Source of the DNA: Burkholderiales bacterium
GTDB taxonomy: Bacteria > Pseudomonadota > Gammaproteobacteria > Burkholderiales > JAHFRG01
Reading direction: 5' to 3'
Length of the DNA: 64,000 nucleotides
NCBI GenBank assembly: GCA_035543335.1
Contig: DASZZH010000028.1
Coordinates: 16,392 to 80,391, forward strand
Part shown: piece after piece, positions 1 to 64,000 of the stretch
How positions within the stretch are numbered: position 1 is the first letter of the stretch
Layout: every line of letters starts with the position of its first letter
The notes under the pieces: model-generated
Told to the model about the DNA's origin: nothing
Seen by the model: the letters and a program-made list of their open reading frames with translations, nothing else
The model's database searches: none
Made by a program: the position numbers and the translations under genes

Positions 1-405
1 CCCAGTGAACTCAGAATTAAAGCCAGACCCGAGTTCGAGCAACGCGGCAACGCGGCCGTTTACCTCAATATGGCCTGCACTGGGGTGAAGCGTGCCGCAG
101 ATGATTTGCAGCAGGGTGGACTTGCCCGAGCCGTTGCGCCCGATGATGCCAACCGTCTCGCTCTTCTTCACTTCAAAAGAGACATCTTTGAGCGCCCAGA
201 ACTCGCGGAAGTATTGCTTGGATGCTTGCCCGGTCAGGCGTTGGAGCCGGGGCGCAACAAACTGCTTGAGGCGATCACGCGGTGCATCGTAAAGGTGGTA
301 GCACTTGCTGAGGTTGCTTACACGGATAGCAATATTGTCCGTAGCAGTCTTCACTCCCGGCCCCTCTCCTAGGGGAGGAGTAGAATTGTTCTGGTTAGAG
401 GACAT
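1..405 (-). CDS. ABC transporter ATP-binding protein, O-antigen/polysaccharide export type (Wzt/TagH-like); N-terminal part only, gene runs off the window start
   Basis: Own translation of the minus strand from ATG at 405-403: MSSNQNNSTPPLGEGPGVKTATDNIAIRVSNLSKCYHLYDAPRDRLKQF...VKKSETVGIIGRNGSGKSTLLQII (Walker A)...GRVAALLELGSGFNSEFTG. Start overlaps the upstream permease stop by 11 nt. Absent from the ORF track because no stop lies in the window. Confidence 0.75.
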   Translation of the reverse strand, partial: MSSNQNNSTPPLGEGPGVKTATDNIAIRVSNLSKCYHLYDAPRDRLKQFVAPRLQRLTGQASKQYFREFWALKDVSFEVKKSETVGIIGRNGSGKSTLLQIICGTLHPSAGHIEVNGRVAALLELGSGFNSEFTG

Positions 406-1246
406 CGGCAAACCCCTTTCTGGTTTTTTGGAACCAGGCGTAGCCTGCCCAGGCTACGGCAGTAGCCGCCAAGGTGTAGATAGCCAAACCAGACCATTCG
501 GGCAGGTGGCCCCAGATAAGCACCTCACGCGCTTGCTCGATGATGAAGGTGAGCGGGTTGGCCATGATGAGAGGGCGGTATTTCTCCGGCAGGGCGGTAA
601 CGGGGAAAAACACGGGGGATAGAAACAACATCACAGTTGTGACGATGCCGATGGTTTGGCTAATATCGCGGATGAATACACCCAGCGAGGCAAAGATCCA
701 GGCCAGGCCGAGGGTGAGGATTACCAGCGGCAGCAGCACTAGCGGGGTGAAGATGGCCGTCCAGTGCAGGTAGCCGTTGAAGATGACAAAGGCGATGAGC
801 AGCACCAGCAGGCTGACCAGGCTGTGGAACAGCGCCGTACCCATGCTTATGGCGGGCAAGATCTCCAGCGGGAAGACGACTTTTTTGACGTAGTTGACAT
901 TGCCTAGAATCAGGACGGGGGCGCGGTTGAGCACTTCGGCAAACAGGCCGTGCACGATCATGCCGACAAAGAGCACCACGGCAAACTGGGTCTTGGTTTC
1001 CTCCTCACCCACTCCCCAGCGGGCTTTGAACACGACCGAGAAAACGAAGGTGAACACCACCAGCATGAACACAGGGTTGAGAAAAGACCATAACAGGCCC
1101 ATCAGAGAGCCCTTGTAGCGCCCGACCACTTCGCGGCGGGTCATTTGCCAAATCAAACCGCGGTTGCGCCAGAGACTTTTGGCCAGTGCCACGAGGGATG
1201 TAGGTTGGGCGGCGTGGGGGTTGATCGCTGTTGGGGTGTGGGTCAT
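395..1246 (-). CDS. ABC-2 type polysaccharide/O-antigen export permease (Wzm-like)
   Basis: 283-aa ORF with about six hydrophobic helices, resembles ABC-2 permeases; translationally coupled to the downstream ATPase and next to rfb genes. Confidence 0.8.
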   Translation of the reverse strand: MTHTPTAINPHAAQPTSLVALAKSLWRNRGLIWQMTRREVVGRYKGSLMGLLWSFLNPVFMLVVFTFVFSVVFKARWGVGEEETKTQFAVVLFVGMIVHGLFAEVLNRAPVLILGNVNYVKKVVFPLEILPAISMGTALFHSLVSLLVLLIAFVIFNGYLHWTAIFTPLVLLPLVILTLGLAWIFASLGVFIRDISQTIGIVTTVMLFLSPVFFPVTALPEKYRPLIMANPLTFIIEQAREVLIWGHLPEWSGLAIYTLAATAVAWAGYAWFQKTRKGFADVL

Positions 1247-1508
1247 GCGAAGTGCTCCGCTATTGCCAATGGTTTGGCTTGTTGGTCATTCCATGGCCCC
1301 GATAGACATATAAATATATACTTGCAATCTTTACAAAACAAGCTGTTAAAGCTTTTACCCTGCATGCGAAAGGTGGTTTTCAAGCCGCTGTCGGCGGCCT
1401 TGCGCAGCCGATTTTCAAATTCTCAACACATGGGCGTCGAGCGCATCCTGCACATTGAGCGTGCGCAGCGGCCGGCCGTGACCGCAGAAAAACAGCGCGG
1501 TTATGCAT

Positions 1509-2372
1509 TCACGCAGCATGCACATGGCCGTACTCGGCCAGGCATTGCTTCAATGATGATTGCCATGCCGGCAACTCGAGCCCGAAACTTGTCATGAATT
1601 TGGTGTTATCAAGCACTGAATTTGCCGGGCGCGCAGCCGGAGAGGGGTATTCTGAAGAAGGAATCGAGCGGACGGGTATGGCCTGGCCTGAGATGCGCAG
1701 TATTTCAGTTGCAAAACTAAACCAGCTTGTTGTGCCTGAAGCACTCAAATGAAATAAACCGGACCTTTCTTTCGTCTCATCGAGGACTCGTGCTGTTGTT
1801 TCGGCGATATCGCGTGCCCAGGTGGGTGCGCCCTGCTGATCGCCGACTACTTTAAGCTCGGGGCGCTCGGCCGCAAGCCGCAGTATCGTGAGAAGGAAAT
1901 TTTTTCCACGTGCGCTGTATACCCAGCTGGTCCGCAAAATCAAATATGGCGCGCCCGACGCCTGAATCGCCCGTTCTCCCGCGAGCTTGGTTTTGCCGTA
2001 CACGTTGAGCGGGTTGGGTGTGTCTTCCTCGGTATACGGTGTGGTTTTCGCGCCGTCGAACACGTAATCGGTGGAGTAATGCACGAGCAGCGCGCCGAGG
2101 CGTCTTGCCTCTTCCGCCATGATGCCGGGGGCGGTACCGTTGATTGCCATTGCAAGATCCGGCTCTGACTCGGCCTTGTCCACTGCGGTATAAGCCGCGG
2201 CGTTGACGATGATATCGGGCGTGATTTCTCGGATGCGCGCCCTGATGGCGTCCGAGTTTGCCAGATTCATTTCCTCACGGCCCAGGGCGATTACCTCGCC
2301 GAGCGCGCCGAGCATCCGTTGCAACTCCCAGCCAACTTGGCCGTTCTTTCCAGTGAGCAAAATGCGAGGCAT
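1509..2372 (-). CDS. rfbD: dTDP-4-dehydrorhamnose reductase
   Basis: 287 aa; N-terminal Rossmann motif ILLTGKNGQVGWEL and STDYVFDG...YGKTKLAGE typical of RmlD/RfbD. Confidence 0.9.
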   Translation of the reverse strand: MPRILLTGKNGQVGWELQRMLGALGEVIALGREEMNLANSDAIRARIREITPDIIVNAAAYTAVDKAESEPDLAMAINGTAPGIMAEEARRLGALLVHYSTDYVFDGAKTTPYTEEDTPNPLNVYGKTKLAGERAIQASGAPYLILRTSWVYSARGKNFLLTILRLAAERPELKVVGDQQGAPTWARDIAETTARVLDETKERSGLFHLSASGTTSWFSFATEILRISGQAIPVRSIPSSEYPSPAARPANSVLDNTKFMTSFGLELPAWQSSLKQCLAEYGHVHAA

Positions 2373-2375
2373 TTT

Positions 2376-2456
2376 GGTGAAGGGAAATTGGGAATGGGAA
2401 ATGGTGAATGGTTCCGGCGATGCTTTGACCGCCTCTTTTCCCTATTTCCTATTCCC
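2376..2456. repeat. Heptamer-type array A (GGTGAAG GGAAATT GGGAATG GGAAATG GTGAATG) plus inverted partner CCCTATTTCCTATTCCC
   Basis: Read directly: 2376-2412 G-rich 7-mer units; 2440-2456 is their approximate reverse complement, giving a hairpin between the rfbD start and the first TA module. Confidence 0.7.
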
Positions 2457-2465
2457 TGAACATCT

Positions 2466-2813
2466 CTATATAGTGACCAACACCGAAACCGATCCCAGCG
2501 GATGGTCGGTAGCCTTGGGCCGGATGATGATTTCTACGTCCCGGTCGAGCAGCGTCATGAAATACATCAACCGCTCCGACGAAAACCGGTTCAGCTTGTA
2601 ATTCATCAGGTCCGACACATGGGGCTGCGGAATACCGAAGATCGCGGCCGCCTTTGCCTGGGTAAGCCCATGCTCCTTGATGAACTCATTGACCCGCATC
2701 GCGAGCTGTACCTTGAGCTTGCGTTCGCCGGCATCGCGAAACCCCAGATCAATAAATACGTCGCCCGTGCCAGGATCAACAGAATCATGCTTTTTTGCCA
2801 TAGCGCACCTCAT
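2466..2813 (-). CDS. XRE-family HTH antitoxin (HigA-like), partner of the upstream Gp49-like toxin
   Basis: 115-aa ORF (likely start at MAKKHDS, 2801); ...GLTQAKAAAIFGIPQPHVSDLMNYKL is an XRE HTH; overlaps the toxin ORF end. Confidence 0.75.
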   Translation of the reverse strand: MRCAMAKKHDSVDPGTGDVFIDLGFRDAGERKLKVQLAMRVNEFIKEHGLTQAKAAAIFGIPQPHVSDLMNYKLNRFSSERLMYFMTLLDRDVEIIIRPKATDHPLGSVSVLVTI

Positions 2814-3162
2814 AGTCTTTCCGCGCCGCCTTCAGGCGGTCACGGATAAGTTCAACGTCAGTCTTCGCGGTACGGATGCCGGAGGGCGATTTTTTCTGAA
2901 AACAGTGCAAGATGTACATCGCCATCTGGAACCGTACTGTATAGACCGCTCGATACGCATTTCCCCGAAAATCTTCAACGATTTCTAGGACGCCCGGCCC
3001 TTCGCCTTTCCATGGCTTGGATGACGGCGGGATACTGCCCTGCTGCACTACGCCGAGGGCGTAGCCGATGTCGTCAACTACATCCTCGGGGAAACGCAGC
3101 AGATCCTTTTTCGAGGCCCCGACCCAGTGAACGGGTTGTTCGATCCGTGGCGCGGTCTTCAA
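2785..3162 (-). CDS. Gp49-like (DUF891) RelE/HigB-superfamily toxin
   Basis: 125 aa, TTG start; ...GVLEIVEDFRGNAYRAVYTVRFQMAMYILHCFQKKSPSGIRT matches the phage Gp49-like toxin pattern; toxin-first gene order as in HigBA. Confidence 0.75.
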   Translation of the reverse strand: MKTAPRIEQPVHWVGASKKDLLRFPEDVVDDIGYALGVVQQGSIPPSSKPWKGEGPGVLEIVEDFRGNAYRAVYTVRFQMAMYILHCFQKKSPSGIRTAKTDVELIRDRLKAARKDYEVRYGKKA

Positions 3163-3173
3163 ACAGTGATTTT

Positions 3174-3189
3174 ATACCGTTTTAGGTAT
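3174..3189 (-). promoter_or_regulatory. Inverted repeat ATACC-N6-GGTAT upstream of the Gp49-like/XRE operon (possible operator)
   Basis: Seen in sequence 12-27 nt upstream of the TTG start at 3162, overlapping a TATAAA-like -10 on the minus strand. Confidence 0.35.
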
Positions 3190-3227
3190 GACACACAATC
3201 CCCCTTCGAAAGCTGTCCCGCTAAGGC

Positions 3228-3315
3228 GTGATGGGGAATGGGTGATGAGTGATGGGTGAATGGTGAATGGTGAATGGTAAATGGTAAATGGTAAATGGTA
3301 AATGGGGAATGGTAA
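3228..3315. repeat. Heptamer tandem array B (about 12 units: GTGATGG, GTGAATG x3, GTAAATG x4, GGGAATG)
   Basis: Read directly: gtgatggggaatgggtgatgagtgatgggtgaatggtgaatggtgaatggtaaatggtaaatggtaaatggtaaatggggaatggtaa. Confidence 0.9.
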
Positions 3316-3316
3316 G

Positions 3317-3613
3317 CTATTTTTCGGATGAACTGACGGCTTTGCGGTGTAATCCAGTAACCAGCTTGACTACCCTTTCAAGCAGCTCAAACACTTCCCG
3401 TTGTTTCAGATAGCCCAGGTCCTCGGAAATGAGTAGAAGCTATCTCAACAGGGGATGACCACCCCTTCCGCTATCGCTCCCTCCCCTCCTCGTCGAGGAG
3501 GGGAAGCACAAAGTGCAGGGGTGGTCGCACGGCGTCTGCGTGACCGAGTAAACGGTCTTTACCAGCCGCATGGCTTCCTGCCATGCATCCAGCCGTTGGT
3601 GTGGTCTCGCCAT
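3317..3613 (-). pseudogene. Four-helix-bundle (23S rRNA IVS-type) protein gene remnant, middle replaced by a nested palindromic element
   Basis: Minus-strand translation gives N-terminus MARPHQRLDAWQEAMRLVKTVYSVTQ and C-terminus LLISEDLGYLKQREVFELLERVVKLVTGLHRKAVSSSEK*. Between them lies a GC-rich nested inverted repeat (3450-3535: gaccaccccttc...ctcccctcctcgtcgaggaggggaag...caggggtggtc). Confidence 0.5.
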
Positions 3614-3623
3614 TTATCAGAAT

Positions 3624-3963
3624 TATTGTTTCAGATCGAGGGGTAACAGGCTCAGTTCCGGGTCTTCATCAAACGCCCGAATCTTCGCGATCCTGCTGGA
3701 GACCAAGCGTGCTATGGCTGCAGTTCCTGCGTTGCCGACAGCCAGCCAGAGAACCTTCGGCGGCGGCCCATAGAGAACGCGTATTGCCGGAAGTCGTTGT
3801 CCTTGGACACGATCATGTAGCCATGATCGCGCGCGTAAGACCAGATCGCGATATCCACCGCGCCGCGCATGTCAAGGTGCTCGACGTGGGTACTGGCCGG
3901 GAAATCAGCCGCGAGAAGCTCTATGAGCCGCGGGCTGAGGTTTTCATCGAAAAGCAGCTTCAC
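3624..3963 (-). pseudogene. DUF5615-type PIN-like toxin, frameshifted
   Basis: Track ORF 3712-3963 (MKLLFDENLSPRLIELL...) ends abnormally. A second frame continues PPPKVLWLAVGNAGTAAIARLVSSRIAKIRAFDEDPELSLLPLDLKQ* to 3624, the expected family C-terminus. The 1-nt shift lies near 3755-3772 (ggccgccgccg run). Confidence 0.65.
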
Positions 3964-4187
3964 CCAGTAATCGGGGCCGCAAGCTTGCGTTCCCGGTCGG
4001 CCGCAAACTCAAGGGCGGCGCGGATATCTTCCTGCGACAGGGAGGGAAAATCCCGCAGGATATCGTCCTGCGACATGCCGCCGGCGAGATATTCCAGGAT
4101 GTCGTACACCGTAATGCGGGTGCCCTTGAAGCAAGGCTTGCCGCTGCGAACGGCCGGGTCAATAACGATGCGTTCTCGATAGCTCAT
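3960..4187 (-). CDS. DUF433 antitoxin-like protein
   Basis: 75 aa: IDPAVRSGKPCFKGTRITVYDILEYLAGGMSQDDILRDFPSLSQEDIRAALEFAA is the DUF433 pattern; 4-nt overlap with the DUF5615 gene. Confidence 0.75.
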   Translation of the reverse strand: MSYRERIVIDPAVRSGKPCFKGTRITVYDILEYLAGGMSQDDILRDFPSLSQEDIRAALEFAADRERKLAAPITG

Positions 4188-4383
4188 GATTGTTCATACT
4201 ACCGCTGGCATGCGGCGAACTCAAGGCCGCCGCGTAACGTTAACGTACAGCGCCGGGAAGCCCGCCGGAGCGTAGCGGCGGCGGGCTTCCCGGTACAGCG
4301 CAGAAAGCGGACAATTAACTTGCTACAACACCGGACAGTTCTATTTGCTCCCAACAGGTGGCGCGCGGACTGTCAACCTGGAG

Positions 4384-4426
4384 CATGGGGAATGGGGAAA
4401 TGGGGAATGGTTACCCCACCCCCATC
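4384..4426. repeat. Heptamer array C (CATGGGG AATGGGG AAATGGGG AATGGT) followed by the TACCCCACCCCCATC motif
   Basis: Read directly. The trailing 15-mer is the same motif that forms the right inverted repeat of the DUF559 unit at 13366. Confidence 0.75.
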
Positions 4427-4602
4427 TTGGCGCGCCCGCGGAGGGCGGAGCAGGTTTCGTTGGCTCTAGACAATAGATGCGACCCCGCAGCGGGATGCGG
4501 CGCCGGAGTCAACCGCGTGCTTATGTGCGCCTGCACGGTCACATCCCCAAAGGGGCCCCTGTTCCGCGTTCCAGCGCGCCCCCTGAGAGGGAAGGAACTC
4601 GA

Positions 4603-4619
4603 GTGATGGGTAATGGGTA
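4603..4619. repeat. Short heptamer array D (GTGATGG GTAATGG GTA)
   Basis: Read directly, 24 nt downstream (minus-strand sense) of the next TA module. Confidence 0.6.
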
Positions 4620-4642
4620 GACCGCTTATGGTCATCCCGGGA

Positions 4643-4927
4643 TCACGCCGCAAGGCGCAAATCCACCGGGATACCCGCCTTGGCGCAGAGTCCGACGAGA
4701 TAGTCGAGCGAAAGCAGTTCCACCTTGCCGCGCACAATCTCGGACATGCGGGGCTGTGCGATTTTCAGGCGCTTTGCGGCCTGCGCCTGGGTCAGTTTCT
4801 CGCGTTCGATCCAGACGCGCAGGGCCTCCGCCAACTCCGCGCGCAGCAGCATCACCGCTGCTTCGTGGGGCGGAAACCCCAGATCCAGAAAAATATTGCC
4901 GCTGGATTCCGTCACCTTTTTTGCCAT
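4643..4927 (-). CDS. XRE-family HTH antitoxin (HigA-like)
   Basis: 94 aa; KLTQAQAAKRLKIAQPRMSEIVRGKV HTH; paralogous to the 2466-2813 product (N-terminus MAKKVTESSGNIFLDLGF vs MAKKHDSVDPGTGDVFIDLGF). Confidence 0.8.
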   Translation of the reverse strand: MAKKVTESSGNIFLDLGFPPHEAAVMLLRAELAEALRVWIEREKLTQAQAAKRLKIAQPRMSEIVRGKVELLSLDYLVGLCAKAGIPVDLRLAA

Positions 4928-4930
4928 AAA

Positions 4931-5244
4931 TCACCTCATTCCTGCTACCGTAGCCGCTTCCCGATAACGCTGCGCGGCGAGTTGCAGATCGTGCCGGGCG
5001 GTTTTCTGCGTGTTCTTCCTGAATGCGTGCAACACATAAACCGCATCCGCGAACTTTGCCACGTAGATCACTCTGAATGCGCCTTCCCTGTCACGAACTC
5101 GTATTTCGCATGCTCCCGCGCCTATCGCGGGCATCGGCTTCCAGTCGTCGGGGTCGCGCCCATCTGCACCATGAACAGCTCGTGACCGGCGCGGATGCGG
5201 GCGGACCCCGGAAAAGCGGACAGGTCTTCCTTGGAGGAACCCAT
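4931..5244 (-). pseudogene. Gp49-like (DUF891) toxin, frameshifted
   Basis: From ATG 5244: MGSSKEDLSAFPGSARIRAGHELFMVQMG then premature stop. The track ORF 4931-5134 (…ACEIRVRDREGAFRVIYVAKFADAVYVLHAFRKNTQKT…) continues the family in another frame. A 1-nt deletion is inferred near 5158-5162. Confidence 0.65.
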
Positions 5245-5260
5245 GAAGCGTACAGGCTTT

Positions 5261-5288
5261 ATTATACGAATATTCGTATACCTGTCAA
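5261..5288 (-). promoter_or_regulatory. Near-consensus sigma70 promoter (TTGACA-N16-TATAAT) with embedded perfect 18-bp palindrome TATACGAATATTCGTATA
   Basis: Minus-strand reading ttgacaggtatacgaatattcgtataat, 16 nt upstream of ATG 5244. The palindrome (5263-5280) is a likely autoregulatory operator. Confidence 0.6.
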
Positions 5289-5404
5289 GTAAAATGAAGC
5301 GCCATCCGCTTGAGGAAAAGGAACTGAAACTGTGAGATTTCCATTGAGTGGAAGGTGAGAGTTCTTTGTTCGCGCTTCAACAAGTCATTTTCTAGAAGCC
5401 ATCT

Positions 5405-5450
5405 CAAAAATCCCCTCGCCCCGCCAGTGCGGGGCGAGGGAGCATTTTTG
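5405..5450 (-). terminator. Rho-independent (bidirectional) terminator downstream of rfbC
   Basis: aaaaatCCCCTCGCCCCGCcagtGCGGGGCGAGGGagcattttt: 12-bp perfect GC-rich stem flanked by A/T runs, 40 nt past the rfbC stop. Confidence 0.8.
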
Positions 5451-5487
5451 AGACCGGTTCTAGTCACCACCTGTCGTTCCACGGTTT

Positions 5488-6033
5488 TTACGGGAACGCT
5501 TCCGCCTTGGCGAAGGGCACGCCCTGCCGGTCCTTGGCGGAGAGCAATGGTTCGCCTTGCAGCGGCCAGGCGATGCCGAGATCGGGATCGTTCCACAGGA
5601 TGGTGCGCTCGTATTCGGGCGAGTAATAATCGGTGGTTTTGTACAGGAGTTCCGCTGCTTCGGAGAGCGCCAGAAATCCGTGGGCAAATCCAGGCGGTAT
5701 CCAGATAATTCGTTTGTTTTGGGTGGACAGCTTTGTACCTGCCCATTTGCCGAATGTGGGCGAGCTCTTGCGGATATCCACCGCCACGTCGAAGACCTCT
5801 CCCGCAGTCACGCGAATCAACTTCCCCTGCGGCTGCTTGATCTGGTAATGCAATCCGCGCACCACGTTTCGTGCCGAGCGTGAATGATTGTCCTGCACGA
5901 ATTCCGCGTCGATCCCGGTGGCTTGCGCGAACGCCTTGCGATTGAAGCTTTCGAAGAAGAAGCCGCGCGCGTCGCCGAATACTTTCGGTTCGATGATCAG
6001 CACGTCAGGAATGGCGGTCTTAATTAAATTCAT
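5488..6033 (-). CDS. rfbC: dTDP-4-dehydrorhamnose 3,5-epimerase
   Basis: 181 aa; FGDARGFFFESFN...RGLHYQ...GKLIRVTAGEVFDVAVDIR typical of RmlC. Confidence 0.92.
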   Translation of the reverse strand: MNLIKTAIPDVLIIEPKVFGDARGFFFESFNRKAFAQATGIDAEFVQDNHSRSARNVVRGLHYQIKQPQGKLIRVTAGEVFDVAVDIRKSSPTFGKWAGTKLSTQNKRIIWIPPGFAHGFLALSEAAELLYKTTDYYSPEYERTILWNDPDLGIAWPLQGEPLLSAKDRQGVPFAKAEAFP

Positions 6034-6037
6034 GTTC

Positions 6038-6162
6038 TAGTAATGGGTGATGGGTGATGAGTAATGAGTGATTAGGTGATGGGTGATGAGTGATGAGTGA
6101 TGAGTAATGAGTGATTAGGTGATGGGTAATGGGTGATGAGTGATTAGGTGATGGGTGATGAG
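6038..6162. repeat. Heptamer tandem array E (about 17 units GGGTGAT/GAGTGAT/GAGTAAT with occasional TAGGTGAT) filling the whole rfbA-rfbC spacer
   Basis: Read directly. The array abuts the rfbC start (6033) and the rfbA stop (6164). No Shine-Dalgarno-like sequence is visible upstream of rfbC. Confidence 0.9.
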
Positions 6163-6163
6163 T

Positions 6164-7039
6164 TCAGAAAATCTTGTCTTGCAGCAGGCTCAGCAAATAG
6201 GCGCCATAGCCGCTGCCTTTCAGCGGTTCGGCAAGCGCCTGCAACTGTTCAGCGGAGATGTATCCCATGCGGTAGGCGATTTCTTCGGGGCAGGCGATTT
6301 TGAGGCCCTGGCGTTTTTCGATGGTCTGGATGAATTGGCCGGCTTCAAGCAGGGAGTCGTTGGTGCCGGTATCCAGCCACGCATGGCCGCGCCCCATGAC
6401 GACGACGTCCAGTTTTCTCCGGCTAAGGTAATGCCGGTTGACATCGGTGATCTCAAGTTCGCCGCGCGCGGAGGGCTTGAGTGATTCGGCGATGCCGACC
6501 ACGTCGCTGTCGTAGAAATACAGACCCGTCACCGCATAGCGGGAACGGGGTTTCTCCGGTTTCTCCTCCAAAGAAATGGCGCGGTTTTGTCCGTCAAATT
6601 CCACCACACCGTAGCGCTGCGGGTCCTGGACGGGGTAGGCAAATATGGTGGCGCCGGTTTGCCTGGCCGCGGCTTTTCGAAGGTCCATTCCCAGATCGTG
6701 GCCGTAGAATATGTTGTCACCAAGAACCAGCGCGCACGGCCCGCCATTGAGGAATGATTTGCCGATGATGATGGCTTGGGCGATCCCGTCCGGACTGCGC
6801 TGCACCGCGTAGGAAATGGCCAGTCCCCATTGCTCGCCGTCGCCAAGCAACTGCTCGAACCTCGAGATATCCTGGGGCGTGGAGATGAGGAGAAGTTCGC
6901 GAATGCCGGCCAACATCAAGGTTGTCAGGGGATAGTAGATCATTGGCTTGTCGTAGACCGGCAACAATTGTTTCGACACCGCGTGCGTCATCGGATACAG
7001 CCGCGTGCCCGATCCGCCGGCGAGAATGATGCCTTTCAT
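6164..7039 (-). CDS. rfbA: Glucose-1-phosphate thymidylyltransferase
   Basis: 291 aa; [18 protein letters not shown]...[17 protein letters not shown] is the RmlA signature. Confidence 0.93.
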
Positions 7040-7048
7040 TGTGCAATC

Positions 7049-7429
7049 CTACCGGGCGACCAGGACCGAAGGCCCGTACGCGGCGAGCGGCTGGTCTTGC
7101 GTGAGCAAGAGCATCGCCTCGGCGAGGCTCTGCGCGACCAGCAGGCGGTCGAACGGGTCCCTATGGTGCTTCGGGAGCTGGGCGACGCGCGCCGCGTGAC
7201 GGCCCGTCACTGCCAATTCCTGGAAACCGCCTTCGCGTAACGCAGCGACAAACTCGTCCGGGTTGATGCGGATCTTGCCGAGGGACACTTTGATCGCGAC
7301 CTCCCATACGCTCACAGCGCTCGCATAGATTTGGTTGCCGGGGTCGCGGATGAGTTCAGCCGCGCGCGCAGGAATACTTTTTCCGGCAAGCCACCAGATC
7401 AGCAGGTGCGTGTCGACCAGCAACCTCAC
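7049..7429 (-). CDS. vapC: PIN-domain toxin VapC
   Basis: 126 aa; MRLLVDTHLLIWWL...SAVSVWEVAIK...HRDPFDRLLVAQS has the PIN acidic residues; 4-nt overlap with the antitoxin. Confidence 0.85.
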   Translation of the reverse strand: MRLLVDTHLLIWWLAGKSIPARAAELIRDPGNQIYASAVSVWEVAIKVSLGKIRINPDEFVAALREGGFQELAVTGRHAARVAQLPKHHRDPFDRLLVAQSLAEAMLLLTQDQPLAAYGPSVLVAR

Positions 7430-7674
7430 CGGGAGCCGGCCTTGCCTTCGAAGGCGTCGAGCAGATCGTGGGCAAGCGGCGCATCGAAGTCCTTGCTCAC
7501 GCGGATGCGGCCTTTCATGAGGCCGGGCATGCGGGGGGCCGTGGAAGCGGCTGCCGGCACGAGCCGCGCGACCGGGCGACCGGCCTTGGCGATCACAATT
7601 TCCTCACCGGCGTTGACCCGCTCGATCAAACGGGACAGTTGCGTCTTGGCCTGATGAATGTTGATGGTTTCCAT
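7426..7674 (-). CDS. Phd/YefM-type antitoxin (VapB role)
   Basis: 82 aa; METINIHQAKTQLSRLIERVNAGEEIVIAKAGRPVARLVP is a typical Phd/YefM N-terminus. Confidence 0.8.
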   Translation of the reverse strand: METINIHQAKTQLSRLIERVNAGEEIVIAKAGRPVARLVPAAASTAPRMPGLMKGRIRVSKDFDAPLAHDLLDAFEGKAGSR

Positions 7675-7746
7675 TGCAATCTCCTTAGGACTTAGCTAAG
7701 TCTAGCTAAGTGGCTGCGGTCCGTCAACCGCCGCTTGCTGCAACAA

Positions 7747-7856
7747 CCCCCTTGTCAAAGGGGGCCGACGCGTCGAAGGTGCGCGGGGGAATTTCTTCCG
7801 CAATCGGACGGCTGAAAATCCTCCGCGGCTGCGCCGCTGCCCCTTTAACAAGGGGG
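7747..7856. repeat. REP-like hairpins (CCCCCTTGTCAAAGGGGG and GCCCCTTTAACAAGGGGGC)
   Basis: Two short perfect hairpins read directly between vapB and rfbB. Confidence 0.6.
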
Positions 7857-7913
7857 CGACACTCCCTGCGGCTTGCGCTGCTGCCCGCTTTCCGCGCCCT
7901 GGTGTACGGCCGC

Positions 7914-9011
7914 TCAGCGGCCGGCGTAGTTGGTGTCGATCCAGCGCCGATACGCGCCGCTCATCACTTCGGCCACCCAGTCTGGGTTGTCGAGGTACCA
8001 AGCCACCGTCTTGCGAATCCCGGTTTCGAAGCTTTCCTCCGGCCGCCAGCCGAGTTCCCGTGAGATCTTGCTGAAGTCCATGGCGTAACGGCGGTCGTGG
8101 CCTGGACGGTCTTTGACGAACGTGATCAGCGAGGAGTAATGGGTGATGGGTGATGGGTGACCGGGTGATTGGGTGATTGGGTGAGGAACGAGGGGACGAA
8201 GTTCGTCGAGAATGCCGCAAACGGTTTTGACTACTTCTAGGTTGGTTTTTTCGCTGCCGCCGCCAATGTTGTACATTTTTCCGACCCGGCCGCGGGCCAG
8301 TACTGCCCGAATCGAAGCACAATGGTCGCCGACGTAGAGCCAGTCGCGGACATTCATCCCGTCGCCGTAGACCGGAAGGGGCTTGCCCTGCAGCGCGTTG
8401 AGTATCATCAGAGGTATGAGCTTTTCCGGAAATTGGTAAGGGCCATAGTTGTTGGAGCAATTCGTAACCATAACGGGCAGCCCATAGGTGCGGCAATAAG
8501 CCCGTACCAAATGATCGGCTCCCGCCTTGGACGCCGCGTAGGGGCTGTTCGGAGCGTAACGGCTGGTCTCGATGAAAGGAGCCTCATCGGGCTCGAGCGA
8601 ACCGTATACCTCATCGGTGGAGACGTGGAGAAAGCGGAACGCCGCTTGCTCCGGCTCCGGGAGTTTTTGCCAATGCGCCCGCGCTTCTTCCAGCAGGTGA
8701 AATGTGCCCAATACGTTGGTCAGGATAAAATCTTCCGGGCCGTATATCGACCGGTCGACGTGGCTTTCTGCGGCAAAGTGGACGATGGCGCGGGGTCGAT
8801 GCTGGACAAGCAGTTGGCTAACCAGCGTCCTGTCGCCTATATCGCCATGAACGAAAATATGTTTCGAGCTGTTCTTCAGGCTGGAAAGGTTGTGCAGGTT
8901 GCCGGCGTAAGTGAGCTTGTCCAGATTCACAACGGGGGTGCTTTCCGTTGCGATCCAGTCAAGCACGAAATTCGAACCGATAAATCCGGCGCCGCCGGTA
9001 ACGAGGATCAT
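7914..9011 (-). CDS. rfbB: dTDP-glucose 4,6-dehydratase
   Basis: 365 aa; [16 protein letters not shown]...[15 protein letters not shown]...[10 protein letters not shown]. Carries an in-frame heptamer-repeat-encoded segment (see the 8134-8186 repeat). Confidence 0.93.
8134..8186. repeat. Heptamer array F inside the rfbB coding sequence
   Basis: gagtaatgggtgatgggtgatgggtgaccgggtgattgggtgattgggtgagg; on the coding strand it encodes [18 protein letters not shown]. Confidence 0.85.
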
Positions 9012-9098
9012 GTAACCGCTCCAAGAGCACGTGAATCAAAGCGGGATTGTAACGTCTGGCGCCCTGATTTTCCATGGCGTAAAGATAACGGGCGGTAT

Positions 9099-9266
9099 CA
9101 GGCTGTTGAAAAAGTCTCGCATCGTCATTGCGAGGAGCGCGGTCTGCGACGAAGCAATCTCGAACTCTTTGATTCGAAAAAGTGAGATTGCTTCCCCTTC
9201 GCTGCGCTCTGGGCTGCGGCTCACGCGCTCGCAATGACGGGTAATTCGACTTTATCAACAGCCTGG
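9099..9266. repeat. Nested palindromic (REP-like) element
   Basis: Three nested inverted-repeat pairs: tcaggctgttga/tcaacagcctgg, cgtcattgcgag/ctcgcaatgacg, gaagcaatctcg/gtgagattgcttc. Confidence 0.65.
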
Positions 9267-9342
9267 TATCCCGGTTTGCTGGTTTTGCATGCCAACATGA
9301 AGCAGGAAAGCTTGTTTTTGGCGCGGGAAGCGCGTAACATTG

Positions 9343-9364
9343 TTTCCGTAACATGTTACGGAAA
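9343..9364 (+). promoter_or_regulatory. Perfect 22-bp palindrome TTTCCGTAACATGTTACGGAAA (candidate operator)
   Basis: Read directly, 8 nt upstream of ATG 9372. A related half-site CGTAACAT lies at 9331-9338. Confidence 0.5.
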
Positions 9365-9371
9365 ATATATC

Positions 9372-10049
9372 ATGCGCCATAATCAAAATGAAGATTGGGC
9401 AAAACTCTGGAAAAGCATAGTCGAAATAGCAAAAAGCTATCCCGAGAGTGTTGTATTCATCGGCGGGGTTGCCGTTTACATTCATGTTTCCGGTGCCAAG
9501 GACGCAGCGGGGTTCATTGAAACCAGCCATGATGCCGACTTTTACATTTCGCTTGCCGATTTTGCCGATCTGCGCGATGTAGAAGAAGTCACCGCCAATC
9601 GCCGGCTCAACAAGTACCAGATTGTCAAGGACGGACTCGAGTACGATATTTACCTCGAGCACAACAATGCTCTTGCGGTGCCTTACCATGAGGTTTTTGC
9701 CCGCTCGACCGTTATAGAGGGTATCCGCGTTGCATGTCTGGAACACTTGGTGGTATTAAAACTTAACGCCTGGCAGGATCGGCGGGGCAGCGCGAAGGGA
9801 AGAAAAGATGAGCGCGACCTGATCAAGCTCTGTTGGCTGATAGCAAAACAGGGTTTTGACGCCGGTCTGGTGCGCCCTTATCTGACTGCGGAACAAGCCG
9901 GGCTGCTTTCAAACCTGCCCAAGTCGCCCGAATTTCTGGCTGTGACTTCCGGCAACATGCACGCTGCCCGCCCCCTGCGGGAAGCCTGCGAACGCGTGGC
10001 AAAAGAGCTGGCGAAACCGGCCAAGCCGGTCAAGCGTCCAAAGGGGTGA
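9372..10049 (+). CDS. Nucleotidyltransferase-fold protein (AbiEii/MNT-like, tentative)
   Basis: Track ORF 9234-10049; likely start is M47 (9372). VVFIGGVAVYIHVSG...ETSHDADFYIS resembles the GG...(D/E)xD NTase motif. GC is lower than the flanks. Confidence 0.5.
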   Translation: MRHNQNEDWAKLWKSIVEIAKSYPESVVFIGGVAVYIHVSGAKDAAGFIETSHDADFYISLADFADLRDVEEVTANRRLNKYQIVKDGLEYDIYLEHNNALAVPYHEVFARSTVIEGIRVACLEHLVVLKLNAWQDRRGSAKGRKDERDLIKLCWLIAKQGFDAGLVRPYLTAEQAGLLSNLPKSPEFLAVTSGNMHAARPLREACERVAKELAKPAKPVKRPKG

Positions 10050-10052
10050 ACA

Positions 10053-10490
10053 ATGAAACCCATCCCTTTTCGTCCCATGATTGCGCCGCCAAAAATTGCG
10101 GCCTCGCCACCGTCCCGCAAAGCCTATCCGCATCTCACTGACTTTGCGAGGCTGTGCGAAGCGGCCGGGATTCCCTCGCGCGTTACCGGCGGCGATCCGC
10201 TCCGAGTGGCGCTAGGCCCGGCGCAGGAGAGCATCCGCTGCGACAACATCCGCTACGTGGGTCTGGGGCAGGATTTCGCAAAGCCCGCGCGCGAAAAAGC
10301 GCTCAGGGCACTGGAAATACTCACGCACGCCTTCCATGAATACGCAGCCCGAGAGGCAGTATGCGGGCGAAACCTGTTCAGCGTTCCGGCGAAACCCGGG
10401 CGCCCGCGGTCGGCAGGCCGTCCCTTAAGTGCCGCGGAACGGATGAGGAGAATGAGGGCGCGCCCGGTTCGCAATGACAGATCAAAATGA
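10053..10490 (+). CDS. Hypothetical protein, 145 aa, basic C-terminal tail (PAKPGRPRSAGRPLSAAERMRRMRAR)
   Basis: ORF begins 3 nt after the NTase-like stop. I recognise no family. Confidence 0.4.
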   Translation: MKPIPFRPMIAPPKIAASPPSRKAYPHLTDFARLCEAAGIPSRVTGGDPLRVALGPAQESIRCDNIRYVGLGQDFAKPAREKALRALEILTHAFHEYAAREAVCGRNLFSVPAKPGRPRSAGRPLSAAERMRRMRARPVRNDRSK

Positions 10491-10522
10491 GCCACCGCGA
10501 ATAAACCGTGGTGGAAAGGCCT

Positions 10523-11830
10523 TCAGGCTTTGACGATATTGCCGGCAGGTTCCAGGTAGACGCCTCTCGTGTCGACGATCAATTTGGCATACTTTTTGAT
10601 GATGTGGTAATCGAAAGCATCGTGATTGGTGGTGAGCACCACGCAGTCGTAAACGGCGAGAGAATCGGGTGTTAGCGGGATGCTGTGCAGTGCAAAATCA
10701 TGCTTGCGTATTTTGGGGAAGACCGGCACATGCGGGTCCGAATAAGCTAATTCTGCGCCTTTGGCCCGGAGCAATTCCATCAGCTCAACGGCGGGAGATT
10801 CGCGCATGTCCTCCACGTTTTTTTTGTAGGCAATGCCGAGAACAAGAACACGGCTGCCCTTGATTGCCTTGCCTCGGTCATTCAATGCGTCGGCGATTTT
10901 TCCCAAGACCCACGTCGGCATGTTGCTATTGACTTCGCCCGCCAATTCGATGAAGCGGGTGTGCACACCGTATTGACGGGCTTTCCAAGTGAGATAAAAA
11001 GGATCGATGGGAATGCAGTGACCCCCCAGGCCGGGGCCGGGATAGTAAGGGACGAAACCAAACGGTTTGGTGGCGGCGGCGCGGATGACTTCGTGAATGT
11101 CGATGCCCATTTTGTCGGCGATGATTTTCATTTCATTCACCAAACCGATGTTGACCGCGCGGTGGATGTTTTCCAGCAACTTGGCCATTTCCGCCGTTCG
11201 TGCCGAACTCACCGGCACAACCTTGTCGATAGCTTGCCGGTAAAGCGCGAGGCCCGCTTTAAGGCAGGATGCAGTGGTGCCGCCGCAGACTTTGGGTATG
11301 GCCCGGATCTCGAAATCGGAATTGGCCGGGTCCACCCGCTCCGGTGAGAACACCAGAAATATATCTTTGCCGACTACGAGCCCGGTTGATTCGATGCGCG
11401 GCTTCAGTTCCTCATCCGTGGTTCCGGGATAGGTGGTGCTTTCCAGCGAGACCACTTGTCCCGCGCGCAAATGCGGCAGCAGCGAATTCAAGGTGCCGAG
11501 GACGAAGCTGAGATCCGGCTCTCGATAAGGATTGAGCGGCGTCGGAACGCAGATAATCAGCGCGTCCGCCTCGGAGGATTTCTTAAATTCGCTGGTGGCG
11601 ACGAAGCCTTTTTTCAGGGCAGTCGCGATGGATTGGCTGGGAATGTAACTGATGTAGCTCTCGCCTTTATTCAGGCGACTGACCTTGTCCGGATCGATAT
11701 CGATGCCCAACACCCGATAGCCGGCTTCGCTAAACCGCAGCATCAAGGGCAATCCCACATAGCCCAGGCCGATAATGCCGATGAGAGCGGACCGATTCTC
11801 CAGTTTTACGATGAGTTTACTGAGCGACAT
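10523..11830 (-). CDS. Nucleotide-sugar dehydrogenase (UDP-glucose/GDP-mannose dehydrogenase family, WbpA/TviB-like)
   Basis: Likely start M11 (11830): [29 protein letters not shown] (NAD-binding GxGxxG); ...GGHCIPIDP catalytic Cys motif. Confidence 0.85.
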
Positions 11831-11985
11831 ACACCACCGGAGCCTTAAAAAATCAGCCAATTATACACCAATGCGGAAGCGCTCCCCGGCACGGTCGGCC
11901 GCGTCCTTTGCCGGCCAATCTTTGAGCATAAATCGTTTCAGTGTAGGCTAGTGGGTCGCGAATCCCCCGACAATCAAAATCACTA

Positions 11986-13020
11986 ATGCCAAAAATTTTG
12001 CTGGTCAAAACCTCCTCGATGGGGGATGTCGTCCACAATCTGCCGGTGGTGAGCGACATCCGCCGGCATTTTCCCGAGGCGCACATCGACTGGGTGGTGG
12101 AGGAAGCGTATCAGGCGATTCCGGTGATGCACGCAGGAGTGGGCGCCGTTTTACCGGTGAAATTGCGCCGTTGGCGCAAAACGCTGTGGCAGCGGCAGAC
12201 CTGGTGGGAGCTTGCTGATTTCCGCGAGTGGCTGGGCAGCGGGCAGTACGATTTTATTCTCGATTCCCAGGGATTGATTAAAAGCGCGCTGATCACACGG
12301 CTGGCGCGCGGTGTGCGCTGCGGGCTCAACTGGAAGAGCGCGCGCGAGCCGCTGGGCTGGTTTTACGACCGTGTTTTTGACGTGCCGTGGACGCTGCACG
12401 CGGTGCAGAGAAACCGTTCGCTCGCCGCGCAGGCGCTGGGTTATGCGCTGGAGGGCAAGGCGGATTACGGCATTCAGGCCAAGCCCGCAAATTTTTCCTG
12501 GCTTAAAGCCCCCTATGCAGTGTTGTTGCATGCGAGCAGCGACAGCGACAAGCTTTGGCCGGAACCGCGCTGGATTGAGCTGGGTGCTTATCTGAATGGA
12601 TCGGGGCTCTCCTGCGTTCTGCCGTGGGGCAGCGAAGGCGAGCGGGTGCGCAGCGAGCGGCTGGCACGCCGGATAAAATTTTCTGTTATGCCCCCGCAGC
12701 TCACTCTTGACGAAGCGGCGTCCCTGCTTGCCGGCGCCAAAGTTGTCATCGGCGTCGATACCGGGCTTGCGCATCTCGCCGCGGCGCTCAAAGTCCCGGT
12801 CATCGGGATTTACTGCGCGACCGAGCCTCAAGACACCGGAATTTATTCCGAAAGCGCCGTCAATCTGGGCGGGAAAAATCGCCCGCCGGCGGTAGGCGCG
12901 GTTGCGGCGGCGCTCGATAAGTTGCTTGCGGTACGCTCCGACTTTCCTTCCCCCTTGATGGGGGAAAATTTAAACCCTCCCCTTCAAGGGGAGGGTACGG
13001 GTGGGGATGGGGTAGCGTGA
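11986..13020 (+). CDS. waaC: ADP-heptose:LPS heptosyltransferase I
   Basis: MPKILLVKTSSMGDVVHNLPVVSDIRRHFPEAHIDWVVEE is typical of WaaC/RfaC. The last ~25 codons (…SPLMGENLNPPLQGEGTGGDGVA*) are encoded by repeat sequence. Confidence 0.85.
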   Translation: MPKILLVKTSSMGDVVHNLPVVSDIRRHFPEAHIDWVVEEAYQAIPVMHAGVGAVLPVKLRRWRKTLWQRQTWWELADFREWLGSGQYDFILDSQGLIKSALITRLARGVRCGLNWKSAREPLGWFYDRVFDVPWTLHAVQRNRSLAAQALGYALEGKADYGIQAKPANFSWLKAPYAVLLHASSDSDKLWPEPRWIELGAYLNGSGLSCVLPWGSEGERVRSERLARRIKFSVMPPQLTLDEAASLLAGAKVVIGVDTGLAHLAAALKVPVIGIYCATEPQDTGIYSESAVNLGGKNRPPAVGAVAAALDKLLAVRSDFPSPLMGENLNPPLQGEGTGGDGVA

Positions 13021-13405
13021 AAGGGCAAATCAACAAGAGCATTCTTCAGGGCGGACTTCAACGCAGACTGCGCGACAACATGACTGATGCGGAGTTGCGC
13101 TTATGGCATTACCTGCATAGAAGGCAAATGGACGGTTTCAAATTCCGTAGGCAGCATCCTTTCGGAGACTACATTCTTGACTTTGTTTGCCTGGAAGCGA
13201 TGCTTGTAATCGAGATGGACGGAGGGCAGCATGGAGAGCACATGGAGCGGGACGCAGCTCGCACGGCAACGCTGATGAGCGCGGGTTTCAGGGTGCTGAG
13301 ATTTTGGAATAACGAGATATTTCATGACGTCGAAGCGGTTAAGGATTCGATATGGCGCGCTTTGCATACCCCACCCCCATCCCAACCTTCCCCCTGAGGG
13401 GGAAG
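12975..13405 (+). mobile_element. DUF559 gene flanked by ~40-bp imperfect terminal inverted repeats (selfish-element-like unit)
   Basis: Left CCCTCCCCTTCAAGGGGAGGGTACGGGTGGGGATGGGGTA (12975-13014) and right TACCCCACCCCCATCCCAACCTTCCCCCTGAGGGGGAAGG (13366-13405) are near reverse complements. Confidence 0.55.
13017..13397 (+). CDS. DUF559 (Vsr-like endonuclease fold) protein
   Basis: 126 aa, GTG start overlapping the waaC stop; MTDAELRLWHYLHRRQMDGFKFRRQHPFGDYILDFVC...IEMDGGQH...RVLRFWNNEI is the DUF559 pattern. Confidence 0.8.
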   Translation: MKGQINKSILQGGLQRRLRDNMTDAELRLWHYLHRRQMDGFKFRRQHPFGDYILDFVCLEAMLVIEMDGGQHGEHMERDAARTATLMSAGFRVLRFWNNEIFHDVEAVKDSIWRALHTPPPSQPSP

Positions 13406-13574
13406 GAGTTAAAAAATGGTGGCTTCCCGCGAAGAGGGAGGAGTTAAAAAATGGCGGCTTCTCCTTCACCGGCTTGAGCAGAGTGAATTCCTGCTCCCCC
13501 TGATGAGGAAGGAGTTAAAAAATGGTGACTTCTCACTGGTAGGGAGGGAGCTGAAGCCGGTGGCTTCCTCTGAT

Positions 13575-13790
13575 TTGCGAACCTCTCCTTCAAGAGGAGG
13601 CAGAATCTTACGATTCCTCCCCTTCACAGGGATGCAGAATTTTATGATCCCTCCCCTTCAAGGGGATGCAGAATTTTATGATCCCTCCCCCTCAAGGGGA
13701 TGCAGAATTTTAGAACCCTTCTCTTCACGGGGAGGCAGAATTTTATGATCCCTCCCCTTCAAGGGGAGGGTTGGGGTGGGGATGGGTTAT
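13575..13790. repeat. Six tandem ~34-35-bp hairpin units (CCTCCCCTTCAAGGGGA[T/G]GCAGAATTTTATGAT), preceded at 13395-13570 by GGAGGAGTTAAAAAATGG-type repeats
   Basis: Read directly. Units are contiguous with no unique spacers. The last unit ends in GGTTGGGGTGGGGATGGG, the left-TIR motif of the DUF559 unit. Confidence 0.8.
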
Positions 13791-13837
13791 TGAAAAGGAA
13801 CTGACGACCTTTCCCTCAGCGGTAAGGGGACATTGAG

Positions 13838-15085
13838 ATGATCAAGACGCGCTTCGTCTACACCCTGCTGACCTACGCGATGCTGCCTTTTGCGCTGCTG
13901 CATCTGCTATGGCGCAGCCGACGCCAGCCGGCCTATCTCAAGCATATTCCCGAGCGTTTCGGTTTTTACCGGGAAGCGCCCGGAAGACCGGTGATTTGGC
14001 TGCACGCGGTTTCAGTTGGCGAGACGCGCGCGGCGGAGCCGCTGGTGAAGGCTTTGCGCCAGGCGCATCCCGGGCATCAGATTCTGCTCACCCACATGAC
14101 GCCCACCGGGCGCGAAACCGGCGAGCAGCTTTTCGGCGGCAACGTTCTGCGCTGTTATCTTCCCTATGATTTCCCACAGGCGGCCGAGAGTTTTTTGCGG
14201 CATTTCAAACCGGTTGCCGGCGTGCTGCTGGAAACCGAAATCTGGTTTAACCTGATTCACCTCTGCAAGGAAAAAAAGATTCCGCTTTATCTGGTAAACG
14301 CTCGGCTCTCTGAAAAATCTGCCGCCCGTTACGCGCGTTTTGCAAGCCTAGTGCGGCCGGCGCTGCAATCGCTGACCGCTGTTTCAGCGCAGACGCAGCA
14401 GGACGCGGAGCGCTTGCGAGCGCTGGGCGCGGCAAGCGTTGAAGTCACGGGCAGCCTGAAATTCGACGTGAAGCCGCCCTCTTCCTTGCTCGAACTCGGT
14501 GGCGAATTGCGTTCCCGCTTTGGCGCGAGGCCGGTTTTTCTCGCCGCCAGCACCCGTGAATGCGAGGAGGAACTGGTGCTGCAAGCGGCCGCGGCAACCG
14601 GCCTTGCGGATCTGCTTACGGTCATCGTGTCGCGCCACCCGCAGCGCTTTGACGAAGTCGCGGCATTATTGCAAAGCCGTAATGTTCGCTTCCAGCGTAG
14701 AAGCGAAAATCGGCCTGTCGCCGCCGACACGCAATTTATACTGGGCGACAGCATGGGAGAAATGTTCGCTTACTATGCGGCGTGCGACGTGGCTTTCGTG
14801 GGCGGGAGTCTTCTGCCTTACGGAGGTCAGAACCTGCTCGAGGCCTGTGCGGTGGGCAAGCCGGTATTAATCGGCCCGCATACTTTTAACTTTGCCGAAG
14901 CTGCCGAGCTTGCGGTGCAAGCGGGTGCAGCGCAGCGCGTTACCAATGTTGCTGAACTTGGGGAGGCAATCAAATCCTTGTTTGCCGATGCAGCGAGACG
15001 AAAAGTGATGGGAGAAGCGGGCCGCACTTTCATTGCGCGGTATCAGGGCGCGACGCAAAGAATCCTGCGCTTAATCCGTTTTTAA
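13838..15085 (+). CDS. waaA: 3-deoxy-D-manno-octulosonic acid (Kdo) transferase
   Basis: 415 aa; WLHAVSVGETRAAEPLVKAL...THMTPTGRE is typical of KdtA/WaaA. Confidence 0.9.
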   Translation: MIKTRFVYTLLTYAMLPFALLHLLWRSRRQPAYLKHIPERFGFYREAPGRPVIWLHAVSVGETRAAEPLVKALRQAHPGHQILLTHMTPTGRETGEQLFGGNVLRCYLPYDFPQAAESFLRHFKPVAGVLLETEIWFNLIHLCKEKKIPLYLVNARLSEKSAARYARFASLVRPALQSLTAVSAQTQQDAERLRALGAASVEVTGSLKFDVKPPSSLLELGGELRSRFGARPVFLAASTRECEEELVLQAAAATGLADLLTVIVSRHPQRFDEVAALLQSRNVRFQRRSENRPVAADTQFILGDSMGEMFAYYAACDVAFVGGSLLPYGGQNLLEACAVGKPVLIGPHTFNFAEAAELAVQAGAAQRVTNVAELGEAIKSLFADAARRKVMGEAGRTFIARYQGATQRILRLIRF

Positions 15086-15109
15086 TTATTGACAACCTTG
15101 ATTACGCCG

Positions 15110-15245
15110 TGCCCGTTCGTGGTGATGCTTCGACAAGCTCAGCACTAAAGGCTGTCGAACGCTCTCCTGAGCGTAGTCGAAGGACATGAACGGAGGTAGG
15201 CTACGCCGCTCACCCTTCGACGAGCTCAGGGCGAGCGGCAAATTT
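15110..15245. repeat. REP-like intergenic element (FDKLS.../SPFDELRASG-type sequence)
   Basis: Direct and inverted sub-repeats ttcgacaagctcagcac / gtcgaacgc...gcgtagtcgaagg / ttcgacgagctcagggcgagcgg between waaA and pcm. Confidence 0.55.
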
Positions 15246-15255
15246 TGCAACTCGG

Positions 15256-15909
15256 TTAAAAAATAAAGCGTTCAGGCTGGGGCGCGTTGACCAGCGGTGT
15301 AATGCAGGTCTCGAACAAATCCACCGAGTTGTACGCTCCGGGCGCAACACAGGCAATCAGTCTTGCCGCCATCACCGGCGGATCGCCCACGATGGCAAAT
15401 AGCCTGCCGCCGGGATTCAGGCTTTGCTGCCACGCCTCGGGCAGCATCGGCACCGAACCGGTGAGCACAATCACATCGTAAGGCGCATGCGCATTCCAGC
15501 CGCGCGCGGCATCCCCCACTTCCAGCGTGGCGTTGCTGGTACTTTCGGAGCGGAGGGTTTGCGCCGCCTGCTTCGAAAACTCGGGAATGATTTCCACGCT
15601 ATAGACGTGCTGCGCTTTGGCGGCGAAGAGCGCGGTGAGGTAACCGCTGCCGGTGCCCACTTCAAGCACCATGTCGGTTTTTTTTGGCGCAAGCTCTTGT
15701 AGCACGCGCGCTTCCATTTTCGGCTGCCACATCGCCTGGTCGTGTCCCAAGGGGATTTCCATGTCGGCAAAAGCCAGCGCGCGCCATTTTTCCGGGACAA
15801 ACCGCTCGCGCCTGATTACAAGCAACAAATCAAGAACTTCCTGATCGAGCACTTCCCACGTGCGGATTTGCTGCTTGATCATGTTGAAGCGCGCTTGTTC
15901 GATATCCAT
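15256..15909 (-). CDS. pcm: Protein-L-isoaspartate O-methyltransferase family protein
   Basis: Likely start M22 (15909). VLEVGTGSGYLTALFA is the SAM-binding motif I. Confidence 0.8.
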   Translation of the reverse strand: MDIEQARFNMIKQQIRTWEVLDQEVLDLLLVIRRERFVPEKWRALAFADMEIPLGHDQAMWQPKMEARVLQELAPKKTDMVLEVGTGSGYLTALFAAKAQHVYSVEIIPEFSKQAAQTLRSESTSNATLEVGDAARGWNAHAPYDVIVLTGSVPMLPEAWQQSLNPGGRLFAIVGDPPVMAARLIACVAPGAYNSVDLFETCITPLVNAPQPERFIF

Positions 15910-15974
15910 GGACCTGAAATCGGAGGGCGTTTGCGAGCTTGCAATTATCGCATAGTCCGAGTAGCGTCTCACTT

Positions 15975-16105
15975 ACGTTAGGGGTCCTGGTTGTTAATGG
16001 AACCCTACAAAACTCCCAAGCGCAAGCGACGAGTTTTGTAGACCAGCCGGGTGAGATCATACCCTTATAACCTGATACGGATAATGCCGGCGCAGGGAAG
16101 CGTTG
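15975..16105 (+). promoter_or_regulatory. TPP (THI-box) riboswitch upstream of thiC
   Basis: GGGUGAGAUCAUACCCUUAUAACCUGAUACGGAUAAUGCCGGCGCAGGGAAG matches the conserved THI-box core (CUGAGA...ACCC...AACCUGAUCNGGNUAAUNCCNGCG.AGGGA). Downstream CCUCC (16110-16114) can pair with the GAGGAG SD (16134-16139), suggesting translational control. Confidence 0.8.
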
Positions 16106-16106
16106 A

Positions 16107-18017
<1,911 letters not shown>

Positions 18018-18039
18018 ACTAGACGGACGCTCTTCAAGT

Positions 18040-18267
18040 TTGGAGACCGCAATGAAGAAAAAACATCAGTTAACCGCGATTATCGAGAAAGAGGGCAACG
18101 GCTACGTGGCGCTGTGTCCGGAATTTGATATCGCCAGTCAAGGCTACACCATTGAGGAAGCGCGCAGTAACCTGCAGGAAGCCGTGGAGCTTTTTTTCGA
18201 AACCGCCGATCCCACCGAAGTCAAGCAACGCCATCCGCCAATCCGGCCTGCCGCGAAATTTATTTGA
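18040..18267 (+). CDS. HicB-like (UPF0150) antitoxin, apparently orphan
   Basis: 75 aa; LTAIIEKEGNGYVALCPEFDIASQGYTIEEARSNLQEAVELFFE is the HicB N-terminal fold pattern. I recognise no HicA partner. Confidence 0.65.
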   Translation: METAMKKKHQLTAIIEKEGNGYVALCPEFDIASQGYTIEEARSNLQEAVELFFETADPTEVKQRHPPIRPAAKFI

Positions 18268-18336
18268 GACTTCATGAAGTGGTGCCGCTTTGCGGCGGCC
18301 ATCTCAAACGACCGCTTAGACACCGCGTTCGCGGGC

Positions 18337-19764
18337 TTAGCCAGGAAACATTCCGTGTCCCGGTGCCAGCACATTCTTCGGGTCGAACCGCGCCTTCGAG
18401 GCTTGGACCGATTTCCAAACGGGTCCATAGTGCTGGATCCAATCGGCCTGCGAAAACGGAATCGCGCTCGTCGTCAATCGTGTTCCGCCCATAGCGCGCG
18501 CCCGCTCGTATAGTGTGCGATTCATCGCGATCGCGGACGATATATCAGCCGATGCCGGCAGAACCCGCGAAATCTGGAATCTGAAGACGATATCTTCGTT
18601 CGGCAAACGGACGAGCGGACGCTTCATGGAGCTCCTCCTCCATGCAGACATGCGCGGAGTCACAAAGGCAGCCTCTTCAGGAGTGGCAAGCATTCTCGAT
18701 GTGTACTCGACGTATCGAGATGAGGGCAAGCAGAGGTACACAAAGGGTTTTAGCGTGGGAGCAGTACAGATAGTGCATACTTCTTCGCGGCGATAGTACT
18801 GCTCATAGGTCATCACTTTGGTGGTTTGGTTCGCAAACCTCAACCCCGCGAGCAGTGGCGCCTCACTTGGAGTATTCGGAGCGTCATAGAAAACTCCGCC
18901 TTCGACGTAATACGCGATGCCACCGCCCGGCTGTGCGGCGCCCCTCCCGTCGAGGTGGTTGAAGCGCCCAACCTTCGCGAGAAACGCCAGGTCAGCGGAG
19001 GCTGTCTGAAAGTCCTCGTAGTTCAACTTGAAGAACAGGACGTGAGTGGGTGCGGCAACCAGCTCCATGACGACTTTCACGATAATGCCGCATTGACCCA
19101 GCCCGCCAAGCATGGCGTTGAAGAGATCACTGTTGCGTTCGTCGGAACAGGTCACGAGCTGCCCATCCCCCGTCACCACCTGGAGTTCCAGAACACGGTC
19201 GACCTGAAAACCTTGGGTGTACGTCGTCACGGCAAATCCACCCGTACTGATCGTGCCGCCGACCGAAAGGAAGATATCGGCGATCACCGGCAGCGTTCGC
19301 TTGGAGGCGTTCGCTGCATCCAAAACGGCGCTCCACTTTGCTCCGGCGCCAACCTCGACGGCGCCCGAATTGATGATGCGGACGGAATTCAAACTACTGG
19401 AGTCGATGACGACTCCCCCCTCGGCCTGAGTTTGGCCAAAAAATGAATGGGCCTGACCCCGCATCGCAACTTTGAGGCCATGGCGGTTCGCGAACTGAAC
19501 CAGCTTCACGATATCTTGAGCCGAGCCGGGTTTGAGCACAGCGATCGGCAGCCGATGCACGATGCGTCCAAAGTCGTTCGCAGCCGCCTGCAGCGCAGCA
19601 TCGTCGAAGAGCAGTGTCCCGCTGAGATCCGTCAGGTCATTGCGCAGCAGCAGCCCCGGCGGCAGCGACGGCGCCAAGGAACTGCATGATGGCTGTAGCG
19701 CAAGGAGCGCTGCTCCGCCTGCGAGCCTTTTGACGAACTCGCGGCGAGAAATTATTCGTTCCAT
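18337..19764 (-). CDS. Tat-exported FAD-binding oxidoreductase (PCMH-type, cytokinin-dehydrogenase-like)
   Basis: 475 aa; twin-arginine signal MERIISRREFVKRLAGGAALLAL; FAD-binding domain pattern ...VAMRGQAHSFFGQ...GGTISTGG. Confidence 0.75.
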   Translation of the reverse strand: MERIISRREFVKRLAGGAALLALQPSCSSLAPSLPPGLLLRNDLTDLSGTLLFDDAALQAAANDFGRIVHRLPIAVLKPGSAQDIVKLVQFANRHGLKVAMRGQAHSFFGQTQAEGGVVIDSSSLNSVRIINSGAVEVGAGAKWSAVLDAANASKRTLPVIADIFLSVGGTISTGGFAVTTYTQGFQVDRVLELQVVTGDGQLVTCSDERNSDLFNAMLGGLGQCGIIVKVVMELVAAPTHVLFFKLNYEDFQTASADLAFLAKVGRFNHLDGRGAAQPGGGIAYYVEGGVFYDAPNTPSEAPLLAGLRFANQTTKVMTYEQYYRREEVCTICTAPTLKPFVYLCLPSSRYVEYTSRMLATPEEAAFVTPRMSAWRRSSMKRPLVRLPNEDIVFRFQISRVLPASADISSAIAMNRTLYERARAMGGTRLTTSAIPFSQADWIQHYGPVWKSVQASKARFDPKNVLAPGHGMFPG

Positions 19765-19853
19765 GATTTACCTCCCTTGTTCTGACGGCAGTCTTGTCGC
19801 ACGGGTGTCTAACTGGAAATGGACAGACCTCTCTAATCCGGAATTTCCGACGA

Positions 19854-20085
19854 TCAGATCGGGTGCCACGCGAGTTGCTCGATGCGCCCAAAGAATCTGC
19901 CCAAAAAGAGGCTCAGTGTCAAGCGGCTTTCAGCAAGCTGGAGGATGTAATAGCGGGCATGCCGGATCAGGTGCCCACCGGTCTTGAACACCCGCTGCTG
20001 TAGGCTTGTTAGTGACCCGCTCTGAATGGCACGGGGCAGGACCAGCCGACGCAGGAGAATACCGAGATTATAGGCGATCACCCAC
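19854..20085 (-). pseudogene. C-terminal fragment of a DDE transposase (IS4/IS1380-superfamily-like)
   Basis: ...SLTSLQQRVFKTGGHLIRHARYYILQLAESRL... resembles the conserved transposase C-terminus. The N-terminal ~80% is absent, cut at the boundary with the thiC-end repeat. Confidence 0.55.
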
Positions 20086-20148
20086 GGCATGGAGGAAAAA
20101 GCGGTAGAATTCCGGCAGGCGGGCGCTGAGGTGTATCGAAAACTCTGA
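20086..20148 (+). repeat. thiC 3'-end-like copy R1.1
   Basis: ggcatggaggaaaaagcggtagaattccggcaggcgggcgctgaggtgtatcgaaaactctga translates [20 protein letters not shown], cf. genuine ThiC end [20 protein letters not shown]. Confidence 0.8.
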
Positions 20149-20223
20149 ACAAATTAGAACAGCATCCACGCTCAGGATAAAGGTGTCCCTCGGTTCTGCT
20201 GCCACGTGGTAATAACGCTTGAC

Positions 20224-20244
20224 GTATTATGCGAAGCGTAATAC
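20224..20244 (+). promoter_or_regulatory. Inverted repeat GTATTA-N9-TAATAC within a TTGACG...TAATAC promoter-like region upstream of higB
   Basis: Read directly, 10-30 nt upstream of ATG 20254. Confidence 0.4.
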
Positions 20245-20253
20245 CCTTTACGT

Positions 20254-20535
20254 ATGATCAAGTCCTTCCGTTCGCCCGACACGGAAGCGCTGTTTCATGA
20301 CAGGCAGGTCGCGCGTTTTCGAGCGATCGAGCGGCCGGCGCGCCGCAAGTTGCTGTATCTCAACCAGGCACGCTCGCTCCAGGACCTGCTTGTCCCGCCG
20401 GGTAACCGGCTGGAAGCGCTGAAGGGTAACCGCAAGGGCCAGCACAGCATCCGCATCAACGACCAGTGGCGGCTCTGCTTTCGCTGGTCGGAAGGACACG
20501 CATTCGACGTCGAAATCGTCGATTACCACGCATAG
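20254..20535 (+). CDS. higB: HigB-type toxin (plasmid maintenance system killer family)
   Basis: 93 aa; MIKSFRSPDTEALF...PPGNRLEALKGNRKGQHSIRINDQWRLCFRW is the HigB pattern. Confidence 0.9.
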   Translation: MIKSFRSPDTEALFHDRQVARFRAIERPARRKLLYLNQARSLQDLLVPPGNRLEALKGNRKGQHSIRINDQWRLCFRWSEGHAFDVEIVDYHA

Positions 20536-20543
20536 GTGAAGCC

Positions 20544-20843
20544 ATGACTACGAAACTGCTCGATCCAATTCCTCCCGGGGAGGTCCTCTACGAGGAATTT
20601 ATGAAGCCGCTCGGGGTGAGTATCAACGCGCTTGCGCGCGAAATCGCTGTTCCGCCCAATCGAATCAGCGAGGTCGTGAGCGGCAAGCGTGCGATCACCG
20701 CTGATACCGCGCTGCGGCTGGGTAAATATTTCGGTGTCTCCCCGGAAATCTGGATGGGGTTGCAGGTGGATTACGACCTGCGTCTCGCCAAGCGCACGAC
20801 CTGGCCGAAGACCGAGCGCCGCGTGCGGGTGCACGCAGCCTAA
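20544..20843 (+). CDS. higA: HigA-type HTH antitoxin
   Basis: Start at M27 of the track ORF (20544); PPGEVLYEEFMKPLGVSINALAREIAVPPNRISEVVSGKRAITADTALRLGKYFGVSPEIWMGLQ. Confidence 0.9.
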   Translation: MTTKLLDPIPPGEVLYEEFMKPLGVSINALAREIAVPPNRISEVVSGKRAITADTALRLGKYFGVSPEIWMGLQVDYDLRLAKRTTWPKTERRVRVHAA

Positions 20844-20854
20844 GGCCTGCACAT

Positions 20855-21147
20855 ATGGCCAAGCTCAAACCCATTCACCCCGGCGAAATTCTGATGGAAG
20901 AATTTCTGAAGCCGCTCAATGTGAGTCAGTACCGGCTCGCGGTGGATATTGACGTGTCCCCCGCCGCATCAATGAGATCGTGCTCGGCAAGCGCGGCATT
21001 ACCGCCGGCACCGCTCTTCGCCTCGCTCATTACTTCGGCATTTCACCGCAGTTCTGGATGAACCTGCAGGCCAAATATGATCTGCAGACCGAGGAAGACC
21101 GGATGGGAACCAAAGTCAAGAATTTGAAAGTGCTCAAAGCGGCTTGA
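20855..21147 (+). pseudogene. Second HigA-like antitoxin gene, frameshifted (no cognate toxin)
   Basis: MAKLKPIHPGEILMEEFLKPLNVSQYRLAVDIDVSP then the family sequence RRINEIVLGKRGITAGTALRLAHYFGISPQFWMNLQAKYDLQ continues in another frame. A 1-nt deletion sits in the C-run near 20958-20963. Confidence 0.7.
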
Positions 21148-21163
21148 CGAATCGCCAGACGAC

Positions 21164-21484
21164 ATGGCACTGACACGGGATTTCAAGGAAACGGTTCTGG
21201 CGCGCGCGCAGCGTGACGCGCGGTTCCGCGAAGCGCTGTTTACCGAGGCGATCAACGCCTACCTGGCCGGCGATACCACTGTAGGCAAAGCCGTTCTGCG
21301 CGATCTGGTGAACGCGACCATCGGATTCGAAGGTCTCGCGGCGGAAATCAACAAACCGAGCAAGAGCCTGCATCGGATGCTGGCCCCGCGCGGCAATCCA
21401 AACACCGAAAACTTTTTCGACATCGTGAGAGCATTGCAGAAAAAGACGCGCGTGAAGCTGCGTGTAACGGCAAAGCCGGTTTGA
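21164..21484 (+). CDS. Addiction-module antidote-type HTH protein (family usually paired with a RelE/ParE-type killer), no toxin adjacent
   Basis: 106 aa; MALTRDFKETVLARAQRDARFREALFTEAINAYLAGD...SKSLHRMLAPRGNPNTENFFDIVRALQ resembles this antidote family. Confidence 0.6.
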   Translation: MALTRDFKETVLARAQRDARFREALFTEAINAYLAGDTTVGKAVLRDLVNATIGFEGLAAEINKPSKSLHRMLAPRGNPNTENFFDIVRALQKKTRVKLRVTAKPV

Positions 21485-21503
21485 GCAGGATAAGGAAACA
21501 ATC

Positions 21504-21833
21504 ATGAGCACCGGAAAACTTAAGCGACTGCAAGCAGCTGGCTGGAAAGTCGGAACGGCGAAGGATTTTCTTAAATTGAGCCGGGAGGAGGCTGCGCTGG
21601 TTGAGCTGAGGCTCTCCCTGATCAGCGCCGTGAAGAAATCCCGCTTGAAGCACGGCATTTCCCAAATTGATCTCGCACAACGCTTGGGGTCGAGCCAGTC
21701 CCGCATAGCCAAGATCGAGGCGGGCGATCCCTCGGTCTCGCTGGACCTGATCGTGCGCGCGCTGATTGCCGCCGGCGCTACACGGCGGGACTTGCAAAAA
21801 GCCTTCACGTCTAGAGAACGAATTGCGGCCTGA
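21504..21833 (+). CDS. XRE-family HTH protein (antitoxin-like)
   Basis: 109 aa; GISQIDLAQRLGSSQSRIAKIEAGDPSVSLDLIVRAL. Confidence 0.6.
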   Translation: MSTGKLKRLQAAGWKVGTAKDFLKLSREEAALVELRLSLISAVKKSRLKHGISQIDLAQRLGSSQSRIAKIEAGDPSVSLDLIVRALIAAGATRRDLQKAFTSRERIAA

Positions 21834-21850
21834 GGACTCCGCCTATAACA

Positions 21851-21972
21851 AAGCTCAAACCCATTCACCCCGGCGAAATTCTGATGGAGGAATTCCTGAA
21901 ACTGAGGCGCTGGAGCGCGGCATGGGAGAAAAAGCGGTAGAATTCCGGCTGGCTGGCTGGGATGTGTATTAG
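21851..21972 (+). repeat. Chimeric scar: first ~17 codons of a HigA-like gene fused to thiC 3'-end-like copy R1.2
   Basis: aagctcaaacccattcaccccggcgaaattctgatggaggaattcctgaa | actgaggcgctggagcgcggcatgggagaaaaagcggtagaattccgg...tattag; left part equals 20861-20911, right part is ThiC-end-like. Confidence 0.75.
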
Positions 21973-22043
21973 AAAGTCTAACCAACAAGTATTACAGTCG
22001 TTGTATCTGATTGTGCGGAATTTAAATTAGGTGCTTGATGAAG

Positions 22044-23288
22044 TCATTTTTTCAGTAGGCCTAGAAGATACTTAGACCGCGTAGAGATGATGCTGCAAAT
22101 TTTGTCAACTAATATCTGCTCGTTTACCTGGAGGTTCAGTTCTGCCGTAACAACCTTAGCCGCGGCAATTATGGCCTCTGAGAGATCATTGATCTGTTTC
22201 CAAACAATGCGGGGGTTCGCCCCGGATTCTTTTGCGAGTACTTCCCAATGACGCTTCTGTAACCAGCTTGGCCTGTTCTCGCCACCAATCTTTAACGCAA
22301 GCTTGTCCGTAAGATCTAAATATGTCCCCGTACAAATTAGATCATAAAAGGGAGCAAGCGTAATTCCCTTCGTCGTGATCAAAAGAGACAGGTTTTTCGC
22401 GTGAGCATCAGCATTACCAATCAAGTAGTTGAAGATCACCCACAAAATAAGACCTAAACGATCTTTTGCTGCCTGAGAGCTGTATTTGGAAACAACGTCG
22501 AAACAAGCTGTAAGGCTAGGCCCGCCTTCTTTTTCGTATTTCTTACTTGAAGGCAAATTAAGCGCTTGGCAAAAATCAATTTGGTGGATGCGCGTAAGTT
22601 TTCCATTTGTTCCAATGACTCGATCGTATCTGGCGACCAAATAGATTGGGCCCGGTTTGCGAAGAATGGCTGATTTGGGAACAGGCAAGCCGACTTTATT
22701 GGCAAGCACCATGCAGAAGCATTCATTAACGGGCATATTTTCATAGTGTGGTGAACCTGGTTTAAGAATGTGCGAACTTGGGGCACCACCCAAAGGGAGC
22801 GACAGTTGTTCGCCATCATAGTAAACGGGCAACTTATTCTGCGCACCGGCTAAGGATAAGCGAAGCTCATCATCGGCGACCAAGAGAGGCCGTTTCTGCA
22901 TGTCCGCCAGTATCGTGCCAAGCTTCTTTTCACTAATTGGTGTATAGCTAACATCTGTCTTACGCACTTCCCCGACCGACCAAAGTGAGACGGCGCCTGC
23001 ACAATCCCCCCCAATTTCCTCAAGCAACCCAAATGTGTTTTTTTCCGACACACGTTTTAATTTCGCAATGGCAGCCCGAACTTCGCCTTCGGGTAACAGA
23101 TTCTCAAAAAATGGGCGCGATATTTCATCCGGAAACTCTTCAAGATGGCGTGGCATTGTTACCGATAATGGAAAGAATCGATCTGATCCTAGCCACTCCT
23201 TTGCATATGCAAAAAGGAGTTTGCCTCGCACTTCGCGTAACTGGCCCGCAAGATCCTGATTCACGTACACATCGAGGGCATCACTCAT
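22044..23288 (-). CDS. hipA: HipA-family serine/threonine kinase toxin
   Basis: Likely start M19 (23288, preceded by GGAG); ...LSLAGAQNKLPV...GNADAHAKNLSLL are HipA catalytic motifs; overlaps hipB by 8 nt. Confidence 0.9.
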   Translation of the reverse strand: MSDALDVYVNQDLAGQLREVRGKLLFAYAKEWLGSDRFFPLSVTMPRHLEEFPDEISRPFFENLLPEGEVRAAIAKLKRVSEKNTFGLLEEIGGDCAGAVSLWSVGEVRKTDVSYTPISEKKLGTILADMQKRPLLVADDELRLSLAGAQNKLPVYYDGEQLSLPLGGAPSSHILKPGSPHYENMPVNECFCMVLANKVGLPVPKSAILRKPGPIYLVARYDRVIGTNGKLTRIHQIDFCQALNLPSSKKYEKEGGPSLTACFDVVSKYSSQAAKDRLGLILWVIFNYLIGNADAHAKNLSLLITTKGITLAPFYDLICTGTYLDLTDKLALKIGGENRPSWLQKRHWEVLAKESGANPRIVWKQINDLSEAIIAAAKVVTAELNLQVNEQILVDKICSIISTRSKYLLGLLKK

Positions 23289-23523
23289 CTTTGCTCCAGA
23301 AGGGCTTCTTTGAGCCAAGTGATAACGCGAGTCCAAGGCCATTGATCACTTTGAGTGTCGTATCTAGCCGAACAGTGTCCTTCCCCCTTTCGAGGTCGGA
23401 AAGGAAACGGACCCCGACACCACACAGAAGAGCTGCTTCTGCCTGGCGTAATCCCATGGACTTTCGGGCAGCGCGAATTGCTCTTCCAAGATGCTTAACG
23501 GACGAAAGATCGATAATAGTCAT
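23281..23523 (-). CDS. hipB: HipB-type XRE HTH antitoxin
   Basis: 80 aa; LGRAIRAARKSMGLRQAEAALLCGVGVRFLSDLERGK. Confidence 0.85.
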   Translation of the reverse strand: MTIIDLSSVKHLGRAIRAARKSMGLRQAEAALLCGVGVRFLSDLERGKDTVRLDTTLKVINGLGLALSLGSKKPFWSKDE

Positions 23524-23547
23524 TGGCGTAAGTGGTCAAAATCAGTT

Positions 23548-23660
23548 TTCCCGAACGGGAATATTACATACTAGTGAGTACGGAGTCAAGGATATTTTTC
23601 CCGAACGGGAAACTTTGTGAGAAATACCGCCTATTACTAGAGTATTTTCCCGATTGGGAA
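23548..23660 (-). promoter_or_regulatory. Three 14-bp palindromes TTCCCG-NN-CGGGAA spaced ~50 bp apart (candidate HipB operators)
   Basis: TTCCCGAACGGGAA at 23548-23561 and 23598-23611; TTCCCGATTGGGAA at 23647-23660; all upstream of hipB. Confidence 0.6.
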
Positions 23661-23675
23661 TTCTAAGACCTAACG

Positions 23676-23882
23676 TCATTGAGCAAAGCCGTTCTGCGCG
23701 ATCTGGTGAACGCGACCATCGGATTCGAAGGTCTCGCGGCGGAAATCAACAAACCGAGCAAGAGCCTGCATCGGATGCTGGCCCCGCGCGGCAATCCCAA
23801 CACCGAAAATTTCTTCGGTATCGTGAGGGCATTACAGAAAAAGACGCGCGTGAAGCTTCGCGTGACGGCCAAAGCGGCTTGA
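23676..23882 (+). pseudogene. 5'-truncated second copy of the antidote-type HTH gene (cf. 21164-21484)
   Basis: Translation (G)KAVLRDLVNATIGFEGLAAEINKPSKSLHRMLAPRGNPNTENFFGIVRALQKKTRVKLRVTAKAA is nearly identical to residues 41-106 of the 21164 gene. Confidence 0.7.
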
Positions 23883-23949
23883 GCGCGGGATGGAGGAAAA
23901 AGCGGTAGAATTCCGGCAGGCGGGCGCTGAAGTGTATCGAAAACTCTGA
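23881..23949 (+). repeat. thiC 3'-end-like copy R1.3
   Basis: gagcgcgggatggaggaaaaagcggtagaattccggcaggcgggcgctgaagtgtatcgaaaactctga. It is followed at 23960-23972 by ATGGCACTGACAC, identical to the start of the 21164 gene. Confidence 0.8.
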
Positions 23950-24037
23950 ACAAAGCGATATGGCACTGACACCAGACCCCTGGAAAAAGAGTTCAAGGCA
24001 AATTCGCGCGCGAAGAAACGTGGGTGGTATTGACTGA

Positions 24038-24050
24038 TATACGGCGTATA
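24038..24050 (+). promoter_or_regulatory. Palindrome TATACGGCGTATA within a TTGACT...promoter-like region upstream of mazE
   Basis: Read directly. A third half-site ATATACG lies at 24058-24064. Confidence 0.4.
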
Positions 24051-24085
24051 GCCATAACATATACGTCCTGTCTTGGAGCACTGCC

Positions 24086-24331
24086 ATGCAATCACAAAAA
24101 ATTCTGCGTTGGGGCAACAGCCTGGCGTTACGTCTGCCCATGCCGTTCGCGCGCAGCGCGCAGCTGGCCGAAGGCTCCAGCGTCAAGTTGAGCCTTGCCA
24201 AAGGACGAATCATCGTCGAGCCGCTGCACGAGGCCGGTTTGAGTCTTAAAAAGCTGGTGAGTCAAATCACGGCGGGTAATCTGCACCGCGAAACCGACAC
24301 CGGGCAAGCCAAGGGTTTTGAAGTGTGGTGA
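24086..24331 (+). CDS. mazE: MazE/AbrB (SpoVT) type antitoxin
   Basis: 81 aa; MQSQKILRWGNSLALRLPMPFARSAQLAEGSSVKLSLAKGRIIVEP is the looped-hinge-helix AbrB-fold pattern. Confidence 0.85.
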   Translation: MQSQKILRWGNSLALRLPMPFARSAQLAEGSSVKLSLAKGRIIVEPLHEAGLSLKKLVSQITAGNLHRETDTGQAKGFEVW

Positions 24332-24676
24332 AACGCGCTTCGCGCTACCAGCCTGACCGCGGTGATTTGATGTGGCTGGATTTTAATCCCCAGGCAGGAC
24401 ACGAGCAGGCGGGCCGGCGTCCTGCTCTCGTCGTCTCCCCACTTGCTTACAATGCAAGAACCGGATTGGCGCTGTGCTGCCCCGTCACCAGCCATATCAA
24501 GGGCTATCCGTTCGAGATTTTGGTCCCCGATGGATTGAAGGTTTCCGGCGCCGTGCTTTCCGACCACGTCAAGAATCTGGACTGGAGCGCGACGCGCGGA
24601 ATTCATCGCGCGGTTGCCACAACGCGAGTTGGAGCAAGTTATTAATCGAGTCATTCTGCTGTTGAAGGGCAAATAA
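24325..24676 (+). CDS. mazF: MazF/PemK-family endoribonuclease toxin with probable C-terminal frameshift
   Basis: Track ORF 24325-24645: RGDLMWLDFNPQAGHEQAGRRPALVVSP...GYPFEI. After DHVKNLDW (about 24585-24597) the family C-terminus ARRAEFIARLPQRELEQVINRVILLLKGK* continues in another frame to 24676. Confidence 0.75.
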
Positions 24677-24691
24677 GTCCTGTCCAGCGCT

Positions 24692-24792
24692 CTGATGGAA
24701 AAATTCCTGAAGCCGAGGCGCTGGAGCGCGGCATGGAGGAAAAAGCGGTAGAATTCCGGCAGGCGGGTGCTGAGGTGTATCGAAAGCTATGA
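24692..24792 (+). repeat. Chimeric scar: HigA-like 5' fragment fused to thiC 3'-end-like copy R1.4
   Basis: ctgatggaaaaattcctgaagcc|gaggcgctggagcgcggcatggaggaaaaagcggtagaattccggcaggcgggtgctgaggtgtatcgaaagctatga; in the ThiC frame it reads [28 protein letters not shown]. Confidence 0.8.
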
Positions 24793-24823
24793 ACGGAACA
24801 CGGGTCCCGCCCACGGGAGGAGT

Positions 24824-24889
24824 ATGGCGGCAGAACCCGAACAATTAGCGCGTGGAAAAATAGACCAACTGCTCATCGCTGCCAATTGG
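24824..24889 (+). pseudogene. Short 5' fragment resembling the N-terminus of a restriction-enzyme helicase subunit (HsdR-like)
   Basis: MAAEPEQLARGKIDQLLIAANW resembles the E..AR.KID..L..AGW N-terminal motif. Only ~22 codons remain. Confidence 0.35.
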
Positions 24890-24895
24890 CTAAGG

Positions 24896-25003
24896 CCCAT
24901 TGTGCACGTTTTGCCGCTGCAGCTCCTCGCCTACCATCTAGCGCTGCAAAGAAGCACCGATACGGACAAACCTAATGCATCTCGTGAAGTCGGCGAAGGT
25001 GGA
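24896..25003 (+). pseudogene. glmS: Decayed 3'-terminal fragment of glmS (glutamine-fructose-6-phosphate aminotransferase)
   Basis: [36 protein letters not shown] aligns by eye with the conserved GlmS C-terminus [36 protein letters not shown]. Confidence 0.7.
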
Positions 25004-25097
25004 ATAATTTACCCTCACCCTATTTTTATAATCCTTTGAGGTTTTTGTTTGCTATGACCATCCAAACGGAGATACGTAGCTAGGAATGGCATAGGTA

Positions 25098-26540
25098 ATG
25101 TCGAGCAAATCTACATTTTCCCAGCATTTTGGCCTAGATAAGTCCCAAGGCGAGCTCGATTTTGTCGACGTTCCACTGAATAGGGACATCGCCTTATTTG
25201 TAGATCCTTTTGCAATTTCGCAGCGTCCGGATCGGTGGTCGCAAGATTCCCATGCCCATCTCCTAGCATTCTTTCAAAAGGTCGTCGATAGTATTAGGAG
25301 CAACCGCAGTGATGAAGCGCGGAATCTTTTGGCCCATCTCAGGGAGCCCAACGAGACCAGATTCGGTCTTTCGCGCGGGAGGCCTCAAGGAGCCGGCATT
25401 GGTCCAAATCAGGCAGACCGCTTATTCCAGGCACTTCGAGAGTCAAACGCTGTAAAGACTGGATTTCTAAGTTCGCTTGAGGAATGTGAACTGATGATCG
25501 AGGGAATCGGCTGGGACAAGATATCCGATCTTACGACAAACGTCGTTCGGGGCAGGCTAGCAGAGTACACTTTCGATCAATGTCAATTGCACGGCGTCCC
25601 CGTACGTGACGTAGCATTAGGGGCATGTTTCTCTCTTAGCGCCCAAGATTGGGTCAACGAATACCTGCAACTGCCTGTTGTGGGTGGAAAGCCGATTTTG
25701 TTGGTTCCGAAGGCCATAGCGCGCTTCGAACCTTCCTATGATCACCAGCATTACTATCGCCACTTCGCTCTTGAGTTCCTGCAAGCGCAACACCTTGCGG
25801 CTGGCTCGAACCTTGTGCACGCCCTCAAGAATGGAAAACGCAAGGTGTACAAGAAGGATCTGCAAGCCAGATACCCATGCACTAAAGACTATCTTTTTCA
25901 GTTTTCGAAAGAACATCCAGAGGTACTTGTTCGATATCGTCAGCATCTTGAACAGCTGGAAAAACGAGGAATACACAGCATAGTAGAAGAGGACGATGAA
26001 CCAGGCATTGCATCAGCGCTTCGCGCCGCATTGGCGGCAATCCCGCCGGGCAATGCACATGCATCGAGTTACCACAAGCTCATGGTCGGCATCCTTGAAT
26101 TTCTCTTTTTCCCGGCGCTCCTCTGCCCGCGAAAGGAACAAGAGATTCACCAAGGCCGTAAGCGAATTGATGTTTTAATGGAGAACGGAGCAACCATCGG
26201 GATCTTCTATCGTCTCCATGCTACTCGAAAGCTTCCCAGCGCATTTGTGGCCTTCGAGTGCAAGAACTACACGACTGAGATCAACAATCCAGAGCTTGAT
26301 CAAATCGCCGGACGCTTCTCGCCGAATCGTGGCAGGGTTGGCTTCATCTGTTGCCGGCATTTTGAGGACAGGGCGCGCTTCGTTCAAAGGTGCCGGGACA
26401 CCCTCAAGGACGACAGAGGTCTCGTGGCCGCGGTTGACGACGCCACGATCGATTTGTGGCTATCCCTAATTGAGGCCCGTCGACGACGAGACCTTGACTC
26501 TGCTATCGCTAGGGTTATCGACGAGGTATGGATTTCGTAG
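25098..26540 (+). CDS. Uncharacterised 480-aa protein; unknown N-terminal ~330 aa plus C-terminal Mrr/PD-(D/E)xK-like nuclease motif
   Basis: C-terminal pattern ...MVGILEFLF...GRKRIDVLMENG...AFVAFECKNYTTEINNPELDQIAGRF (D358, E387-x-K389; nt 26169-26264). Stop is 31 nt upstream of mod on the same strand. About 50% GC, lower than the backbone. Confidence 0.6.
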   Translation: MSSKSTFSQHFGLDKSQGELDFVDVPLNRDIALFVDPFAISQRPDRWSQDSHAHLLAFFQKVVDSIRSNRSDEARNLLAHLREPNETRFGLSRGRPQGAGIGPNQADRLFQALRESNAVKTGFLSSLEECELMIEGIGWDKISDLTTNVVRGRLAEYTFDQCQLHGVPVRDVALGACFSLSAQDWVNEYLQLPVVGGKPILLVPKAIARFEPSYDHQHYYRHFALEFLQAQHLAAGSNLVHALKNGKRKVYKKDLQARYPCTKDYLFQFSKEHPEVLVRYRQHLEQLEKRGIHSIVEEDDEPGIASALRAALAAIPPGNAHASSYHKLMVGILEFLFFPALLCPRKEQEIHQGRKRIDVLMENGATIGIFYRLHATRKLPSAFVAFECKNYTTEINNPELDQIAGRFSPNRGRVGFICCRHFEDRARFVQRCRDTLKDDRGLVAAVDDATIDLWLSLIEARRRRDLDSAIARVIDEVWIS

Positions 26541-26571
26541 AGATTCAATGTAAAGTGGTAGAACTTTCCCA

Positions 26572-28515
26572 ATGAACGAGAAGATCATTACCAACGAACC
26601 CGAGAGGCTTGATCTACGTTCGCATGAAATCGCGGACGACAGGAAGCAGGAGCTGTTGCGCCTGTTTCCCGAAATCCGCACCGAGGGCGGCAAGCTCGAC
26701 TTCGACCTGCTCGAGCGCGCGCTGGGCGAAACCGTGGACGTGGGCAAGGAACGCTACGGCATGAACTGGCCGGGAAAGGCCGATTGCTACAAGACCATCC
26801 AGATGCCCAGTCTCGGCACGCTGCGCCCGTGCCCGGAGGAAAGCGTCAACTTCGACACTACCGAAAACCTCATCATCGAGGGCGACAATCTGGAAGTGCT
26901 CAAACTCCTGCAGAAGTCATATTTGGGTAAGGTGAAGATGATCTACATCGACCCGCCCTATAACACCGGTAATGATTTTATTTACCCGGACAACTACTCT
27001 GAGTCCCTGCAAACCTACCTGGAATACACCGGGCAGACGGATACCGAAGGGCGGAAGTTCAGTACCAATACGGAAGCGGATGGCCGCTTCCACTCGAAGT
27101 GGCTGAACATGATGTACCCGCGCCTGTATCTAGCGAGGAATCTGTTACGGGAGGATGGCATCGTTTTCATTAGTATCGATGACTTTGAGTATGACAATCT
27201 CAAAAAACTATGCGATGAAGTGTTTGGTGAAGAGAATTTCCTTGAAAACATAATATGGAAAAAACGTTATGGCGGCGGTGCTAAAGAAAAGTTCCTCGTC
27301 TCGGTTCACGAATATATTCTTTGCTACGCTAGGAACCTCGACACAATTGCACCTTTATTCGTTCCACAGACGCAAGAATCTATAGAACGGTACTACACGC
27401 TGAAGGACAAGAACTATGCGCAGCTTGGCCCGTATCGCACCCACCCGCTCGAAGCAACTAAGAGCATGGGTGAAAGAAAGAATCTCGTTTTCCCAATTAC
27501 CGCGCCAGATGGCTCCGCAGTCATGCCGAAGAGACAGTGGTTGTGGTCACGAGAGCGAGTCGATGAAGCGTTAAAAAAAGATGGGCTGGCCTTCCTAAAG
27601 GATAAGGATGGTAACTGGTCGGTACATACAAAGCAATATCTAAAAGACGAGGATGGAAATGTTCGCCAGAGCAAGGCATTTTCGATTATCGATAATGTAT
27701 TCACTCAACACGGCACGAACGAAATATTGAATCTGTTTGGTGACGCCCAAATTTACTCATTTCCAAAACCATCAAAGCTGTTGATACCGCTGCTGAATCT
27801 TGCAACTTCTGAATTAGATTCTATTGTTTTGGATTTTTTTGCCGGCTCTGGTAGCATTGCCCACGCTGTCCTCGACCTGAACAAGCAGGACGGCGGCAAC
27901 CGCAAGTTCATCCTCGTCCAGCTACCCGAGCCACTTGACCCTAATGATAATGCTCAAAAAGCAGCCTATGATTTCTGTAAGGTCAATAATTTTGCAACCA
28001 ACATTGCCGAAATCACCAAGGAGCGCGTCCGTCGTGTTATCAATAAGCTCAGCGACGAAGGTGTGGGCAAGCTCGATCTGGAAGGCGCCACAAAGCAGGA
28101 CCGCGGCTTTCGCGTCTTCAAGCTAAGCGAGTCTAACTTCAAACCATGGAATGCCGAAGTGGCACACGAGGCGAAAGTGCTAGAGCAACAGCTTGAGATG
28201 CACGTCGATCACTTCCGTGAGGGCCGTACGGCCGAGGATCTACTCTACGAGATCCTGCTCAAAAGTGGCTTTGCGCTTACCACGCCGGTCGAAACGCTCA
28301 CGCTTGCGGGCAAGGCCGTGCATAGCGTCGCGAGCGGTGCGCTTTTCATTTGCCTAGAGCGCGAACTGACGCTCGAACTCGTTCGCGCGATGGCTGACAA
28401 GAAACCCGAGCGCGTGGTCTGCCTCGACGAAGGTTTCGCCGGCAACGATCAGCTCAAGGCCAACGCCGTCCAGCTCTTCAAGACTAAGGGCGTCACCAGT
28501 TTCAAGACGGTGTGA
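26572..28515 (+). CDS. mod: Type III restriction-modification DNA methyltransferase (Mod), N6-adenine, beta-class motif order
   Basis: 647 aa; motif IV IYIDPPYNTGNDF (about 26950) precedes motif I DFFAGSGS (about 27835), with a long variable region between. Confidence 0.92.
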   Translation: MNEKIITNEPERLDLRSHEIADDRKQELLRLFPEIRTEGGKLDFDLLERALGETVDVGKERYGMNWPGKADCYKTIQMPSLGTLRPCPEESVNFDTTENLIIEGDNLEVLKLLQKSYLGKVKMIYIDPPYNTGNDFIYPDNYSESLQTYLEYTGQTDTEGRKFSTNTEADGRFHSKWLNMMYPRLYLARNLLREDGIVFISIDDFEYDNLKKLCDEVFGEENFLENIIWKKRYGGGAKEKFLVSVHEYILCYARNLDTIAPLFVPQTQESIERYYTLKDKNYAQLGPYRTHPLEATKSMGERKNLVFPITAPDGSAVMPKRQWLWSRERVDEALKKDGLAFLKDKDGNWSVHTKQYLKDEDGNVRQSKAFSIIDNVFTQHGTNEILNLFGDAQIYSFPKPSKLLIPLLNLATSELDSIVLDFFAGSGSIAHAVLDLNKQDGGNRKFILVQLPEPLDPNDNAQKAAYDFCKVNNFATNIAEITKERVRRVINKLSDEGVGKLDLEGATKQDRGFRVFKLSESNFKPWNAEVAHEAKVLEQQLEMHVDHFREGRTAEDLLYEILLKSGFALTTPVETLTLAGKAVHSVASGALFICLERELTLELVRAMADKKPERVVCLDEGFAGNDQLKANAVQLFKTKGVTSFKTV

Positions 28516-28525
28516 ACCGTATGCG

Positions 28526-31504
28526 ATGAAGCTCCAATTCGACGCCAATCAACAGTTCCAGCTCGATGCCGTCGCGGCCGTCACGGATCTCTACGACGGT
28601 CAGCCGCAGGGCGCGCCGGAGTACGCCGTGATCGACATGGGCACTGGAATGGGCCTGTTTACCGGCCAGCAGCAGACCGAGCTGGGCGCAGGCAATCAGT
28701 TGCTGGTGGCGGAGGACAAGCTGTTGGCGAACACTCGCGCTCTTCAGACCCGCAATGACATTGAGGTTTCCGACCCAAAGGCGGCGCTTGAAACGTGGGA
28801 GCTGTTCGACGGCCCTGCTAACCAGACGCGCCACTGCCCGCACTTCTCGGTGGAGATGGAGACCGGTACCGGCAAGACCTACGTTTATCTGCGCACTATC
28901 TTTGAGCTCTCGCGGCGTTACGGTTTCCAGAAGTTCATTATCGTGGTGCCGACCGTGGCGATCCGAGAAGGTGTGCTGAAGAACATCGAAATCACCGCCG
29001 ATCATTTCCGCGCGCTTTACAACAACCTTCCCTTCGAGCACTTCGTCTACGACGCACGGAAGGTCAACCGGCTGCGGCAGTTTGCGACCAGCAACACGCT
29101 GCAGATCCTGGTTATCAACATCGACGCTTTCCGCAAGAATTTCACTGGCACTGAGGAAGAACAGAAGAGCAACGTGATCTATAAGGAAAGCGACAAGCTC
29201 TCAGGCCGGCAGCCGATTGAGTTCGTGCAGGCGGCGCGTGCTGTCGTAATCATCGACGAGCCGCAGAGCGTGGACAGTACCGACAAGGCGCAGGAGGCGA
29301 TCAAGGCGCTTAACCCGCTGTGCACGCTGCGCTACTCCGCCACGCACCGCAACCCGTACAACCTGGTGTACCGGCTCGATCCGGTGCGCGCTTTCGAGCT
29401 GAAGCTAGTCAAGCAAATCGTAGTGGCGAGCGCGGCGGCGGACGGAGCGGCAAACGATGCTTTCGTGCGCGTGGAAAAAATTGACTATAAAAATGGCATC
29501 AAGGCCAAGCTGCGCATTCATGTGCAGGGAACAAGTGGGCCGAAGGAGAAATCCGTTATGGTGAAAAATGGCGCGGACCTCCTTACCCTTTCGAATGAGC
29601 GGGCCTGCTACGCGCAGGGGTTTTCCGTGGCCGAGATCAACGCCGAGCCGGGCAGCGAGTTCGTGCGCTTCAGCAATGGCCGGACGTTGCGCCTCGGCGA
29701 GGAAACGGGCGGCATGCGTGAGGACGTGTGGCGCACCCAGATCAAGCACACGGTGAAGCGGCACATGGAGAAAGAGCTGCAGCTGAAAGCCCGCGGCATC
29801 AAGGTGCTCAGTCTCTTTTTCGTCGACCGGGTGGCCAACTACCGCGACTACGACGCGGCAGGCCAGCCGGTGAAGGGCAAGTTCGCCAAGGTGTTCGAAG
29901 CAGAACTTGCAGCGCTGGCAAAGGACGAACGCTTCCGCGAACTGGAGTGGCTCAAGCAACCAATGGACAAGCTCCATAACGGCTACTTTGCCCAGGACAA
30001 GAAGGGCGTGCTCAAGGACACGCGCGGCGACACACAGGCCGACGACGAGGTCTACAACCTTATTATGAAAGAGAAGGAGCGCCTGCTTTCTCTGGATGAA
30101 CCGCTGCGCTTCATCTTCAGCCACTCGGCGCTGCGCGAAGGCTGGGACAACCCGAATGTGTTTCAAATCTGCACGCTCAATGAAACCCGAAGCGCGGTGA
30201 AGAAGCGGCAGGAAATCGGTCGCGGCATGCGTCTGCCGGTGGACCAGAACGGCCTGCGCGTCTTTGACGAGTCGGTGAACAAGCTCTATGTCATGGCCAA
30301 CGAGAGCTACGAGGATTTCGCCCGCGCCTTGCAGACTGAGTACGAAGAAGAATGCGGCGTAACCTTCGGCAAAGTGCCGCTCACTGCGCTTGCCAAAATC
30401 ATTCGGGTGGTGGACGGCGAAGAACGCCCGATTGGGCATGAGGCGGCGGTCACGATACGAGACGCGTTAGTGAATCAGAAGATGCTCGACATAGAGGGGC
30501 GCATCCAGCCGGTGTTCGACCCGAAGCGCAAGGACTTCGAACTGGAACTGCCGGAGGCACATCGTGAGTTGGCGCCGGCAGTCATTGATCTGCTCGCGAC
30601 GTATCAGATCGAACGGCACATTCGCCGGGAGCGGGATGACGGGCCCAACCTGCTCAAGAAGGAGGTCACGCTCAGCCCGGAATTCCAGGCACTTTGGGAT
30701 CACATCAAGCCGAAGACGACCTTTCGGGTGGAGTTCGAAACCGAGAAGCTGGTCACACGGGCAGTCGATGAGCTAAAGCGCATGGAGAAAATCGAGATCC
30801 CCAAGATTCATGTCATCACGGGAAAAGTAGAGGTTACGAAGGGTGGCGTTACAACGAGGGCCACGGGTGCGGCCCAGGAACTAGCTAGTTACAGCTCGCG
30901 CCCCATACCTGACGTACTTGCCTACCTGCAGAACGAAACCGAGCTGACGCGATCAACACTGGTCCGCATCCTCAAGGAATCGGGACGGCTCGTTGAGTTT
31001 TTCAACAATCCGCAGCGATTCATGGATGCCATGGTAGCGATTCTCAAGCATGAGTTGCACCGCCTGCTGGTGGATGGTATCAAGTACGAGCGGATCGATG
31101 GCACGGGCTCGGAAGCGGAGTGGGAGATGCTGCTCTTCAAGAACGAGGAGCTGATTAACTATCTGACGGCGCTGCAGGTGAACAAGTCGGTCTACGAGTA
31201 TGTGGTCTACGACTCGGAGGTGGAGCGCGAGTTCGCCAAGCGTCTCGACCAGCGCGAGGACATCAGGCTCTTCGTGAAGTTACCCGGCTGGTTCGAGATC
31301 GACACTCCTGTGGGCAAGTACAATCCTGACTGGGCCATTGTGAAGCACGACAACCAAACGCTTTACCTTGTGCGCGAAACCAAAGGCACTAAAGATTTCA
31401 TGAACCTCCGCACCAGCGAGGCGGACAAGGTGCGATGCGGGCAGAAGCACTTCGAGACATTAGGTGTTCCGTTTGCTGTGGCAGTCACGGCAGACGAGGT
31501 ATGA
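28526..31504 (+). CDS. res: Type III restriction enzyme Res subunit (helicase-nuclease)
   Basis: 992 aa; Walker A METGTGKTY, DEAH-variant VVIIDEPQS, SALREGWDNPNVF, C-terminal PD...ExK nuclease (YNPDWAIV...LYLVRETKG). Confidence 0.92.
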   Translation: MKLQFDANQQFQLDAVAAVTDLYDGQPQGAPEYAVIDMGTGMGLFTGQQQTELGAGNQLLVAEDKLLANTRALQTRNDIEVSDPKAALETWELFDGPANQTRHCPHFSVEMETGTGKTYVYLRTIFELSRRYGFQKFIIVVPTVAIREGVLKNIEITADHFRALYNNLPFEHFVYDARKVNRLRQFATSNTLQILVINIDAFRKNFTGTEEEQKSNVIYKESDKLSGRQPIEFVQAARAVVIIDEPQSVDSTDKAQEAIKALNPLCTLRYSATHRNPYNLVYRLDPVRAFELKLVKQIVVASAAADGAANDAFVRVEKIDYKNGIKAKLRIHVQGTSGPKEKSVMVKNGADLLTLSNERACYAQGFSVAEINAEPGSEFVRFSNGRTLRLGEETGGMREDVWRTQIKHTVKRHMEKELQLKARGIKVLSLFFVDRVANYRDYDAAGQPVKGKFAKVFEAELAALAKDERFRELEWLKQPMDKLHNGYFAQDKKGVLKDTRGDTQADDEVYNLIMKEKERLLSLDEPLRFIFSHSALREGWDNPNVFQICTLNETRSAVKKRQEIGRGMRLPVDQNGLRVFDESVNKLYVMANESYEDFARALQTEYEEECGVTFGKVPLTALAKIIRVVDGEERPIGHEAAVTIRDALVNQKMLDIEGRIQPVFDPKRKDFELELPEAHRELAPAVIDLLATYQIERHIRRERDDGPNLLKKEVTLSPEFQALWDHIKPKTTFRVEFETEKLVTRAVDELKRMEKIEIPKIHVITGKVEVTKGGVTTRATGAAQELASYSSRPIPDVLAYLQNETELTRSTLVRILKESGRLVEFFNNPQRFMDAMVAILKHELHRLLVDGIKYERIDGTGSEAEWEMLLFKNEELINYLTALQVNKSVYEYVVYDSEVEREFAKRLDQREDIRLFVKLPGWFEIDTPVGKYNPDWAIVKHDNQTLYLVRETKGTKDFMNLRTSEADKVRCGQKHFETLGVPFAVAVTADEV

Positions 31505-31631
31505 GAGATAAGAATGGGTGCGATCATGGGGGAGTAAAAATAGGCTCAGATTCGATTTCTGAGTTACGGCCTGTGATCCTTGCACTCCGGAGTGCCGCTT
31601 GGTGCGCGAGGCAAATGTTCCTCACACCGGT

Positions 31632-31735
31632 GTGAGAATATGACAGACATTGAAATCATCACCTCGCAGCAAAAACCTACCGAGGGGATGGTGACGCTGA
31701 CCCATGTCATCTACGCGCTGCACGCTTTCAGCGCG
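31632..31735 (+). repeat. R2.1: truncated copy of the 5' end of the membrane-protein gene at 39527
   Basis: gtgagaatATGacagacattgaaatcatcacctcgcagcaaaaacctaccgaggggatggtgacgctgacccatgtcatctacgcgctgcacgctttcagcgcg encodes MTDIEIITSQQKPTEGMVTLTHVIYALHAFSA, cf. resident MGIDIPQSKPTEGMVTLTHVIYGLHAFSA. Confidence 0.85.
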
Positions 31736-31812
31736 ACGCGGGTCAGTAGCTTCGATTAACCAACGATGGTGTAAATGAGCGCTCAGAACATTATGAAGTG
31801 GTTCATTGACCC

Positions 31813-31927
31813 GCTGGCATCCGCTCCGCGGTCGCGTCCCCACTGTGCGGGGCCCCTGCTCCGCGCTTCGCGTCGCAACCATTCGTTATGGCGACTATTC
31901 TTCGACTTCGCTCAGGACAGGCTCTGA
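31813..31927 (+). repeat. R3.1: conserved GC-rich leader element upstream of fic
   Basis: gctggcatccgctccgcggtcgcgtccccactgtgcggggcccctgctccgcgcttcgcgtcgcaaccattcgttatggcgacta...gctcaggacaggctctga; copies at 35267 and 36424. Confidence 0.75.
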
Positions 31928-31938
31928 GCAGTTGACGC

Positions 31939-32577
31939 ATGACTAATCGTTACCAAGCCCGTGGGATTGAGGCGGAATTCGAGCCTGGCTCACGTGGACG
32001 CGTTCTGCAGAATCTGCTTGGTGTTAAGTCGACCCGAGAGATGGCGCGGCGCGAATCAGAAGCGCTCCTTGTCACGACCCGGCAATTGATTGACGATACA
32101 CGCTCGGACCAGAGATTCACCTCGGAGGACGTCCGGCGGATACATAGGTTATGGTTTGGGGAAATTTATGCGTGGGCTGGGCAATATCGGCACGTCAACA
32201 TTGCCAAGGGCGATTTCATGTTCGCCGCAGCCAGCGAAGTATCTCGGTTGATGCGGGAGTTCGAGCGCGGACCGTTGCATGAATTTACGCCCTGCCGATT
32301 CGCGCCCCATGAGGAACAAGCGCGTGCTTTGGCAGTGGTGCACGCTGAGCTAATCCTGATCCATCCTTTCCGCGAAGGAAACGGTCGTTGCGCGCGCCTG
32401 CTCTCCGTGCTGATGGGGTTGCAGGCAGGATTGCCGGCCCTGGACTTTGTTGGAGTTCGTGGGGATGAAAAGCAACGTTACATTGCCGCCGTCCACGCCG
32501 CTATGGACCGCGACTATGAACCTGATGACCATAGTATTTCGAAAGATTATTGCCCGCACATTGCGGTCACAGGCTAG
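31939..32577 (+). CDS. fic: Fic-domain protein (AMPylase-type toxin), C-terminal frameshift likely
   Basis: 212 aa; Fic motif HPFREGNGRCARLL. After DYEP (about 32520) the paralog-like C-terminus LMTIVFRKIIARTLRSQARAWRG* continues in another frame to 32593. Confidence 0.85.
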   Translation: MTNRYQARGIEAEFEPGSRGRVLQNLLGVKSTREMARRESEALLVTTRQLIDDTRSDQRFTSEDVRRIHRLWFGEIYAWAGQYRHVNIAKGDFMFAAASEVSRLMREFERGPLHEFTPCRFAPHEEQARALAVVHAELILIHPFREGNGRCARLLSVLMGLQAGLPALDFVGVRGDEKQRYIAAVHAAMDRDYEPDDHSISKDYCPHIAVTG

Positions 32578-32792
32578 GGCTTGGCGCGGTTAGAGCGGGC
32601 TTTGCTGACGGGTACTTTACGGCTGCTTGAAACTAATTCATGTTTTCCGACATCGAGCGCCATTTGTTTAAAAGGTGCATGGATGCCTTCAATCGCCGAC
32701 GAGCTGGCAACGGAATTGAACAGCATCCGCTCGCGAATGACGGCGTCTAGCAGATAGGGATTACTAGCGGAAAGTTTTGCACCCATATACAA
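32574..32792 (-). CDS. VbhA-like Fic antitoxin candidate (convergent with fic)
   Basis: 72 aa; ...NSVASSSAIEGIHAPF contains the Fic-inhibitory (S/T)xxxE(G/N) motif. Its 3' end overlaps the fic 3' end. Confidence 0.55.
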   Translation of the reverse strand: MYMGAKLSASNPYLLDAVIRERMLFNSVASSSAIEGIHAPFKQMALDVGKHELVSSSRKVPVSKARSNRAKP

Positions 32793-32823
32793 ATTATAAC
32801 AGTTATAGACTCAAATTATAAGT

Positions 32824-32852
32824 TATGAACAGCGCAACTATCGTCCAAAAAC
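32824..32852 (+). pseudogene. First ~10 codons of a type I R-M hsdM-like gene
   Basis: atgaacagcgcaactatcgtccaaaaactt = MNSATIVQKL, matching the longer fragment at 36292 and the HsdM N-terminal pattern. Confidence 0.45.
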
Positions 32853-32904
32853 TTTCACGGAGACAGTATCGGAGACAGAGGAGACAGGATCAGGGCTTGA
32901 ATTA

Positions 32905-33003
32905 TCAGTTTTCAATTGTGACATTCTTCCTTTGGGCGTGAGAATATGACAGACATTGAAATCATCACGTCGCAGTCAAAACCTACTGAGGAGATGGTGA
33001 CGG
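32905..33003 (+). repeat. R2.2: truncated copy (upstream region plus first ~20 codons)
   Basis: ...tcagttttcaattgtgacattcttcctttgggcgtgagaatATGacagacattgaaatcatcacgtcgcagtcaaaacctactgaggagatggtgacgg; homology ends earlier than in the other copies. Confidence 0.8.
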
Positions 33004-33021
33004 TTGGCTAGCCAAAACTGT

Positions 33022-33441
33022 TCAGAGCTTACCCACCGCTTCGTAAAAAGCCAGAATTCTGGGCGCAGTAAAGCGGGATTCAGTCAAACCGTGGCAGACG
33101 CGGGCAAATATTTCTTCACCTAACATTCCCTTGGGCGAAAGTACGCCGTGCTTCACACCGTCAACGAGCTTCTGCGACGCTTCAATGCGCGCCTCCGCGT
33201 AGTACACGTAGCTCTTGTGCCGGATGAATGGATGGTCGCCTGCGTACAATTCGCATGCCGGATCGTGTGGGATACCCTCTTGGATGGTGCTTACACCGAC
33301 GAACAGTGAATGCTTCGCGTCGTAGTTAAGGACCTGAGCCGGATCGGTCAGGAGAATGAAAAGGTGTTTTTGGTCGGGATCATGTGCCGGTCCTGACGGG
33401 ACGAGCAATGTCGCCCGCCGATAGGGCACAAACAACTTCAC
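33022..33441 (-). CDS. Hypothetical 139-aa protein, candidate toxin partner of the Panacea-domain antitoxin
   Basis: ATGA overlap with the upstream DUF4065 gene. I recognise no family. Loose resemblance to SH3-barrel (MazF/CcdB-like) toxins is speculative. Confidence 0.4.
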   Translation of the reverse strand: MKLFVPYRRATLLVPSGPAHDPDQKHLFILLTDPAQVLNYDAKHSLFVGVSTIQEGIPHDPACELYAGDHPFIRHKSYVYYAEARIEASQKLVDGVKHGVLSPKGMLGEEIFARVCHGLTESRFTAPRILAFYEAVGKL

Positions 33442-33992
33442 AAGCTCGCGAAGAGCTTATCGATGTGGCGCTGCTGTTCGACCCGTGCTCCCAGCTTTCG
33501 AGCTTCGGCGGGGCTGCGGCCAAGCGCCTTGAATATTTCCTCGTAACTGATGGGAATGGACGACCCGTTCGGGTCTTGCCATTCACGGCAGTAACGGTGG
33601 ATATACTTCACCAAATCCCATTGGTTCACCTTACCGAATTTGGCGAAGACATCGCGAAGAACATCGATGTCAGCATTGCTCAGTTCATCGAGTACTTCTC
33701 GTGTGGCCCTTCGCCTGAGCGATACGGCGTAATCGGCTTTGTCGGCGATCCAGTGATCCCAGCCACGCTCTTGAAACTTCACCGCACCATTGATGAGATT
33801 GAGTGTATTGGATAGCACGGGTCCGTGATCCATGGAAACATAGCGGTCGCCTGAAATCGGGTGTCCGTGACGCTTCATAGATTCTCGATCCGCGAGATAC
33901 AGAAGCTTCATCAGCTTCAGGTATTTCATGCGGGTCCTAGCGTGATTGAGAAGGTACGCCGCCATTTGGGCGACTCGCCGCTCGTTAAACAT
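33438..33992 (-). CDS. Panacea-domain (DUF4065, SocA/PanA-like) antitoxin
   Basis: 184 aa; AAYLLNHARTRMKYLKLMKLLYLADRESMKRHGHPISGDRYVSMDHGPVLSNT matches the DUF4065 pattern. Confidence 0.75.
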   Translation of the reverse strand: MFNERRVAQMAAYLLNHARTRMKYLKLMKLLYLADRESMKRHGHPISGDRYVSMDHGPVLSNTLNLINGAVKFQERGWDHWIADKADYAVSLRRRATREVLDELSNADIDVLRDVFAKFGKVNQWDLVKYIHRYCREWQDPNGSSIPISYEEIFKALGRSPAEARKLGARVEQQRHIDKLFASL

Positions 33993-34089
33993 GGTTCCCC
34001 CGTGCTTCAGGTCCAGAGTTCGGTTGACGAGAATTGCCTGTAGTAACCATGGACGGTTAGATTATAGCCAAGTTCCCTGGATTTAGGTA

Positions 34090-34272
34090 AATAATGGCAG
34101 GCAAAAATGCGGTCGGAGTCATTTTGTTGAATAACAATCTCGCTGTAGGCGTGAGGATATGGCAGACATTGAAATCATCGCATCGCAGTCAAAACCCACC
34201 GAGGGGATGGTGACGCTCACCGATGTCATCTACGCGCCGCACGCTTTCAGCGCGCTGATGGGGGTGCTCGGG
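34090..34272 (+). repeat. R2.3: copy including ~60 bp upstream region and first ~38 codons
   Basis: aaataatggcaggcaaaaatgcggtcggagtcattttg...gtgaggatATGgcagacattgaaatcatcgcatcgcagtcaaaacccaccgaggggatggtgacgctcaccgatgtcatctacgcgccgcacgctttcagcgcgctgatgggggtgctcgggc. The ORF it opens (34159-34377) ends in ATGA on the vapB start. Confidence 0.85.
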
Positions 34273-34373
34273 CTGATCTTCAGCAGGTCGTTGGGCGGCT
34301 TCACGGTCTTCGGCGTTTCCCGAAGCCCTTGGTCAGATTTGCAGAATTTCTGCATTTCTGATAAACTGCAATC

Positions 34374-34616
34374 ATGAAAACCACTCTTACCATGACCAGC
34401 CGCGGCGTGGTGACACTACCCGCCAAGCTCCGTCTCGCGCTCGGCCTCAAGCCCGAAGATCATCTCATCGCTGAGACAACGCCGGAGGGTCTGCTGCTAC
34501 GTCCGGCAGTTACCCTTCCAGTGGAGGTCTACACCGACAAGCGAATCCGCGAGTTCGACGAGGCCGAAGCGGATCTCGGCAAGTTCCTTCGCCGCAAGAA
34601 GAAGCCCGCCCGCTGA
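34374..34616 (+). CDS. vapB: AbrB/MazE(SpoVT)-type antitoxin VapB
   Basis: 80 aa; MTSRGVVTLPAKLRLALGLKPEDHLIAETTPEGLLLRP. Confidence 0.8.
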   Translation: MKTTLTMTSRGVVTLPAKLRLALGLKPEDHLIAETTPEGLLLRPAVTLPVEVYTDKRIREFDEAEADLGKFLRRKKKPAR

Positions 34617-34624
34617 CGCCGCGG

Positions 34625-35044
34625 ATGCGGATTTTCCTCGACGCGAACATCCTGTTTTCCGCCGCCAAGTCCGACGGCGCCGTGAGGCGGCTCGTGGACT
34701 TGCTCATCGCGGCCGGTCATGAATGCTGGGTGGACGGCTACGTGACGGAGGAAGCGCGGCGCAACATCGCCGTGAAGTTCCCAGACGGCATGGCTGCCCT
34801 CGACTTGCTCTTGTCGCGCGTACATGTAGCGGCCATCCACGCTCCCGATGCGGCGCTCGAAGGCACGCTGCCGCTGCCGGAAAAGGACCGGCCGGTGCTC
34901 GCCGCGGCGATCCACCATAGTTGCCAAGCATTGGTCACGGGCGATCGCACGCATTTCGGCCGCCTCTATGGCAAGACCATTCATGGTGTGACGATTCACT
35001 CCCCGCTCTCGCTCGCGGAAGCGCTGCTCAATGTAAGGCGGTAA
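34625..35044 (+). CDS. vapC: PIN-domain toxin VapC
   Basis: 139 aa; MRIFLDANILFSAA...EKDRPVLAAAIHHSCQALVTGDRTHF. Confidence 0.8.
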   Translation: MRIFLDANILFSAAKSDGAVRRLVDLLIAAGHECWVDGYVTEEARRNIAVKFPDGMAALDLLLSRVHVAAIHAPDAALEGTLPLPEKDRPVLAAAIHHSCQALVTGDRTHFGRLYGKTIHGVTIHSPLSLAEALLNVRR

Positions 35045-35189
35045 AAAAGCAAATAATGCGGGCGGAGTCGTTTTCACGAGCAATGTGGATGTGAGAATAT
35101 GACAGACAATCATCACATCGCAGTCAAAACCCACAGAGGGCATGGTGACGCTCACCCATGTTATCTACGCGCTGCATGCTTTCAGCGCG
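35044..35189 (+). repeat. R2.4: copy with upstream region; carries an internal 8-nt deletion in the leader ORF
   Basis: aaaaagcaaataatgcgggcggagtcgttttcacgag...gtgagaatATGacagacaatcatcacatcgcagtcaaaacccacagagggcatggtgacgctcacccatgttatctacgcgctgcatgctttcagcgcg. Confidence 0.85.
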
Positions 35190-35266
35190 ACGCGGGTCAG
35201 TAGCCTTGATTAACCGACGATGGTGTCAATGAGCGCTCAGAACATTATGAATTGGTTCATTGACTC

Positions 35267-35405
35267 GCTGGCATCCGCTCCGCGGTCGCATCCCCACTGT
35301 GCGGGGCCCCTGCTCCGCGCTTCGCGTCGCAACCATTCGCTATGGCGACTATCCTTCAGCTGCGCTCAGGACAGGCCCTTCGGTTGCGCTCAGGACAGGC
35401 TCTGA
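35267..35405 (+). repeat. R3.2: conserved leader element upstream of the second fic
   Basis: Near-identical to R3.1 apart from a 24-nt internal duplication (gcgctcaggacaggcccttcggtt). Confidence 0.75.
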
Positions 35406-35416
35406 ACAGTTGACGC

Positions 35417-36067
35417 ATGACTAATCGTTACCAAGCCCATGGGATTGAGGCGGAAATCGAACCTGACTCACGCAGGCGGGTGTTGCGAAACCTTCTGGGT
35501 ATCACGCGCGTACGGGACATGCAGGCTGCGGAATCGCAGGCGCTGCATCTTGCACAGGCGCAGGCAATAGAGACTGTGTCTGATAACCAGCGATTTACCG
35601 CAGCCGATATTTGTCGGCTGCATAGGCTGTGGCTCGGTCCGATTTACGCTTGGGCCGGGGAGTACCGTACCGTGAATCTCGGCAAGGGAGGATTTCAGTT
35701 TGCCAATGCAGAGTTGATCCCCGCGTTGATGGAAGAACTGGAGCGTAAGGTACTGCAAAAGTACACGCCGTGTTTAGCGGCACCCGATGAGGCCATTGCC
35801 GAAGCACTAGCCATCGTGCATGCTGAGCTGGTCCTGGTTCATCCGTTTCGTGACGGCAACGGGCGATTGGCACGGCTGCTCGCGCTTCTCATGGGACTTC
35901 AGGCAGGATTACCACCGCTGGATTTTTCGTCCCTGGACGGGCGCGGCAAGCGTCTTTACATCGCGGGAATCCACGCCGCGATGGGGCACGACTACAGCAC
36001 GTTGATCGGGATGTTCCGAAGAGTTATCGACCGGACTTGGAAGCGTGTTTCTTCCAATAGTCGATAA
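35417..36067 (+). CDS. fic: Fic-domain protein (AMPylase-type toxin)
   Basis: 216 aa; Fic motif HPFRDGNGRLARLL; about 55-60% identical by eye to the 31939 paralog. Confidence 0.9.
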   Translation: MTNRYQAHGIEAEIEPDSRRRVLRNLLGITRVRDMQAAESQALHLAQAQAIETVSDNQRFTAADICRLHRLWLGPIYAWAGEYRTVNLGKGGFQFANAELIPALMEELERKVLQKYTPCLAAPDEAIAEALAIVHAELVLVHPFRDGNGRLARLLALLMGLQAGLPPLDFSSLDGRGKRLYIAGIHAAMGHDYSTLIGMFRRVIDRTWKRVSSNSR

Positions 36068-36215
36068 GGGCTTGCGCCGTGGGTGGTTGCCAGGCGTGCG
36101 GGCCGAAGGGATGGCGGATGCCTTCGATCGCAGAGGAAGTCTTAGCCGATACCCAAAGGGCTGCCTTGGCTTGGCCGGGAGACCTCAGGAATCGATTGGA
36201 TTTTGCGAGCTTCAT
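36024..36215 (-). CDS. VbhA-like Fic antitoxin candidate (convergent; 44-nt 3' overlap with fic)
   Basis: Likely start M32 of the track ORF (36215): MKLAKSNRFLRSPGQAKAALWVSAKTSSAIEGIRHPF... with the (S/T)xxxE(G/N) motif. Confidence 0.55.
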   Translation of the reverse strand: MKLAKSNRFLRSPGQAKAALWVSAKTSSAIEGIRHPFGPHAWQPPTAQALIDYWKKHASKSGR

Positions 36216-36291
36216 AATAAATATTTTACCCTTCATGGAGTGAAATGACCACTCTGATTGAGCCTCTGCGGCAGATTCGCATGGGCAGCCT

Positions 36292-36354
36292 ATGAATACC
36301 GCGACCATCGTCCAAAAGCTCTGGAACTACTGCAACGTCCTGCGTGACGCGGGT
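36292..36354 (+). pseudogene. 5' fragment (~21 codons) of a type I R-M methyltransferase gene (hsdM-like)
   Basis: MNTATIVQKLWNYCNVLRDAG matches the conserved HsdM N-terminal motif (…VQKLWNxCNxLRDDG…); the sequence then degenerates. Confidence 0.6.
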
Positions 36355-36423
36355 CCGTTCGGTTTTGCTGGATCATCGGAAGTATCGAGTTGCGAGCAGT
36401 TCAATAAGGTAGCCAAATGACCC

Positions 36424-36506
36424 GCCAGCATCCGCTCTGCAGTCGCATCCCGCAGGCGGGTCCCTGCTCCACGCTTCGCGGCGCAAGAATTCGCTACGGC
36501 GACTAC
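36424..36506 (+). repeat. R3.3: diverged third copy of the leader element
   Basis: ccagcatccgctctgcagtcgcatcccgcaggcgggtccctgctccacgcttcgcggcgcaagaattcgctacggcgacta. Confidence 0.6.
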
Positions 36507-36542
36507 GTCGAGCAGCGCGTCCATAATGTTCCTCGTGCCGGC

Positions 36543-36646
36543 GTGAGAATATGACAGACATTGAAATCATCACATCGCAGACAAAACCTACCGAAGGGAT
36601 GGTGACGCTCACCCATGTCATCTACGCCCTACACGCTTTCAGCGCA
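36543..36646 (+). repeat. R2.5: truncated copy of the membrane-protein gene 5' end
   Basis: gtgagaatATGacagacattgaaatcatcacatcgcagacaaaacctaccgaagggatggtgacgctcacccatgtcatctacgccctacacgctttcagcgca. Confidence 0.85.
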
Positions 36647-36731
36647 CTAAATACTCAGGGGGCCGAGTAATATCGTAGTCGCTTCAAATATAAATCGTCT
36701 CTGACCGCCAGTAATCCTTCCGAGCGCGGCG

Positions 36732-37526
36732 CTAGTCTGCGGTATAGCCTTGGATCTCGGTCTGGGTGTAGCGCATTTGTTCTTCCATGACCAATTTCGA
36801 CAGTTCCTTTTTCAGCGCGTTGAATTCCGCGCTCGCACTGTCGCGCGGGCGCGGCATCGCGATACGCACGTCGCGCTTGATGGTGCCGGGCCGGTAAGTC
36901 ATCACCGCCACGCGGTCGGCCAGGTAAACGGATTCTTCGATGCTGTGAGTGACGAAGACGATGGTTTTCCGGTACTCGTCCCAGATGCGCAGCAATTCGT
37001 CTTGCAAGGTGTGGCGGGTCAAGGCGTCGAGCGCGCCGAAAGGCTCATCCATCAGCATGATCGGCGAGTCGAGCGCCAGCACGCGGGCGATCGCCACACG
37101 CTGGTTCATGCCGCCGGAGAGGTCCTTGGGAAAACGCTCGCGAAACTCGTAGAGGTTGAGTTTGCGCAGGAGCCTGTCCACTTTCCCGTTCATTTCTGCC
37201 TTGGGCAAGCGCTTTATCTCGAGGCCGAAGCGGATGTTCTGCGCTACCGTCATCCAGGGAAACAAGGCGTATTCCTGAAACACCATGCCGCGGTCGGGGC
37301 CCGGAAACCTGGCGGCATCCGCCCTGCCGTTGATGGCGATGCTGCCGCTGGTCGGGGGTGAAAAACCGGCGATGGCATTGAGCAGGGTGGATTTGCCGCA
37401 GCCCGACGGCCCCAGCAGACAAACGAACTCGCCCTCTCCGACATCAAGATTGATGTCTTTCAGCGCAATGACTTCACCCCCCGGGACCGGAAAACTCTTA
37501 TTGACGTTTTCGATATGGATGAACAT
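36732..37526 (-). CDS. ABC transporter ATP-binding protein (nitrate/sulfonate/taurine NitT family)
   Basis: 264 aa; Walker A GPSGCGKST, signature LSGGMNQRVAIARVLA, Walker B IMLMDEPFGALD. Confidence 0.9.
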   Translation of the reverse strand: MFIHIENVNKSFPVPGGEVIALKDINLDVGEGEFVCLLGPSGCGKSTLLNAIAGFSPPTSGSIAINGRADAARFPGPDRGMVFQEYALFPWMTVAQNIRFGLEIKRLPKAEMNGKVDRLLRKLNLYEFRERFPKDLSGGMNQRVAIARVLALDSPIMLMDEPFGALDALTRHTLQDELLRIWDEYRKTIVFVTHSIEESVYLADRVAVMTYRPGTIKRDVRIAMPRPRDSASAEFNALKKELSKLVMEEQMRYTQTEIQGYTAD

Positions 37527-37538
37527 CGCCGCTATCCA

Positions 37539-38366
37539 TTAATTCTGGTCGATACCGCGGTGCCACTTGAGCAGCCAGTTGTTCAGGCCGTTCATGAAGA
37601 AGTCGATACCCAGCCCGAGCAAGCCGATGGTGAACATTCCCGCGATGATCTTGTCCGACCACAAGTATTCGCGAGCCTCAAGGATGCGGTAGCCGAGACC
37701 GCTGTTCACCGCGATCATCTCCGCGACAATCACCACGATGAACGCCGTGCCGATGCCGATGCGCATGCCGGTGAGAATGTACGGCATTGCCGCCGGCACG
37801 ATCACCCGGCGGAACAGGGTCATCTGGCCTGCGCCCAGATTGCGCGCCGCGCGCAGATAGATTCCGTCCACGTGCCGCACGCCCGCAATGGTATTCATCA
37901 ACACCGGAAAGAAAGCACCGATGCTGATCAGGAAAAAAGCCGGCGGGTTGCCCAGACCAAACCAGAGGATGGCAAGGGGTATATAAGCGATGGGTGGAAT
38001 GGGCCGCAGCACTTGTACCAGCGGATTGAACAAGCCGTAAAGCTTGTTGCTGGCACCCATCAGCAGACCGAGGGGCAGCGCAAGCAGCGTGCCGATCAGG
38101 AACCCGCCCACCACTCGCGACAGGCTTGCGAGAGCGTCGTGCGGCAGCTCGCCCGAAACCAGCCACAAGGCGTAACTGCCTCCGCTGTAAGAAGCAGTGG
38201 GCCGCAAGTACTCCCACCACTTGGCAACCACCTGCGTAGGTGACGGCAGTATCTGCGGGTTGACCCAGCCGCTCATCGCCAAGAACTGCCACAGCGCCAA
38301 GACCGCAACGGGAATGACGACACCCCTGGCGAAGTTCAGGATGCCTCTGAAATAAGCTACTCCCAT
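37539..38366 (-). CDS. ABC transporter permease (SsuC/TauC-like)
   Basis: 275 aa, multi-TM, binding-protein-dependent transport inner-membrane pattern; sits between the ATPase and the binding protein. Confidence 0.88.
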   Translation of the reverse strand: MGVAYFRGILNFARGVVIPVAVLALWQFLAMSGWVNPQILPSPTQVVAKWWEYLRPTASYSGGSYALWLVSGELPHDALASLSRVVGGFLIGTLLALPLGLLMGASNKLYGLFNPLVQVLRPIPPIAYIPLAILWFGLGNPPAFFLISIGAFFPVLMNTIAGVRHVDGIYLRAARNLGAGQMTLFRRVIVPAAMPYILTGMRIGIGTAFIVVIVAEMIAVNSGLGYRILEAREYLWSDKIIAGMFTIGLLGLGIDFFMNGLNNWLLKWHRGIDQN

Positions 38367-38375
38367 GACCCGCCT

Positions 38376-39350
38376 TTACTTGACCTTCAACTCGGCCTTG
38401 GCTTTTTCCAGCAGGTCGAGCTTCACCCAATCTTTCGCCGCCGGGGCATTGGCGCCCATCTTGCCCACGCCATATTTCTGCATCAGATCAGTGGTGATCT
38501 GGACGTGCTCGACCGTGAGATCATAGGTGTAGGGCGAATTAGCAATCGCATCTTTGAAGTCCTGCGAGGTGATCTGATTCTTAAACATTTGCTCGCGCAC
38601 GTACTTCTCGGCCACCTCCGGCTTCGCGATGAACAAGGCCGTAGCCTCGACGAATACGTTAAGCAGCTTCTGCGCCACCTGCGGGCGTTCCTTGTAAAGC
38701 TTCTCGGTGATCACGAGAGAACGGATCGGCTCGCCCATGGGCGTGTCGTAAGGCTTAATCACCTCTATACCGAACCCCTTGTTGATAGCCTGGGAGGACT
38801 GAGGTTCGGATTGGCACATGGCGTCGATGTCCTTGCCCAGCAGCGCCTGGTTGAGATCGGCGTAGGCAAGGTAAACGATTTGCACGTCCTTGCCCGGCTT
38901 TTCCGACCAAGTGAGCCCCGCCTTGCTTAGCTCGGCGAAGAGCAGCAGCTCGTGCGCACCGCCGCGCGCGACTCCCACTGTCCTGCCTTTCAGGTCGGCC
39001 ACTGATTTGATCGCCAAGTCGCTGCGAGCGACGATCCGCGCGCCGCCCTTGGCGAAGCCGGCGACGGCATAAATCGGCACACCCTGCGTGCGCCCCGCAA
39101 TCGCCCCATCCAGCGCGCTCGCCGCGGCATCAATCTCACCGGCAATAATGGCCGGCAAGATGTCGATGCCCTTCGCGAACATGCGTTCTTCGATTTTGAG
39201 CCCGTATTTGGGCGCGATCTCCTTCATATAGGAAACCGCACCGTAGTGAGCAAACTTCAGATTGCCTAATCGGACTACATCTTCAGCCGATGCGTTACCC
39301 GCCGTCACGGCGCCGCATACCAGCAGCGCCCACCCCATTTTTCTCAACAT
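38376..39350 (-). CDS. Periplasmic substrate-binding protein (SsuA/TauA/NMT1-like)
   Basis: 324 aa with signal peptide MLRKMGWALLVCGAVTAGNASA; operon context. Confidence 0.8.
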   Translation of the reverse strand: MLRKMGWALLVCGAVTAGNASAEDVVRLGNLKFAHYGAVSYMKEIAPKYGLKIEERMFAKGIDILPAIIAGEIDAAASALDGAIAGRTQGVPIYAVAGFAKGGARIVARSDLAIKSVADLKGRTVGVARGGAHELLLFAELSKAGLTWSEKPGKDVQIVYLAYADLNQALLGKDIDAMCQSEPQSSQAINKGFGIEVIKPYDTPMGEPIRSLVITEKLYKERPQVAQKLLNVFVEATALFIAKPEVAEKYVREQMFKNQITSQDFKDAIANSPYTYDLTVEHVQITTDLMQKYGVGKMGANAPAAKDWVKLDLLEKAKAELKVK

Positions 39351-39526
39351 ATATTCTCCTTTGGCTCAAGCCAGCGCGAGTTTGGCATTATTTTACAACT
39401 TTATGTTCTTTTGGCCCAACCGCCCGCGGAAGCGCGGCTCAATATAAGGCGATGAAAAAGCAAATTATGGGGCTAGAGTCATTTTCTTGAGTGACATTTT
39501 CGCAGTGGAGTGAGAACATAACAGAC

Positions 39527-39931
39527 ATGGGCATCGACATACCGCAGTCAAAACCTACCGAGGGGATGGTGACGCTCACCCATGTCATCTACGGCCTTCA
39601 CGCCTTCAGCGCGCTGATGGGGATGCTCGGGCCGGCGTTTATCGTGACGGCGTTTCTCACCGGCTGGCCGTCCATCATCGCGGTCATCATCAATTACGCG
39701 AGGCGCTCGGACGTACGCGGCACGTATCTCGATTCGCACTTCGGCTGGCAAATCCGCACTTTCTGGTATGCGCTGTTGTTAGTGGTGATCGTAGGAGTAC
39801 TCATCTTCACCGTCCTCGGCATCCCGTTTGCCTGGATGCTGGCCATTATCGCCGGACTCTGGGTGATTTACCGCATCACCCGCGGCTGGATCGCGCTCAT
39901 CAACAGCGAGCCGATGCCGGTGCCGAGCTAG
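39527..39931 (+). CDS. Small integral membrane protein (COG3671/DUF4870-like, tentative); resident copy whose 5' end is repeated five times upstream
   Basis: Track ORF starts at GTG 39491; ATG 39527 preferred by analogy with the repeat copies. MGIDIPQSKPTEGMVTLTHVIYGLHAFSALMGMLGPAFIV...YLDSHFGWQIRTFWYALLL..., 3-4 TM helices. Confidence 0.6.
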   Translation: MGIDIPQSKPTEGMVTLTHVIYGLHAFSALMGMLGPAFIVTAFLTGWPSIIAVIINYARRSDVRGTYLDSHFGWQIRTFWYALLLVVIVGVLIFTVLGIPFAWMLAIIAGLWVIYRITRGWIALINSEPMPVPS

Positions 39932-39949
39932 CAGAACGTCGCGCAGCTT

Positions 39950-40558
39950 TTACTTAATCAGCCCTTCCGCTTTCATCGTTTTCTGCACCGTCGGGCGGGC
40001 GGCGACGCGGGCCATGTAGTCCTTGAGTTTCGGCCACTTCCCCATATCGATCTTGTGCAAGTTGGTCCAGTTGAGCACCGTGAAGAGGTAGGCGTCCGCC
40101 ACGCTGAACTTGTCGCCCATCACGTACTGCTTGCCGTCGAGCGCCGCCGTGAGGTAGTCGAAGCGCCGGCCGACCAGGGCGAGCTGAGCTTCTTTCCACT
40201 CCGGCGTCATCTTCGGGTTGAAGAACGCGCCGAGGGATTTGTGGACTTCCGTCGCGATGAAGTTCACCCATTCCATCAGGCGGTAGCGGTCCATGGTGCC
40301 GGCCTTGGGCGCGAGGCCCGACTCGAGCTTCCGGTCCGCGAGGTATTGAATGATGACGCCGACTTCGGTGAGCACCTGCCCATCATCGAGCTTGAGGGCG
40401 GGCACGTAGCCTTTCGGATTGGTCTTCCGGTAATCCTCTCCGCCGGCGGTTTTCATCGCGGCAAAGTCGACCTTATCCAAATCGAAGTTGTAGCCCGCTT
40501 CGCGCAGGACGATGTGCGGGGCCATCGAGCAGGCGCCCGGATAGTAGTAGAGCTTCAT
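39950..40558 (-). CDS. gst: Glutathione S-transferase
   Basis: 202 aa; MKLYYYPGACSMAPHIVLREAG...VPALKLDDGQVLTE. Confidence 0.9.
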   Translation of the reverse strand: MKLYYYPGACSMAPHIVLREAGYNFDLDKVDFAAMKTAGGEDYRKTNPKGYVPALKLDDGQVLTEVGVIIQYLADRKLESGLAPKAGTMDRYRLMEWVNFIATEVHKSLGAFFNPKMTPEWKEAQLALVGRRFDYLTAALDGKQYVMGDKFSVADAYLFTVLNWTNLHKIDMGKWPKLKDYMARVAARPTVQKTMKAEGLIK

Positions 40559-40793
40559 GTGTGTTTCCTTTCTTTCTGATGTTTACAAGGGATGGGCTGT
40601 CGCCGGAATTGACGCTGGTCAAGGTCGGCAGGAACCGGTAAATTTGTCGTCATCAGTTTAACGCATTTATGCGGCAGGCTTTTTATTTGCCGATTGAGCG
40701 CCGCAAAGCTAAACTCACATTGTATCTTCGCTGATCTTACGGAACGAAACGGGACGCGTTAAACTCTTAGAGAACACGTAAAGCCAGGAGTTC

Positions 40794-41606
40794 TTGCTCA
40801 TGAGAGATCCGATCAAGTGGACAGTTGTCGTTCTCGGGTTGGCTGGTGTTGTGGCCATTTTTTACCCTCGCTGGTACAGCCAAGTGCCGGAGCCGCAGGT
40901 TGAACCTCCGGTGCATACCGAAACGCAGCCGGTGCCGGAAACCAAAGCCAAACCGCAGATACTGCATCCGATTGCGGAGGCCGGGGAGCCGGGTAACGAA
41001 GTAAAGCCCCTGCCTGCGCTGAGTGAGAGCGATGCGGCGATGCAGGAATCGCTGGCGGGCTTGGTTGGGCAAAAAACGCTTACGGAGTTTTTCTACCTGA
41101 ATGACATCATCCGCCGCATTGTCGCCACGGTTGACAATCTGCCGCGCGCAAAAGTGGCTTTGCGGCTGATGCCCGTCAAGCCGGTCGCAAGGAAATTTCT
41201 GGTGACCGGCGAAGAGGATAATTTCGTTCTCAACCCGGACAATTATTCGCGCTATGCGCCTTACGTCCGGCTGGCAGAGGCCGTGAGCGTCAAAAAGCTC
41301 GTCGCGGTCTACGTCCGTTTTTATCCGTTGTTTCAGCAGGCGTATAAAGACCTGGGATATCCATCCGGGTACTTCAACGACCGCCTGGTTGAGGTCATCG
41401 ACCATCTGCTTGCTGCGCCGGAGGTGCAGGGACCGGTCAAGCTGGTCCAGCCGCGTGTCATGTATCAGTTCGCGGATCCTGAGTTGGAGGCGCTTTCGGC
41501 CGGACATAAGATTTTGGTTCGGATGGGCAGCGAGAATGCCGCCGGGATCAAGGCAAAGCTCAAGGAAATCCGGCCGGAGCTGACCGGCCAGGAATTGAAG
41601 CAGTAG
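40794..41606 (+). CDS. DUF3014-like membrane-anchored protein
   Basis: 270 aa; N-terminal TM helix; ...NDIIRRIVATVDNLPR...YPLFQQAYKDLGYPSGYFNDRLVEVIDHLL resembles DUF3014 (from memory). Confidence 0.55.
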   Translation: MLMRDPIKWTVVVLGLAGVVAIFYPRWYSQVPEPQVEPPVHTETQPVPETKAKPQILHPIAEAGEPGNEVKPLPALSESDAAMQESLAGLVGQKTLTEFFYLNDIIRRIVATVDNLPRAKVALRLMPVKPVARKFLVTGEEDNFVLNPDNYSRYAPYVRLAEAVSVKKLVAVYVRFYPLFQQAYKDLGYPSGYFNDRLVEVIDHLLAAPEVQGPVKLVQPRVMYQFADPELEALSAGHKILVRMGSENAAGIKAKLKEIRPELTGQELKQ

Positions 41607-41669
41607 CGCGGAATTGAACAGTCAGCCCGCAGCATCCGTGTTCGTGAATTGCTGGGTGGCAACCAGAGT

Positions 41670-41987
41670 TCAGATTCCAGTAAAAACCAAGTCGAGCGCA
41701 GCGATGATTGCGTTGCGTTGGCTTGAAAGATTGTCAATCCGCTTACCGAGAATTTTTGCCGGCACGCCCGCCAGTTCGGGTGTCAGCATCATTAGTCTCT
41801 TTCCCTCAATTTCATATACAGGATTAAGTCGATCTGCTGCCTTACCCTTGAGTACATCGGGTTTGCAAAGCGGGACGACAACCCGCGTCGCCAGCGGCTC
41901 GCGCAAATCCAACTGAACATCGAGCAGGTAGGGAATGCGGGCGCGGGTTGCGGGATTCGAGTTGCGGTAGACGTCAAACTGCGCCAT
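41670..41987 (-). CDS. ccdB: CcdB-family toxin (gyrase poison)
   Basis: 105 aa; [25 protein letters not shown]...RVVVPL...LNPVYEIEGKRLMMLTPELAGVP. Confidence 0.88.
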   Translation of the reverse strand: MAQFDVYRNSNPATRARIPYLLDVQLDLREPLATRVVVPLCKPDVLKGKAADRLNPVYEIEGKRLMMLTPELAGVPAKILGKRIDNLSSQRNAIIAALDLVFTGI

Positions 41988-42235
41988 TAAAACGAACGCA
42001 ATCCATCGCTGAATACGCCGTGCTTGTCAACGTATTCGTTGTAAGCTTCGATTGCGGCACGGTTTTTCTTCAGCCATTCCTCGCGCTGGCGCTGGCGGAT
42101 GGCTTCGCTCAGGCCGGTCTCGAATATCTGCGACTGGTTGAGCTTGAGGCGCTTGGCCCTTTCCAGCAGGTCGATGTCGACGCTGAGGTTCGCTGCTTTT
42201 TTGCGCGAGCGTAGAGCGCGGGTTCGGGTGAGCAT
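41987..42235 (-). CDS. ccdA: CcdA-family antitoxin
   Basis: Likely start M11 (42235); ...[55 protein letters not shown]; 1-nt overlap with ccdB. Confidence 0.8.
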
Positions 42236-42353
42236 GGGGGGCAATCCACTACTGTTTATGCGCATAGTCTATGCGCATTCCGGGCTGTATGTAATCCTGA
42301 ACATTTCTGCCGCTGGAGTCCCGTATAATGCGGCCATCACGGCCGGAGGATCC

Positions 42354-43178
42354 ATGGATTTTGTATTGCTGTTGAAAGCCCTGATTCTGGGAGTGGTCGA
42401 GGGCCTCACTGAATTTCTCCCTGTCTCCAGCACCGGTCACTTGATTCTCGTCGGCGAGCTGCTCGATTTCAACGACGAGAAAGGCAAGGTGTTTGAAATC
42501 GCCATCCAGCTCGCGGCCATACTCGCGGTGTGCTGGGAATACCGCGCAAAACTTGTTGAGGTGATTGTCGGCTTGCCATCCAAACCCGCCGCGCAGCGCT
42601 TCGCGATGAATTTGTTCATTGCTTTCCTGCCTGCCGCAATTCTTGGCCTTCTGTTCATCAAGACCATCAAGCAGCATTTGTTTCACGCGGTGCCGGTGGC
42701 GCTGGCGTTTATCATCGGCGGGTTGATTATTCTCTGGGTCGAGCGCAGGAAGCATGAGATTCGGATTCAGGGAGTGGACGAATTGCGCTGGCAAGATGCG
42801 CTGAAAATCGGTTTCGCCCAAGCGCTCGCTTTGATTCCCGGCACTTCGCGCTCGGGCGCGACCATTATCGGCGGATTGTTTTTCGGCCTGTCGCGCCGTG
42901 CGGCGACTGAGTTTTCATTTTTCCTTGCCATTCCCACCATGTTCGCCGCCACGTTTTACGATGTGTACAAGCATCGCGATTTGCTCAATGGCGGTGATTT
43001 TGGCATGTTTGCGGTAGGTCTTGTTGCTTCGTTCGTGAGCGCCTTCTTCGCGGTGCGCGGGCTGTTGCGCTACATCAGCACTCACGACTTCAGCGTGTTC
43101 GCCTGGTACCGGATTGGATTCGGTCTGGTGGTCCTGGCCACTTCCTATAGCGGTCTGGTGAACTGGTCAGCAAGTTAA
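42354..43178 (+). CDS. uppP: Undecaprenyl-diphosphate phosphatase
   Basis: Start at M86 of the track ORF (42354): [30 protein letters not shown]...[10 protein letters not shown]. Confidence 0.9.
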
Positions 43179-43185
43179 GACGCCG

Positions 43186-44433
43186 GTGGCACCCGGCACA
43201 CACTACTTTTTCAACCCACCCATGATTTCACTGCAACACTACAAGCTGCTTTTTCGCGCGCCCAATGTCGCCCCCGCTGTCCTGGCTTCGGTGATCGGGC
43301 GCATTCCCATGAGCATTACCGGTCTGGCGATTCTGCTCTTGGTGCAGTCGAAAGCGGGCTCCTTTGCTTTGGCGGGAGTGGTCAGCGCGCTTTATGTTCT
43401 GGGGCTTGCGGTGCTGGCGCCGTTTCTTGGCCGCTTGATCGACCGGGTGGGGCCAAAGCCGGTTTTGAGCATGAGCGCGGTGATGTATCCGGCAGCGCTT
43501 ATCGCGCTGGTGCTGCTCGTAACCCAGTCCGCTCAATCATTCTGGATCGCTACGTGTGCGGCTGTTGCGGGTGCGGCCATGCCGCCGATCACGGTTTGCA
43601 TGCGCGCGCTTTATCCGCAATTGCTGAAAGAGGACAAACTGCTGCAAACCGCTTATTCGCTCGATTCGGCGTTGATCGAGATGATTTTCATTCTGGGCCC
43701 GAACCTGGTTGCCGCTTTTGTCGCCATGCACTACACGCAGGGTGCGATGCTGTTTGCCGCGGCCTGTGCGCCGCTGGGAAGTTTTGTCTTCCTGCGCTCG
43801 CCGGCGATCAAGCGCTGGAAGCTGCATGCGGCGGATCCGCGGCGCAGCCTGCTTGGACCGCTGCATGATCCGCGGCTTCTCGCCATTTTTATCGCCACTG
43901 CCCTTTATTCAGCGGCTTTTGGATTGTTCGAAGTCGGGGTCACGGGGTTCGCAACCCATCGAGGCGCGCCTGCTGCCGCAGGCGTGATATTGGGGCTCGC
44001 CAGTGTGGGCAGCGCGCTCGGCGTTTTAATGTACGGCAGCCGCGATTGGGTCCTTCCGGTGACCAAACAGTTTCTGCTTGCGCTCGCGGCCATGGCCGCG
44101 GGTATTTTATTGGTGGTGCCGGTCAGCAATCTCTATGGGTTCACTGTGGTTGCCATCATCGGCTGCGCGCCGATGTCGGTGGTGTTGGCGGCGACCTCCA
44201 CCCTGATTTCAAAAATGGCATCGCGCGCAATGCTCGCTGAAAGCTTCACTTGGATGGCGACTTGCCTGCTTGCCGGAATCAGCGCCGGTATCGCCGCAGG
44301 CGGTATCCTGGTCGAGCATTTTTCGGCGACACCGGTATTCCTTGCGGCCGCGGCGGTGACTGGAATTGCGGGAATGATAGCCGCGCTGAAGTTATCCGCT
44401 AGGTCGCTTCAGCCTGTGAGTGGAGAAACATAA
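43186..44433 (+). CDS. MFS transporter
   Basis: 415 aa, about 12 predicted TM helices (start may be M13, 43222). Confidence 0.75.
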   Translation: MAPGTHYFFNPPMISLQHYKLLFRAPNVAPAVLASVIGRIPMSITGLAILLLVQSKAGSFALAGVVSALYVLGLAVLAPFLGRLIDRVGPKPVLSMSAVMYPAALIALVLLVTQSAQSFWIATCAAVAGAAMPPITVCMRALYPQLLKEDKLLQTAYSLDSALIEMIFILGPNLVAAFVAMHYTQGAMLFAAACAPLGSFVFLRSPAIKRWKLHAADPRRSLLGPLHDPRLLAIFIATALYSAAFGLFEVGVTGFATHRGAPAAAGVILGLASVGSALGVLMYGSRDWVLPVTKQFLLALAAMAAGILLVVPVSNLYGFTVVAIIGCAPMSVVLAATSTLISKMASRAMLAESFTWMATCLLAGISAGIAAGGILVEHFSATPVFLAAAAVTGIAGMIAALKLSARSLQPVSGET

Positions 44434-44457
44434 AGCGGTTGGCGTTTCTAGTCGGTT

Positions 44458-45162
44458 TCAGTTGCGCTCGTCCTTGAATCCGACTTGCCAGTGGGAGCCG
44501 TCGCAGAACGGTTTATTTTTGGAGGCGCCGCAACGGCAAAGCGTGTAATGCTCGGTGGAGGCGCCTTCGCCGAAGGCTTGGCCCATCAGTGAGATACCGC
44601 CGGTCACGGCGTAGGGGCCATCCCCGGTTACAGTTACTCGGGGCGGCCGTTCCTGGTCGCGGTGTTCTACATCGCTTATTGAATAACTCAATGCGCCGGA
44701 TGGACAGCGTTTGATGGTTTCGATAATTTTTTCAACAGCCGCTCCGTCGGGATCAATCCACGGCTCTGCGCGCATCTTGAAAACCGAGACAAGCCCGTCA
44801 GTGCAATGCCCGGCATGGGCGCAAATGCCGCGATTGTCGTGGATGGTGATGCGCTTGCCTTGGTAGCTCACACGTTTGTTCAAGCTGCCGCCCTCGAACT
44901 TTTTGTCGCTGAACCCGCTGGTGCCGTGGGTGCCGTCGCAAAAAGGCTTGTTCTTGGAGCCGCCGCAGCGGCACAGCGCCACGCCGCGCACGCAAGAGAG
45001 ACTTTTGCCCTTGGAGTTCCGCAGATTGGGGACTACCGCGGGAGCGAGGTCATTGAGCAGGTAGTAAGGCCCGTTAGGAAGGCACGCGATTGCCGGTTTT
45101 GAACTAGTGCTCACCTCGAACCTTCTTTTTCGCTCTTGCGCTAAATTCAGCTTTGCACCCAC
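44458..45162 (-). CDS. CDGSH iron-sulfur domain protein (two CDGSH motifs plus a central Cys-rich segment)
   Basis: CRCGGSKNKPFCDGTH and CRCGASKNKPFCDGSH motifs. Confidence 0.75.
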   Translation of the reverse strand: MGAKLNLAQERKRRFEVSTSSKPAIACLPNGPYYLLNDLAPAVVPNLRNSKGKSLSCVRGVALCRCGGSKNKPFCDGTHGTSGFSDKKFEGGSLNKRVSYQGKRITIHDNRGICAHAGHCTDGLVSVFKMRAEPWIDPDGAAVEKIIETIKRCPSGALSYSISDVEHRDQERPPRVTVTGDGPYAVTGGISLMGQAFGEGASTEHYTLCRCGASKNKPFCDGSHWQVGFKDERN

Positions 45163-45626
45163 GGAAGGCCCGCCGCGCGCCAGCCGCCCGTGGTGTTGCG
45201 GTGACTGCCGCCGTCCTTGTCTCCTTCGAATCCTTCCAGCACGTTAAAGCTGTTGCTATAGCCAGCTTGGTTTGCTGCGACCGCCGCGGTGTGAGAGCGC
45301 TGGCCGCTCCTGCACATGAAAAGCACCAGTGAATCCGGGCCCACTTGCTGCTTGAGCTGGTTTAGGAAATTGGGGTTGGGTTGCATGCCTGGATAAGTGA
45401 GGAGCTCGATTTCCACGCTGCCGGGAACGCGCCCGACCCAGTCCCACTCGGCGCGGGAGCGCACATCCACCAGCTTCGCGCCTTTCTCGGCCATCAACTG
45501 ATAGGCTTCGCTGGGGGTGAGTGCTCCCTGGTAAGGCAGCTTCATTTCCTTGGCGCGGCTTTCGGCGGTTTTCAGGATTTCATCGGCTTTCATGGCGGGC
45601 TCGCTAGATGTTAGGAGACGACCCAT
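45147..45626 (-). CDS. Rhodanese-domain sulfurtransferase
   Basis: Active-site loop FMCRSGQRSHTAA; overlaps the CDGSH gene start by 16 nt. Confidence 0.8.
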   Translation of the reverse strand: MGRLLTSSEPAMKADEILKTAESRAKEMKLPYQGALTPSEAYQLMAEKGAKLVDVRSRAEWDWVGRVPGSVEIELLTYPGMQPNPNFLNQLKQQVGPDSLVLFMCRSGQRSHTAAVAANQAGYSNSFNVLEGFEGDKDGGSHRNTTGGWRAAGLPWVQS

Positions 45627-45654
45627 TATAGCTAAAAACCATGGCCGGGCTTAC

Positions 45655-45669
45655 GCACAATAATGGTGC
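45655..45669 (+). promoter_or_regulatory. Candidate NtrC-binding site GCACAATAATGGTGC
   Basis: Imperfect dyad resembling TGCACC-N5-GGTGCA, about 105 nt upstream of the sigma54-like promoter. A weaker dyad lies at 45684-45701. Confidence 0.45.
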
Positions 45670-45761
45670 GATTGAAGTTTTTTTGTGCCACTTTAGTGCG
45701 CTCTAATCCGCTATTCAACGGCTAAGGACTTGTGGCACAATAGATTGCTCATTTTTAGCAG

Positions 45762-45777
45762 TGGCACATTTCATGCT
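45762..45777 (+). promoter_or_regulatory. Sigma54-type promoter TGGCAC-N5-ATGCT upstream of glnA
   Basis: tggcacatttcatgct has correct GG-N10-GC spacing, 67 nt upstream of the glnA ATG. Confidence 0.6.
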
Positions 45778-45843
45778 CAGCAAGTCCCTGCCGATTTCCT
45801 CAATCTTAAAAATACCCTGCACTTTCAATCTTAGGAGAGAAAA

Positions 45844-47256
45844 ATGGCGTCGCCCGCTGATGTATTCAAAATAATCAAGGAAAAAGAGGTCAAGTTCGTG
45901 GACCTGCGTTTTACCGACACCCGCGGCAAGGAACAGCATGTCACGGTTCCCGTGAAGGCTTTTAGCGAACTCAAGTTTACTGACGGCCATTTTTTCGACG
46001 GTTCGTCCATTGCCGGTTGGAAAAGCATTGAAGCCTCCGACATGGTGTTGCTGCCCGACCCTGACAGCGCCCGCATGGATCCATTTACGGACGAGGCGGT
46101 GCTCAATATCACCTGCGACGTGATTGAGCCTTCCGATGGCAAGGGATATGATCGCGATCCGCGCTCAATTGCCAAGCGCGGTGAAGCTTATCTCAAATCC
46201 ACGGGCATCGCCGACACCGCGTTTTTCGGTCCGGAGCCCGAGTTCTTCATTTTTGACTCCGTGACCTGGAACGTGGACATGTCCGGCTGCTTCGTCAAAA
46301 TCAAATCCGAAGAAGCACCGTGGTCTTCGGGTGAAGAATTCGAAGGCGGCAACTCGGCGCATCGCGCGCCGGTGAAGGGAGGCTACTTTCCGGTGCCGCC
46401 GACCGATAGCCTGCATGACATTCGCAATGCCATGGTGCTCGCAATGGAAGAGCAAGGCGTCGAATGCGAAGTGCACCATCACGAAGTGGCGGCCGCGGGA
46501 CAAAACGAAATCGGCACCCTGTACAACAGCTTGGTGAAGCGCGCCGACTGGATGCAAATCCTCAAGTACACGATCTGGAACGTGGCGCACTCCTACGGCA
46601 AGACCGCGACATTCATGCCCAAGCCCATCGTCGGCGATAACGGCTCCGGCATGCACGTGCACCAGTCGTTGGCGAAGGACGGCAAGAATCTTTTCACCGG
46701 CAACGGCTATGCGGGGCTGTCGGAACTCGCACTTTATTACATCGGCGGCATCATCAAGCACGCCAGGGCGTTGAACGCCATCACCAACCCGGGCACCAAT
46801 TCCTATAAGCGGCTGGTTCCGGGGTTCGAGGCGCCGATCAATCTGGCGTATTCGTCGCGCAACCGTTCTGCGGCGGTGCGTGTGCCGCTGGTGTCGAATC
46901 CGAAAGCGCGGCGCATCGAGGTGCGCTTCCCCGATCCGATCACCAACCCCTATCTCGCTTTTACCGCGATGATGATGGCGGGGCTTGACGGCATACAGAA
47001 GAAAATTCATCCGGGCGATCCGATCGACAAGAACCTCTATGACCTCCCGCCCGAAGAGGCGAAGAAGGTTCCGCATCCGTGCGCGTCTCTGGAAGAAGCG
47101 CTGGAGTGCCTGAACAAGGACCGCGAGTTCCTGACGCGTGGTGGCGTGTTCTCCAACGACATGCTCGACGCTTATGTCGCGCTCAAGATGGAAGAAGTAA
47201 CGCGCTTTCGCATGACCACGCATCCGGTGGAGTTCGACATGTACTACAGCCTGTAA
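45844..47256 (+). CDS. glnA: Glutamine synthetase type I
   Basis: 470 aa; full-length GlnA pattern including the adenylylation-site region ...NLYDLPPEE. Confidence 0.95.
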
Positions 47257-47488
47257 TCGCAACCTGCGTCTGCTCTCGACCAGTTGCGATATCTCTAACC
47301 AGGCTGGCAAAGCTCTTACAACAGAGCAGGGTTCCCCGTCCTGTTTTGTTTTTGGTCAACGAAAATTTGCGATGATACGTTGATTGCATTTAAAATTTGG
47401 CAAGTATGGCCTACACTGTTAGGCTATTATCCGGCACCGAATGTGGCGAAAAAGAGTCTAAAGCCGCAGGTGCCGTAATCGTCTGGAA

Positions 47489-47947
47489 GTGTGGGGAAGA
47501 AGCATGAGAACTGTATTGGCAGTCGCGTTGTTGCTGGCTTGGACGCCGGCCCTGGCCGAAATCTACAAACATGTGGATAAAGAAGGCCGAATCACCTATT
47601 CCAATATTCCAAGCAAGGGCGCGCAAAAGCTCAATCTGGAGCCTTTGACCACTATTCCCGGCTACAAACCGCCGGCTGGCGGGCCAGGCAATTTTCCAAA
47701 AGTCGACGCCGAGACGCAAAAAAACCGTGACGGGAAACGCCGCCAGCTTCTTGAAAGCGAGCTGGAGCAGGAAAAAATACAGCTAGAAGAAGCCAAGAAA
47801 GCGCTCGCTGAGGCGGAGGCCACGCGCATGGGCGATGAGCGCAATTACCAGAGATTTCTGGATCGCGTTCAGCCGTTCAAGAATGCAGTCGCCGACCACG
47901 AAAAGAACGTCGCCGCGCTACAACAAGAGCTCGGCGAGTTCAGGTAA
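47489..47947 (+). CDS. DUF4124 domain protein (secreted, coiled-coil C-terminus)
   Basis: Signal peptide then AEIYKHVDKEGRITYSNIPSKGAQKL (DUF4124 motif); start probably M6 (47504). Confidence 0.7.
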   Translation: MWGRSMRTVLAVALLLAWTPALAEIYKHVDKEGRITYSNIPSKGAQKLNLEPLTTIPGYKPPAGGPGNFPKVDAETQKNRDGKRRQLLESELEQEKIQLEEAKKALAEAEATRMGDERNYQRFLDRVQPFKNAVADHEKNVAALQQELGEFR

Positions 47948-48256
47948 GCGCGTGCGGAAGCGCGGATTCGAGCGGCTCGTGCAAGCGTGGATTCATCTCC
48001 AGGTTCGAAAAATTGCGCAGCTGAATGGCGTAGAGTTGCCAAGGAAAAAGAGATGGCGGCAGCTTTATGGTGTGCGCCTCTGGCCCGGTCATGCGGGTTT
48101 ATTTTTTTCCAAACTTTGCAACTCAAATTAGGACACTACCCGGCCGTTGATTCAATTGAAAATTCCCGGGGCATGGCCTACACTAGCTTGAAGTCGGCAC
48201 CTCGAGCGCGGAGGAATAAGCTGCGGATGCCGCCCTGATTTTCGAGGTGTGAAAGT

Positions 48257-48742
48257 ATGCGAACTCTTATAGCAATGGTTCTGATGCTCGCCGCGGCGCA
48301 CGCCGGGGCCGAGATTTACAAGCACGTTGATGAGGACGGCCGCATCACCTATTCCAATATTCCCAGCAAGGGCGCGCAAAAGCTGAATCTTGAGCCGTTC
48401 AATACCGACCCTTCGAGCAAGCCCAAAAACCAAACCCCCGATAACTTTCCCAAAGTAGACGCCGAAACGCAAAAAGGCCGCGATTACAAACGCCGCCAAG
48501 TTCTTGAGGACGAACTGGCGCAGGAGATGAAAGCACTCGACGAAGCGAAAAAAGCACTTGCCGACGGCGAGGGGGTGAGCCTGGGCGACGAGGCATTCAC
48601 GGTCACGGGCAAGGACGGGAAGAAAATCATCCGCCACAATTATCAGAGATACTTGGACCGCGTGCAGAAGCTCAAGGATGATATCGCCTCGCACGAAAAG
48701 AACGTCGCCGCGCTCCAGCAAGAGCTCGACGGGTTCAGGTAA
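48257..48742 (+). CDS. DUF4124 domain protein, tandem paralog
   Basis: AEIYKHVDEDGRITYSNIPSKGAQKL; C-terminus ...HEKNVAALQQELDGFR parallels the 47489 product. Confidence 0.7.
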   Translation: MRTLIAMVLMLAAAHAGAEIYKHVDEDGRITYSNIPSKGAQKLNLEPFNTDPSSKPKNQTPDNFPKVDAETQKGRDYKRRQVLEDELAQEMKALDEAKKALADGEGVSLGDEAFTVTGKDGKKIIRHNYQRYLDRVQKLKDDIASHEKNVAALQQELDGFR

Positions 48743-48789
48743 GCGCGTGCGGAATCGCGGTCTCGAGCGGCTTGCGCAAGCCCGGTTCA

Positions 48790-49076
48790 GCCTTTAACAG
48801 GGTGTTGAAAAACTCTCCGGTAGCCGCGTTTGACACGAAAATGCTCAGATGCAAGGCGCGCGACGAAGGTCGTAGCCAGGACTACGATGCCGAGGAGCGC
48901 AACGCAGCAGATGGGCATTTTCGTGCAAACCGGATGGGGCGTGGCTTTCCGGGCGGTCTGCTTTGTCGCTCGCCTTGCGAATATGCAACGGCTATTCGAC
49001 GCGGCTCGCTTCGCGCATCCCATCCCGGAAAGCCGACGCCGCGGCCCCGTGGAGTTCTTCAACACCCTGTTAAGCC
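48790..49076. mobile_element. MITE-like 287-bp element with ~25-bp terminal inverted repeats
   Basis: Left GCCTTTAACAGGGTGTTGAAAAACTC (48790-48815) vs right GAGTTCTTCAACACCCTGTTAAGCC (49052-49076), about 23/26 complementary. Internal hairpin ggtcgtagccaggactacgat. No coding capacity. Confidence 0.6.
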
Positions 49077-49148
49077 TCATTCGCAGCCGCCCGCCGTAAA
49101 TCTCCAGCGGTGGCGCGGTTCTTGCTGTAACTTTTCCCGCCTTGGCCT

Positions 49149-50228
49149 GTGCTCATGATGCCCGCAATCTTTCATGGACTCGAATTGCTTGCCACTGCAG
49201 TGATTCTTCTCGACGAGGATCTGCTGATGCAATATGCCAATCCCGCCGCGGAGAACCTGTTTGAGTTGAGCACCCGCAACATCGAAGGACGGCCGCTCGA
49301 ACAGGTGTTTGACGGGGCGGGCGTGATCACCACCGCCGTGAATTATGCGCTTGACCATAATTGCAGTTACATCGAGCACGATTTGCAGCTTGGTGTGCAT
49401 GGGCGTCCCAGGCTGCACCTGAGCTGCGCGGTGAGCGCGCTGGAGACACCGTCGGCGCGCGTCCTCCTGGAGTTCAGGCAAATGGATCAGCAACTGAAAA
49501 TCGCACGGGAAGAGCACATGCTGGAGCAGCAGCAGATGAACCGCGAGCTCATTCGCAACCTGGCGCACGAAATCAAGAACCCGCTGGGCGGCATCCGCGG
49601 CGCGGCGCAATTGCTGGAGAGGGAACTTGAGCGCGCCAGCCTGCATGAATACACCCAGGTCATCATCACGGAAGCCGACCGCCTGCAGTCGTTGATGAAC
49701 CGCCTGCTGATGCCGCACCGTTTGCCGCGGCTGACCGAGATCAACATCCACGAAGTGCTGGAGCAGATGAAAACGGTGTTACTTGCGGAATATCCGCGGG
49801 GCATCGAAATCCAGCGTGATTACGACAGCAGTCTGCCGCCGCTTTTCGGCGACCGCGAGCAGTTGATACAGGCGACATTGAATATCATGCGCAATGCGGC
49901 GCAGGCGATGCAGGGCAAGGGCAAAATCGTTCTGCGCACGCGCATTGCGCGGCGGACCACGCTGGCGAAGAAGCGCCACCGGCTGGTCATTGCGGTGCAG
50001 ATCATCAACGACGGGCCGGGCATACCCGAAACGATACGCGAAAGAATTTTTTACCCGCTGGTCTCGGGCAAGGAAGGCGGCAGCGGACTGGGGCTCACCA
50101 TCGCCCAGACGTTCGTCAACCAGCACCATGGTATTATCGAATGCGAAAGCCGGCCGGGGCACACCTGCTTTACTCTGCTTCTGCCGCTTCCTGAAAACGG
50201 CAACGCGCAACCGGAGTCGGCCAGATGA
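49149..50228 (+). CDS. glnL: Nitrogen-regulation sensor histidine kinase NtrB
   Basis: 359 aa; PAS region, H-box LAHEIKNPLGGIRGAAQLL, N/G boxes (…GSGLGLTIAQ…). Confidence 0.9.
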   Translation: MLMMPAIFHGLELLATAVILLDEDLLMQYANPAAENLFELSTRNIEGRPLEQVFDGAGVITTAVNYALDHNCSYIEHDLQLGVHGRPRLHLSCAVSALETPSARVLLEFRQMDQQLKIAREEHMLEQQQMNRELIRNLAHEIKNPLGGIRGAAQLLERELERASLHEYTQVIITEADRLQSLMNRLLMPHRLPRLTEINIHEVLEQMKTVLLAEYPRGIEIQRDYDSSLPPLFGDREQLIQATLNIMRNAAQAMQGKGKIVLRTRIARRTTLAKKRHRLVIAVQIINDGPGIPETIRERIFYPLVSGKEGGSGLGLTIAQTFVNQHHGIIECESRPGHTCFTLLLPLPENGNAQPESAR

Positions 50229-51622
50229 AACCGGTTTGGATTATCGACGACGACCGCTCCATCCGCTGGGTGCTGGAAAAGGCGCTCGCGCGCGAAGGCA
50301 TCGCGTTCAAAACTTTTGCCGCCGCGCCCGAAGCCATGGCGGCGCTGGGTTCCGACGCGCCGCAGGTGGTGGTATCGGACATCCGCATGCCGGGCGGCTC
50401 GGGCCTCGAACTTCTGCAAACGCTCAAGCAGCGCTTCCCGCAACTCCCCGTCATCATCATGACGGCTTACTCCGATTTGGACAGCGCGGTAGCGGCGTTC
50501 CAGGGCGGCGCGTTCGAGTATCTGCCCAAGCCGTTCGACGTTGACCATGCGGTGGAATTGATCCGCCGCGCCATGCAGCGGCTATCGTCCGAAGAGGATG
50601 AAGCGGAGACGGCGAAGGCTCCGGAAATTCTCGGCCAGGCGGCCTCGATGCAGGAAGTATTTCGGGCGATTGGCAGGCTTTCCCAGTCGCAGGCGACGGT
50701 GCTGATTACCGGCGAATCGGGAACCGGCAAGGAGTTGGTAGCGCTAGCTTTGCATCGCCACAGCCCGCGCGCGCAAAAACCGTTCGTTGCGATCAATACG
50801 GCCGCCATCCCCAAGGATTTGCTGGAATCCGAATTGTTCGGCCATGAGCGCGGCGCGTTTACCGGCGCGCAGAGCATGCGCCGCGGCCGCTTCGAGCAGG
50901 CCGACGCCGGCACCCTGTTTCTTGACGAAATAGGCGACATGCCCGCCGATTTGCAAACCCGCTTGTTGCGGGTGCTGTCCGACGGGCAATTTTATCGTGT
51001 GGGCGGGCACCAGCCGATCAAGGCCAACGTGAGGGTCATCGCCGCTACTCACCAGGACCTCGAGCAGCGGGCGAAGCAAGGGTTGTTTCGCGAAGATTTA
51101 TTCCACCGCCTGAACGTGATTCGGCTGCGCCTGCCGTCCTTGCGCGAACGGCGCGATGACATCCCGCTGCTCGCGCGGCATTTTTTGCAAAAAAGCGCGA
51201 GAGAACTCTCGGTGGAGCCGAAACGGCTTTCCGATGCCTTCCTCAAATTTCTCGCTGCCCAGGATTTTCCGGGCAATGTGCGGCAGCTGGAAAACCTCTG
51301 TCACTGGCTCACGGTGATGGCGCCGGGGCAGAACATCGAAGTGAAAGACCTGCCGCCCGAGTTGCGCGCGGTGAGCGGCGTTCAGGAAACCGACTGGTCC
51401 GGCGCTTTGGAAAAGGAAGTGGAGCGTGCGCTCAACCGCGGCGACAAGGCCATCATGGATGAACTCACCCGGCAGTTCGAGAAAACGCTCATCAGCAAGG
51501 CGCTTGCGCATACGGGCGGACGGCGCATCGAGGCCGCGAATTTGCTCGGGCTCGGCCGCAACACGCTCACCCGCAAAATCCAGGAGCTGGGGCTCGAGGA
51601 AAAGCCGGATAAAACTGATTAA
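50225..51622 (+). CDS. glnG: Sigma54-dependent response regulator NtrC
   Basis: 465 aa; receiver domain (…[10 protein letters not shown]…), AAA+ [18 protein letters not shown]-terminal Fis-type HTH. Confidence 0.93.
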
Positions 51623-52380
51623 ACTTCTGCCAGAACCGGCGCGTGGTCGGAGGGACGCTCATGCTGGCGCGGCGTGATATCGATGGTGCTGGATTTACAC
51701 GACGCGGCCAGCGCATCGTTTAACAGGATGTGATCGATGCGCAAGCCTAGATTGCGCTTGAACGCGTTCAGACGGTAATCCCACCAGCTGAAGGATTTTT
51801 CCGGCTGCCCAAACAGGCGGAAGCTGTCCTTGAGTCCCAGATCCAGCAGTTCGCGAAAGGCCTGTCGTTCCCTGGGACTCACCAGCACATTGCCTTCCCA
51901 GGCTTTGGGGTCGTGCACATCGCGGTCTTCCGGCGCGACATTGAAATCGCCCAGCACCGCAAGCCGGGGGTAGCGTTTGAGTTCCGTTTGCAGCCATTCT
52001 TTCAATGCGGCCAGCCAGTCGAGCTTGTAGCGGTATTTGTCCGAGTCCACGTTTTGCCCGTTGGGCACGTAAACGCAAATCACGCGCACGCCGTCAACGG
52101 TGGTGGCCAGCAAGCGCTTTTGCTCGTCGCTGAATTCCGGAATTGCAGCGATGATTTCCCCGCCGACCTGCCGGCTCAAAACAGCGACGCCGTTGTAGGT
52201 TTTCTGCCCCGTGAATAAAGAATGGTAACCCGCCGCACGAATTTCCCCGGCCGGAAAGTTGGCGTCTTCAAGCTTGGTTTCCTGCAGGCACAGCACATCG
52301 GGCTTTTGGGTGGAGAGCCACTCCAGAACCTGCGGCAAGCGGACCTTCAGCGAATTGACGTTCCAGGCGGCAAGCCGCAT
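51619..52380 (-). CDS. xthA: Exodeoxyribonuclease III
   Basis: Likely start M46 of the track ORF (52380): [22 protein letters not shown]...CLQETK...SDHAPV. Confidence 0.9.
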
Positions 52381-52931
52381 CAATAAGGCTTGGATTCCGG
52401 TGCGGGCGTGGGCGCCGGAGCTTCGCTTGGCTGTGGTCTGGGGGTTCTGCCGCCGGCGGGCGCTCCAGGAACCGGAGCTGAAGGGTAACCTGCGACATTC
52501 AACGCATTGTTCCAACTGGATTCTTCAAAGCCTCTGAGCGGTTGAGTGTTGCCCACGACCAGCACCGGCACCACCAAATCTCCTACGATTTTTTTTAACT
52601 CATCGGCATTCTCGGGCAAGGTTGGATTTTTTTCGGTGAACGGCACACCGCGCTTGTTCAGTAACTCGCGCGCTCTGGTGCATCCCGCGCCGCAATCGTT
52701 GACAAACAGGGTGATAGGGAAATTTTTAACAGCCTGCTGCAGGCCGTAGGATTGACTGCCTTCAATCACGCTCGCGCCGAGCTTTTTTTCCTGAACGTCT
52801 TTCACCGAAGGCGGTGGCGGCTGGTCGGAATAATGCACAATGCCCTCGCCATCCACCCAGCGGTAGAGATTCCCGGCCAGGCTCATGCTCGCGGAAAACA
52901 GCAAAAGACAAAATAAGAAACGAAGTTTCAT
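52380..52931 (-). CDS. DUF4124 plus glutaredoxin-like domain protein
   Basis: Signal peptide; [18 protein letters not shown] (DUF4124); [30 protein letters not shown] (Grx-like CxxC). Confidence 0.7.
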
Positions 52932-52948
52932 AGTGAATATTTTATCTG

Positions 52949-55135
52949 CTATGACTTTAGCACAGATTGGTTCGCGCTAGAATGGGTCATGCCATTATGC
53001 CTCAGCAGGGCGTCGATTTTCGGCGCCCGGCCACGGAACGCGACGAAGGATTCCAGCGCGGGACGACTGCCGCCCACGCTCAGGATTTCCTGCCAAAAAC
53101 GCCGGCCGATGTTCTGGTTAACCACCCCGTTTTCCTCAAACAGGCTGTACGCATCGGCGGAAAGCACCTCCGCCCACTTGTAGCTGTAATAACCCGCGGC
53201 ATAACCGCCGGCGAAGATATGCGAGAAATTGTTGGGGAGGCGGTTGTAGTGCGGTGGGAACACCACCGCAATTTCACGGCGGATTTCGTCCAGCAATTGC
53301 AACGGCGTTTTGCCGCCGTGGGGATCGAAATCATAATGCAGATGCATGTCGAACAGCGCCAGCTCGAGCTGGCGCACGGTCTGCATGCCGCTCTGGAAAT
53401 TCTTGGCGGCGAGCATTTTCTCGTATAGTGCGCGCGGCAGCGGTTCACCGCTGTCGACGTGACGCGTCAGATACTTGAGCACGTCCCACTCCCAGCAGAA
53501 ATTCTCCATGAACTGGCTGGGAAGCTCCACCGCGTCCCATTCCACGCCGTTGATGCCCGAAACGCCCAGCTCTTCCACCGAAGTCAGCAGGTGATGCAGG
53601 CCGTGGCCGAATTCGTGAAACAGCGTAATCACTTCGTCGTGAGTGAACAGCGCGGGCCTGCCGCCCACCGGCGCGGAGAAATTGCAGTTGAGATAGGCCA
53701 CGGGAATTTGGATCGCCCCGTCCTTGCGCCGCCGCGCAATCGCTTCATCCATCCAGGCGCCGCCGCGCTTCGATGGCCGCGAATAAAGGTCAACGTAAAA
53801 CTGCCCAATCGGCCTGCCGCCAAAATCGAAGATGTTGTAGAAACGCACATCCGGATGCCATACCGGCGTTTCGGTTTTCTCGATGCGAATGCCGTAAAGC
53901 CTTTCCACCAGCTGAAACAGGCCCTGCAACACCTGGAGCTCGGGAAAATACTGTTTCACCTCCTGATCGGAGAACGAATAACGTTTGGCGCGCAGCTTTT
54001 CTGAGGCGTACGCGATGTCCCATGCCTCAAGTATTTCGAGCTTGGGTTCGACGCGTGCGAATTGCTTGAGTTCAGTGAAATCAGGCTCGGCATAGGGTCG
54101 GGCTTCTTTCCCGAGTTCGCGCAGGAAATCCAGCACCTCGCGCGGGCTGCGCGCCATTTTGCGCGCCAGAGAAACTTCTGCGTAATTGGCATAGCCCAAA
54201 AGCCGCGCTTTTTCCTGCCGCAGTTTCAGGATTTGCGTAATCAGCGGAGTGTTGTCCCATTGCGCGCCGGACTCGGCGCCTTCGGAGAAGGCCGGGGCGG
54301 GGAGGCGCGCCTGGTCCGCGTGGGAACTCTCTTGATTCAGCGCTGGTGCGCTCGCTCCCGCACCCGCTGTTTCACAGCACCGTGTCGCGGGCGCTTTGCT
54401 AAACTCCGAAGCGCGCGTGACGTAAGCCCGGTACAGCCGCTCCCGCAAGGCCCGGTTGTCCGCATATTGCATCACCGGGATCCAGGAAGGCGCGTGCAGG
54501 GTGAGCTTCCAGCCCGGCTTGCTATCCTGGGCGTCGGCTTCCTTTGCGGCATCCAGCATGTCTTCGGGCAGGCCCGCCAGCTCTTCGCGATTTGTCACGT
54601 AAAGCGCGAAATCGTTGGTGGCATCGAGCAGGTTTTCCTCGAATCTGGAGTACAGGCGCGCCAGTTCTTCCTGGATTTGCATGAAGCGCGCTTTTTTCTC
54701 CGCGGGCAGTTCGGCGCCGCCCAGGCGGAAATCCCTAAGTTCGTTTTCCACCACTTTTTGCTGCACACGGCTTAATTGGGGGAAACCATTTGAGGTTTTG
54801 AGCGCCTGGTATTTCTCAAACAGCCCTTGATGCTGCGCAAGCTCGCTGTGGTATTGGGTGATTTTGGGGAGATTTGCGTTGTAAGCTTCGCGCAGCTCCG
54901 GGCTGTTCATCACCGAGTTGAGGTGAGCGACGGGTCCCCAGGCGCGCGACAAGCGCTCGTTGGCGTCCTCCAGGGGCTCGACAAAATTATTCCAACTTGG
55001 CCCCGCCGGATCGGCAACCAGCTTTTCCACCAGCACACGATTTTCCGCCAGCAAGGCATCGACCGCTGGTGCGATCTGCTGCGGCTCGATCTGGGAAAAG
55101 CGCGGCAAGCCCGAAAAATCAAGCAAAGGATTCAT
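52949..55135 (-). CDS. prlC: Oligopeptidase A (M3 metallopeptidase) with ~40-aa low-complexity insertion
   Basis: 728 aa; zinc motif HEFGHGLHH; see the finding on the insertion at 54262-54385. Confidence 0.92.
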   Translation of the reverse strand: MNPLLDFSGLPRFSQIEPQQIAPAVDALLAENRVLVEKLVADPAGPSWNNFVEPLEDANERLSRAWGPVAHLNSVMNSPELREAYNANLPKITQYHSELAQHQGLFEKYQALKTSNGFPQLSRVQQKVVENELRDFRLGGAELPAEKKARFMQIQEELARLYSRFEENLLDATNDFALYVTNREELAGLPEDMLDAAKEADAQDSKPGWKLTLHAPSWIPVMQYADNRALRERLYRAYVTRASEFSKAPATRCCETAGAGASAPALNQESSHADQARLPAPAFSEGAESGAQWDNTPLITQILKLRQEKARLLGYANYAEVSLARKMARSPREVLDFLRELGKEARPYAEPDFTELKQFARVEPKLEILEAWDIAYASEKLRAKRYSFSDQEVKQYFPELQVLQGLFQLVERLYGIRIEKTETPVWHPDVRFYNIFDFGGRPIGQFYVDLYSRPSKRGGAWMDEAIARRRKDGAIQIPVAYLNCNFSAPVGGRPALFTHDEVITLFHEFGHGLHHLLTSVEELGVSGINGVEWDAVELPSQFMENFCWEWDVLKYLTRHVDSGEPLPRALYEKMLAAKNFQSGMQTVRQLELALFDMHLHYDFDPHGGKTPLQLLDEIRREIAVVFPPHYNRLPNNFSHIFAGGYAAGYYSYKWAEVLSADAYSLFEENGVVNQNIGRRFWQEILSVGGSRPALESFVAFRGRAPKIDALLRHNGMTHSSANQSVLKS

Positions 55136-55199
55136 GGGGTTAAATCCGGGAGCGGGGTCTAGGGACGATGCTTATTTTACACCCGCTGAGAAGCGTAGG

Positions 55200-56474
55200 C
55201 TAAGCCTCGTAAACGATGTGGCCTTCGACCAGCGTGAAGCGCACCTTTCCGGGAAGCTCATAGCCGAGGAAAGGTGTGTTTTTTCCTTGACTCTTCAATG
55301 TATTAGCTTCAATCTTGCCATTGTGATGCGGGTCGAAAATGCACACGTCGGCGGCATGGCCTGGACTTAAATGCCCGGCGTCGATGCCGAGAATCTTCGC
55401 CGGCACGTGGGTGATTTTGAAAAGCGCCTGGGACAGCGGTACCTGAGTTTCGTTGGCCCATTTCAAGGTGAGCGGCAATAGGAGTTCCAGTCCGGTCGCG
55501 CCGCTTTCCGCTTCGGCAAACGGCAGGAGCTTGGCGTCGTCGTCCACCGGCGTGTGATCCGAACACAGCGCATCGACCACGCCGTTTTTGAGCCCGCTAC
55601 GCAACGCGTCGCGGTCGCGCAAGGATCGCAGCGGCGGGATCAGATTGCAGTTGGAATCGAAAAAGCCTAGATCCATTTCACTCAAGTGCGCGTGCACGGC
55701 GGCAATATCGCAGGTAATCGGCAGACCCTGCGCTTTGGCCTGCCGCACCATTTCCACGCTTTCTGCAGTGGAGAGCCGGCACAAATGGATTTTTGCCCCG
55801 GTTTGCCGCGCCAGCAGCAGGATAGTAGCAAGCGCGATGGTCTCGGCGCAACTCGGAATCGCGGGAAGCCCCAGCCGTGTGGCCACTTCGCCGTCATGTG
55901 CGACACCGCCGCGCGCAAGATATGCGTCTTGCGGGCGCAGCCACACAGTGTAGCCGAAAGTCGCCGCATATTGCATCGCGCGCATCAGCACGTCGGTATC
56001 GTTGAGCGGCGCATTCGCTTGCGAGAATGCCACGCAGCCGGCGTCGTGCAGTTCGGCCATTTCGGTGATGCGCTCGCCATTTAACCCTTGAGTCAGTGCG
56101 CCAAGGGGATAGACGCGCGCCTGATTCAGGCTCTTGGCGCGGTGCTTGAGCATTTCCACTAGCCCCGGTTCATCCAGCGGCGGATCGGTATCCGGCGGGC
56201 AGGCCAGGCTGGTTACGCCGCCCGCGACCGCCGCCTGCATTTCCGATTCCAGCGTCGCCTTGTATTCGAAACCCGGCTCGCGCAGGCGCGCCGAAAGATC
56301 GATGAGTCCCGGGCAGACAATCAGGTTGGTGGCGTCGATGACGCGGTTGGCATGATAACTCTCGGGCGTGCGCCCTATCGTCTGCACCTTGCCGGCGGCG
56401 ATAAACAAATCCTGAATGGCATCCACGCCGTTTTTGGGGTCGATCACGCGGCCGTTTTTAATGTGAATCTTCAT
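55200..56474 (-). CDS. Dihydroorotase-like protein (PyrC'-type, probably non-catalytic ATCase partner)
   Basis: 424 aa. The first metal-binding motif reads GLIDLSARLREPG instead of D-x-H-x-H. Lies immediately downstream of pyrB, as in the Pseudomonas pyrB-pyrC' arrangement. Confidence 0.8.
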   Translation of the reverse strand: MKIHIKNGRVIDPKNGVDAIQDLFIAAGKVQTIGRTPESYHANRVIDATNLIVCPGLIDLSARLREPGFEYKATLESEMQAAVAGGVTSLACPPDTDPPLDEPGLVEMLKHRAKSLNQARVYPLGALTQGLNGERITEMAELHDAGCVAFSQANAPLNDTDVLMRAMQYAATFGYTVWLRPQDAYLARGGVAHDGEVATRLGLPAIPSCAETIALATILLLARQTGAKIHLCRLSTAESVEMVRQAKAQGLPITCDIAAVHAHLSEMDLGFFDSNCNLIPPLRSLRDRDALRSGLKNGVVDALCSDHTPVDDDAKLLPFAEAESGATGLELLLPLTLKWANETQVPLSQALFKITHVPAKILGIDAGHLSPGHAADVCIFDPHHNGKIEANTLKSQGKNTPFLGYELPGKVRFTLVEGHIVYEA

Positions 56475-56574
56475 GTTTTTAAATTCTTCAACTGCAGAGA
56501 CGCGCAGACGCCGAGAAAACCCGCTGAAGTTTCAACTGCTGTTTCTGCATTTCTCTGCGTCTCCGCGGTAAACA

Positions 56575-57525
56575 TCAACTCCCCGCCAGCATGCTCATCA
56601 CTGCCATGCGCACTGCGATGCCGAAGGTGACTTGCGGCAGAATCACCGAATGGGGTCCGTCGGCCACGCTGGAATCGATTTCCACGCCGCGGTTCATCGG
56701 GCCCGGATGCATGACGATGGCATCGGGTCTGGCTAGCGCCAGTTTGTCCGAGGTCAAGCCATAGTACTTGAAGAATTCCTGCGCGCTCGGCAGAAGCGGG
56801 CCTTGCATGCGCTCGTTCTGCAGCCTGAGAATCATCACCACGTCCACGTCCTTCAAGCCCTGCCGCATGTCATGGTGTACCTGCACCCCGAGTTTTTCCA
56901 CGCCCGCGGGCAACAGGGTTTTCGGCGCGATGACGCGCACTTCGGGTACGCCGAGGGTGGTGAGGGCGTGGATTAGCGAGCGCGCCACCCGCGAGTGCAG
57001 GATGTCGCCGACAACCGCCACCCGCAGGTTGGTGAAATTGCGCTTGTAATGGCGGATGGTAAACATGTCCAGGAGCGCCTGCGTCGGGTGGGCGTGGCGG
57101 CCGTCGCCGGCGTTGATCACGTGCACGTTCGGCGCGACATGGCGGGCGATCAGATGCGCCGCTCCGCTTTGCGCATGGCGCACGATAAACATGTCGGCGT
57201 GCATCGCCTCCAGATTGTCTATGGTGTCGAGCAGGGTTTCGCCCTTGCTCTGCGAGGAGGTGCTGATGTTGAGGTTGATGACGTCGGCGGAGAGCCGCTT
57301 CGCCGCGATTTCAAAAGTCGTGCGGGTGCGGGTGCTGGCTTCGAAGAAGAGATTGAATATTGCCTTGCCGCGCAGCAGCGGGACTTTCTTGACTTCGCGC
57401 TCGGTGACGCCGATGAAGGATTGCGCGGTGTCGAGAATGCGGGTTAGAAGTGTTGCCGGCAGCCCTTCGATCGTGAGTAAGTGCTGGAGTTCGCCGTTTT
57501 GGTTGAGCTGCGGATTGCTGTGCAT
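56575..57525 (-). CDS. pyrB: Aspartate carbamoyltransferase catalytic subunit
   Basis: 316 aa; [13 protein letters not shown], ...[11 protein letters not shown]. Confidence 0.95.
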
Positions 57526-57580
57526 GTTACGTGCAGGTGGGATTATAGCACCATTGGCGAAAGCCTGCCCACCCGTGGAG

Positions 57581-58075
57581 CTAGGTCTGGTTCAGGCATA
57601 GGCTCAAACGCCCGTTCTTGTCCTTTTTGAGTTCGATGTTCTGGCTGTCGGCAAGCTCCAGGCTTGCGCCGCTGTAGCGCGCGAATACCGGCAACTCGCG
57701 CCCGCCGCGGTCCACCAGCACCGCCAGGTCAATGCTCGCCGGCCGGCCGTAATCGAAAAGCTCGTTCATCGCCGCGCGCGCCGTGCGGCCGGTGTAGAGC
57801 ACGTCGTCGACAAGAATGATGCTGCGTCCTTCGACATCGAAGGGTATGTGCGAAGGCTTGACCTGCGGGTGCAGGCCAATGCGCGCAAAATCGTCGCGGT
57901 AGAACGAAATGTCGAGAAACCCAAGCGGAGTGGCGATTTTGAGCTGCTCGTGCAGCCGCTGCGCGATCCAGGCGCCGCCACTGTGGATGCCGATGAGCGC
58001 CGTCTCCGCCTGCAGCCGCGGGCGGATTTGCGCCGCGAGCTGGTTGAGCAATTGTTCGGCATCAGGCAAGTTCAT
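57581..58075 (-). CDS. pyrR: PyrR (pyrimidine operon regulator / uracil phosphoribosyltransferase)
   Basis: 164 aa; PRPP-binding [17 protein letters not shown]. Confidence 0.88.
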
Positions 58076-58550
58076 CGAAATAGCCCTGTAAAATCTGTTG
58101 TGCGGCCAGCTGGTCGATGCGGGTTTTGGTTTGCGCCGCGCCGCTTTCCCTGAGCGAAAGTTCGGCGGCGTGGGAGCTCAAGCGTTCATCAACCAAAGCG
58201 GTGCGCAGCCTGAACCGTTGTTCCAGCTGCCGCGCGAACTTGCGGCAGCGCTTGCTCATTTCGTGCTCGGCGCCGTTCATATGCGACGGCAGGCCGACTA
58301 CTAGAAGCGCAGGCCGCCATTCTTCGATCAGGTCCGTAATCGCATCCAGGCGTTTGGCAGCCTGCGTTGCTTCGATGGCGGTGAGCGGATGGGCAATGCG
58401 CACACTCAAATCGCCCACTGCGACGCCGATGCGTTTCTCGCCATAATCGAAAGCCAAAACCGTTCCGGTTTTGGAGTGAGGGGTAAGGGGTGAGGGGTAA
58501 GGGGTAGATTTTGTTTTTACCACGCTGTTGTTTTGCTCCTCGCTCTCCAC
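58062..58550 (-). CDS. ruvX: Holliday-junction-resolvase-like YqgF/RuvX; start uncertain
   Basis: ...GTVLAFDYGEKRIGVAVGD... The N-terminal ~30 codons of the track ORF (GTG 58550) include heptamer-repeat sequence (TPYPSPLTPHS). Confidence 0.8.
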   Translation of the reverse strand: MESEEQNNSVVKTKSTPYPSPLTPHSKTGTVLAFDYGEKRIGVAVGDLSVRIAHPLTAIEATQAAKRLDAITDLIEEWRPALLVVGLPSHMNGAEHEMSKRCRKFARQLEQRFRLRTALVDERLSSHAAELSLRESGAAQTKTRIDQLAAQQILQGYFDELA

Positions 58551-58586
58551 ATTTTCACCTCAACTCTCAACTCATAACTTTTAACT
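58476..58586. repeat. Two adjacent heptamer arrays: (GTRAGGG)x4 at 58476-58506 and (YTYAACT)x4 at 58558-58586
   Basis: gtgaggggtaaggggtgaggggtaaggggta and ctcaactctcaactcataacttttaact, read directly. Confidence 0.75.
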
Positions 58587-58590
58587 GATC

Positions 58591-59151
58591 TCAGGCGTGC
58601 CCCGCATCTTCCGACAAATTAGCGAAATTAACGCCCAGCAATTCCATCGCCGCGGCCAGGCGTTCTTCGGCGGCAAGGTTGAACATCAGATCAGGATTCG
58701 CCGGCACCGAAAGCCAGGCGTTTTGCGTAAGCTCATGCTCGAGCTGCCCCGGCGCCCATCCGGCATAACCCAGGGTCACTAGAATATGTTGCGGGCCTTC
58801 ACCACGCGCTACCGCCTGCAGAATATCCTTGGAAGTGGTGAGGCCAATTTCCGAATTGACGGCGAGTGTGGATTGCCAGGCGCCGAGCGGCCGGTGCAAT
58901 ACAAAGCCGCGGTCAATCTGCACCGGTCCGCCGAAATGCACGGGTATGCCTTTCAGGCGCGGTTCGCCCAGCGGGATGCTGATTTGGTCAAGCAGCGCCT
59001 GCAGCGTCATGTCAATCGGACGGTTGACCACCACGCCGAGCGCGCCCTGTTCGTTGTGCTCGCAAATAAAAGTCAGGCTTTTGGAAAAATAGGGATCCGC
59101 CATGTTGGGCATGGCGATCAGGAAATGATTGGTCAGGTTGACGGACGACAT
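58591..59151 (-). CDS. yqgE: YqgE/AlgH family (UPF0301) protein
   Basis: 186 aa; [40 protein letters not shown]. Confidence 0.85.
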
Positions 59152-59291
59152 GGACCTATTTTAACCTCCCCGTTCTGCCTTCACAATGAAGTTCCGCGGT
59201 TGCCGCATACTGGTTTCGATGGGCAAAACAGGGAAATGTTCTTCGAGACGCGATACGATGTAAAATTCGGGGACCCCCTTGAGGAGGAAAC

Positions 59292-59615
59292 ATGGCTCAC
59301 ACCTTTGAAGAACTGAAGGGCAAAACTGTCGCCGAACTTCGCCAGATTACTTCCGGGATCGAACACGAGGCGGTGCAAGGCTACACGCAGCTTAATAAAG
59401 ACCATTTGCTGGCCGCCTTGTGCAAGGCGCTCAACATTGACATGCATGCGCATCATCAGGTGGTGGGTGTGGACAAGACCGCCATCAAGGCGCAGATCAA
59501 AGCGCTCAAGCAAAAGCGCGATGAAGCCATGGTCGCGCATGATCATTCCAGGCTCAAACTAATCCGGCGCACCATTCACCACTTCAAGCGGCAGCTGCAC
59601 AAAGCCACGGTATAG
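59292..59615 (+). CDS. Small protein with Rho-N/SAP-like N-terminal helix-extended-helix
   Basis: 107 aa; FEELKGKTVAELRQI resembles the Rho_N motif; function unknown. Confidence 0.45.
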   Translation: MAHTFEELKGKTVAELRQITSGIEHEAVQGYTQLNKDHLLAALCKALNIDMHAHHQVVGVDKTAIKAQIKALKQKRDEAMVAHDHSRLKLIRRTIHHFKRQLHKATV

Positions 59616-59715
59616 GCAGCTGGTTTGGGCTCCGTCCATACGTTCCATGCCGGACTATGCTGCCACGCTGCGCGCAAAACCGCGCTGGAAATGTACGGCG
59701 AAGAGGCCGGACTAA

Positions 59716-60021
59716 GTGCCGTTTCCCTGGAGCCCGAGCATTCCAATAGTCAAGGAATATCAAAAAGTCGTGTCCCGGTTCGCTCCGCAAAGCCCGTATT
59801 CATTCTCCACCCTGGAAGGTTATATTGCCGCGAAAGTATTCGTTGAGGGCTTGAAGAAAACAGGGAAAGACCCGACCCGCGAGAAATTCATTGCGGCGCT
59901 GGAAAAGATTCAGGATTGGGATTTGGGCGGCTTTAGCGTGAACTTCAGCCCGGCCAACCACAGCGCCTCGAAGTTTGTGGACTTGACCATCATCGGCAAG
60001 GACGGCAAGTTCCTGCACTGA
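59716..60021 (+). pseudogene. C-terminal remnant of a LivK-type branched-chain amino-acid-binding protein gene
   Basis: ...VKEYQKVVSRFAPQSPYSFSTLEGYIAAKVFVEGLKKTGKDPTREKFIAALEKIQDWDLGGFSVNFSPANHSASKFVDLTIIGKDGKF. The N-terminal ~270 aa, including the signal peptide, are absent. Confidence 0.6.
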
Positions 60022-60050
60022 GGCATCAAACCTCAATACGATCCGACCCG

Positions 60051-60833
60051 TTACTGCCGCGCGCGCAGCCAGGCTTTCCAGGCTTCAAACAAAGCCGGGT
60101 TGCGTGCCGCGATTACCGAGCGATTCCACAAGTCGTCGGCCCAGAAATCGTCGGTCTTAAGCGAACACATCATGCCGCCCGCTTCTTCGAGAATCAGCGA
60201 GCCGGCGGCGTAGTCCCATAGTTTTTGCCCGCCGTGCAAATATACATCGAAGCGCCCGGCGGCGACGTAGCACCATTCCAGCGTGCTCGCGCCGTAATTG
60301 CGCTGCGAGGAGTAAGGCGGGCTGCCGGCAAGCGCCTGCCGCAATGAGGCTCCAATGCGCTTGAAATCGATGCTTGCCATGCATTGACGCAGTTCCCTGC
60401 TGGATTCGTTGATGGGGAGCTTCTCGCCATTCAAATAAGCGCCGCGGCCTTTTTCGGCGTAAAACATTTCGTCCGCCACCGGGTCGTAAATTACGCCGAG
60501 CACGCTTTTGCCTTTACGCATCAACGCTACCGACACCGCGAAATAAGGCAGGCCGTTGACGAAGTTGGAGGTGCCGTCAATCGGGTCCACGCACCACAGG
60601 CCAGCTTCACCCGCGAGCCACTGCTCGGCTTGCTGCTCGTGGCTCATTTCTTCTGCGAGGACAGGACTCGGATGAATCTCGCGTAGCCTTAGCGCGAGCG
60701 CTTCCTGCGCGGCGATGTCGGCTTCGGTGTAGAGGGTGCCGTCGGATTTGCGCTGCTGTGCGACCTTTAGGTAGCGCGGCATGATTTGCTGCTTCGCTAC
60801 TTCACGCACCGCGCTGATTACCGCATCAAGCAT
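60051..60833 (-). CDS. Inositol monophosphatase family protein
   Basis: Start at M81 of the track ORF (60833): MLDAVISAVRE...; WCVDPIDGTSNF motif; 8-nt overlap with the upstream gene. Confidence 0.85.
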   Translation of the reverse strand: MLDAVISAVREVAKQQIMPRYLKVAQQRKSDGTLYTEADIAAQEALALRLREIHPSPVLAEEMSHEQQAEQWLAGEAGLWCVDPIDGTSNFVNGLPYFAVSVALMRKGKSVLGVIYDPVADEMFYAEKGRGAYLNGEKLPINESSRELRQCMASIDFKRIGASLRQALAGSPPYSSQRNYGASTLEWCYVAAGRFDVYLHGGQKLWDYAAGSLILEEAGGMMCSLKTDDFWADDLWNRSVIAARNPALFEAWKAWLRARQ

Positions 60834-61383
60834 CGTGCTTCCATTTGATCGAGCAACCCATGCCGGGTATCTGTTCCAGCGGCCCCTGGCCGGTGCGCGC
60901 CACCTGCAGCATGGCCTCAAACAAATCGCGCCTCGCGTCGGGCGCGGCGTCCTTGCGCGAAGCGTCGAGCCGGCCGCGGTATTGCAACTCCAGTTTAGCG
61001 TTGAAGCCGTAAAAATCCGGCGTGCATACTGCGCCATAGGCTTTGACCACCTCCTGGGTTTCGTCGAGCACATAAGGGAACGGGAACTTGAATTCGCGCG
61101 CGACTTTGATCATGTTTTCAAATGAATCTTCAGGATAATCGGCGGTGTCGTTCGACATGATGGCGATGGCTTCGATGCCATGCTGCTTGAGCTCGGCGCA
61201 GTCGCGCACGATGCGGCTGCGCACCGCTTTCACATAGGGACAATGGTTGCAGATAAACATGACCAGGAGGCCCTTTTCGCCGCGCACATTCGATAACGTG
61301 TAACGCTTGCCGTCGACCCCGGGCAGGTCGAAATCCACCGCTTTCCAGCCGAAATCGCAAACCGGTGTTTGCAGGCTCACCAT
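60826..61383 (-). CDS. Thioredoxin-fold protein (AhpC/TSA-like, CxxC)
   Basis: 185 aa; GLLVMFICNHCPYV. Confidence 0.75.
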   Translation of the reverse strand: MVSLQTPVCDFGWKAVDFDLPGVDGKRYTLSNVRGEKGLLVMFICNHCPYVKAVRSRIVRDCAELKQHGIEAIAIMSNDTADYPEDSFENMIKVAREFKFPFPYVLDETQEVVKAYGAVCTPDFYGFNAKLELQYRGRLDASRKDAAPDARRDLFEAMLQVARTGQGPLEQIPGMGCSIKWKHDA

Positions 61384-61463
61384 GAGACTTCTCCTTCCTA
61401 ATCGTTGCTGCCTTTATATTATCATGCGCCTATCGCCCTTATTCTCTTAGTGGCTCTTAGCCT

Positions 61464-61943
61464 ATGACTGTTCCGCGCTTTTATTATTCCGGCGAACTGG
61501 ATCCCAGACGGGAAATTTTCCTCGATGAGGTGGCGGCATATCACGCCGCGAGGGTATTGCGCCTCAAGGAAGGCGATGCGATGGTGTTGTTCAATGGCAA
61601 GGGCGGGAAGTATCCGGCCAGGATTACCGGCATAGTCAAAACCAAAGTGACGGTGCTGACAGGCGAATGGCAAAATATCGAGCGCGAATCGCCGCTGCAA
61701 ATCATGCTGGCGCAAGCCATTTCTTCCGCCGACAAAATGGATTTAACCGTGCAGAAAGCGGTGGAATTGGGCGTGAGTGCCATTCATACGCTCGCCACTC
61801 AGCGCAGCGTGGTCAGGCTCTCCGGCGAGCGCGCCCGCGCCGCCGGTTTTGAATCGGTCGCGCTGGGACGGCGCATCCTGCGCACCGAAACCGCAGGAAT
61901 CGCCGCGCTAGCCGCGATGCAGACGCTGTGGGGGGACTTTTAA
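61464..61943 (+). CDS. rsmE: 16S rRNA m3U1498 methyltransferase RsmE homolog with in-frame internal deletion (probably non-functional)
   Basis: 159 aa versus ~240 expected. N-terminal PUA-like part and C-terminal ...LGRRILRTETAGIAALAAMQTLWGDF are present. The central region with the SAM-binding knot (…GPEGG…) is missing; the junction reads LSGERA|RAAGF at about 61821-61856. Confidence 0.7.
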   Translation: MTVPRFYYSGELDPRREIFLDEVAAYHAARVLRLKEGDAMVLFNGKGGKYPARITGIVKTKVTVLTGEWQNIERESPLQIMLAQAISSADKMDLTVQKAVELGVSAIHTLATQRSVVRLSGERARAAGFESVALGRRILRTETAGIAALAAMQTLWGDF

Positions 61944-61946
61944 CCC

Positions 61947-62882
61947 ATGTATGCGATCATCGTTCATGGAGGATCAGGAGACTGGAAGGCGGAACATAAA
62001 CACGCGGCGGTACAGGGTGTGAGGCGCGCGGTGAAAGCGGGAGCGAAATTGCTTGCGCAAGGCAAACCCGCGCTCGATGCGGTGACCGCCGCGGTGGTGT
62101 TGCTGGAGGACAACCCGGTGTTCAACGCCGGCACTGGTTCCGCGCTGAACTTGCACGGCGAAGCCCAGATGGACGCGAGTGTCATGATGAGCAAGGGACT
62201 GCGCGCAGGAGGCGTGGCTTGTCTATCCCGCGTCAAAAACCCGGTGCGGGTCGCGCGCAAGGTCATGGAGGAAACTGGACATATTCTGCTCGCCGGCGAA
62301 GGCGCGCTCAACTTTGCCCGCGCCATGGGTTTTGCCGATTACGATCCGGTGACGCGAGAGCGGCGGGCGGATTGGCAGAAGAAACGAAAGGCGCTGTCTG
62401 CGGTAAAAAGCCAAAGCCGCCTGCGGGATTTGTTAAAGCGCCATCCAGAGCTTGCGGGCGGGACGGTGGGTGCGGTAGCGTTGGATAAACGCGGTGATTT
62501 GGCTGCGGCGACTTCTTCCGGCGGATTGACGCTGAAGCTCCCGGGGCGGGTCGGCGATACGCCTATTTTGGGAGCGGGAAATTACGCCATGCCCATGGGC
62601 GCGGCATCCGCCACCGGTTTGGGCGAAGTGGCGATGCGTTACCTCGTGACCAAATCGGTGTGCGATCTGCTGGCGCAGGGCAGAAATGCGCAGCAGGCCG
62701 TGGATGAAGTGCTGTCGCTCCTGGCGGCGGAACCGCGCGCGGATATGGGCATCATCACCATAGACAAGCGGGGCAACATCGGCGTTGGACACCGCAGCCG
62801 GGCCATGCCGCACGCTTACTGCGTTTCAGGAAAAAGCAGAGTCATTGCGAGTATTAAGGTACTCTGTCAGCCGGGTTGTTAG
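61947..62882 (+). CDS. Isoaspartyl peptidase / L-asparaginase (Ntn hydrolase)
   Basis: 311 aa; autoprocessing site GTVGAVALD, ...GAGNYA.... Confidence 0.85.
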   Translation: MYAIIVHGGSGDWKAEHKHAAVQGVRRAVKAGAKLLAQGKPALDAVTAAVVLLEDNPVFNAGTGSALNLHGEAQMDASVMMSKGLRAGGVACLSRVKNPVRVARKVMEETGHILLAGEGALNFARAMGFADYDPVTRERRADWQKKRKALSAVKSQSRLRDLLKRHPELAGGTVGAVALDKRGDLAAATSSGGLTLKLPGRVGDTPILGAGNYAMPMGAASATGLGEVAMRYLVTKSVCDLLAQGRNAQQAVDEVLSLLAAEPRADMGIITIDKRGNIGVGHRSRAMPHAYCVSGKSRVIASIKVLCQPGC

Positions 62883-64000
62883 GCGGCTTCGCGCGAAGCC
62901 CGTTTGCGCTCGTTTTCTTTCAAATGGCGCTTGCGGATGCGGATGGTTTGGGGGGTGATTTCCACCAGTTCGTCGTCAGCGATAAACTCGACGGCCCGCT
63001 CCAAGGTAAGCGCAATCGGCGACGTGAGCATGATCGCTTCGTCCTTGCCGGCGGCGCGGATGTTGGTGAGCTGCTTGGTCTTGATCGGGTTCACCACCAG
63101 ATCGTTGTCCCGGCAGTGAATGCCGATCACCATGCCCTCGTACAGGCGGTTGCCGGGGCTCACGAACATGCGGCCCCGCTCCTGCAGTTTCCACAAAGCA
63201 TAAGCTACCGCTTCCCCCTGTTGCGCCGAAACCAGGGTGCCGTTGCGCCGATCGGGGATTTCCGGTTTCATCGGGGCGTAGCCGTCGAACACATGGCTTG
63301 AGATACCGGTGCCGCGGGTCATGGTCATGAAATCTGATTGGAAGCCGATCAGCCCTCGCGCCGGAATTCGGTAATCGAGGCGCACCCGGCCCCGGCCGTC
63401 GGGCGCCATGTCCTTAAGTTCGCCGCAGCGCTGCCCCAGGGCTTCCATGACCGCGCCCTGGTTGACCTCTTCCACATCCACCGTGAGCATTTCGAACGGC
63501 TCGCATTTCTCGCCGTTGATTTCCCGAATCACAACCCGCGGGCGGGACACCGCCAGTTCGTAACCTTCCCGGCGCATGTTTTCCAGCAGGATGGTGAGAT
63601 GCAATTCACCCCGCCCGGAGACCAGGAACACATCCGTGTCCGCAGTATCATCGACGCGCAACGCCACGTTGGTCAGCAACTCCTTGTGCAGCCGCTCGCG
63701 CAGTTGGCGGCTGGTCACGAATTTTCCTTCCTGTCCGGCATAGGGTGAAGTGTTGACTTGGAAATTCATGGTGAGCGTGGGTGCATCCACCGTCTGCAGA
63801 GGTAAGGCTTCCGGGTGTTCCGGGTCGGCGAGAGTCACGCCGATCCCGATTTCCTCGATGCCATTCACCAGTACGATGTCGCCGGGTTCCGCGATCTCCA
63901 TGGGCACGCGGGTCAAGCCCTGGAAGCACAGCACCTGGTTCACCCGCGCTTTTTTCGGCTCGTCATGACCGTTCAAAATAACAACGTCCTGGGCGGCCTT
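62879..64000 (-). CDS. typA: Translational GTPase TypA/BipA, C-terminal ~370 aa; gene continues beyond the window end
   Basis: ...[34 protein letters not shown]...; the reading frame is open upstream of the track's M at 63976. Confidence 0.9.

Follow-up and report, generated by a model that had tools for sequence, protein, structure and literature searches.

How did five truncated copies of the start of a single gene come to separate a series of toxin-antitoxin (TA) modules? A preliminary description of this locus likened it to an integron-style cassette array or to serial integration at an att site. We examined the question in the window, that is, the whole 64-kb stretch of DNA analyzed, which belongs to a 213-kb contig from one MAG of a soil Burkholderiales bacterium.

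Truncated copies of the DUF4870 5' end and their cargo

The intact gene (39527-39931, + strand; upstream region 39421-39526) encodes a membrane protein and is the right flanking core gene of the locus. Its product matches a Burkholderiales MAG protein at 100%, and its relatives carry the DUF4870 family name. The reported presence of five truncated 5' ends upstream of it in the same orientation was confirmed: a degenerate 33-nt core has exactly six matches, against 0.00 expected from 100 shuffles, and repeat families and alignment concur on six copies. R2.1 (31614-31734) and R2.5 (36525-36648), both on the + strand like the other three, start at -27 and end at +96 and ~+100, respectively. R2.2 (32887-33002, to +57), R2.3 (34107-34281, to ~+125, with degenerate codons), and R2.4 (35010-35189, to +96, with a long upstream region and a 5-nt deletion) also include upstream sequence, as first described, over 50-150 nt. 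The upstream portion of R2.2 contains a promoter-like GTGACA-16-GAGAAT, which has similar counterparts in R2.3, R2.4, and the resident copy. The segment common to all DUF4870 fragments is -20..+42.

Three copies (R2.1, R2.4, and R2.5) indeed end at ...TTTCAGCGC(G/A), with R2.3 homologous for ~30 nt beyond this point and R2.2 stopping short of it. However, R2.1 and R2.4 share a single junction because the two fic cassettes that follow them are paralogous, and therefore the independent junctions near +96 number two, not three. The alignment of the six copies revealed no common breakpoint, the end points being +57, +96, ~+100, and ~+125 in the window and +42 in the close relative L081.

The DUF4870 copies are xenologous, of different allele origins. 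They are closer to each other and to the genes of relatives (92-96% identity to L081 and L083) than to the resident 5' end (82-86%); for R2.1 and R2.5, identity is 93-96% to the L081 gene (95.8% for R2.1) vs 82-86% to the resident gene. The copies belong to the allele class MTDIEIIT..., like the relatives P0003, P0023, and L081, and the resident gene reads MGIDIPQ..., in accord with the earlier view that they did not arise by duplicating the resident 5' end locally.

Cassette 1 (31735-32853, +) begins with a piece of hsdM' that carries a ~150-nt insert (31735-31925) and continues with fic (31939-32577; Pfam Fic, PADLOC PDC-S04), a gene for a VbhA-like antitoxin (32574-32792, -), and an hsdM' 5' start (32825-32853); an SxxxEG motif can be seen in the translation. 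Its paralogue, cassette 4 (35189-36515, +), contains hsdM' with the insert (35189-35379), fic (35417-36067; Pfam Fic), a VbhA-like gene (36024-36308, -), and hsdM' nt 1-~96 with the insert (36292-36515); all hsdM' pieces were delineated by hsdM alignment. Cassette 2 (33022-33992, -) combines a candidate toxin (33022-33441, -) with a SocA/Panacea antitoxin (33438-33992, -; Pfam SocA_Panacea, E=2e-25). Cassette 3 (34374-35044, +) encodes, by Pfam, the MazE-type antitoxin VapB (34374-34616) and the PIN protein VapC (34625-35044); the ORF opened by R2.3 (34159-34377) overlaps the vapB start via ATGA, as previously noted. The outermost right compartment is an ABC importer (ATPase, permease, and binding protein; 36732-39350, -). 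Two of these five cargos are inverted relative to the repeat and three are co-oriented with it. The cargo identities given before were confirmed, but the importer is the native upstream neighbor of DUF4870 in relatives and not a cassette: it is 90-94% identical in relatives (93-94% to L084 for the binding protein and permease), the DNA homology spans 37176-39465, and its GC3 of 0.75-0.79 is core-gene-like.

A mirror array at thiC

The DUF4870 array is only the right half of a ~21-kb island (~18.0 to 39.5 kb) located between the core genes thiC and DUF4870. In the left half, four truncated thiC 3' ends (20.0-24.8 kb) separate an FAD oxidase, higBA, hipBA, mazEF, and a type III restriction-modification (R-M) block. 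The two halves are mirror images: five DUF4870 5' fragments precede DUF4870 on its left, four thiC 3' fragments follow thiC on its right, and what recurs in either array is the end of the flanking core gene that faces the island.

The left flanking gene, thiC (16146-18017, +; Pfam ThiC_Rad_SAM, E=3e-188), is preceded by a TPP riboswitch (15970-16115; Rfam) and is syntenic with L081. The outermost left compartment holds an FAD-binding oxidase gene (18337-19764, -; Pfam FAD_binding_4, Cytokin-bind) and no addiction module. It is followed by t-a (20085-20153, +), which comprises the last ~57-60 nt of thiC, the stop codon, and ~5 nt more, and then by a higB-higA pair (20254-20843, +; Pfam HigB-like_toxin, HTH_3), a second, frameshifted higA (20855-21147), an antidote-like ORF (21164-21484), and an HTH ORF (21504-21833). 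The degraded t-b (21901-21986, +) is fused to a higA 5' fragment (21846-21900), with ...CTGAA on the left of the junction and ACTGAGGCG on the right. Next come hipA (22044-23342, -; Pfam HipA_C, Couple_hipA) and hipB (23281-23523, -; HTH_3), which form a pair (22044-23523); t-c (23877-23954, +), upstream of which lies a truncated duplicate of the antidote-like ORF (23679-23882); a mazE-mazF pair (24086-24645, +; Pfam MazE_antitoxin, PemK_toxin); and t-d (24716-24797, +), which is fused to a short stretch of the higA 5' end. The start points of the thiC fragments are -57, -63, and -72/-78, and all four have their right boundary ~5 nt past the stop codon, beyond which the DNA differs.

Mutual identity among t-a, t-c, and t-d is 92-97% (97% between t-a and t-c) but only ~65% to the present thiC tail (~67% for t-a), and therefore homologous recombination between these fragments and the allele now present cannot have occurred. 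Either the left array is older than a replacement of the thiC 3' part or it was imported as a block. The last 1.3 kb of thiC is 93-95% identical to L081, vs ~71-87% for neighboring genes, which suggests a recent import via the left anchor.

Between the two arrays lie a glmS 3'-end fragment (24890-24976, +; phmmer against PDB, E. coli GlmS residues 571-599 of 608, E=2e-4), which is a scar from another integration hotspot, and the central block (25098-31504, +). The latter consists of a PDC-M36A-like gene (25098-26540, +) and the type III R-M genes mod (26572-28515, +) and res (28526-31504, +), as identified by PADLOC (PDC-M36A, MTase_III, REase_III) and Pfam. A further scar (31537-31604, +) contains a second, truncated res 3' end and recurs in L001 at 8549-8645. 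Altogether, the island has ten compartments, namely, seven TA modules, one R-M block, and two metabolic cargos in the outermost positions, and no unassigned gap in it is longer than ~300 nt. GC3 is 0.46-0.68 in most TA cargo genes and in the PDC-M36A-like gene vs 0.73-0.86 in flanking core genes, res (0.77) being an exception.

Variation of the locus among relatives

The locus differs among related genomes: the thiC-DUF4870 gap holds a single gene in L081 and different gene sets in other relatives. The locus is a genuine acquisition hotspot that varies gene by gene, with MFS, lipo334, GST, mazEF, phd-doc, and vapBC each present or absent and GST occupying three alternative positions; further gene-end scars occur as well. 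Adjacency of cargo and gene is ordinary in relatives: a vapB homologue lies immediately upstream of DUF4870 in L083 (80-84% identity in this comparison), and the ABC genes occur together with their upstream region in L084. L081 additionally contains its own truncated DUF4870 copy; there, the truncated and the intact copy have swapped allele classes relative to the window. Among 164 related loci, extra DUF4870 copies were found only in the window and in L081/L082, so that the gene-end-copy architecture may not be general.

Origin of the island

The preliminary description reported no integrase in the window, and indeed a check of every ORF of ≥90 aa across the 64 kb revealed neither an integrase nor a transposase. 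The window contains no tRNA, folding of the repeats gave no attC-like structure, and neither inverted repeats nor a dif-like site were found. Joins for which the two parent sequences are known (two junction types) fall at microhomologies: at DUF4870(+96)::hsdM, DUF4870 CAGCGCG meets hsdM CTGCGTG (C[AT]GCG[CT]G), and at higA::thiC, higA CTGAA(GCCG) meets thiC CCGAA(ACTG). Thus, the non-local origin of the copies and the acquisition hotspot were upheld, whereas the integron-style or att-site cassette system was not, given the differing breakpoints, the missing structures, the two inverted cargos, the backbone nature of one "cargo," the same architecture around unrelated sequences, and the microhomology joins.

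We consider serial homology-anchored insertion at both flanks, with no need for a dedicated recombinase, to be the best explanation, with a probability of roughly 55%. In its favor are the mirror symmetry, the hsdM bracketing, the variable breakpoints and microhomology joins, the xenology of the copies, the cargo-gene adjacencies and gene-by-gene variation in relatives, the absence of a recombinase or att-like structure from the window, the predominance of TA and R-M cargo, and the similarity of the thiC 3' part to L081. The recombination pathway, event order, and survivorship filter that we infer are as follows. An incoming piece would carry cargo adjoining part of a flanking gene (thiC 3' or DUF4870 5'). 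RecA-type recombination in the shared gene could anchor one end, and illegitimate joining at a microhomology within the resident copy would attach the other, a process known as homology-facilitated illegitimate recombination. A second possibility is that a circular or ends-in molecule with a short gene-end fragment integrated by a single crossover; in E. coli, such integration of circles with a partial gene end yields 109-950-bp duplications of that end (PMC3240628). Either route would leave an intact flanking gene and a displaced, truncated island-proximal end with the new cargo between them, and repeated rounds would produce two mirror arrays. Once present, the gene-end fragments could serve as portable homology arms that move cassettes between related genomes. 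The 60-180-nt direct repeats would make cassettes prone to loop-out deletion, and hence mostly addictive cargo (toxin-antitoxin, restriction-modification) would survive, the two non-addictive cargos occupying the outer, presumably youngest positions.

Several features count against homology-anchored insertion. Classical homology-facilitated illegitimate recombination usually deletes target DNA, whereas here there is duplication. Homologies of 60-180 nt with ~10% divergence are inefficient substrates for RecA, and copy decay, for DUF4870 and thiC alike, is not monotonic with distance from the intact genes. The clustering of breakpoints (thiC stop+5; two independent DUF4870 junctions within ~4 nt, +96/+100) exceeds that of random illegitimate joining. 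To these come the low identity of the thiC fragments to the present thiC tail, the restriction of extra DUF4870 copies to the window and L081/L082 among the 164 loci, and the coverage of only 64 kb of the contig.

The same clustering would fit site-specific accretion, in which one set of small integrative cassettes with an attP mimicking the DUF4870 5' end and another mimicking the thiC 3' end inserted serially, through a recombinase encoded elsewhere in this partly seen genome or through islands whose integrase modules were later deleted. Such a layout would resemble that of SXT/R391 at the prfC 5' end or ICE/CIME accretion: target-gene-end direct repeats flank each unit, an intact gene closes the array, -20..+42 could hold a core, and the likeness and shared boundary of the thiC fragments recall the repeat families of chromosomal integrons. 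We nevertheless regard this as unlikely. The 64 kb contains no integrase, transposase, or remnant of one, the island has no unassigned gap above ~300 nt, and no integrase recurs among 128 ORFs within ~1.8 kb upstream of DUF4870 in relatives. The fragments extend variably on both sides of the possible core although an attP needs no such extra homology, the resident thiC tail is native-like rather than repeat-type as an attL would be, and the known-parent junctions lie at microhomologies. Furthermore, three unrelated sequences are involved in the same bracketing, thiC 3', DUF4870 5', and the hsdM 5' fragments around the fic-vbhA cassettes (shown for cassette 4), and therefore one site-specific recombinase would not explain all.

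In-situ segmental duplication, that is, local tandem duplications over the DUF4870 5' and thiC 3' ends with interiors that gene conversion and deletion subsequently replaced or caused to diverge, would account for the paralogous junctions (J1=J4, flanks 92-93% identical; higA'::thiC' at t-b and t-d) and the internal partial duplications. This origin is improbable: the copies resemble genes in other genomes more than they do the resident gene or one another, the cargos are mutually unrelated, non-functional DNA would have to have been duplicated very long ago to reach 10-35% divergence from the resident genes, and the truncated copy in L081 is independent, differing in breakpoint and belonging to the opposite allele class. 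Comparably doubtful is retention of each copy as a promoter, leader, or short peptide by which the adjacent cargo is driven or regulated. The promoter-like sequence, the three co-oriented cargos, and the ATGA overlap are in its favor, but two cargos are inverted, the -35 region is absent from R2.1 and R2.5, a 5-nt deletion affects R2.4 and disruptive changes affect R2.3 and t-b, thiC 3' fragments cannot serve as such promoters, and a ~30-codon open frame to the vapB start is expected by chance in ~1/5 of cases; at most, function would explain retention, not origin. An assembly or binning artefact stringing together strain variants is very improbable even for a short-read MAG with per-run contigs that break inside repeats, since independent per-run Logan assemblies (matching contigs L165, 31931-32964; L171, 32939-35320; and L173) reproduce R2.2-R2.4 and the cassette 1-R2.2 junction at 100% identity (L165 and L171 as aligned), the copies are shorter than the assembly k-mer, differ by 8-18%, and end in unique sequence, and an analogous truncated copy is present in another MAG as well as in an unrelated run (L081, L082).

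Taken together, the island most likely records repeated homology-anchored insertion of DNA rather than the activity of an integron-like recombinase system.

Truncated thiC and DUF4870 ends at the flanks of the island

In another Burkholderiales MAG (locus L081), waaA, a methyltransferase gene, thiC, one 338-aa lipoprotein gene, DUF4870, a 120-aa gene and DUF3014 follow one another, and the backbone of two further relatives (L091 and L092) consists of an ABC importer, MFS, lipoprotein, DUF4870, the 120-aa gene, GST, DUF3014 and bacA. In the window, waaA, the methyltransferase gene and thiC lie at 13.8-18.0 kb and DUF4870 at 39.5 kb; compared with the relatives, this gene order indicates that ~21 kb accumulated between two conserved genes. 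The array is not a binning or assembly artefact, because window positions 31931-32964 and 32939-35320 are matched with 100% identity by Logan per-run assemblies, which also include a third contig over the ABC block. Exact-protein look-ups in the source population returned only contigs identical to the window, with no alternative arrangement or empty site.

Several genes near DUF4870 (MFS, the lipoprotein gene, GST, mazEF, phd-doc and vapB(C)) are present or absent singly among the relatives, with tight boundaries, within ~10-20 nt of the ORFs. Close relatives differ in the position of GST relative to DUF4870, with three placements in all (39950-40558 in the window; 9164-9850 in L001, 1346-1954 in L088, 3960-4565 in L089 and 7460-8065 in L091), its boundaries falling within ~10 nt of the stop codon and ~20 nt of the start. 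Between DUF3014 and bacA, the window carries ccdB-ccdA (41607-42353), 6 nt past the DUF3014 stop and without duplication (compared with L001, 12464-12473), and mazEF or phd-doc is found at other nearby intergenic sites in L001, L085, L086 and L088.

Upstream of the intact DUF4870 gene (39527-39931), repeat finding and alignment located five truncated copies of its 5' end: R2.1 (31614-31734), R2.2 (32887-33002), R2.3 (34107-34281), R2.4 (35010-35189) and R2.5 (36525-36648). A degenerate 33-nt core of the DUF4870 5' end matched exactly six sites across the 64 kb; 100 shuffles gave an expectation of 0.00. The repeats upstream of a membrane-protein gene reported in the preliminary description were thus confirmed, as five truncated copies and one intact copy in the same orientation. 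The product of the intact gene is identical to a hypothetical protein from a soil Burkholderiales MAG and belongs to a large family that some sources name DUF4870. Relative to the gene start, homology ends on the 3' side at +42 (the L081 copy), +57, +96, ~+100 or ~+125 and on the 5' side at -27, -52, -59 or -150. Two independent junctions lie within ~4 nt, at +96/+100, and many of the 5' fragments are alike in length (~57-100 nt).

The truncated copies encode MTDIEIITSQ.KPTEG..., the N-terminus usual among the relatives, and the window's own gene begins MGIDIPQ. Their identity to the genes of L081, L083 and L085 is 91-96%, compared with 82-86% to the resident gene, in agreement with the earlier remark that they are not simple local duplications of the resident 5' end. 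L081 has a truncated DUF4870 copy of its own, upstream of the lipoprotein gene and ending at +42, which belongs to the allele class opposite to that of the intact L081 gene. Among 164 related loci (80 genome and 80 metagenome loci searched, at the peptide and nucleotide levels), extra DUF4870 copies were found beyond the window only in L081 and L082; the same search detected in L001 a fragment of the DUF4870 upstream region only. Scanning metagenomes with a 60-aa DUF4870 N-terminal query recovered full-length genes only.

A promoter-like sequence, GTGACA-16-GAGAAT (32918-32945 in the window, with equivalents in the other copies), ends at the annotated DUF4870 ATG, and some DUF4870 homologs (P0035 and P0041) are 121 aa long, covering ~90% of the query. 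Both observations suggest that the true start may be an internal ATG (MVTLTH...) after GAGGGG, and the variable "N-terminus" may, by this reading of the sequence, be a 5' leader. The ATGA overlap of the R2.3 ORF with vapB was judged compatible with chance. In Rfam searches, the window matched the TPP riboswitch only, and the array yielded a single sub-threshold chance match.

On the opposite flank, four fragments co-oriented with thiC (~20085-20153, 21901-21986, 23877-23954 and 24716-24797) each comprise the last 57-78 nt of the gene, the stop codon and ~5 nt. All four share this right boundary ~5 nt past the stop codon, and the DNA beyond it differs. The fragments are 92-97% identical among themselves and ~65% identical to the present thiC tail. 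A donor search with the ThiC C-terminus of the fragment-type tail found partial ThiC proteins only, none matching exactly; P0254 and P0258 have similar tails. The 3' two-thirds of the resident thiC (1.3 kb, 16750-18017) is 93-95% identical to L081, compared with ~71-91% for the 5' third and the neighboring genes together (~71-87% for the neighboring genes). This stretch could be a recombination tract, or it could simply be under stronger constraint; the pattern is consistent with a recent import via the left anchor that would have exchanged the thiC tail and left the former tail, now displaced, as the leftmost fragment. Given these identity patterns and the allele classes in L081, the DUF4870 and thiC copies are displaced ends of other alleles rather than local duplicates. 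In both sets, the copies show no positional order in their decay, which does not rise with distance from the intact genes.

Cargo of the compartments and their junctions

The compartments between the thiC fragments hold an FAD oxidase, higBA with orphan antitoxin genes, hipBA, mazEF, and a central block made up of a PDC-M36A-like gene and a type III restriction-modification (R-M) system. Across both halves of the island, toxin-antitoxin (TA) modules fill seven of ten compartments and the R-M block one. For the right array, the cargo identities proposed earlier were upheld (two Fic proteins, a SocA/Panacea antitoxin with a candidate toxin partner, a MazE-type antitoxin with a PIN toxin, and an ABC importer), and each Fic gene is accompanied by a convergent small ORF bearing the SxxxEG inhibitory motif. 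The PanA-toxin pair and the ABC genes in the right array and hipBA in the left array lie on the opposite strand. Outermost, adjoining the intact flanking genes, are the two cargos that are not addictive, the FAD oxidase and the ABC importer. Counting the importer as the cargo of one interval did not hold, since it is a native neighbor that shares 93-94% protein identity and a common upstream region with L084.

Directly upstream of the type III methyltransferase, a 480-aa protein (25098-26540) was assigned to the PADLOC candidate defense family PDC-M36A (E=1e-43) and had no Pfam or NCBIfam match. Close Fic homologs number in the thousands in metagenomes, very many of them on ~1 kb contigs (L165-L170 among those examined); on longer contigs, they are located inside or beside restriction-modification operons (N6_N4_Mtase, ResIII, RhuM).

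Two types of junction have known parents, and in both the join falls at a microhomology. In the left junction shared by the two fic cassettes, which are paralogs, DUF4870 at +96 is fused to nt ~57 of hsdM, at CAGCGCG in DUF4870 and CTGCGTG in hsdM; in the second type, each of two thiC fragments is joined to a higA 5' fragment, at CTGAA/CCGAA. Searches for a parent of the R2.5-ABC junction (77 nt) and of the 68 nt that follow the truncated copy in L081 found none. In the second fic cassette, fic-vbhA lies between two hsdM 5' fragments, and, judged from sequence, this bracketing is the same design with a third, unrelated sequence. The res gene is followed by a second partial copy of its 3' end, and L001 bears the same scar.

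Other gene fragments were noted around these loci. An ORF at 24767-25039 contains a glmS 3'-end fragment (24890-24976) that corresponds to residues 571-599 of Escherichia coli GlmS (E=2e-4); the start of the ORF, ahead of this fragment, resembles a restriction-enzyme N-terminus, and the PDC-M36A-like/type III R-M block lies just downstream. This arrangement suggests that the block once resided at a glmS-adjacent hotspot. GST 3' fragments are fused to, or follow, the MFS gene end in L001 (6283-6322) and L083 (223-246). In L001, the closest relative in the genome collection, an in-frame fusion (9881-10405) places DUF4870 after ~30 codons from the 5' end of another gene (MKRIVICCDGTWNTPDQ...), which we take to be DUF2235-like.

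The hsdM 5' fragments are interrupted by a ~150-nt insert (31745-31897, 35199-35351 and 36350-36505), the conserved part of which comprises a hairpin, GGTCGCATCCCC-loop-GGGGCCCCTGCTCCGCGC, with compensatory loop and stem changes. The insert had no match in Rfam. Comparable motifs are found between genes in distant Proteobacteria (L159, 19217-19262; L102, 393-433; L013, 6393-6441), and in L159 the motif is flanked by two diverged copies of a gene's last ~57 nt. The insert is possibly a mobile or structured element of small size. A short run of three GGAGACAG units (32854-32886) separates the hsdM start fragment from the R2.2 upstream region.

Routes of insertion

We consider it somewhat better than an even chance (probability about 0.55) that the island was built by homology-anchored insertion at the flanking genes. 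On each flank, an intact conserved gene is accompanied by truncated island-side ends, each joined to a different cargo; the truncated copies come from different alleles or lineages; and the two junction types with known parents are illegitimate joins at short microhomologies in variable positions. The most likely mechanism as a whole, we infer, is the following. Incoming DNA from related bacteria would carry a piece of the flanking core gene adjoining foreign cargo; recombination within the shared gene would fix one end, and the other would be joined illegitimately, where the resident copy offers a microhomology. In an alternative route, one crossover would integrate a molecule, circular or ends-in, that bears a short fragment of the gene end; in E. 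coli, single crossovers have produced 109-950-bp duplications of the lacZ end (PMC3240628). Either route would yield an intact gene, new cargo and a displaced truncated gene end. Once formed, the fragment-cargo-gene unit would have homology to the locus of any relative on its flanks and could therefore spread by ordinary recombination. The 60-180-nt direct repeats would promote loop-out deletion, purging neutral cargo and leaving addictive TA and R-M modules, and such a purge would fit the location of the metabolic cargos at the youngest, outer edges.

Several observations fit homology-anchored insertion poorly: the right boundary at stop+5 in 4/4 thiC fragments, the two independent DUF4870 junctions within ~4 nt, the similar lengths (~57-100 nt) of many 5' fragments, the decay of the copies without positional order, the short and diverged homologies, and the restriction of the phenomenon to the window and L081/L082 among the 164 related loci. 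Moreover, the usual outcome of classical homology-facilitated illegitimate recombination is deletion, not duplication. These points keep alive a site-specific system acting in trans, which we regard as unlikely. They also motivate a still less probable reading, in which the gene-end fragments would be genuine recombination sites of a cassette platform that operates without an integron integrase: attC-like and attI-like sites would be served by a recombinase elsewhere or by a dedicated host pathway, and TA and defense cassettes would be captured, stacked and exchanged from both sides. The sites would be the thiC 3' end, with its constant boundary at stop+5 and 92-97% identical copies, and the DUF4870 5' end.

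As anticipated by the preliminary description, no recombinase is in sight: when every non-overlapping ORF of 90 aa or more in the 64 kb was scanned against Pfam, no integrase (Phage_integrase), resolvase or transposase was detected. No integrase lies beside DUF4870 in L081-L084, and among 128 ORFs just upstream of DUF4870 in other loci, where recurrent families were assessed, no integrase family recurs. The window contains no tRNA gene, and no inverted repeat of 25 nt or longer was found at 30-41 kb. Such findings speak against a dedicated recombinase, although one could be encoded beyond the window. As would be expected of att-site integration, each unit is bounded by direct repeats that stem from the target-gene end, and the intact gene stands at one end (DUF4870, thiC). 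However, DUF4870 has no fixed crossover position, its 3' and 5' limits being variable; any core common to the copies is confined to -20..+42, so that most copies would carry unexplained extra homology on both sides, and the same bracketing surrounds three unrelated sequences (thiC 3', DUF4870 5' and hsdM 5'). The proposed serial integration at a gene 5' end thus finds support in outline, and the att-site mechanism does not, given these variable limits and the lack of an integrase in the window.

An integron-style array, also proposed earlier, was assessed by the presence of an adjacent IntI gene (lacking in CALINs) and of attC sites, defined as foldable imperfect palindromes with RYYYAAC/GTTRRRY cores at the cassette 3' end. 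It was rejected, as the window has no intI, no attC fold and a mixed orientation of cassettes, which are not aligned under a common promoter. R2.5 and the thiC copies fold no better than shuffled sequences (z -0.9 to +0.5); R2.1 reaches z -2.9 through local hairpins only, which are not shared, and the consensus fold of the thiC copies shows no covariation. The dif consensus, with up to 3 mismatches, has 0 matches in the window. Insertion of the Tn7/CAST, IS or casposon type was dismissed on two grounds: it duplicates only a few to ~15 bp of target, and the window encodes no transposase.

Relation to known arrays

By analogy, the locus may work like the displacement ("orphan") arrays of rhs/CDI and type VI secretion system (T6SS) loci and like Campbell-type integration. 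In the T6SS effector-immunity arrays of Vibrio cholerae (Kirchberger et al. 2017, PMC5361080) and in the rhs/CDI arrays (Jackson et al. 2009, as cited in PMC5361080), an intact conserved gene likewise stands beside a string of truncated variable-side ends, each with different acquired cargo and without an integrase; the mechanism proposed for them pairs a homologous anchor with an illegitimate join, after which ordinary homologous recombination spreads the product (PMC5361080). In contrast, the pieces repeated on the two sides of the island come from two housekeeping-type genes, a 5' end from one and a 3' end from the other, and a displaced DUF4870 end is a 5' end with a promoter rather than a toxin tip. 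The island is not a polymorphic-toxin locus, because its TA, R-M and transport or metabolic cargo is functionally unrelated to the anchoring genes. Campbell-type integration of a circle with a partial gene end, a laboratory plasmid event in E. coli, also leaves an intact gene, inserted DNA and a truncated gene-end duplicate (109-950 bp) without a site-specific recombinase (Amarir-Bouhram et al. 2011, PMC3240628), whereas the island has shorter homologies (60-180 nt) that are diverged, and its events were natural and serial.

With sedentary chromosomal integrons and CALINs, the locus shares small cassettes, many TA pairs and a repeated element between them, and the thiC fragments are more alike mutually than to the site at the head of the array; it differs in lacking intI, in gene-end repeats that have neither the attC hairpin nor R'/R'' cores, in cassettes in both orientations and in variable boundaries. 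Tandem accretion at gene ends is represented by SXT/R391 at the prfC 5' end, ICE/CIME and tRNA-fragment arrays, and an element that enters at a 5' end brings along a new promoter together with 5' coding sequence. There too, repeats of the target-gene end mark successive insertions, but the 1-3 kb units of the island contain no integrase, in any unit or nearby, share no common crossover point and extend the pattern to unrelated target sequences. The Xer-dependent dif modules of Acinetobacter plasmids are small, often TA pairs, and have short repeated sites without a recombinase of their own; the island is chromosomal, lacks a dif-like 28-mer in the window and is divided by 60-180-nt gene fragments in direct orientation.

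The locus is a two-sided scar array without a visible recombinase that records the construction of a TA/defense hotspot. It bears on an old and poorly documented question, namely, how chromosomal TA and small defense modules move and pile up without mobility genes, and offers a readable record of ~10 compartments bordered by flank-gene scars of different alleles, some joined at microhomologies, with simpler states in relatives. The record suggests that ordinary homologous recombination and illegitimate joining can build an integron-like array and that addiction explains why TA and R-M modules remain. If so, truncated flank-gene ends could be a general marker for finding and ordering acquisitions in hotspots free of recombinases; should a trans-acting recombinase be responsible instead, the locus would represent a new kind of cassette platform.

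Follow-up and report, generated by a model that had tools for sequence, protein, structure and literature searches.

A Panacea antitoxin gene and a predicted MazF-fold toxin gene of PanT cluster T6 share a repeat-bounded cassette in a Burkholderiales genome

Do a Panacea-domain (DUF4065) gene and the 139-codon open reading frame (ORF) that follows it form a toxin-antitoxin module and, if they do, what kind of toxin does the second gene encode? The question is raised by a locus in a Burkholderiales metagenome-assembled genome (MAG), which we analyzed within a stretch of 64,000 nucleotides of contig DASZZH010000028.1, called the window below. A first-pass annotation of this DNA had placed two ORFs at 33438-33992 and 33022-33441 and had read them as an antitoxin gene and the gene of an unrecognized toxin, possibly of a new class. 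Both ORFs are present on the minus strand, and our translation of the 139-aa ORF (MKLFVPYRRATLLVPSGPAHDPDQKHLFILLTDP...) agrees with the sequence given there. The locus comprises the following features.

33438..33992, minus strand: panA, 184 aa, ATG start; stand-alone Panacea-domain antitoxin without an N-terminal HTH or PAD1 domain
33022..33441, minus strand: panT, predicted toxin of 139 aa, GTG start; predicted MazF/PemK-like fold, cluster T6 of Kurata et al. (2022)
33438..33441, minus strand: GTGA overlap, in which the panA stop codon TGA shares bases with the panT start codon GTG, by reading of the sequence
33993..34132, minus strand: non-coding region upstream of panA, putative promoter, likewise read from the letters
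32921..33002, plus strand: repeat copy on the panT side, family D2, which copies the 5' end of a membrane-protein gene (intact version at 39491-39931)
34133..34253, plus strand: repeat copy on the panA side, families D1 and D2

The junction of the two genes reads ...GCG AGC TTG TGA / GTG AAG TTG TTT in the window. The stop/start overlap had been described as ATGA; its length of 4 nt is correct, whereas its sequence is GTGA and panT consequently starts with GTG. We take this GTG to be the true start codon because the homologues align from residue 1 and because an RTGA overlap is kept in all 15 of the homologous junctions that we aligned and inspected. Among the 57 loci with a toxin ORF (see below), -4 is the commonest panA-panT spacing. 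The GTGA overlap implies that translation of panA and panT would be coupled. A terminator-like hairpin across the panA stop and the panT start was considered as a regulatory element and rejected, as it is not kept in the 15 homologous junctions. Upstream of panA, we read by hand a perfect TATAAT at 34066-34061 and a weak -35 element, TTACCT, separated by an 18-nt spacer, and a GGGGGA run resembling a Shine-Dalgarno sequence precedes the panA ATG. A scanner for the sigma-70 consensus called no promoter upstream of panA. Positions 34000-34099 of this region are matched without a difference by contig L006 of a related MAG.

The DUF4065/SocA pattern noted earlier in the ORF at 33438-33992 was borne out by profile search. 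Residues 27-139 of PanA match the full 113-position model of Pfam PF13274 SocA_Panacea (90.4 bits, cut-off 25.7, E 1.8e-25), and the protein also matches phrog_1281, a PHROGs family of unknown function (E 1e-31). The C-terminal extension, residues 140-184, is conserved as well. It is associated with the motif EWxDPxGSSxPI, of which E137, W138, D140, P141, G143, S144, S145, and I148 are invariant across 20 cognate PanAs; this segment lies just past the Pfam domain and is followed by predicted helices. Structure prediction of PanA from a 4-sequence alignment was poor (pLDDT 47) and unusable for describing a neutralization interface. The SocA_Panacea domain is common to the window PanA and to SocA of the type VI SocAB system of Caulobacter crescentus, the founding DUF4065 antitoxin. 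SocA acts as a ClpXP adaptor, and its partner SocB is a DnaN-binding replication inhibitor that is unrelated to the window PanT. Membership of the window pair in SocAB was rejected, as PanA scores 24.8 bits on the NCBIfam SocA equivalog NF047745, for which the cut-off is 190, and its partner is MazF-like in predicted fold.

Is the association of the two genes more than a coincidence of this one contig? We examined 60 loci in all, 57 of which have a toxin ORF; 55 of the 60 came from a scan limited to a single genome for each species. A PanA homologue lies directly upstream of the PanT homologue in 52 of the 57, mostly with the -4 overlap, and most of the exceptions have little or no DNA 5' of the toxin gene or a toxin gene that is cut by the contig end. 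Beta-, Gamma-, Alpha-, and other bacteria are represented among these loci. In three cases on long contigs, the PanT homologue directly follows a Panacea gene and overlaps it by 4 nt, and the outer neighbors are mutually unrelated. In E. coli phage Lys8385Vzw the pair adjoins the integrase; further temperate phages and plasmids also carry it, always with a hypothetical annotation. Comparison with four homologous loci showed purifying selection on both genes, with pN/pS values of 0.10-0.23 for panA and 0.10-0.30 for panT. These low ratios, together with the Panacea-upstream arrangement in 52 loci, show that the pairing is far beyond chance.

By sequence, the second protein had been declared unassignable to any toxin family, and we reproduced this result. 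PanT (HVS27133.1, a "hypothetical protein" of the Burkholderiales MAG) has no match in Pfam, NCBIfam, PADLOC, or the PDB sequences when searched with phmmer and a family profile. It does match phrog_19071 (E 2e-21), again a PHROGs family of unknown function. The family is nevertheless large: public data hold 203 close homologues of 133-146 aa, all without a name, and an HMMER scan of 1.84 billion cluster representatives recovered at least 2,462 clusters (50% identity) at E <= 1e-3 and 940 at E <= 1e-10. Across 128 diverse members, H26, H70, and G118 are invariant, and L13, L27, D60, C63, F72, S77, Y81, and S122 are kept in at least 90%.

Profiles of classical MazF toxins do not reach this family. 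The window PanT does not match PF02452 PemK_toxin at E values up to 5, and just 2 of the 128 relatives match it, with a best E of 0.11. Using hhalign, the PanT family profile gave a probability below 1% against either E. coli MazF or a 4-sequence MazF profile (E. coli MazF, B. subtilis EndoA, Kid, and S. aureus MazF, each identical to a PDB chain). In the resulting non-significant alignment, PanT H26 stands opposite MazF H28, L27 opposite R29, and S51/T52 opposite T52/T53; the 22 sequences of the PanT family alignment without exception carry S or T at position 52. None of the conserved PanT residues evidently corresponds to the catalytic Arg of canonical MazF (R29 in E. coli), and the PanT active site may differ from that of classical MazF.

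A different picture emerged from the predicted structure. An AlphaFold2 model of PanT built from 22 family sequences has a mean pLDDT of 85 and a pTM of 0.79, with strands at residues 11-15, 27-30, 44-52, 77-88, and 101-106 and helices at 89-97, 109-121, and 127-138. The order of these elements (four beta-strands, a helix, a fifth strand, and two C-terminal helices) resembles the MazF arrangement. A Foldseek search of the PDB, which the first-pass annotation had proposed as a check on its idea of a new toxin class, went against that idea: the best 50 matches are all MazF/PemK/EndoA toxins and none is CcdB. Their best E value is 8e-4, their probabilities are 0.94-1.00, and their target-normalized TM-scores are 0.52-0.65; the matched structures come from E. 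coli, B. subtilis, S. aureus, M. tuberculosis, B. cereus, B. anthracis, and D. radiodurans. PemK-like proteins are also prominent among the top matches of PanT in BFVD, a library of viral proteins. The Foldseek E values are marginal, at about 1e-3, and the TM-scores are moderate. On the predicted model, the link between PanT and MazF is one of fold, without sequence homology that the methods used here could demonstrate.

Panacea proteins and their partners have been surveyed before. Kurata et al. (2022; PMC8832971, PNAS 119:e2102212119) examined the gene neighborhoods of DUF4065/Panacea proteins and defined 88 toxin clusters, and BLASTP aligned the window PanT with one of their listed T6 toxins, WP_101821906.1, at 40% identity over 135 residues (E 6e-32). 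An exact-sequence look-up showed that this protein is the PanT homologue of one of our own loci (L051, Chimaeribacter coloradensis 2016-Iso4). Dataset S1 of the survey enters it under T6 for "Yersiniaceae bacterium 2016Iso4", in the order A|T with a gap of -1, in agreement with our coordinates, where the PanA end and the PanT homologue start fall on the same base, 3004. Likewise, the T6 locus of Oceanospirillum beijerinckii DSM 7166 (gap -4) is a locus that we had recovered independently as a window PanT homologue (L058). The term "pT6" occurs at least 57 times in Dataset S1 (PMC8832971). By these sequence comparisons, the window PanT is a member of the T6 family. Its tie to the experimentally validated toxin of the cluster, WP_083201923.1, runs through shared cluster membership; that protein is not among the 402 proteins that we retrieved.

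The validated pair is that of Pseudomonas moraviensis LMG 24280 (PanT WP_083201923.1, PanA WP_083354365.1), which is listed under T6 as "noNTD" in the order A|T with a gap of -1 (PMC8832971 Dataset S1). Primer sequences give the termini of its PanT as MPGNIL... and ...IRQNNF. Arabinose-induced toxicity, PanA rescue, and metabolic labeling have already been carried out on this T6 representative: the toxin was toxic in E. coli, was rescued by its PanA, pulled PanA down, and selectively blocked incorporation of 35S-Met, i.e., inhibited translation (PMC8832971). Both this PanT and that of B. ruminantium were validated as toxins and have no CDD match, and HHpred found similarity to the EndoA/PemK/MazF RNases (PMC8832971). 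The survey describes PanA-type antitoxins as binding and neutralizing their toxins (PMC8832971). The window pair resembles the P. moraviensis pair in several ways. Each has a stand-alone ("noNTD") Panacea antitoxin gene first and a toxin gene that overlaps it by 1-4 nt, both toxins lack a CDD/Pfam match and are MazF/PemK/EndoA-like in predicted structure, and the PanA N-termini are alike (MFNERRVAQ in the window and MIFSEQKVAQ in P. moraviensis). They differ in host, a Burkholderiales MAG as opposed to a Pseudomonas, and in setting, since the window pair, unlike that of P. moraviensis, sits in an array as a repeat-bounded cassette. PanT toxicity and its neutralization by PanA through complex formation were demonstrated for the T6 representative and may hold for the window pair.

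The comparison with the classical MazF/PemK/Kid/EndoA systems (PF02452; partners MazE, PemI, and Kis) yields both agreement and contrast. The predicted fold and the size of the window PanT match those of the MazF group, and both kinds of locus follow type II logic, with the antitoxin gene ahead of the toxin gene. MazF/PemK/EndoA toxins act against translation, as the T6 representative was shown to do. In contrast, there is no significant sequence similarity between these toxins and the window PanT, which has an extra C-terminal helix (residues 127-138) relative to MazF. The conserved residues of the PanT family are H26, H70, D60, and C63, whereas MazF has an Arg/Thr pair (R29 and T52 in E. coli), and the window antitoxin is a Panacea protein rather than an AbrB/SpoVT- or RHH-type MazE/PemI. 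A comparable case is AarT (toxin TD3) of Acinetobacter guerrae, a member of the NetFlax network whose antitoxin is an AAA ATPase (Ernits et al., 2023; PMC10440598). AarT likewise has no HHpred match yet an mRNA-interferase (MazF-like) fold and inhibits translation; its antitoxin differs, being an AAA ATPase instead of a Panacea protein. This case indicates that MazF-fold toxins that are orphans by sequence are a recurrent theme.

One alternative accepts a MazF/CcdB-type fold and assigns the toxin a target other than RNA: it would poison gyrase, as CcdB does, bind some other partner, or work by a metal- or His-dependent chemistry that has no relation to MazF catalysis. CcdB and MazF have a common fold, and the MazF-like cluster T5, which is related, scores 98% against CcdB in HHpred (PMC8832971 Dataset S1). 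The failure of sequence profiles to detect MazF in the PanT family would also fit, as would the catalytic Arg that is not evidently kept and the invariant H26 and H70 with the near-invariant D60 and C63, which could form a metal site or another kind of active site. The structural matches, however, fall without exception on the MazF/PemK/EndoA side among the best 50, with no CcdB, and the validated T6 member selectively inhibits translation and not replication. We consider a non-RNA target improbable.

A second alternative is that the pair is no toxin-antitoxin system at all, but a phage or mobile-element module in which PanT is non-toxic (e.g., regulatory or accessory) and the Panacea protein is a sensor or a protease adaptor. 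The toxicity of a member of the same cluster, and its neutralization through complex formation, speak against this, and the architecture is typical of toxin-antitoxin loci, with small genes, the antitoxin gene first, a kept 4-nt overlap, mobile contexts, and toxin-antitoxin neighbors. These points have to be weighed against the placement of both PanA and PanT in PHROG families of unknown function, the presence of the pair in temperate phages, the "terminase" annotation that some T6 members carry (PMC8832971 Dataset S1), and the mainly sensory role that Ernits et al. (2023; PMC10440598) proposed for Panacea. Moreover, of the 25 PanTs that Kurata et al. assayed in E. coli, 8 showed no toxicity (PMC8832971), so that the likeness to the representative would not guarantee toxicity of the window PanT itself. 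On balance, a non-toxin module seems quite improbable to us. It is very improbable that PanT belongs to no known family and forms a toxin class of its own, as the first-pass annotation had suggested for the 139-aa partner: nothing in Pfam, NCBIfam, PADLOC, or the PDB sequences matches it and every database calls it a "hypothetical protein", but its confident model has a MazF-like fold and its family is already catalogued as cluster T6, with a relative at 40% identity (WP_101821906.1) and a validated representative.

The toxin-antitoxin reading itself gained support. The Panacea antitoxin gene in a bicistronic cassette with the 139-aa ORF is upheld by the PF13274 match and by the conserved pairing, while the new toxin class is not supported, given the predicted MazF-like fold and the membership in T6. 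A match of the 139-aa protein to a well-known non-toxin family did not occur, and hence the toxin-antitoxin reading stands and novelty alone falls.

The pair had also been described as one complete cassette, and its surroundings agree with this. A pattern search found a direct repeat of 80-120 nt in six copies (at 31614, 32921, 34133, 35068, 36525, and 39492; 0 expected), two of which flank the pair. Each copy reproduces roughly the first 25-35 codons of a membrane-protein gene together with the DNA upstream of it; the only intact version of that gene stands at 39491-39931. Along the array, the copies are separated successively by a Fic gene, the PanAT pair, a MazE-like + PIN pair, a second Fic gene, and an ABC transporter, and the array is surrounded by a type III restriction-modification system, HipA, and CcdAB. 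The flanking repeat is neither a known RNA nor a tRNA, inspection by eye revealed no integron attC-like palindrome in it, and no integrase was found among the scanned ORFs.

The related MAG contig L006 carries a PanAT cassette that is 93.6% identical to window positions 32892-34211, a segment that behaves there as a single unit. It directly abuts an ABC-transporter segment that is 96% identical to window 36679-38872; the contig lacks the PIN cassette and the second Fic cassette, and its junctions lie in or beside the repeat. The homology ends at 34211, within the repeat copy at 34133-34253, and at 32892, about 29 nt outside the copy at 32921-33002. Because this contig keeps PanAT without the PIN and second Fic cassettes and has its junctions in or next to the repeat, the cassettes are gained or lost one by one. 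Between two Burkholderiales MAGs, divergence breaks sharply at the panA/panT junction, with panA almost unchanged, a pattern that could reflect an exchange of toxin alleles.

Taken together, we consider it likely that the locus is a type II PanAT module whose toxin has a MazF fold and probably cleaves RNA, carried as a repeat-bounded cassette in a toxin-antitoxin/defense island. According to this model, panA and panT would be expressed from one minus-strand transcript with translation coupled via the GTGA overlap, and PanT would fold as a MazF/PemK SH3-like barrel with C-terminal helices. PanA would bind PanT directly and keep it inactive. Loss or inactivation of PanA, whether by loss of the cassette, by proteolysis, or by a trigger such as phage infection, would release PanT, and the free toxin would arrest growth, most likely by inhibiting translation. 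It would probably do so by cleaving mRNA, tRNA, or rRNA, an RNase chemistry that we infer. The module could plausibly stabilize the array or act in abortive infection; role and trigger are likewise inferred.

A more specific version of the type II PanAT model, which we regard as speculative and rather unlikely, is that the T6 PanTs are a distinct branch of MazF-fold toxins. In it, a His26/His70 site would replace the Arg/Thr pair, helped by Asp60/Cys63 and possibly a metal, a different RNA target would be cleaved or modified, and toxin alleles would be exchanged behind a near-constant panA.

For the Burkholderiales genome, the locus is a further toxin-antitoxin module in a toxin-antitoxin/defense island that is dense and structured by repeats. 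The find is an ordinary one, a member of an experimentally anchored PanAT family, and its value lies chiefly in annotation. The PanT family is covered by no current Pfam, NCBIfam, or PADLOC model, and HVS27133.1 and the 2,462 clusters that match the family profile can now be labeled as Panacea-associated MazF-fold toxins (PanT cluster T6).

An array of five cassettes lies in the window, set apart by copies of an 80-120 nt direct repeat. Six copies of this repeat, all in the same orientation, are found between 31614 and 39612, beginning at 31614, 32921, 34133, 35068, 36525, and 39492. Every copy comprises the upstream region and the first ~25-35 codons of a gene for a 146-aa membrane protein (the copied codons encode M(T/A)DIEIITSQSKPTEGMVTLTHVIYALHAFSA...); this gene is intact solely at 39491-39931. 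The repeat matches no Rfam family and contains no tRNA; no attC-like palindrome was seen in it by eye, and none of the scanned ORFs proved to be an integrase. Such an arrangement resembles the product of repeated site-specific insertion at a single gene's 5' end, or of recombination there. In order, the cassettes carry a Fic gene, the PanAT pair (the Panacea-domain antitoxin gene panA and the toxin gene panT), MazE-like and PIN genes, a second Fic gene, and an ABC transporter. Genes of the Fic and MazE-like/PIN cassettes are:

31939-32577: first Fic/Doc-domain gene, 212 aa, in its own cassette
32574-32792, minus strand: 72-aa ORF, convergent to the first Fic gene
34374-35044: MazE/AbrB-type antitoxin (80 aa) and PIN-domain toxin (139 aa), in the cassette neighbouring PanAT
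35417-36067: second Fic/Doc-domain gene, 216 aa, in its own cassette

The MazE/AbrB-type and PIN genes are a VapBC-like pair. The two Fic/Doc genes, which sit in separate cassettes, are paralogous, and a further shared stretch of ~270 nt, with 85-92% identity (repeat families D3 and D4), precedes each of them. No clear antitoxin gene was recognised for them, and the 72-aa ORF has no match in Pfam.

The array belongs to a toxin-antitoxin and defence island that extends from ~20 to 42 kb of the window amid housekeeping genes (thiC, LPS core genes, glnA, and typA). Directly upstream of the array is a type III restriction-modification system which, together with a preceding ORF lacking a Pfam match, spans 25098-31504. 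Features of the island beyond the array, and the riboswitch of thiC, are:

15970-16115: TPP riboswitch of thiC
20466-20843: HTH_3 protein
22044-23342, minus strand: HipA kinase toxin gene (E 1.5e-50)
25098-26540: 480-aa ORF preceding the type III genes
26572-28515: N6_N4 methylase of the type III system
28526-31504: ResIII helicase and endonuclease of the type III system
41670-42265, minus strand: CcdA/CcdB pair (E 5e-26 and 3e-33)

A second repeat family, unrelated to the array repeat, is common to the window, with four copies around the HipA region (20085-20153, 21389-21476, 23787-23954, and 24725-24873), and to L006, a PanAT-carrying contig from a related Burkholderiales MAG (5634-5875 in DATDGC010000064.1).

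When window 33022-34099 was aligned with L006, divergence changed sharply at the panA/panT junction: the putative promoter and panA region shows 4 differences in ~650 nt (pS 0.024), against 34 in 420 nt for panT (pS 0.26). This break suggests recombination, which either replaced one toxin allele with another or made the panA copies alike, or else a chimeric MAG assembly. In the type strain Oceanospirillum beijerinckii DSM 7166, the homologue from T6, the toxin cluster to which the window PanT belongs, is broken after 64 codons (3001-3450 of locus L058) beside an intact panA, possibly a decayed toxin whose antitoxin has been retained.

Array content was compared between window 32892-38872 and L006 1-3550. 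In L006, the ABC-transporter segment directly adjoins the PanAT cassette; window 34212-36678, where the MazE-like/PIN cassette and the second Fic cassette lie, has no counterpart there, and the junctions of this difference fall within or beside the array repeat. The cassette content of the array therefore differs among close relatives.
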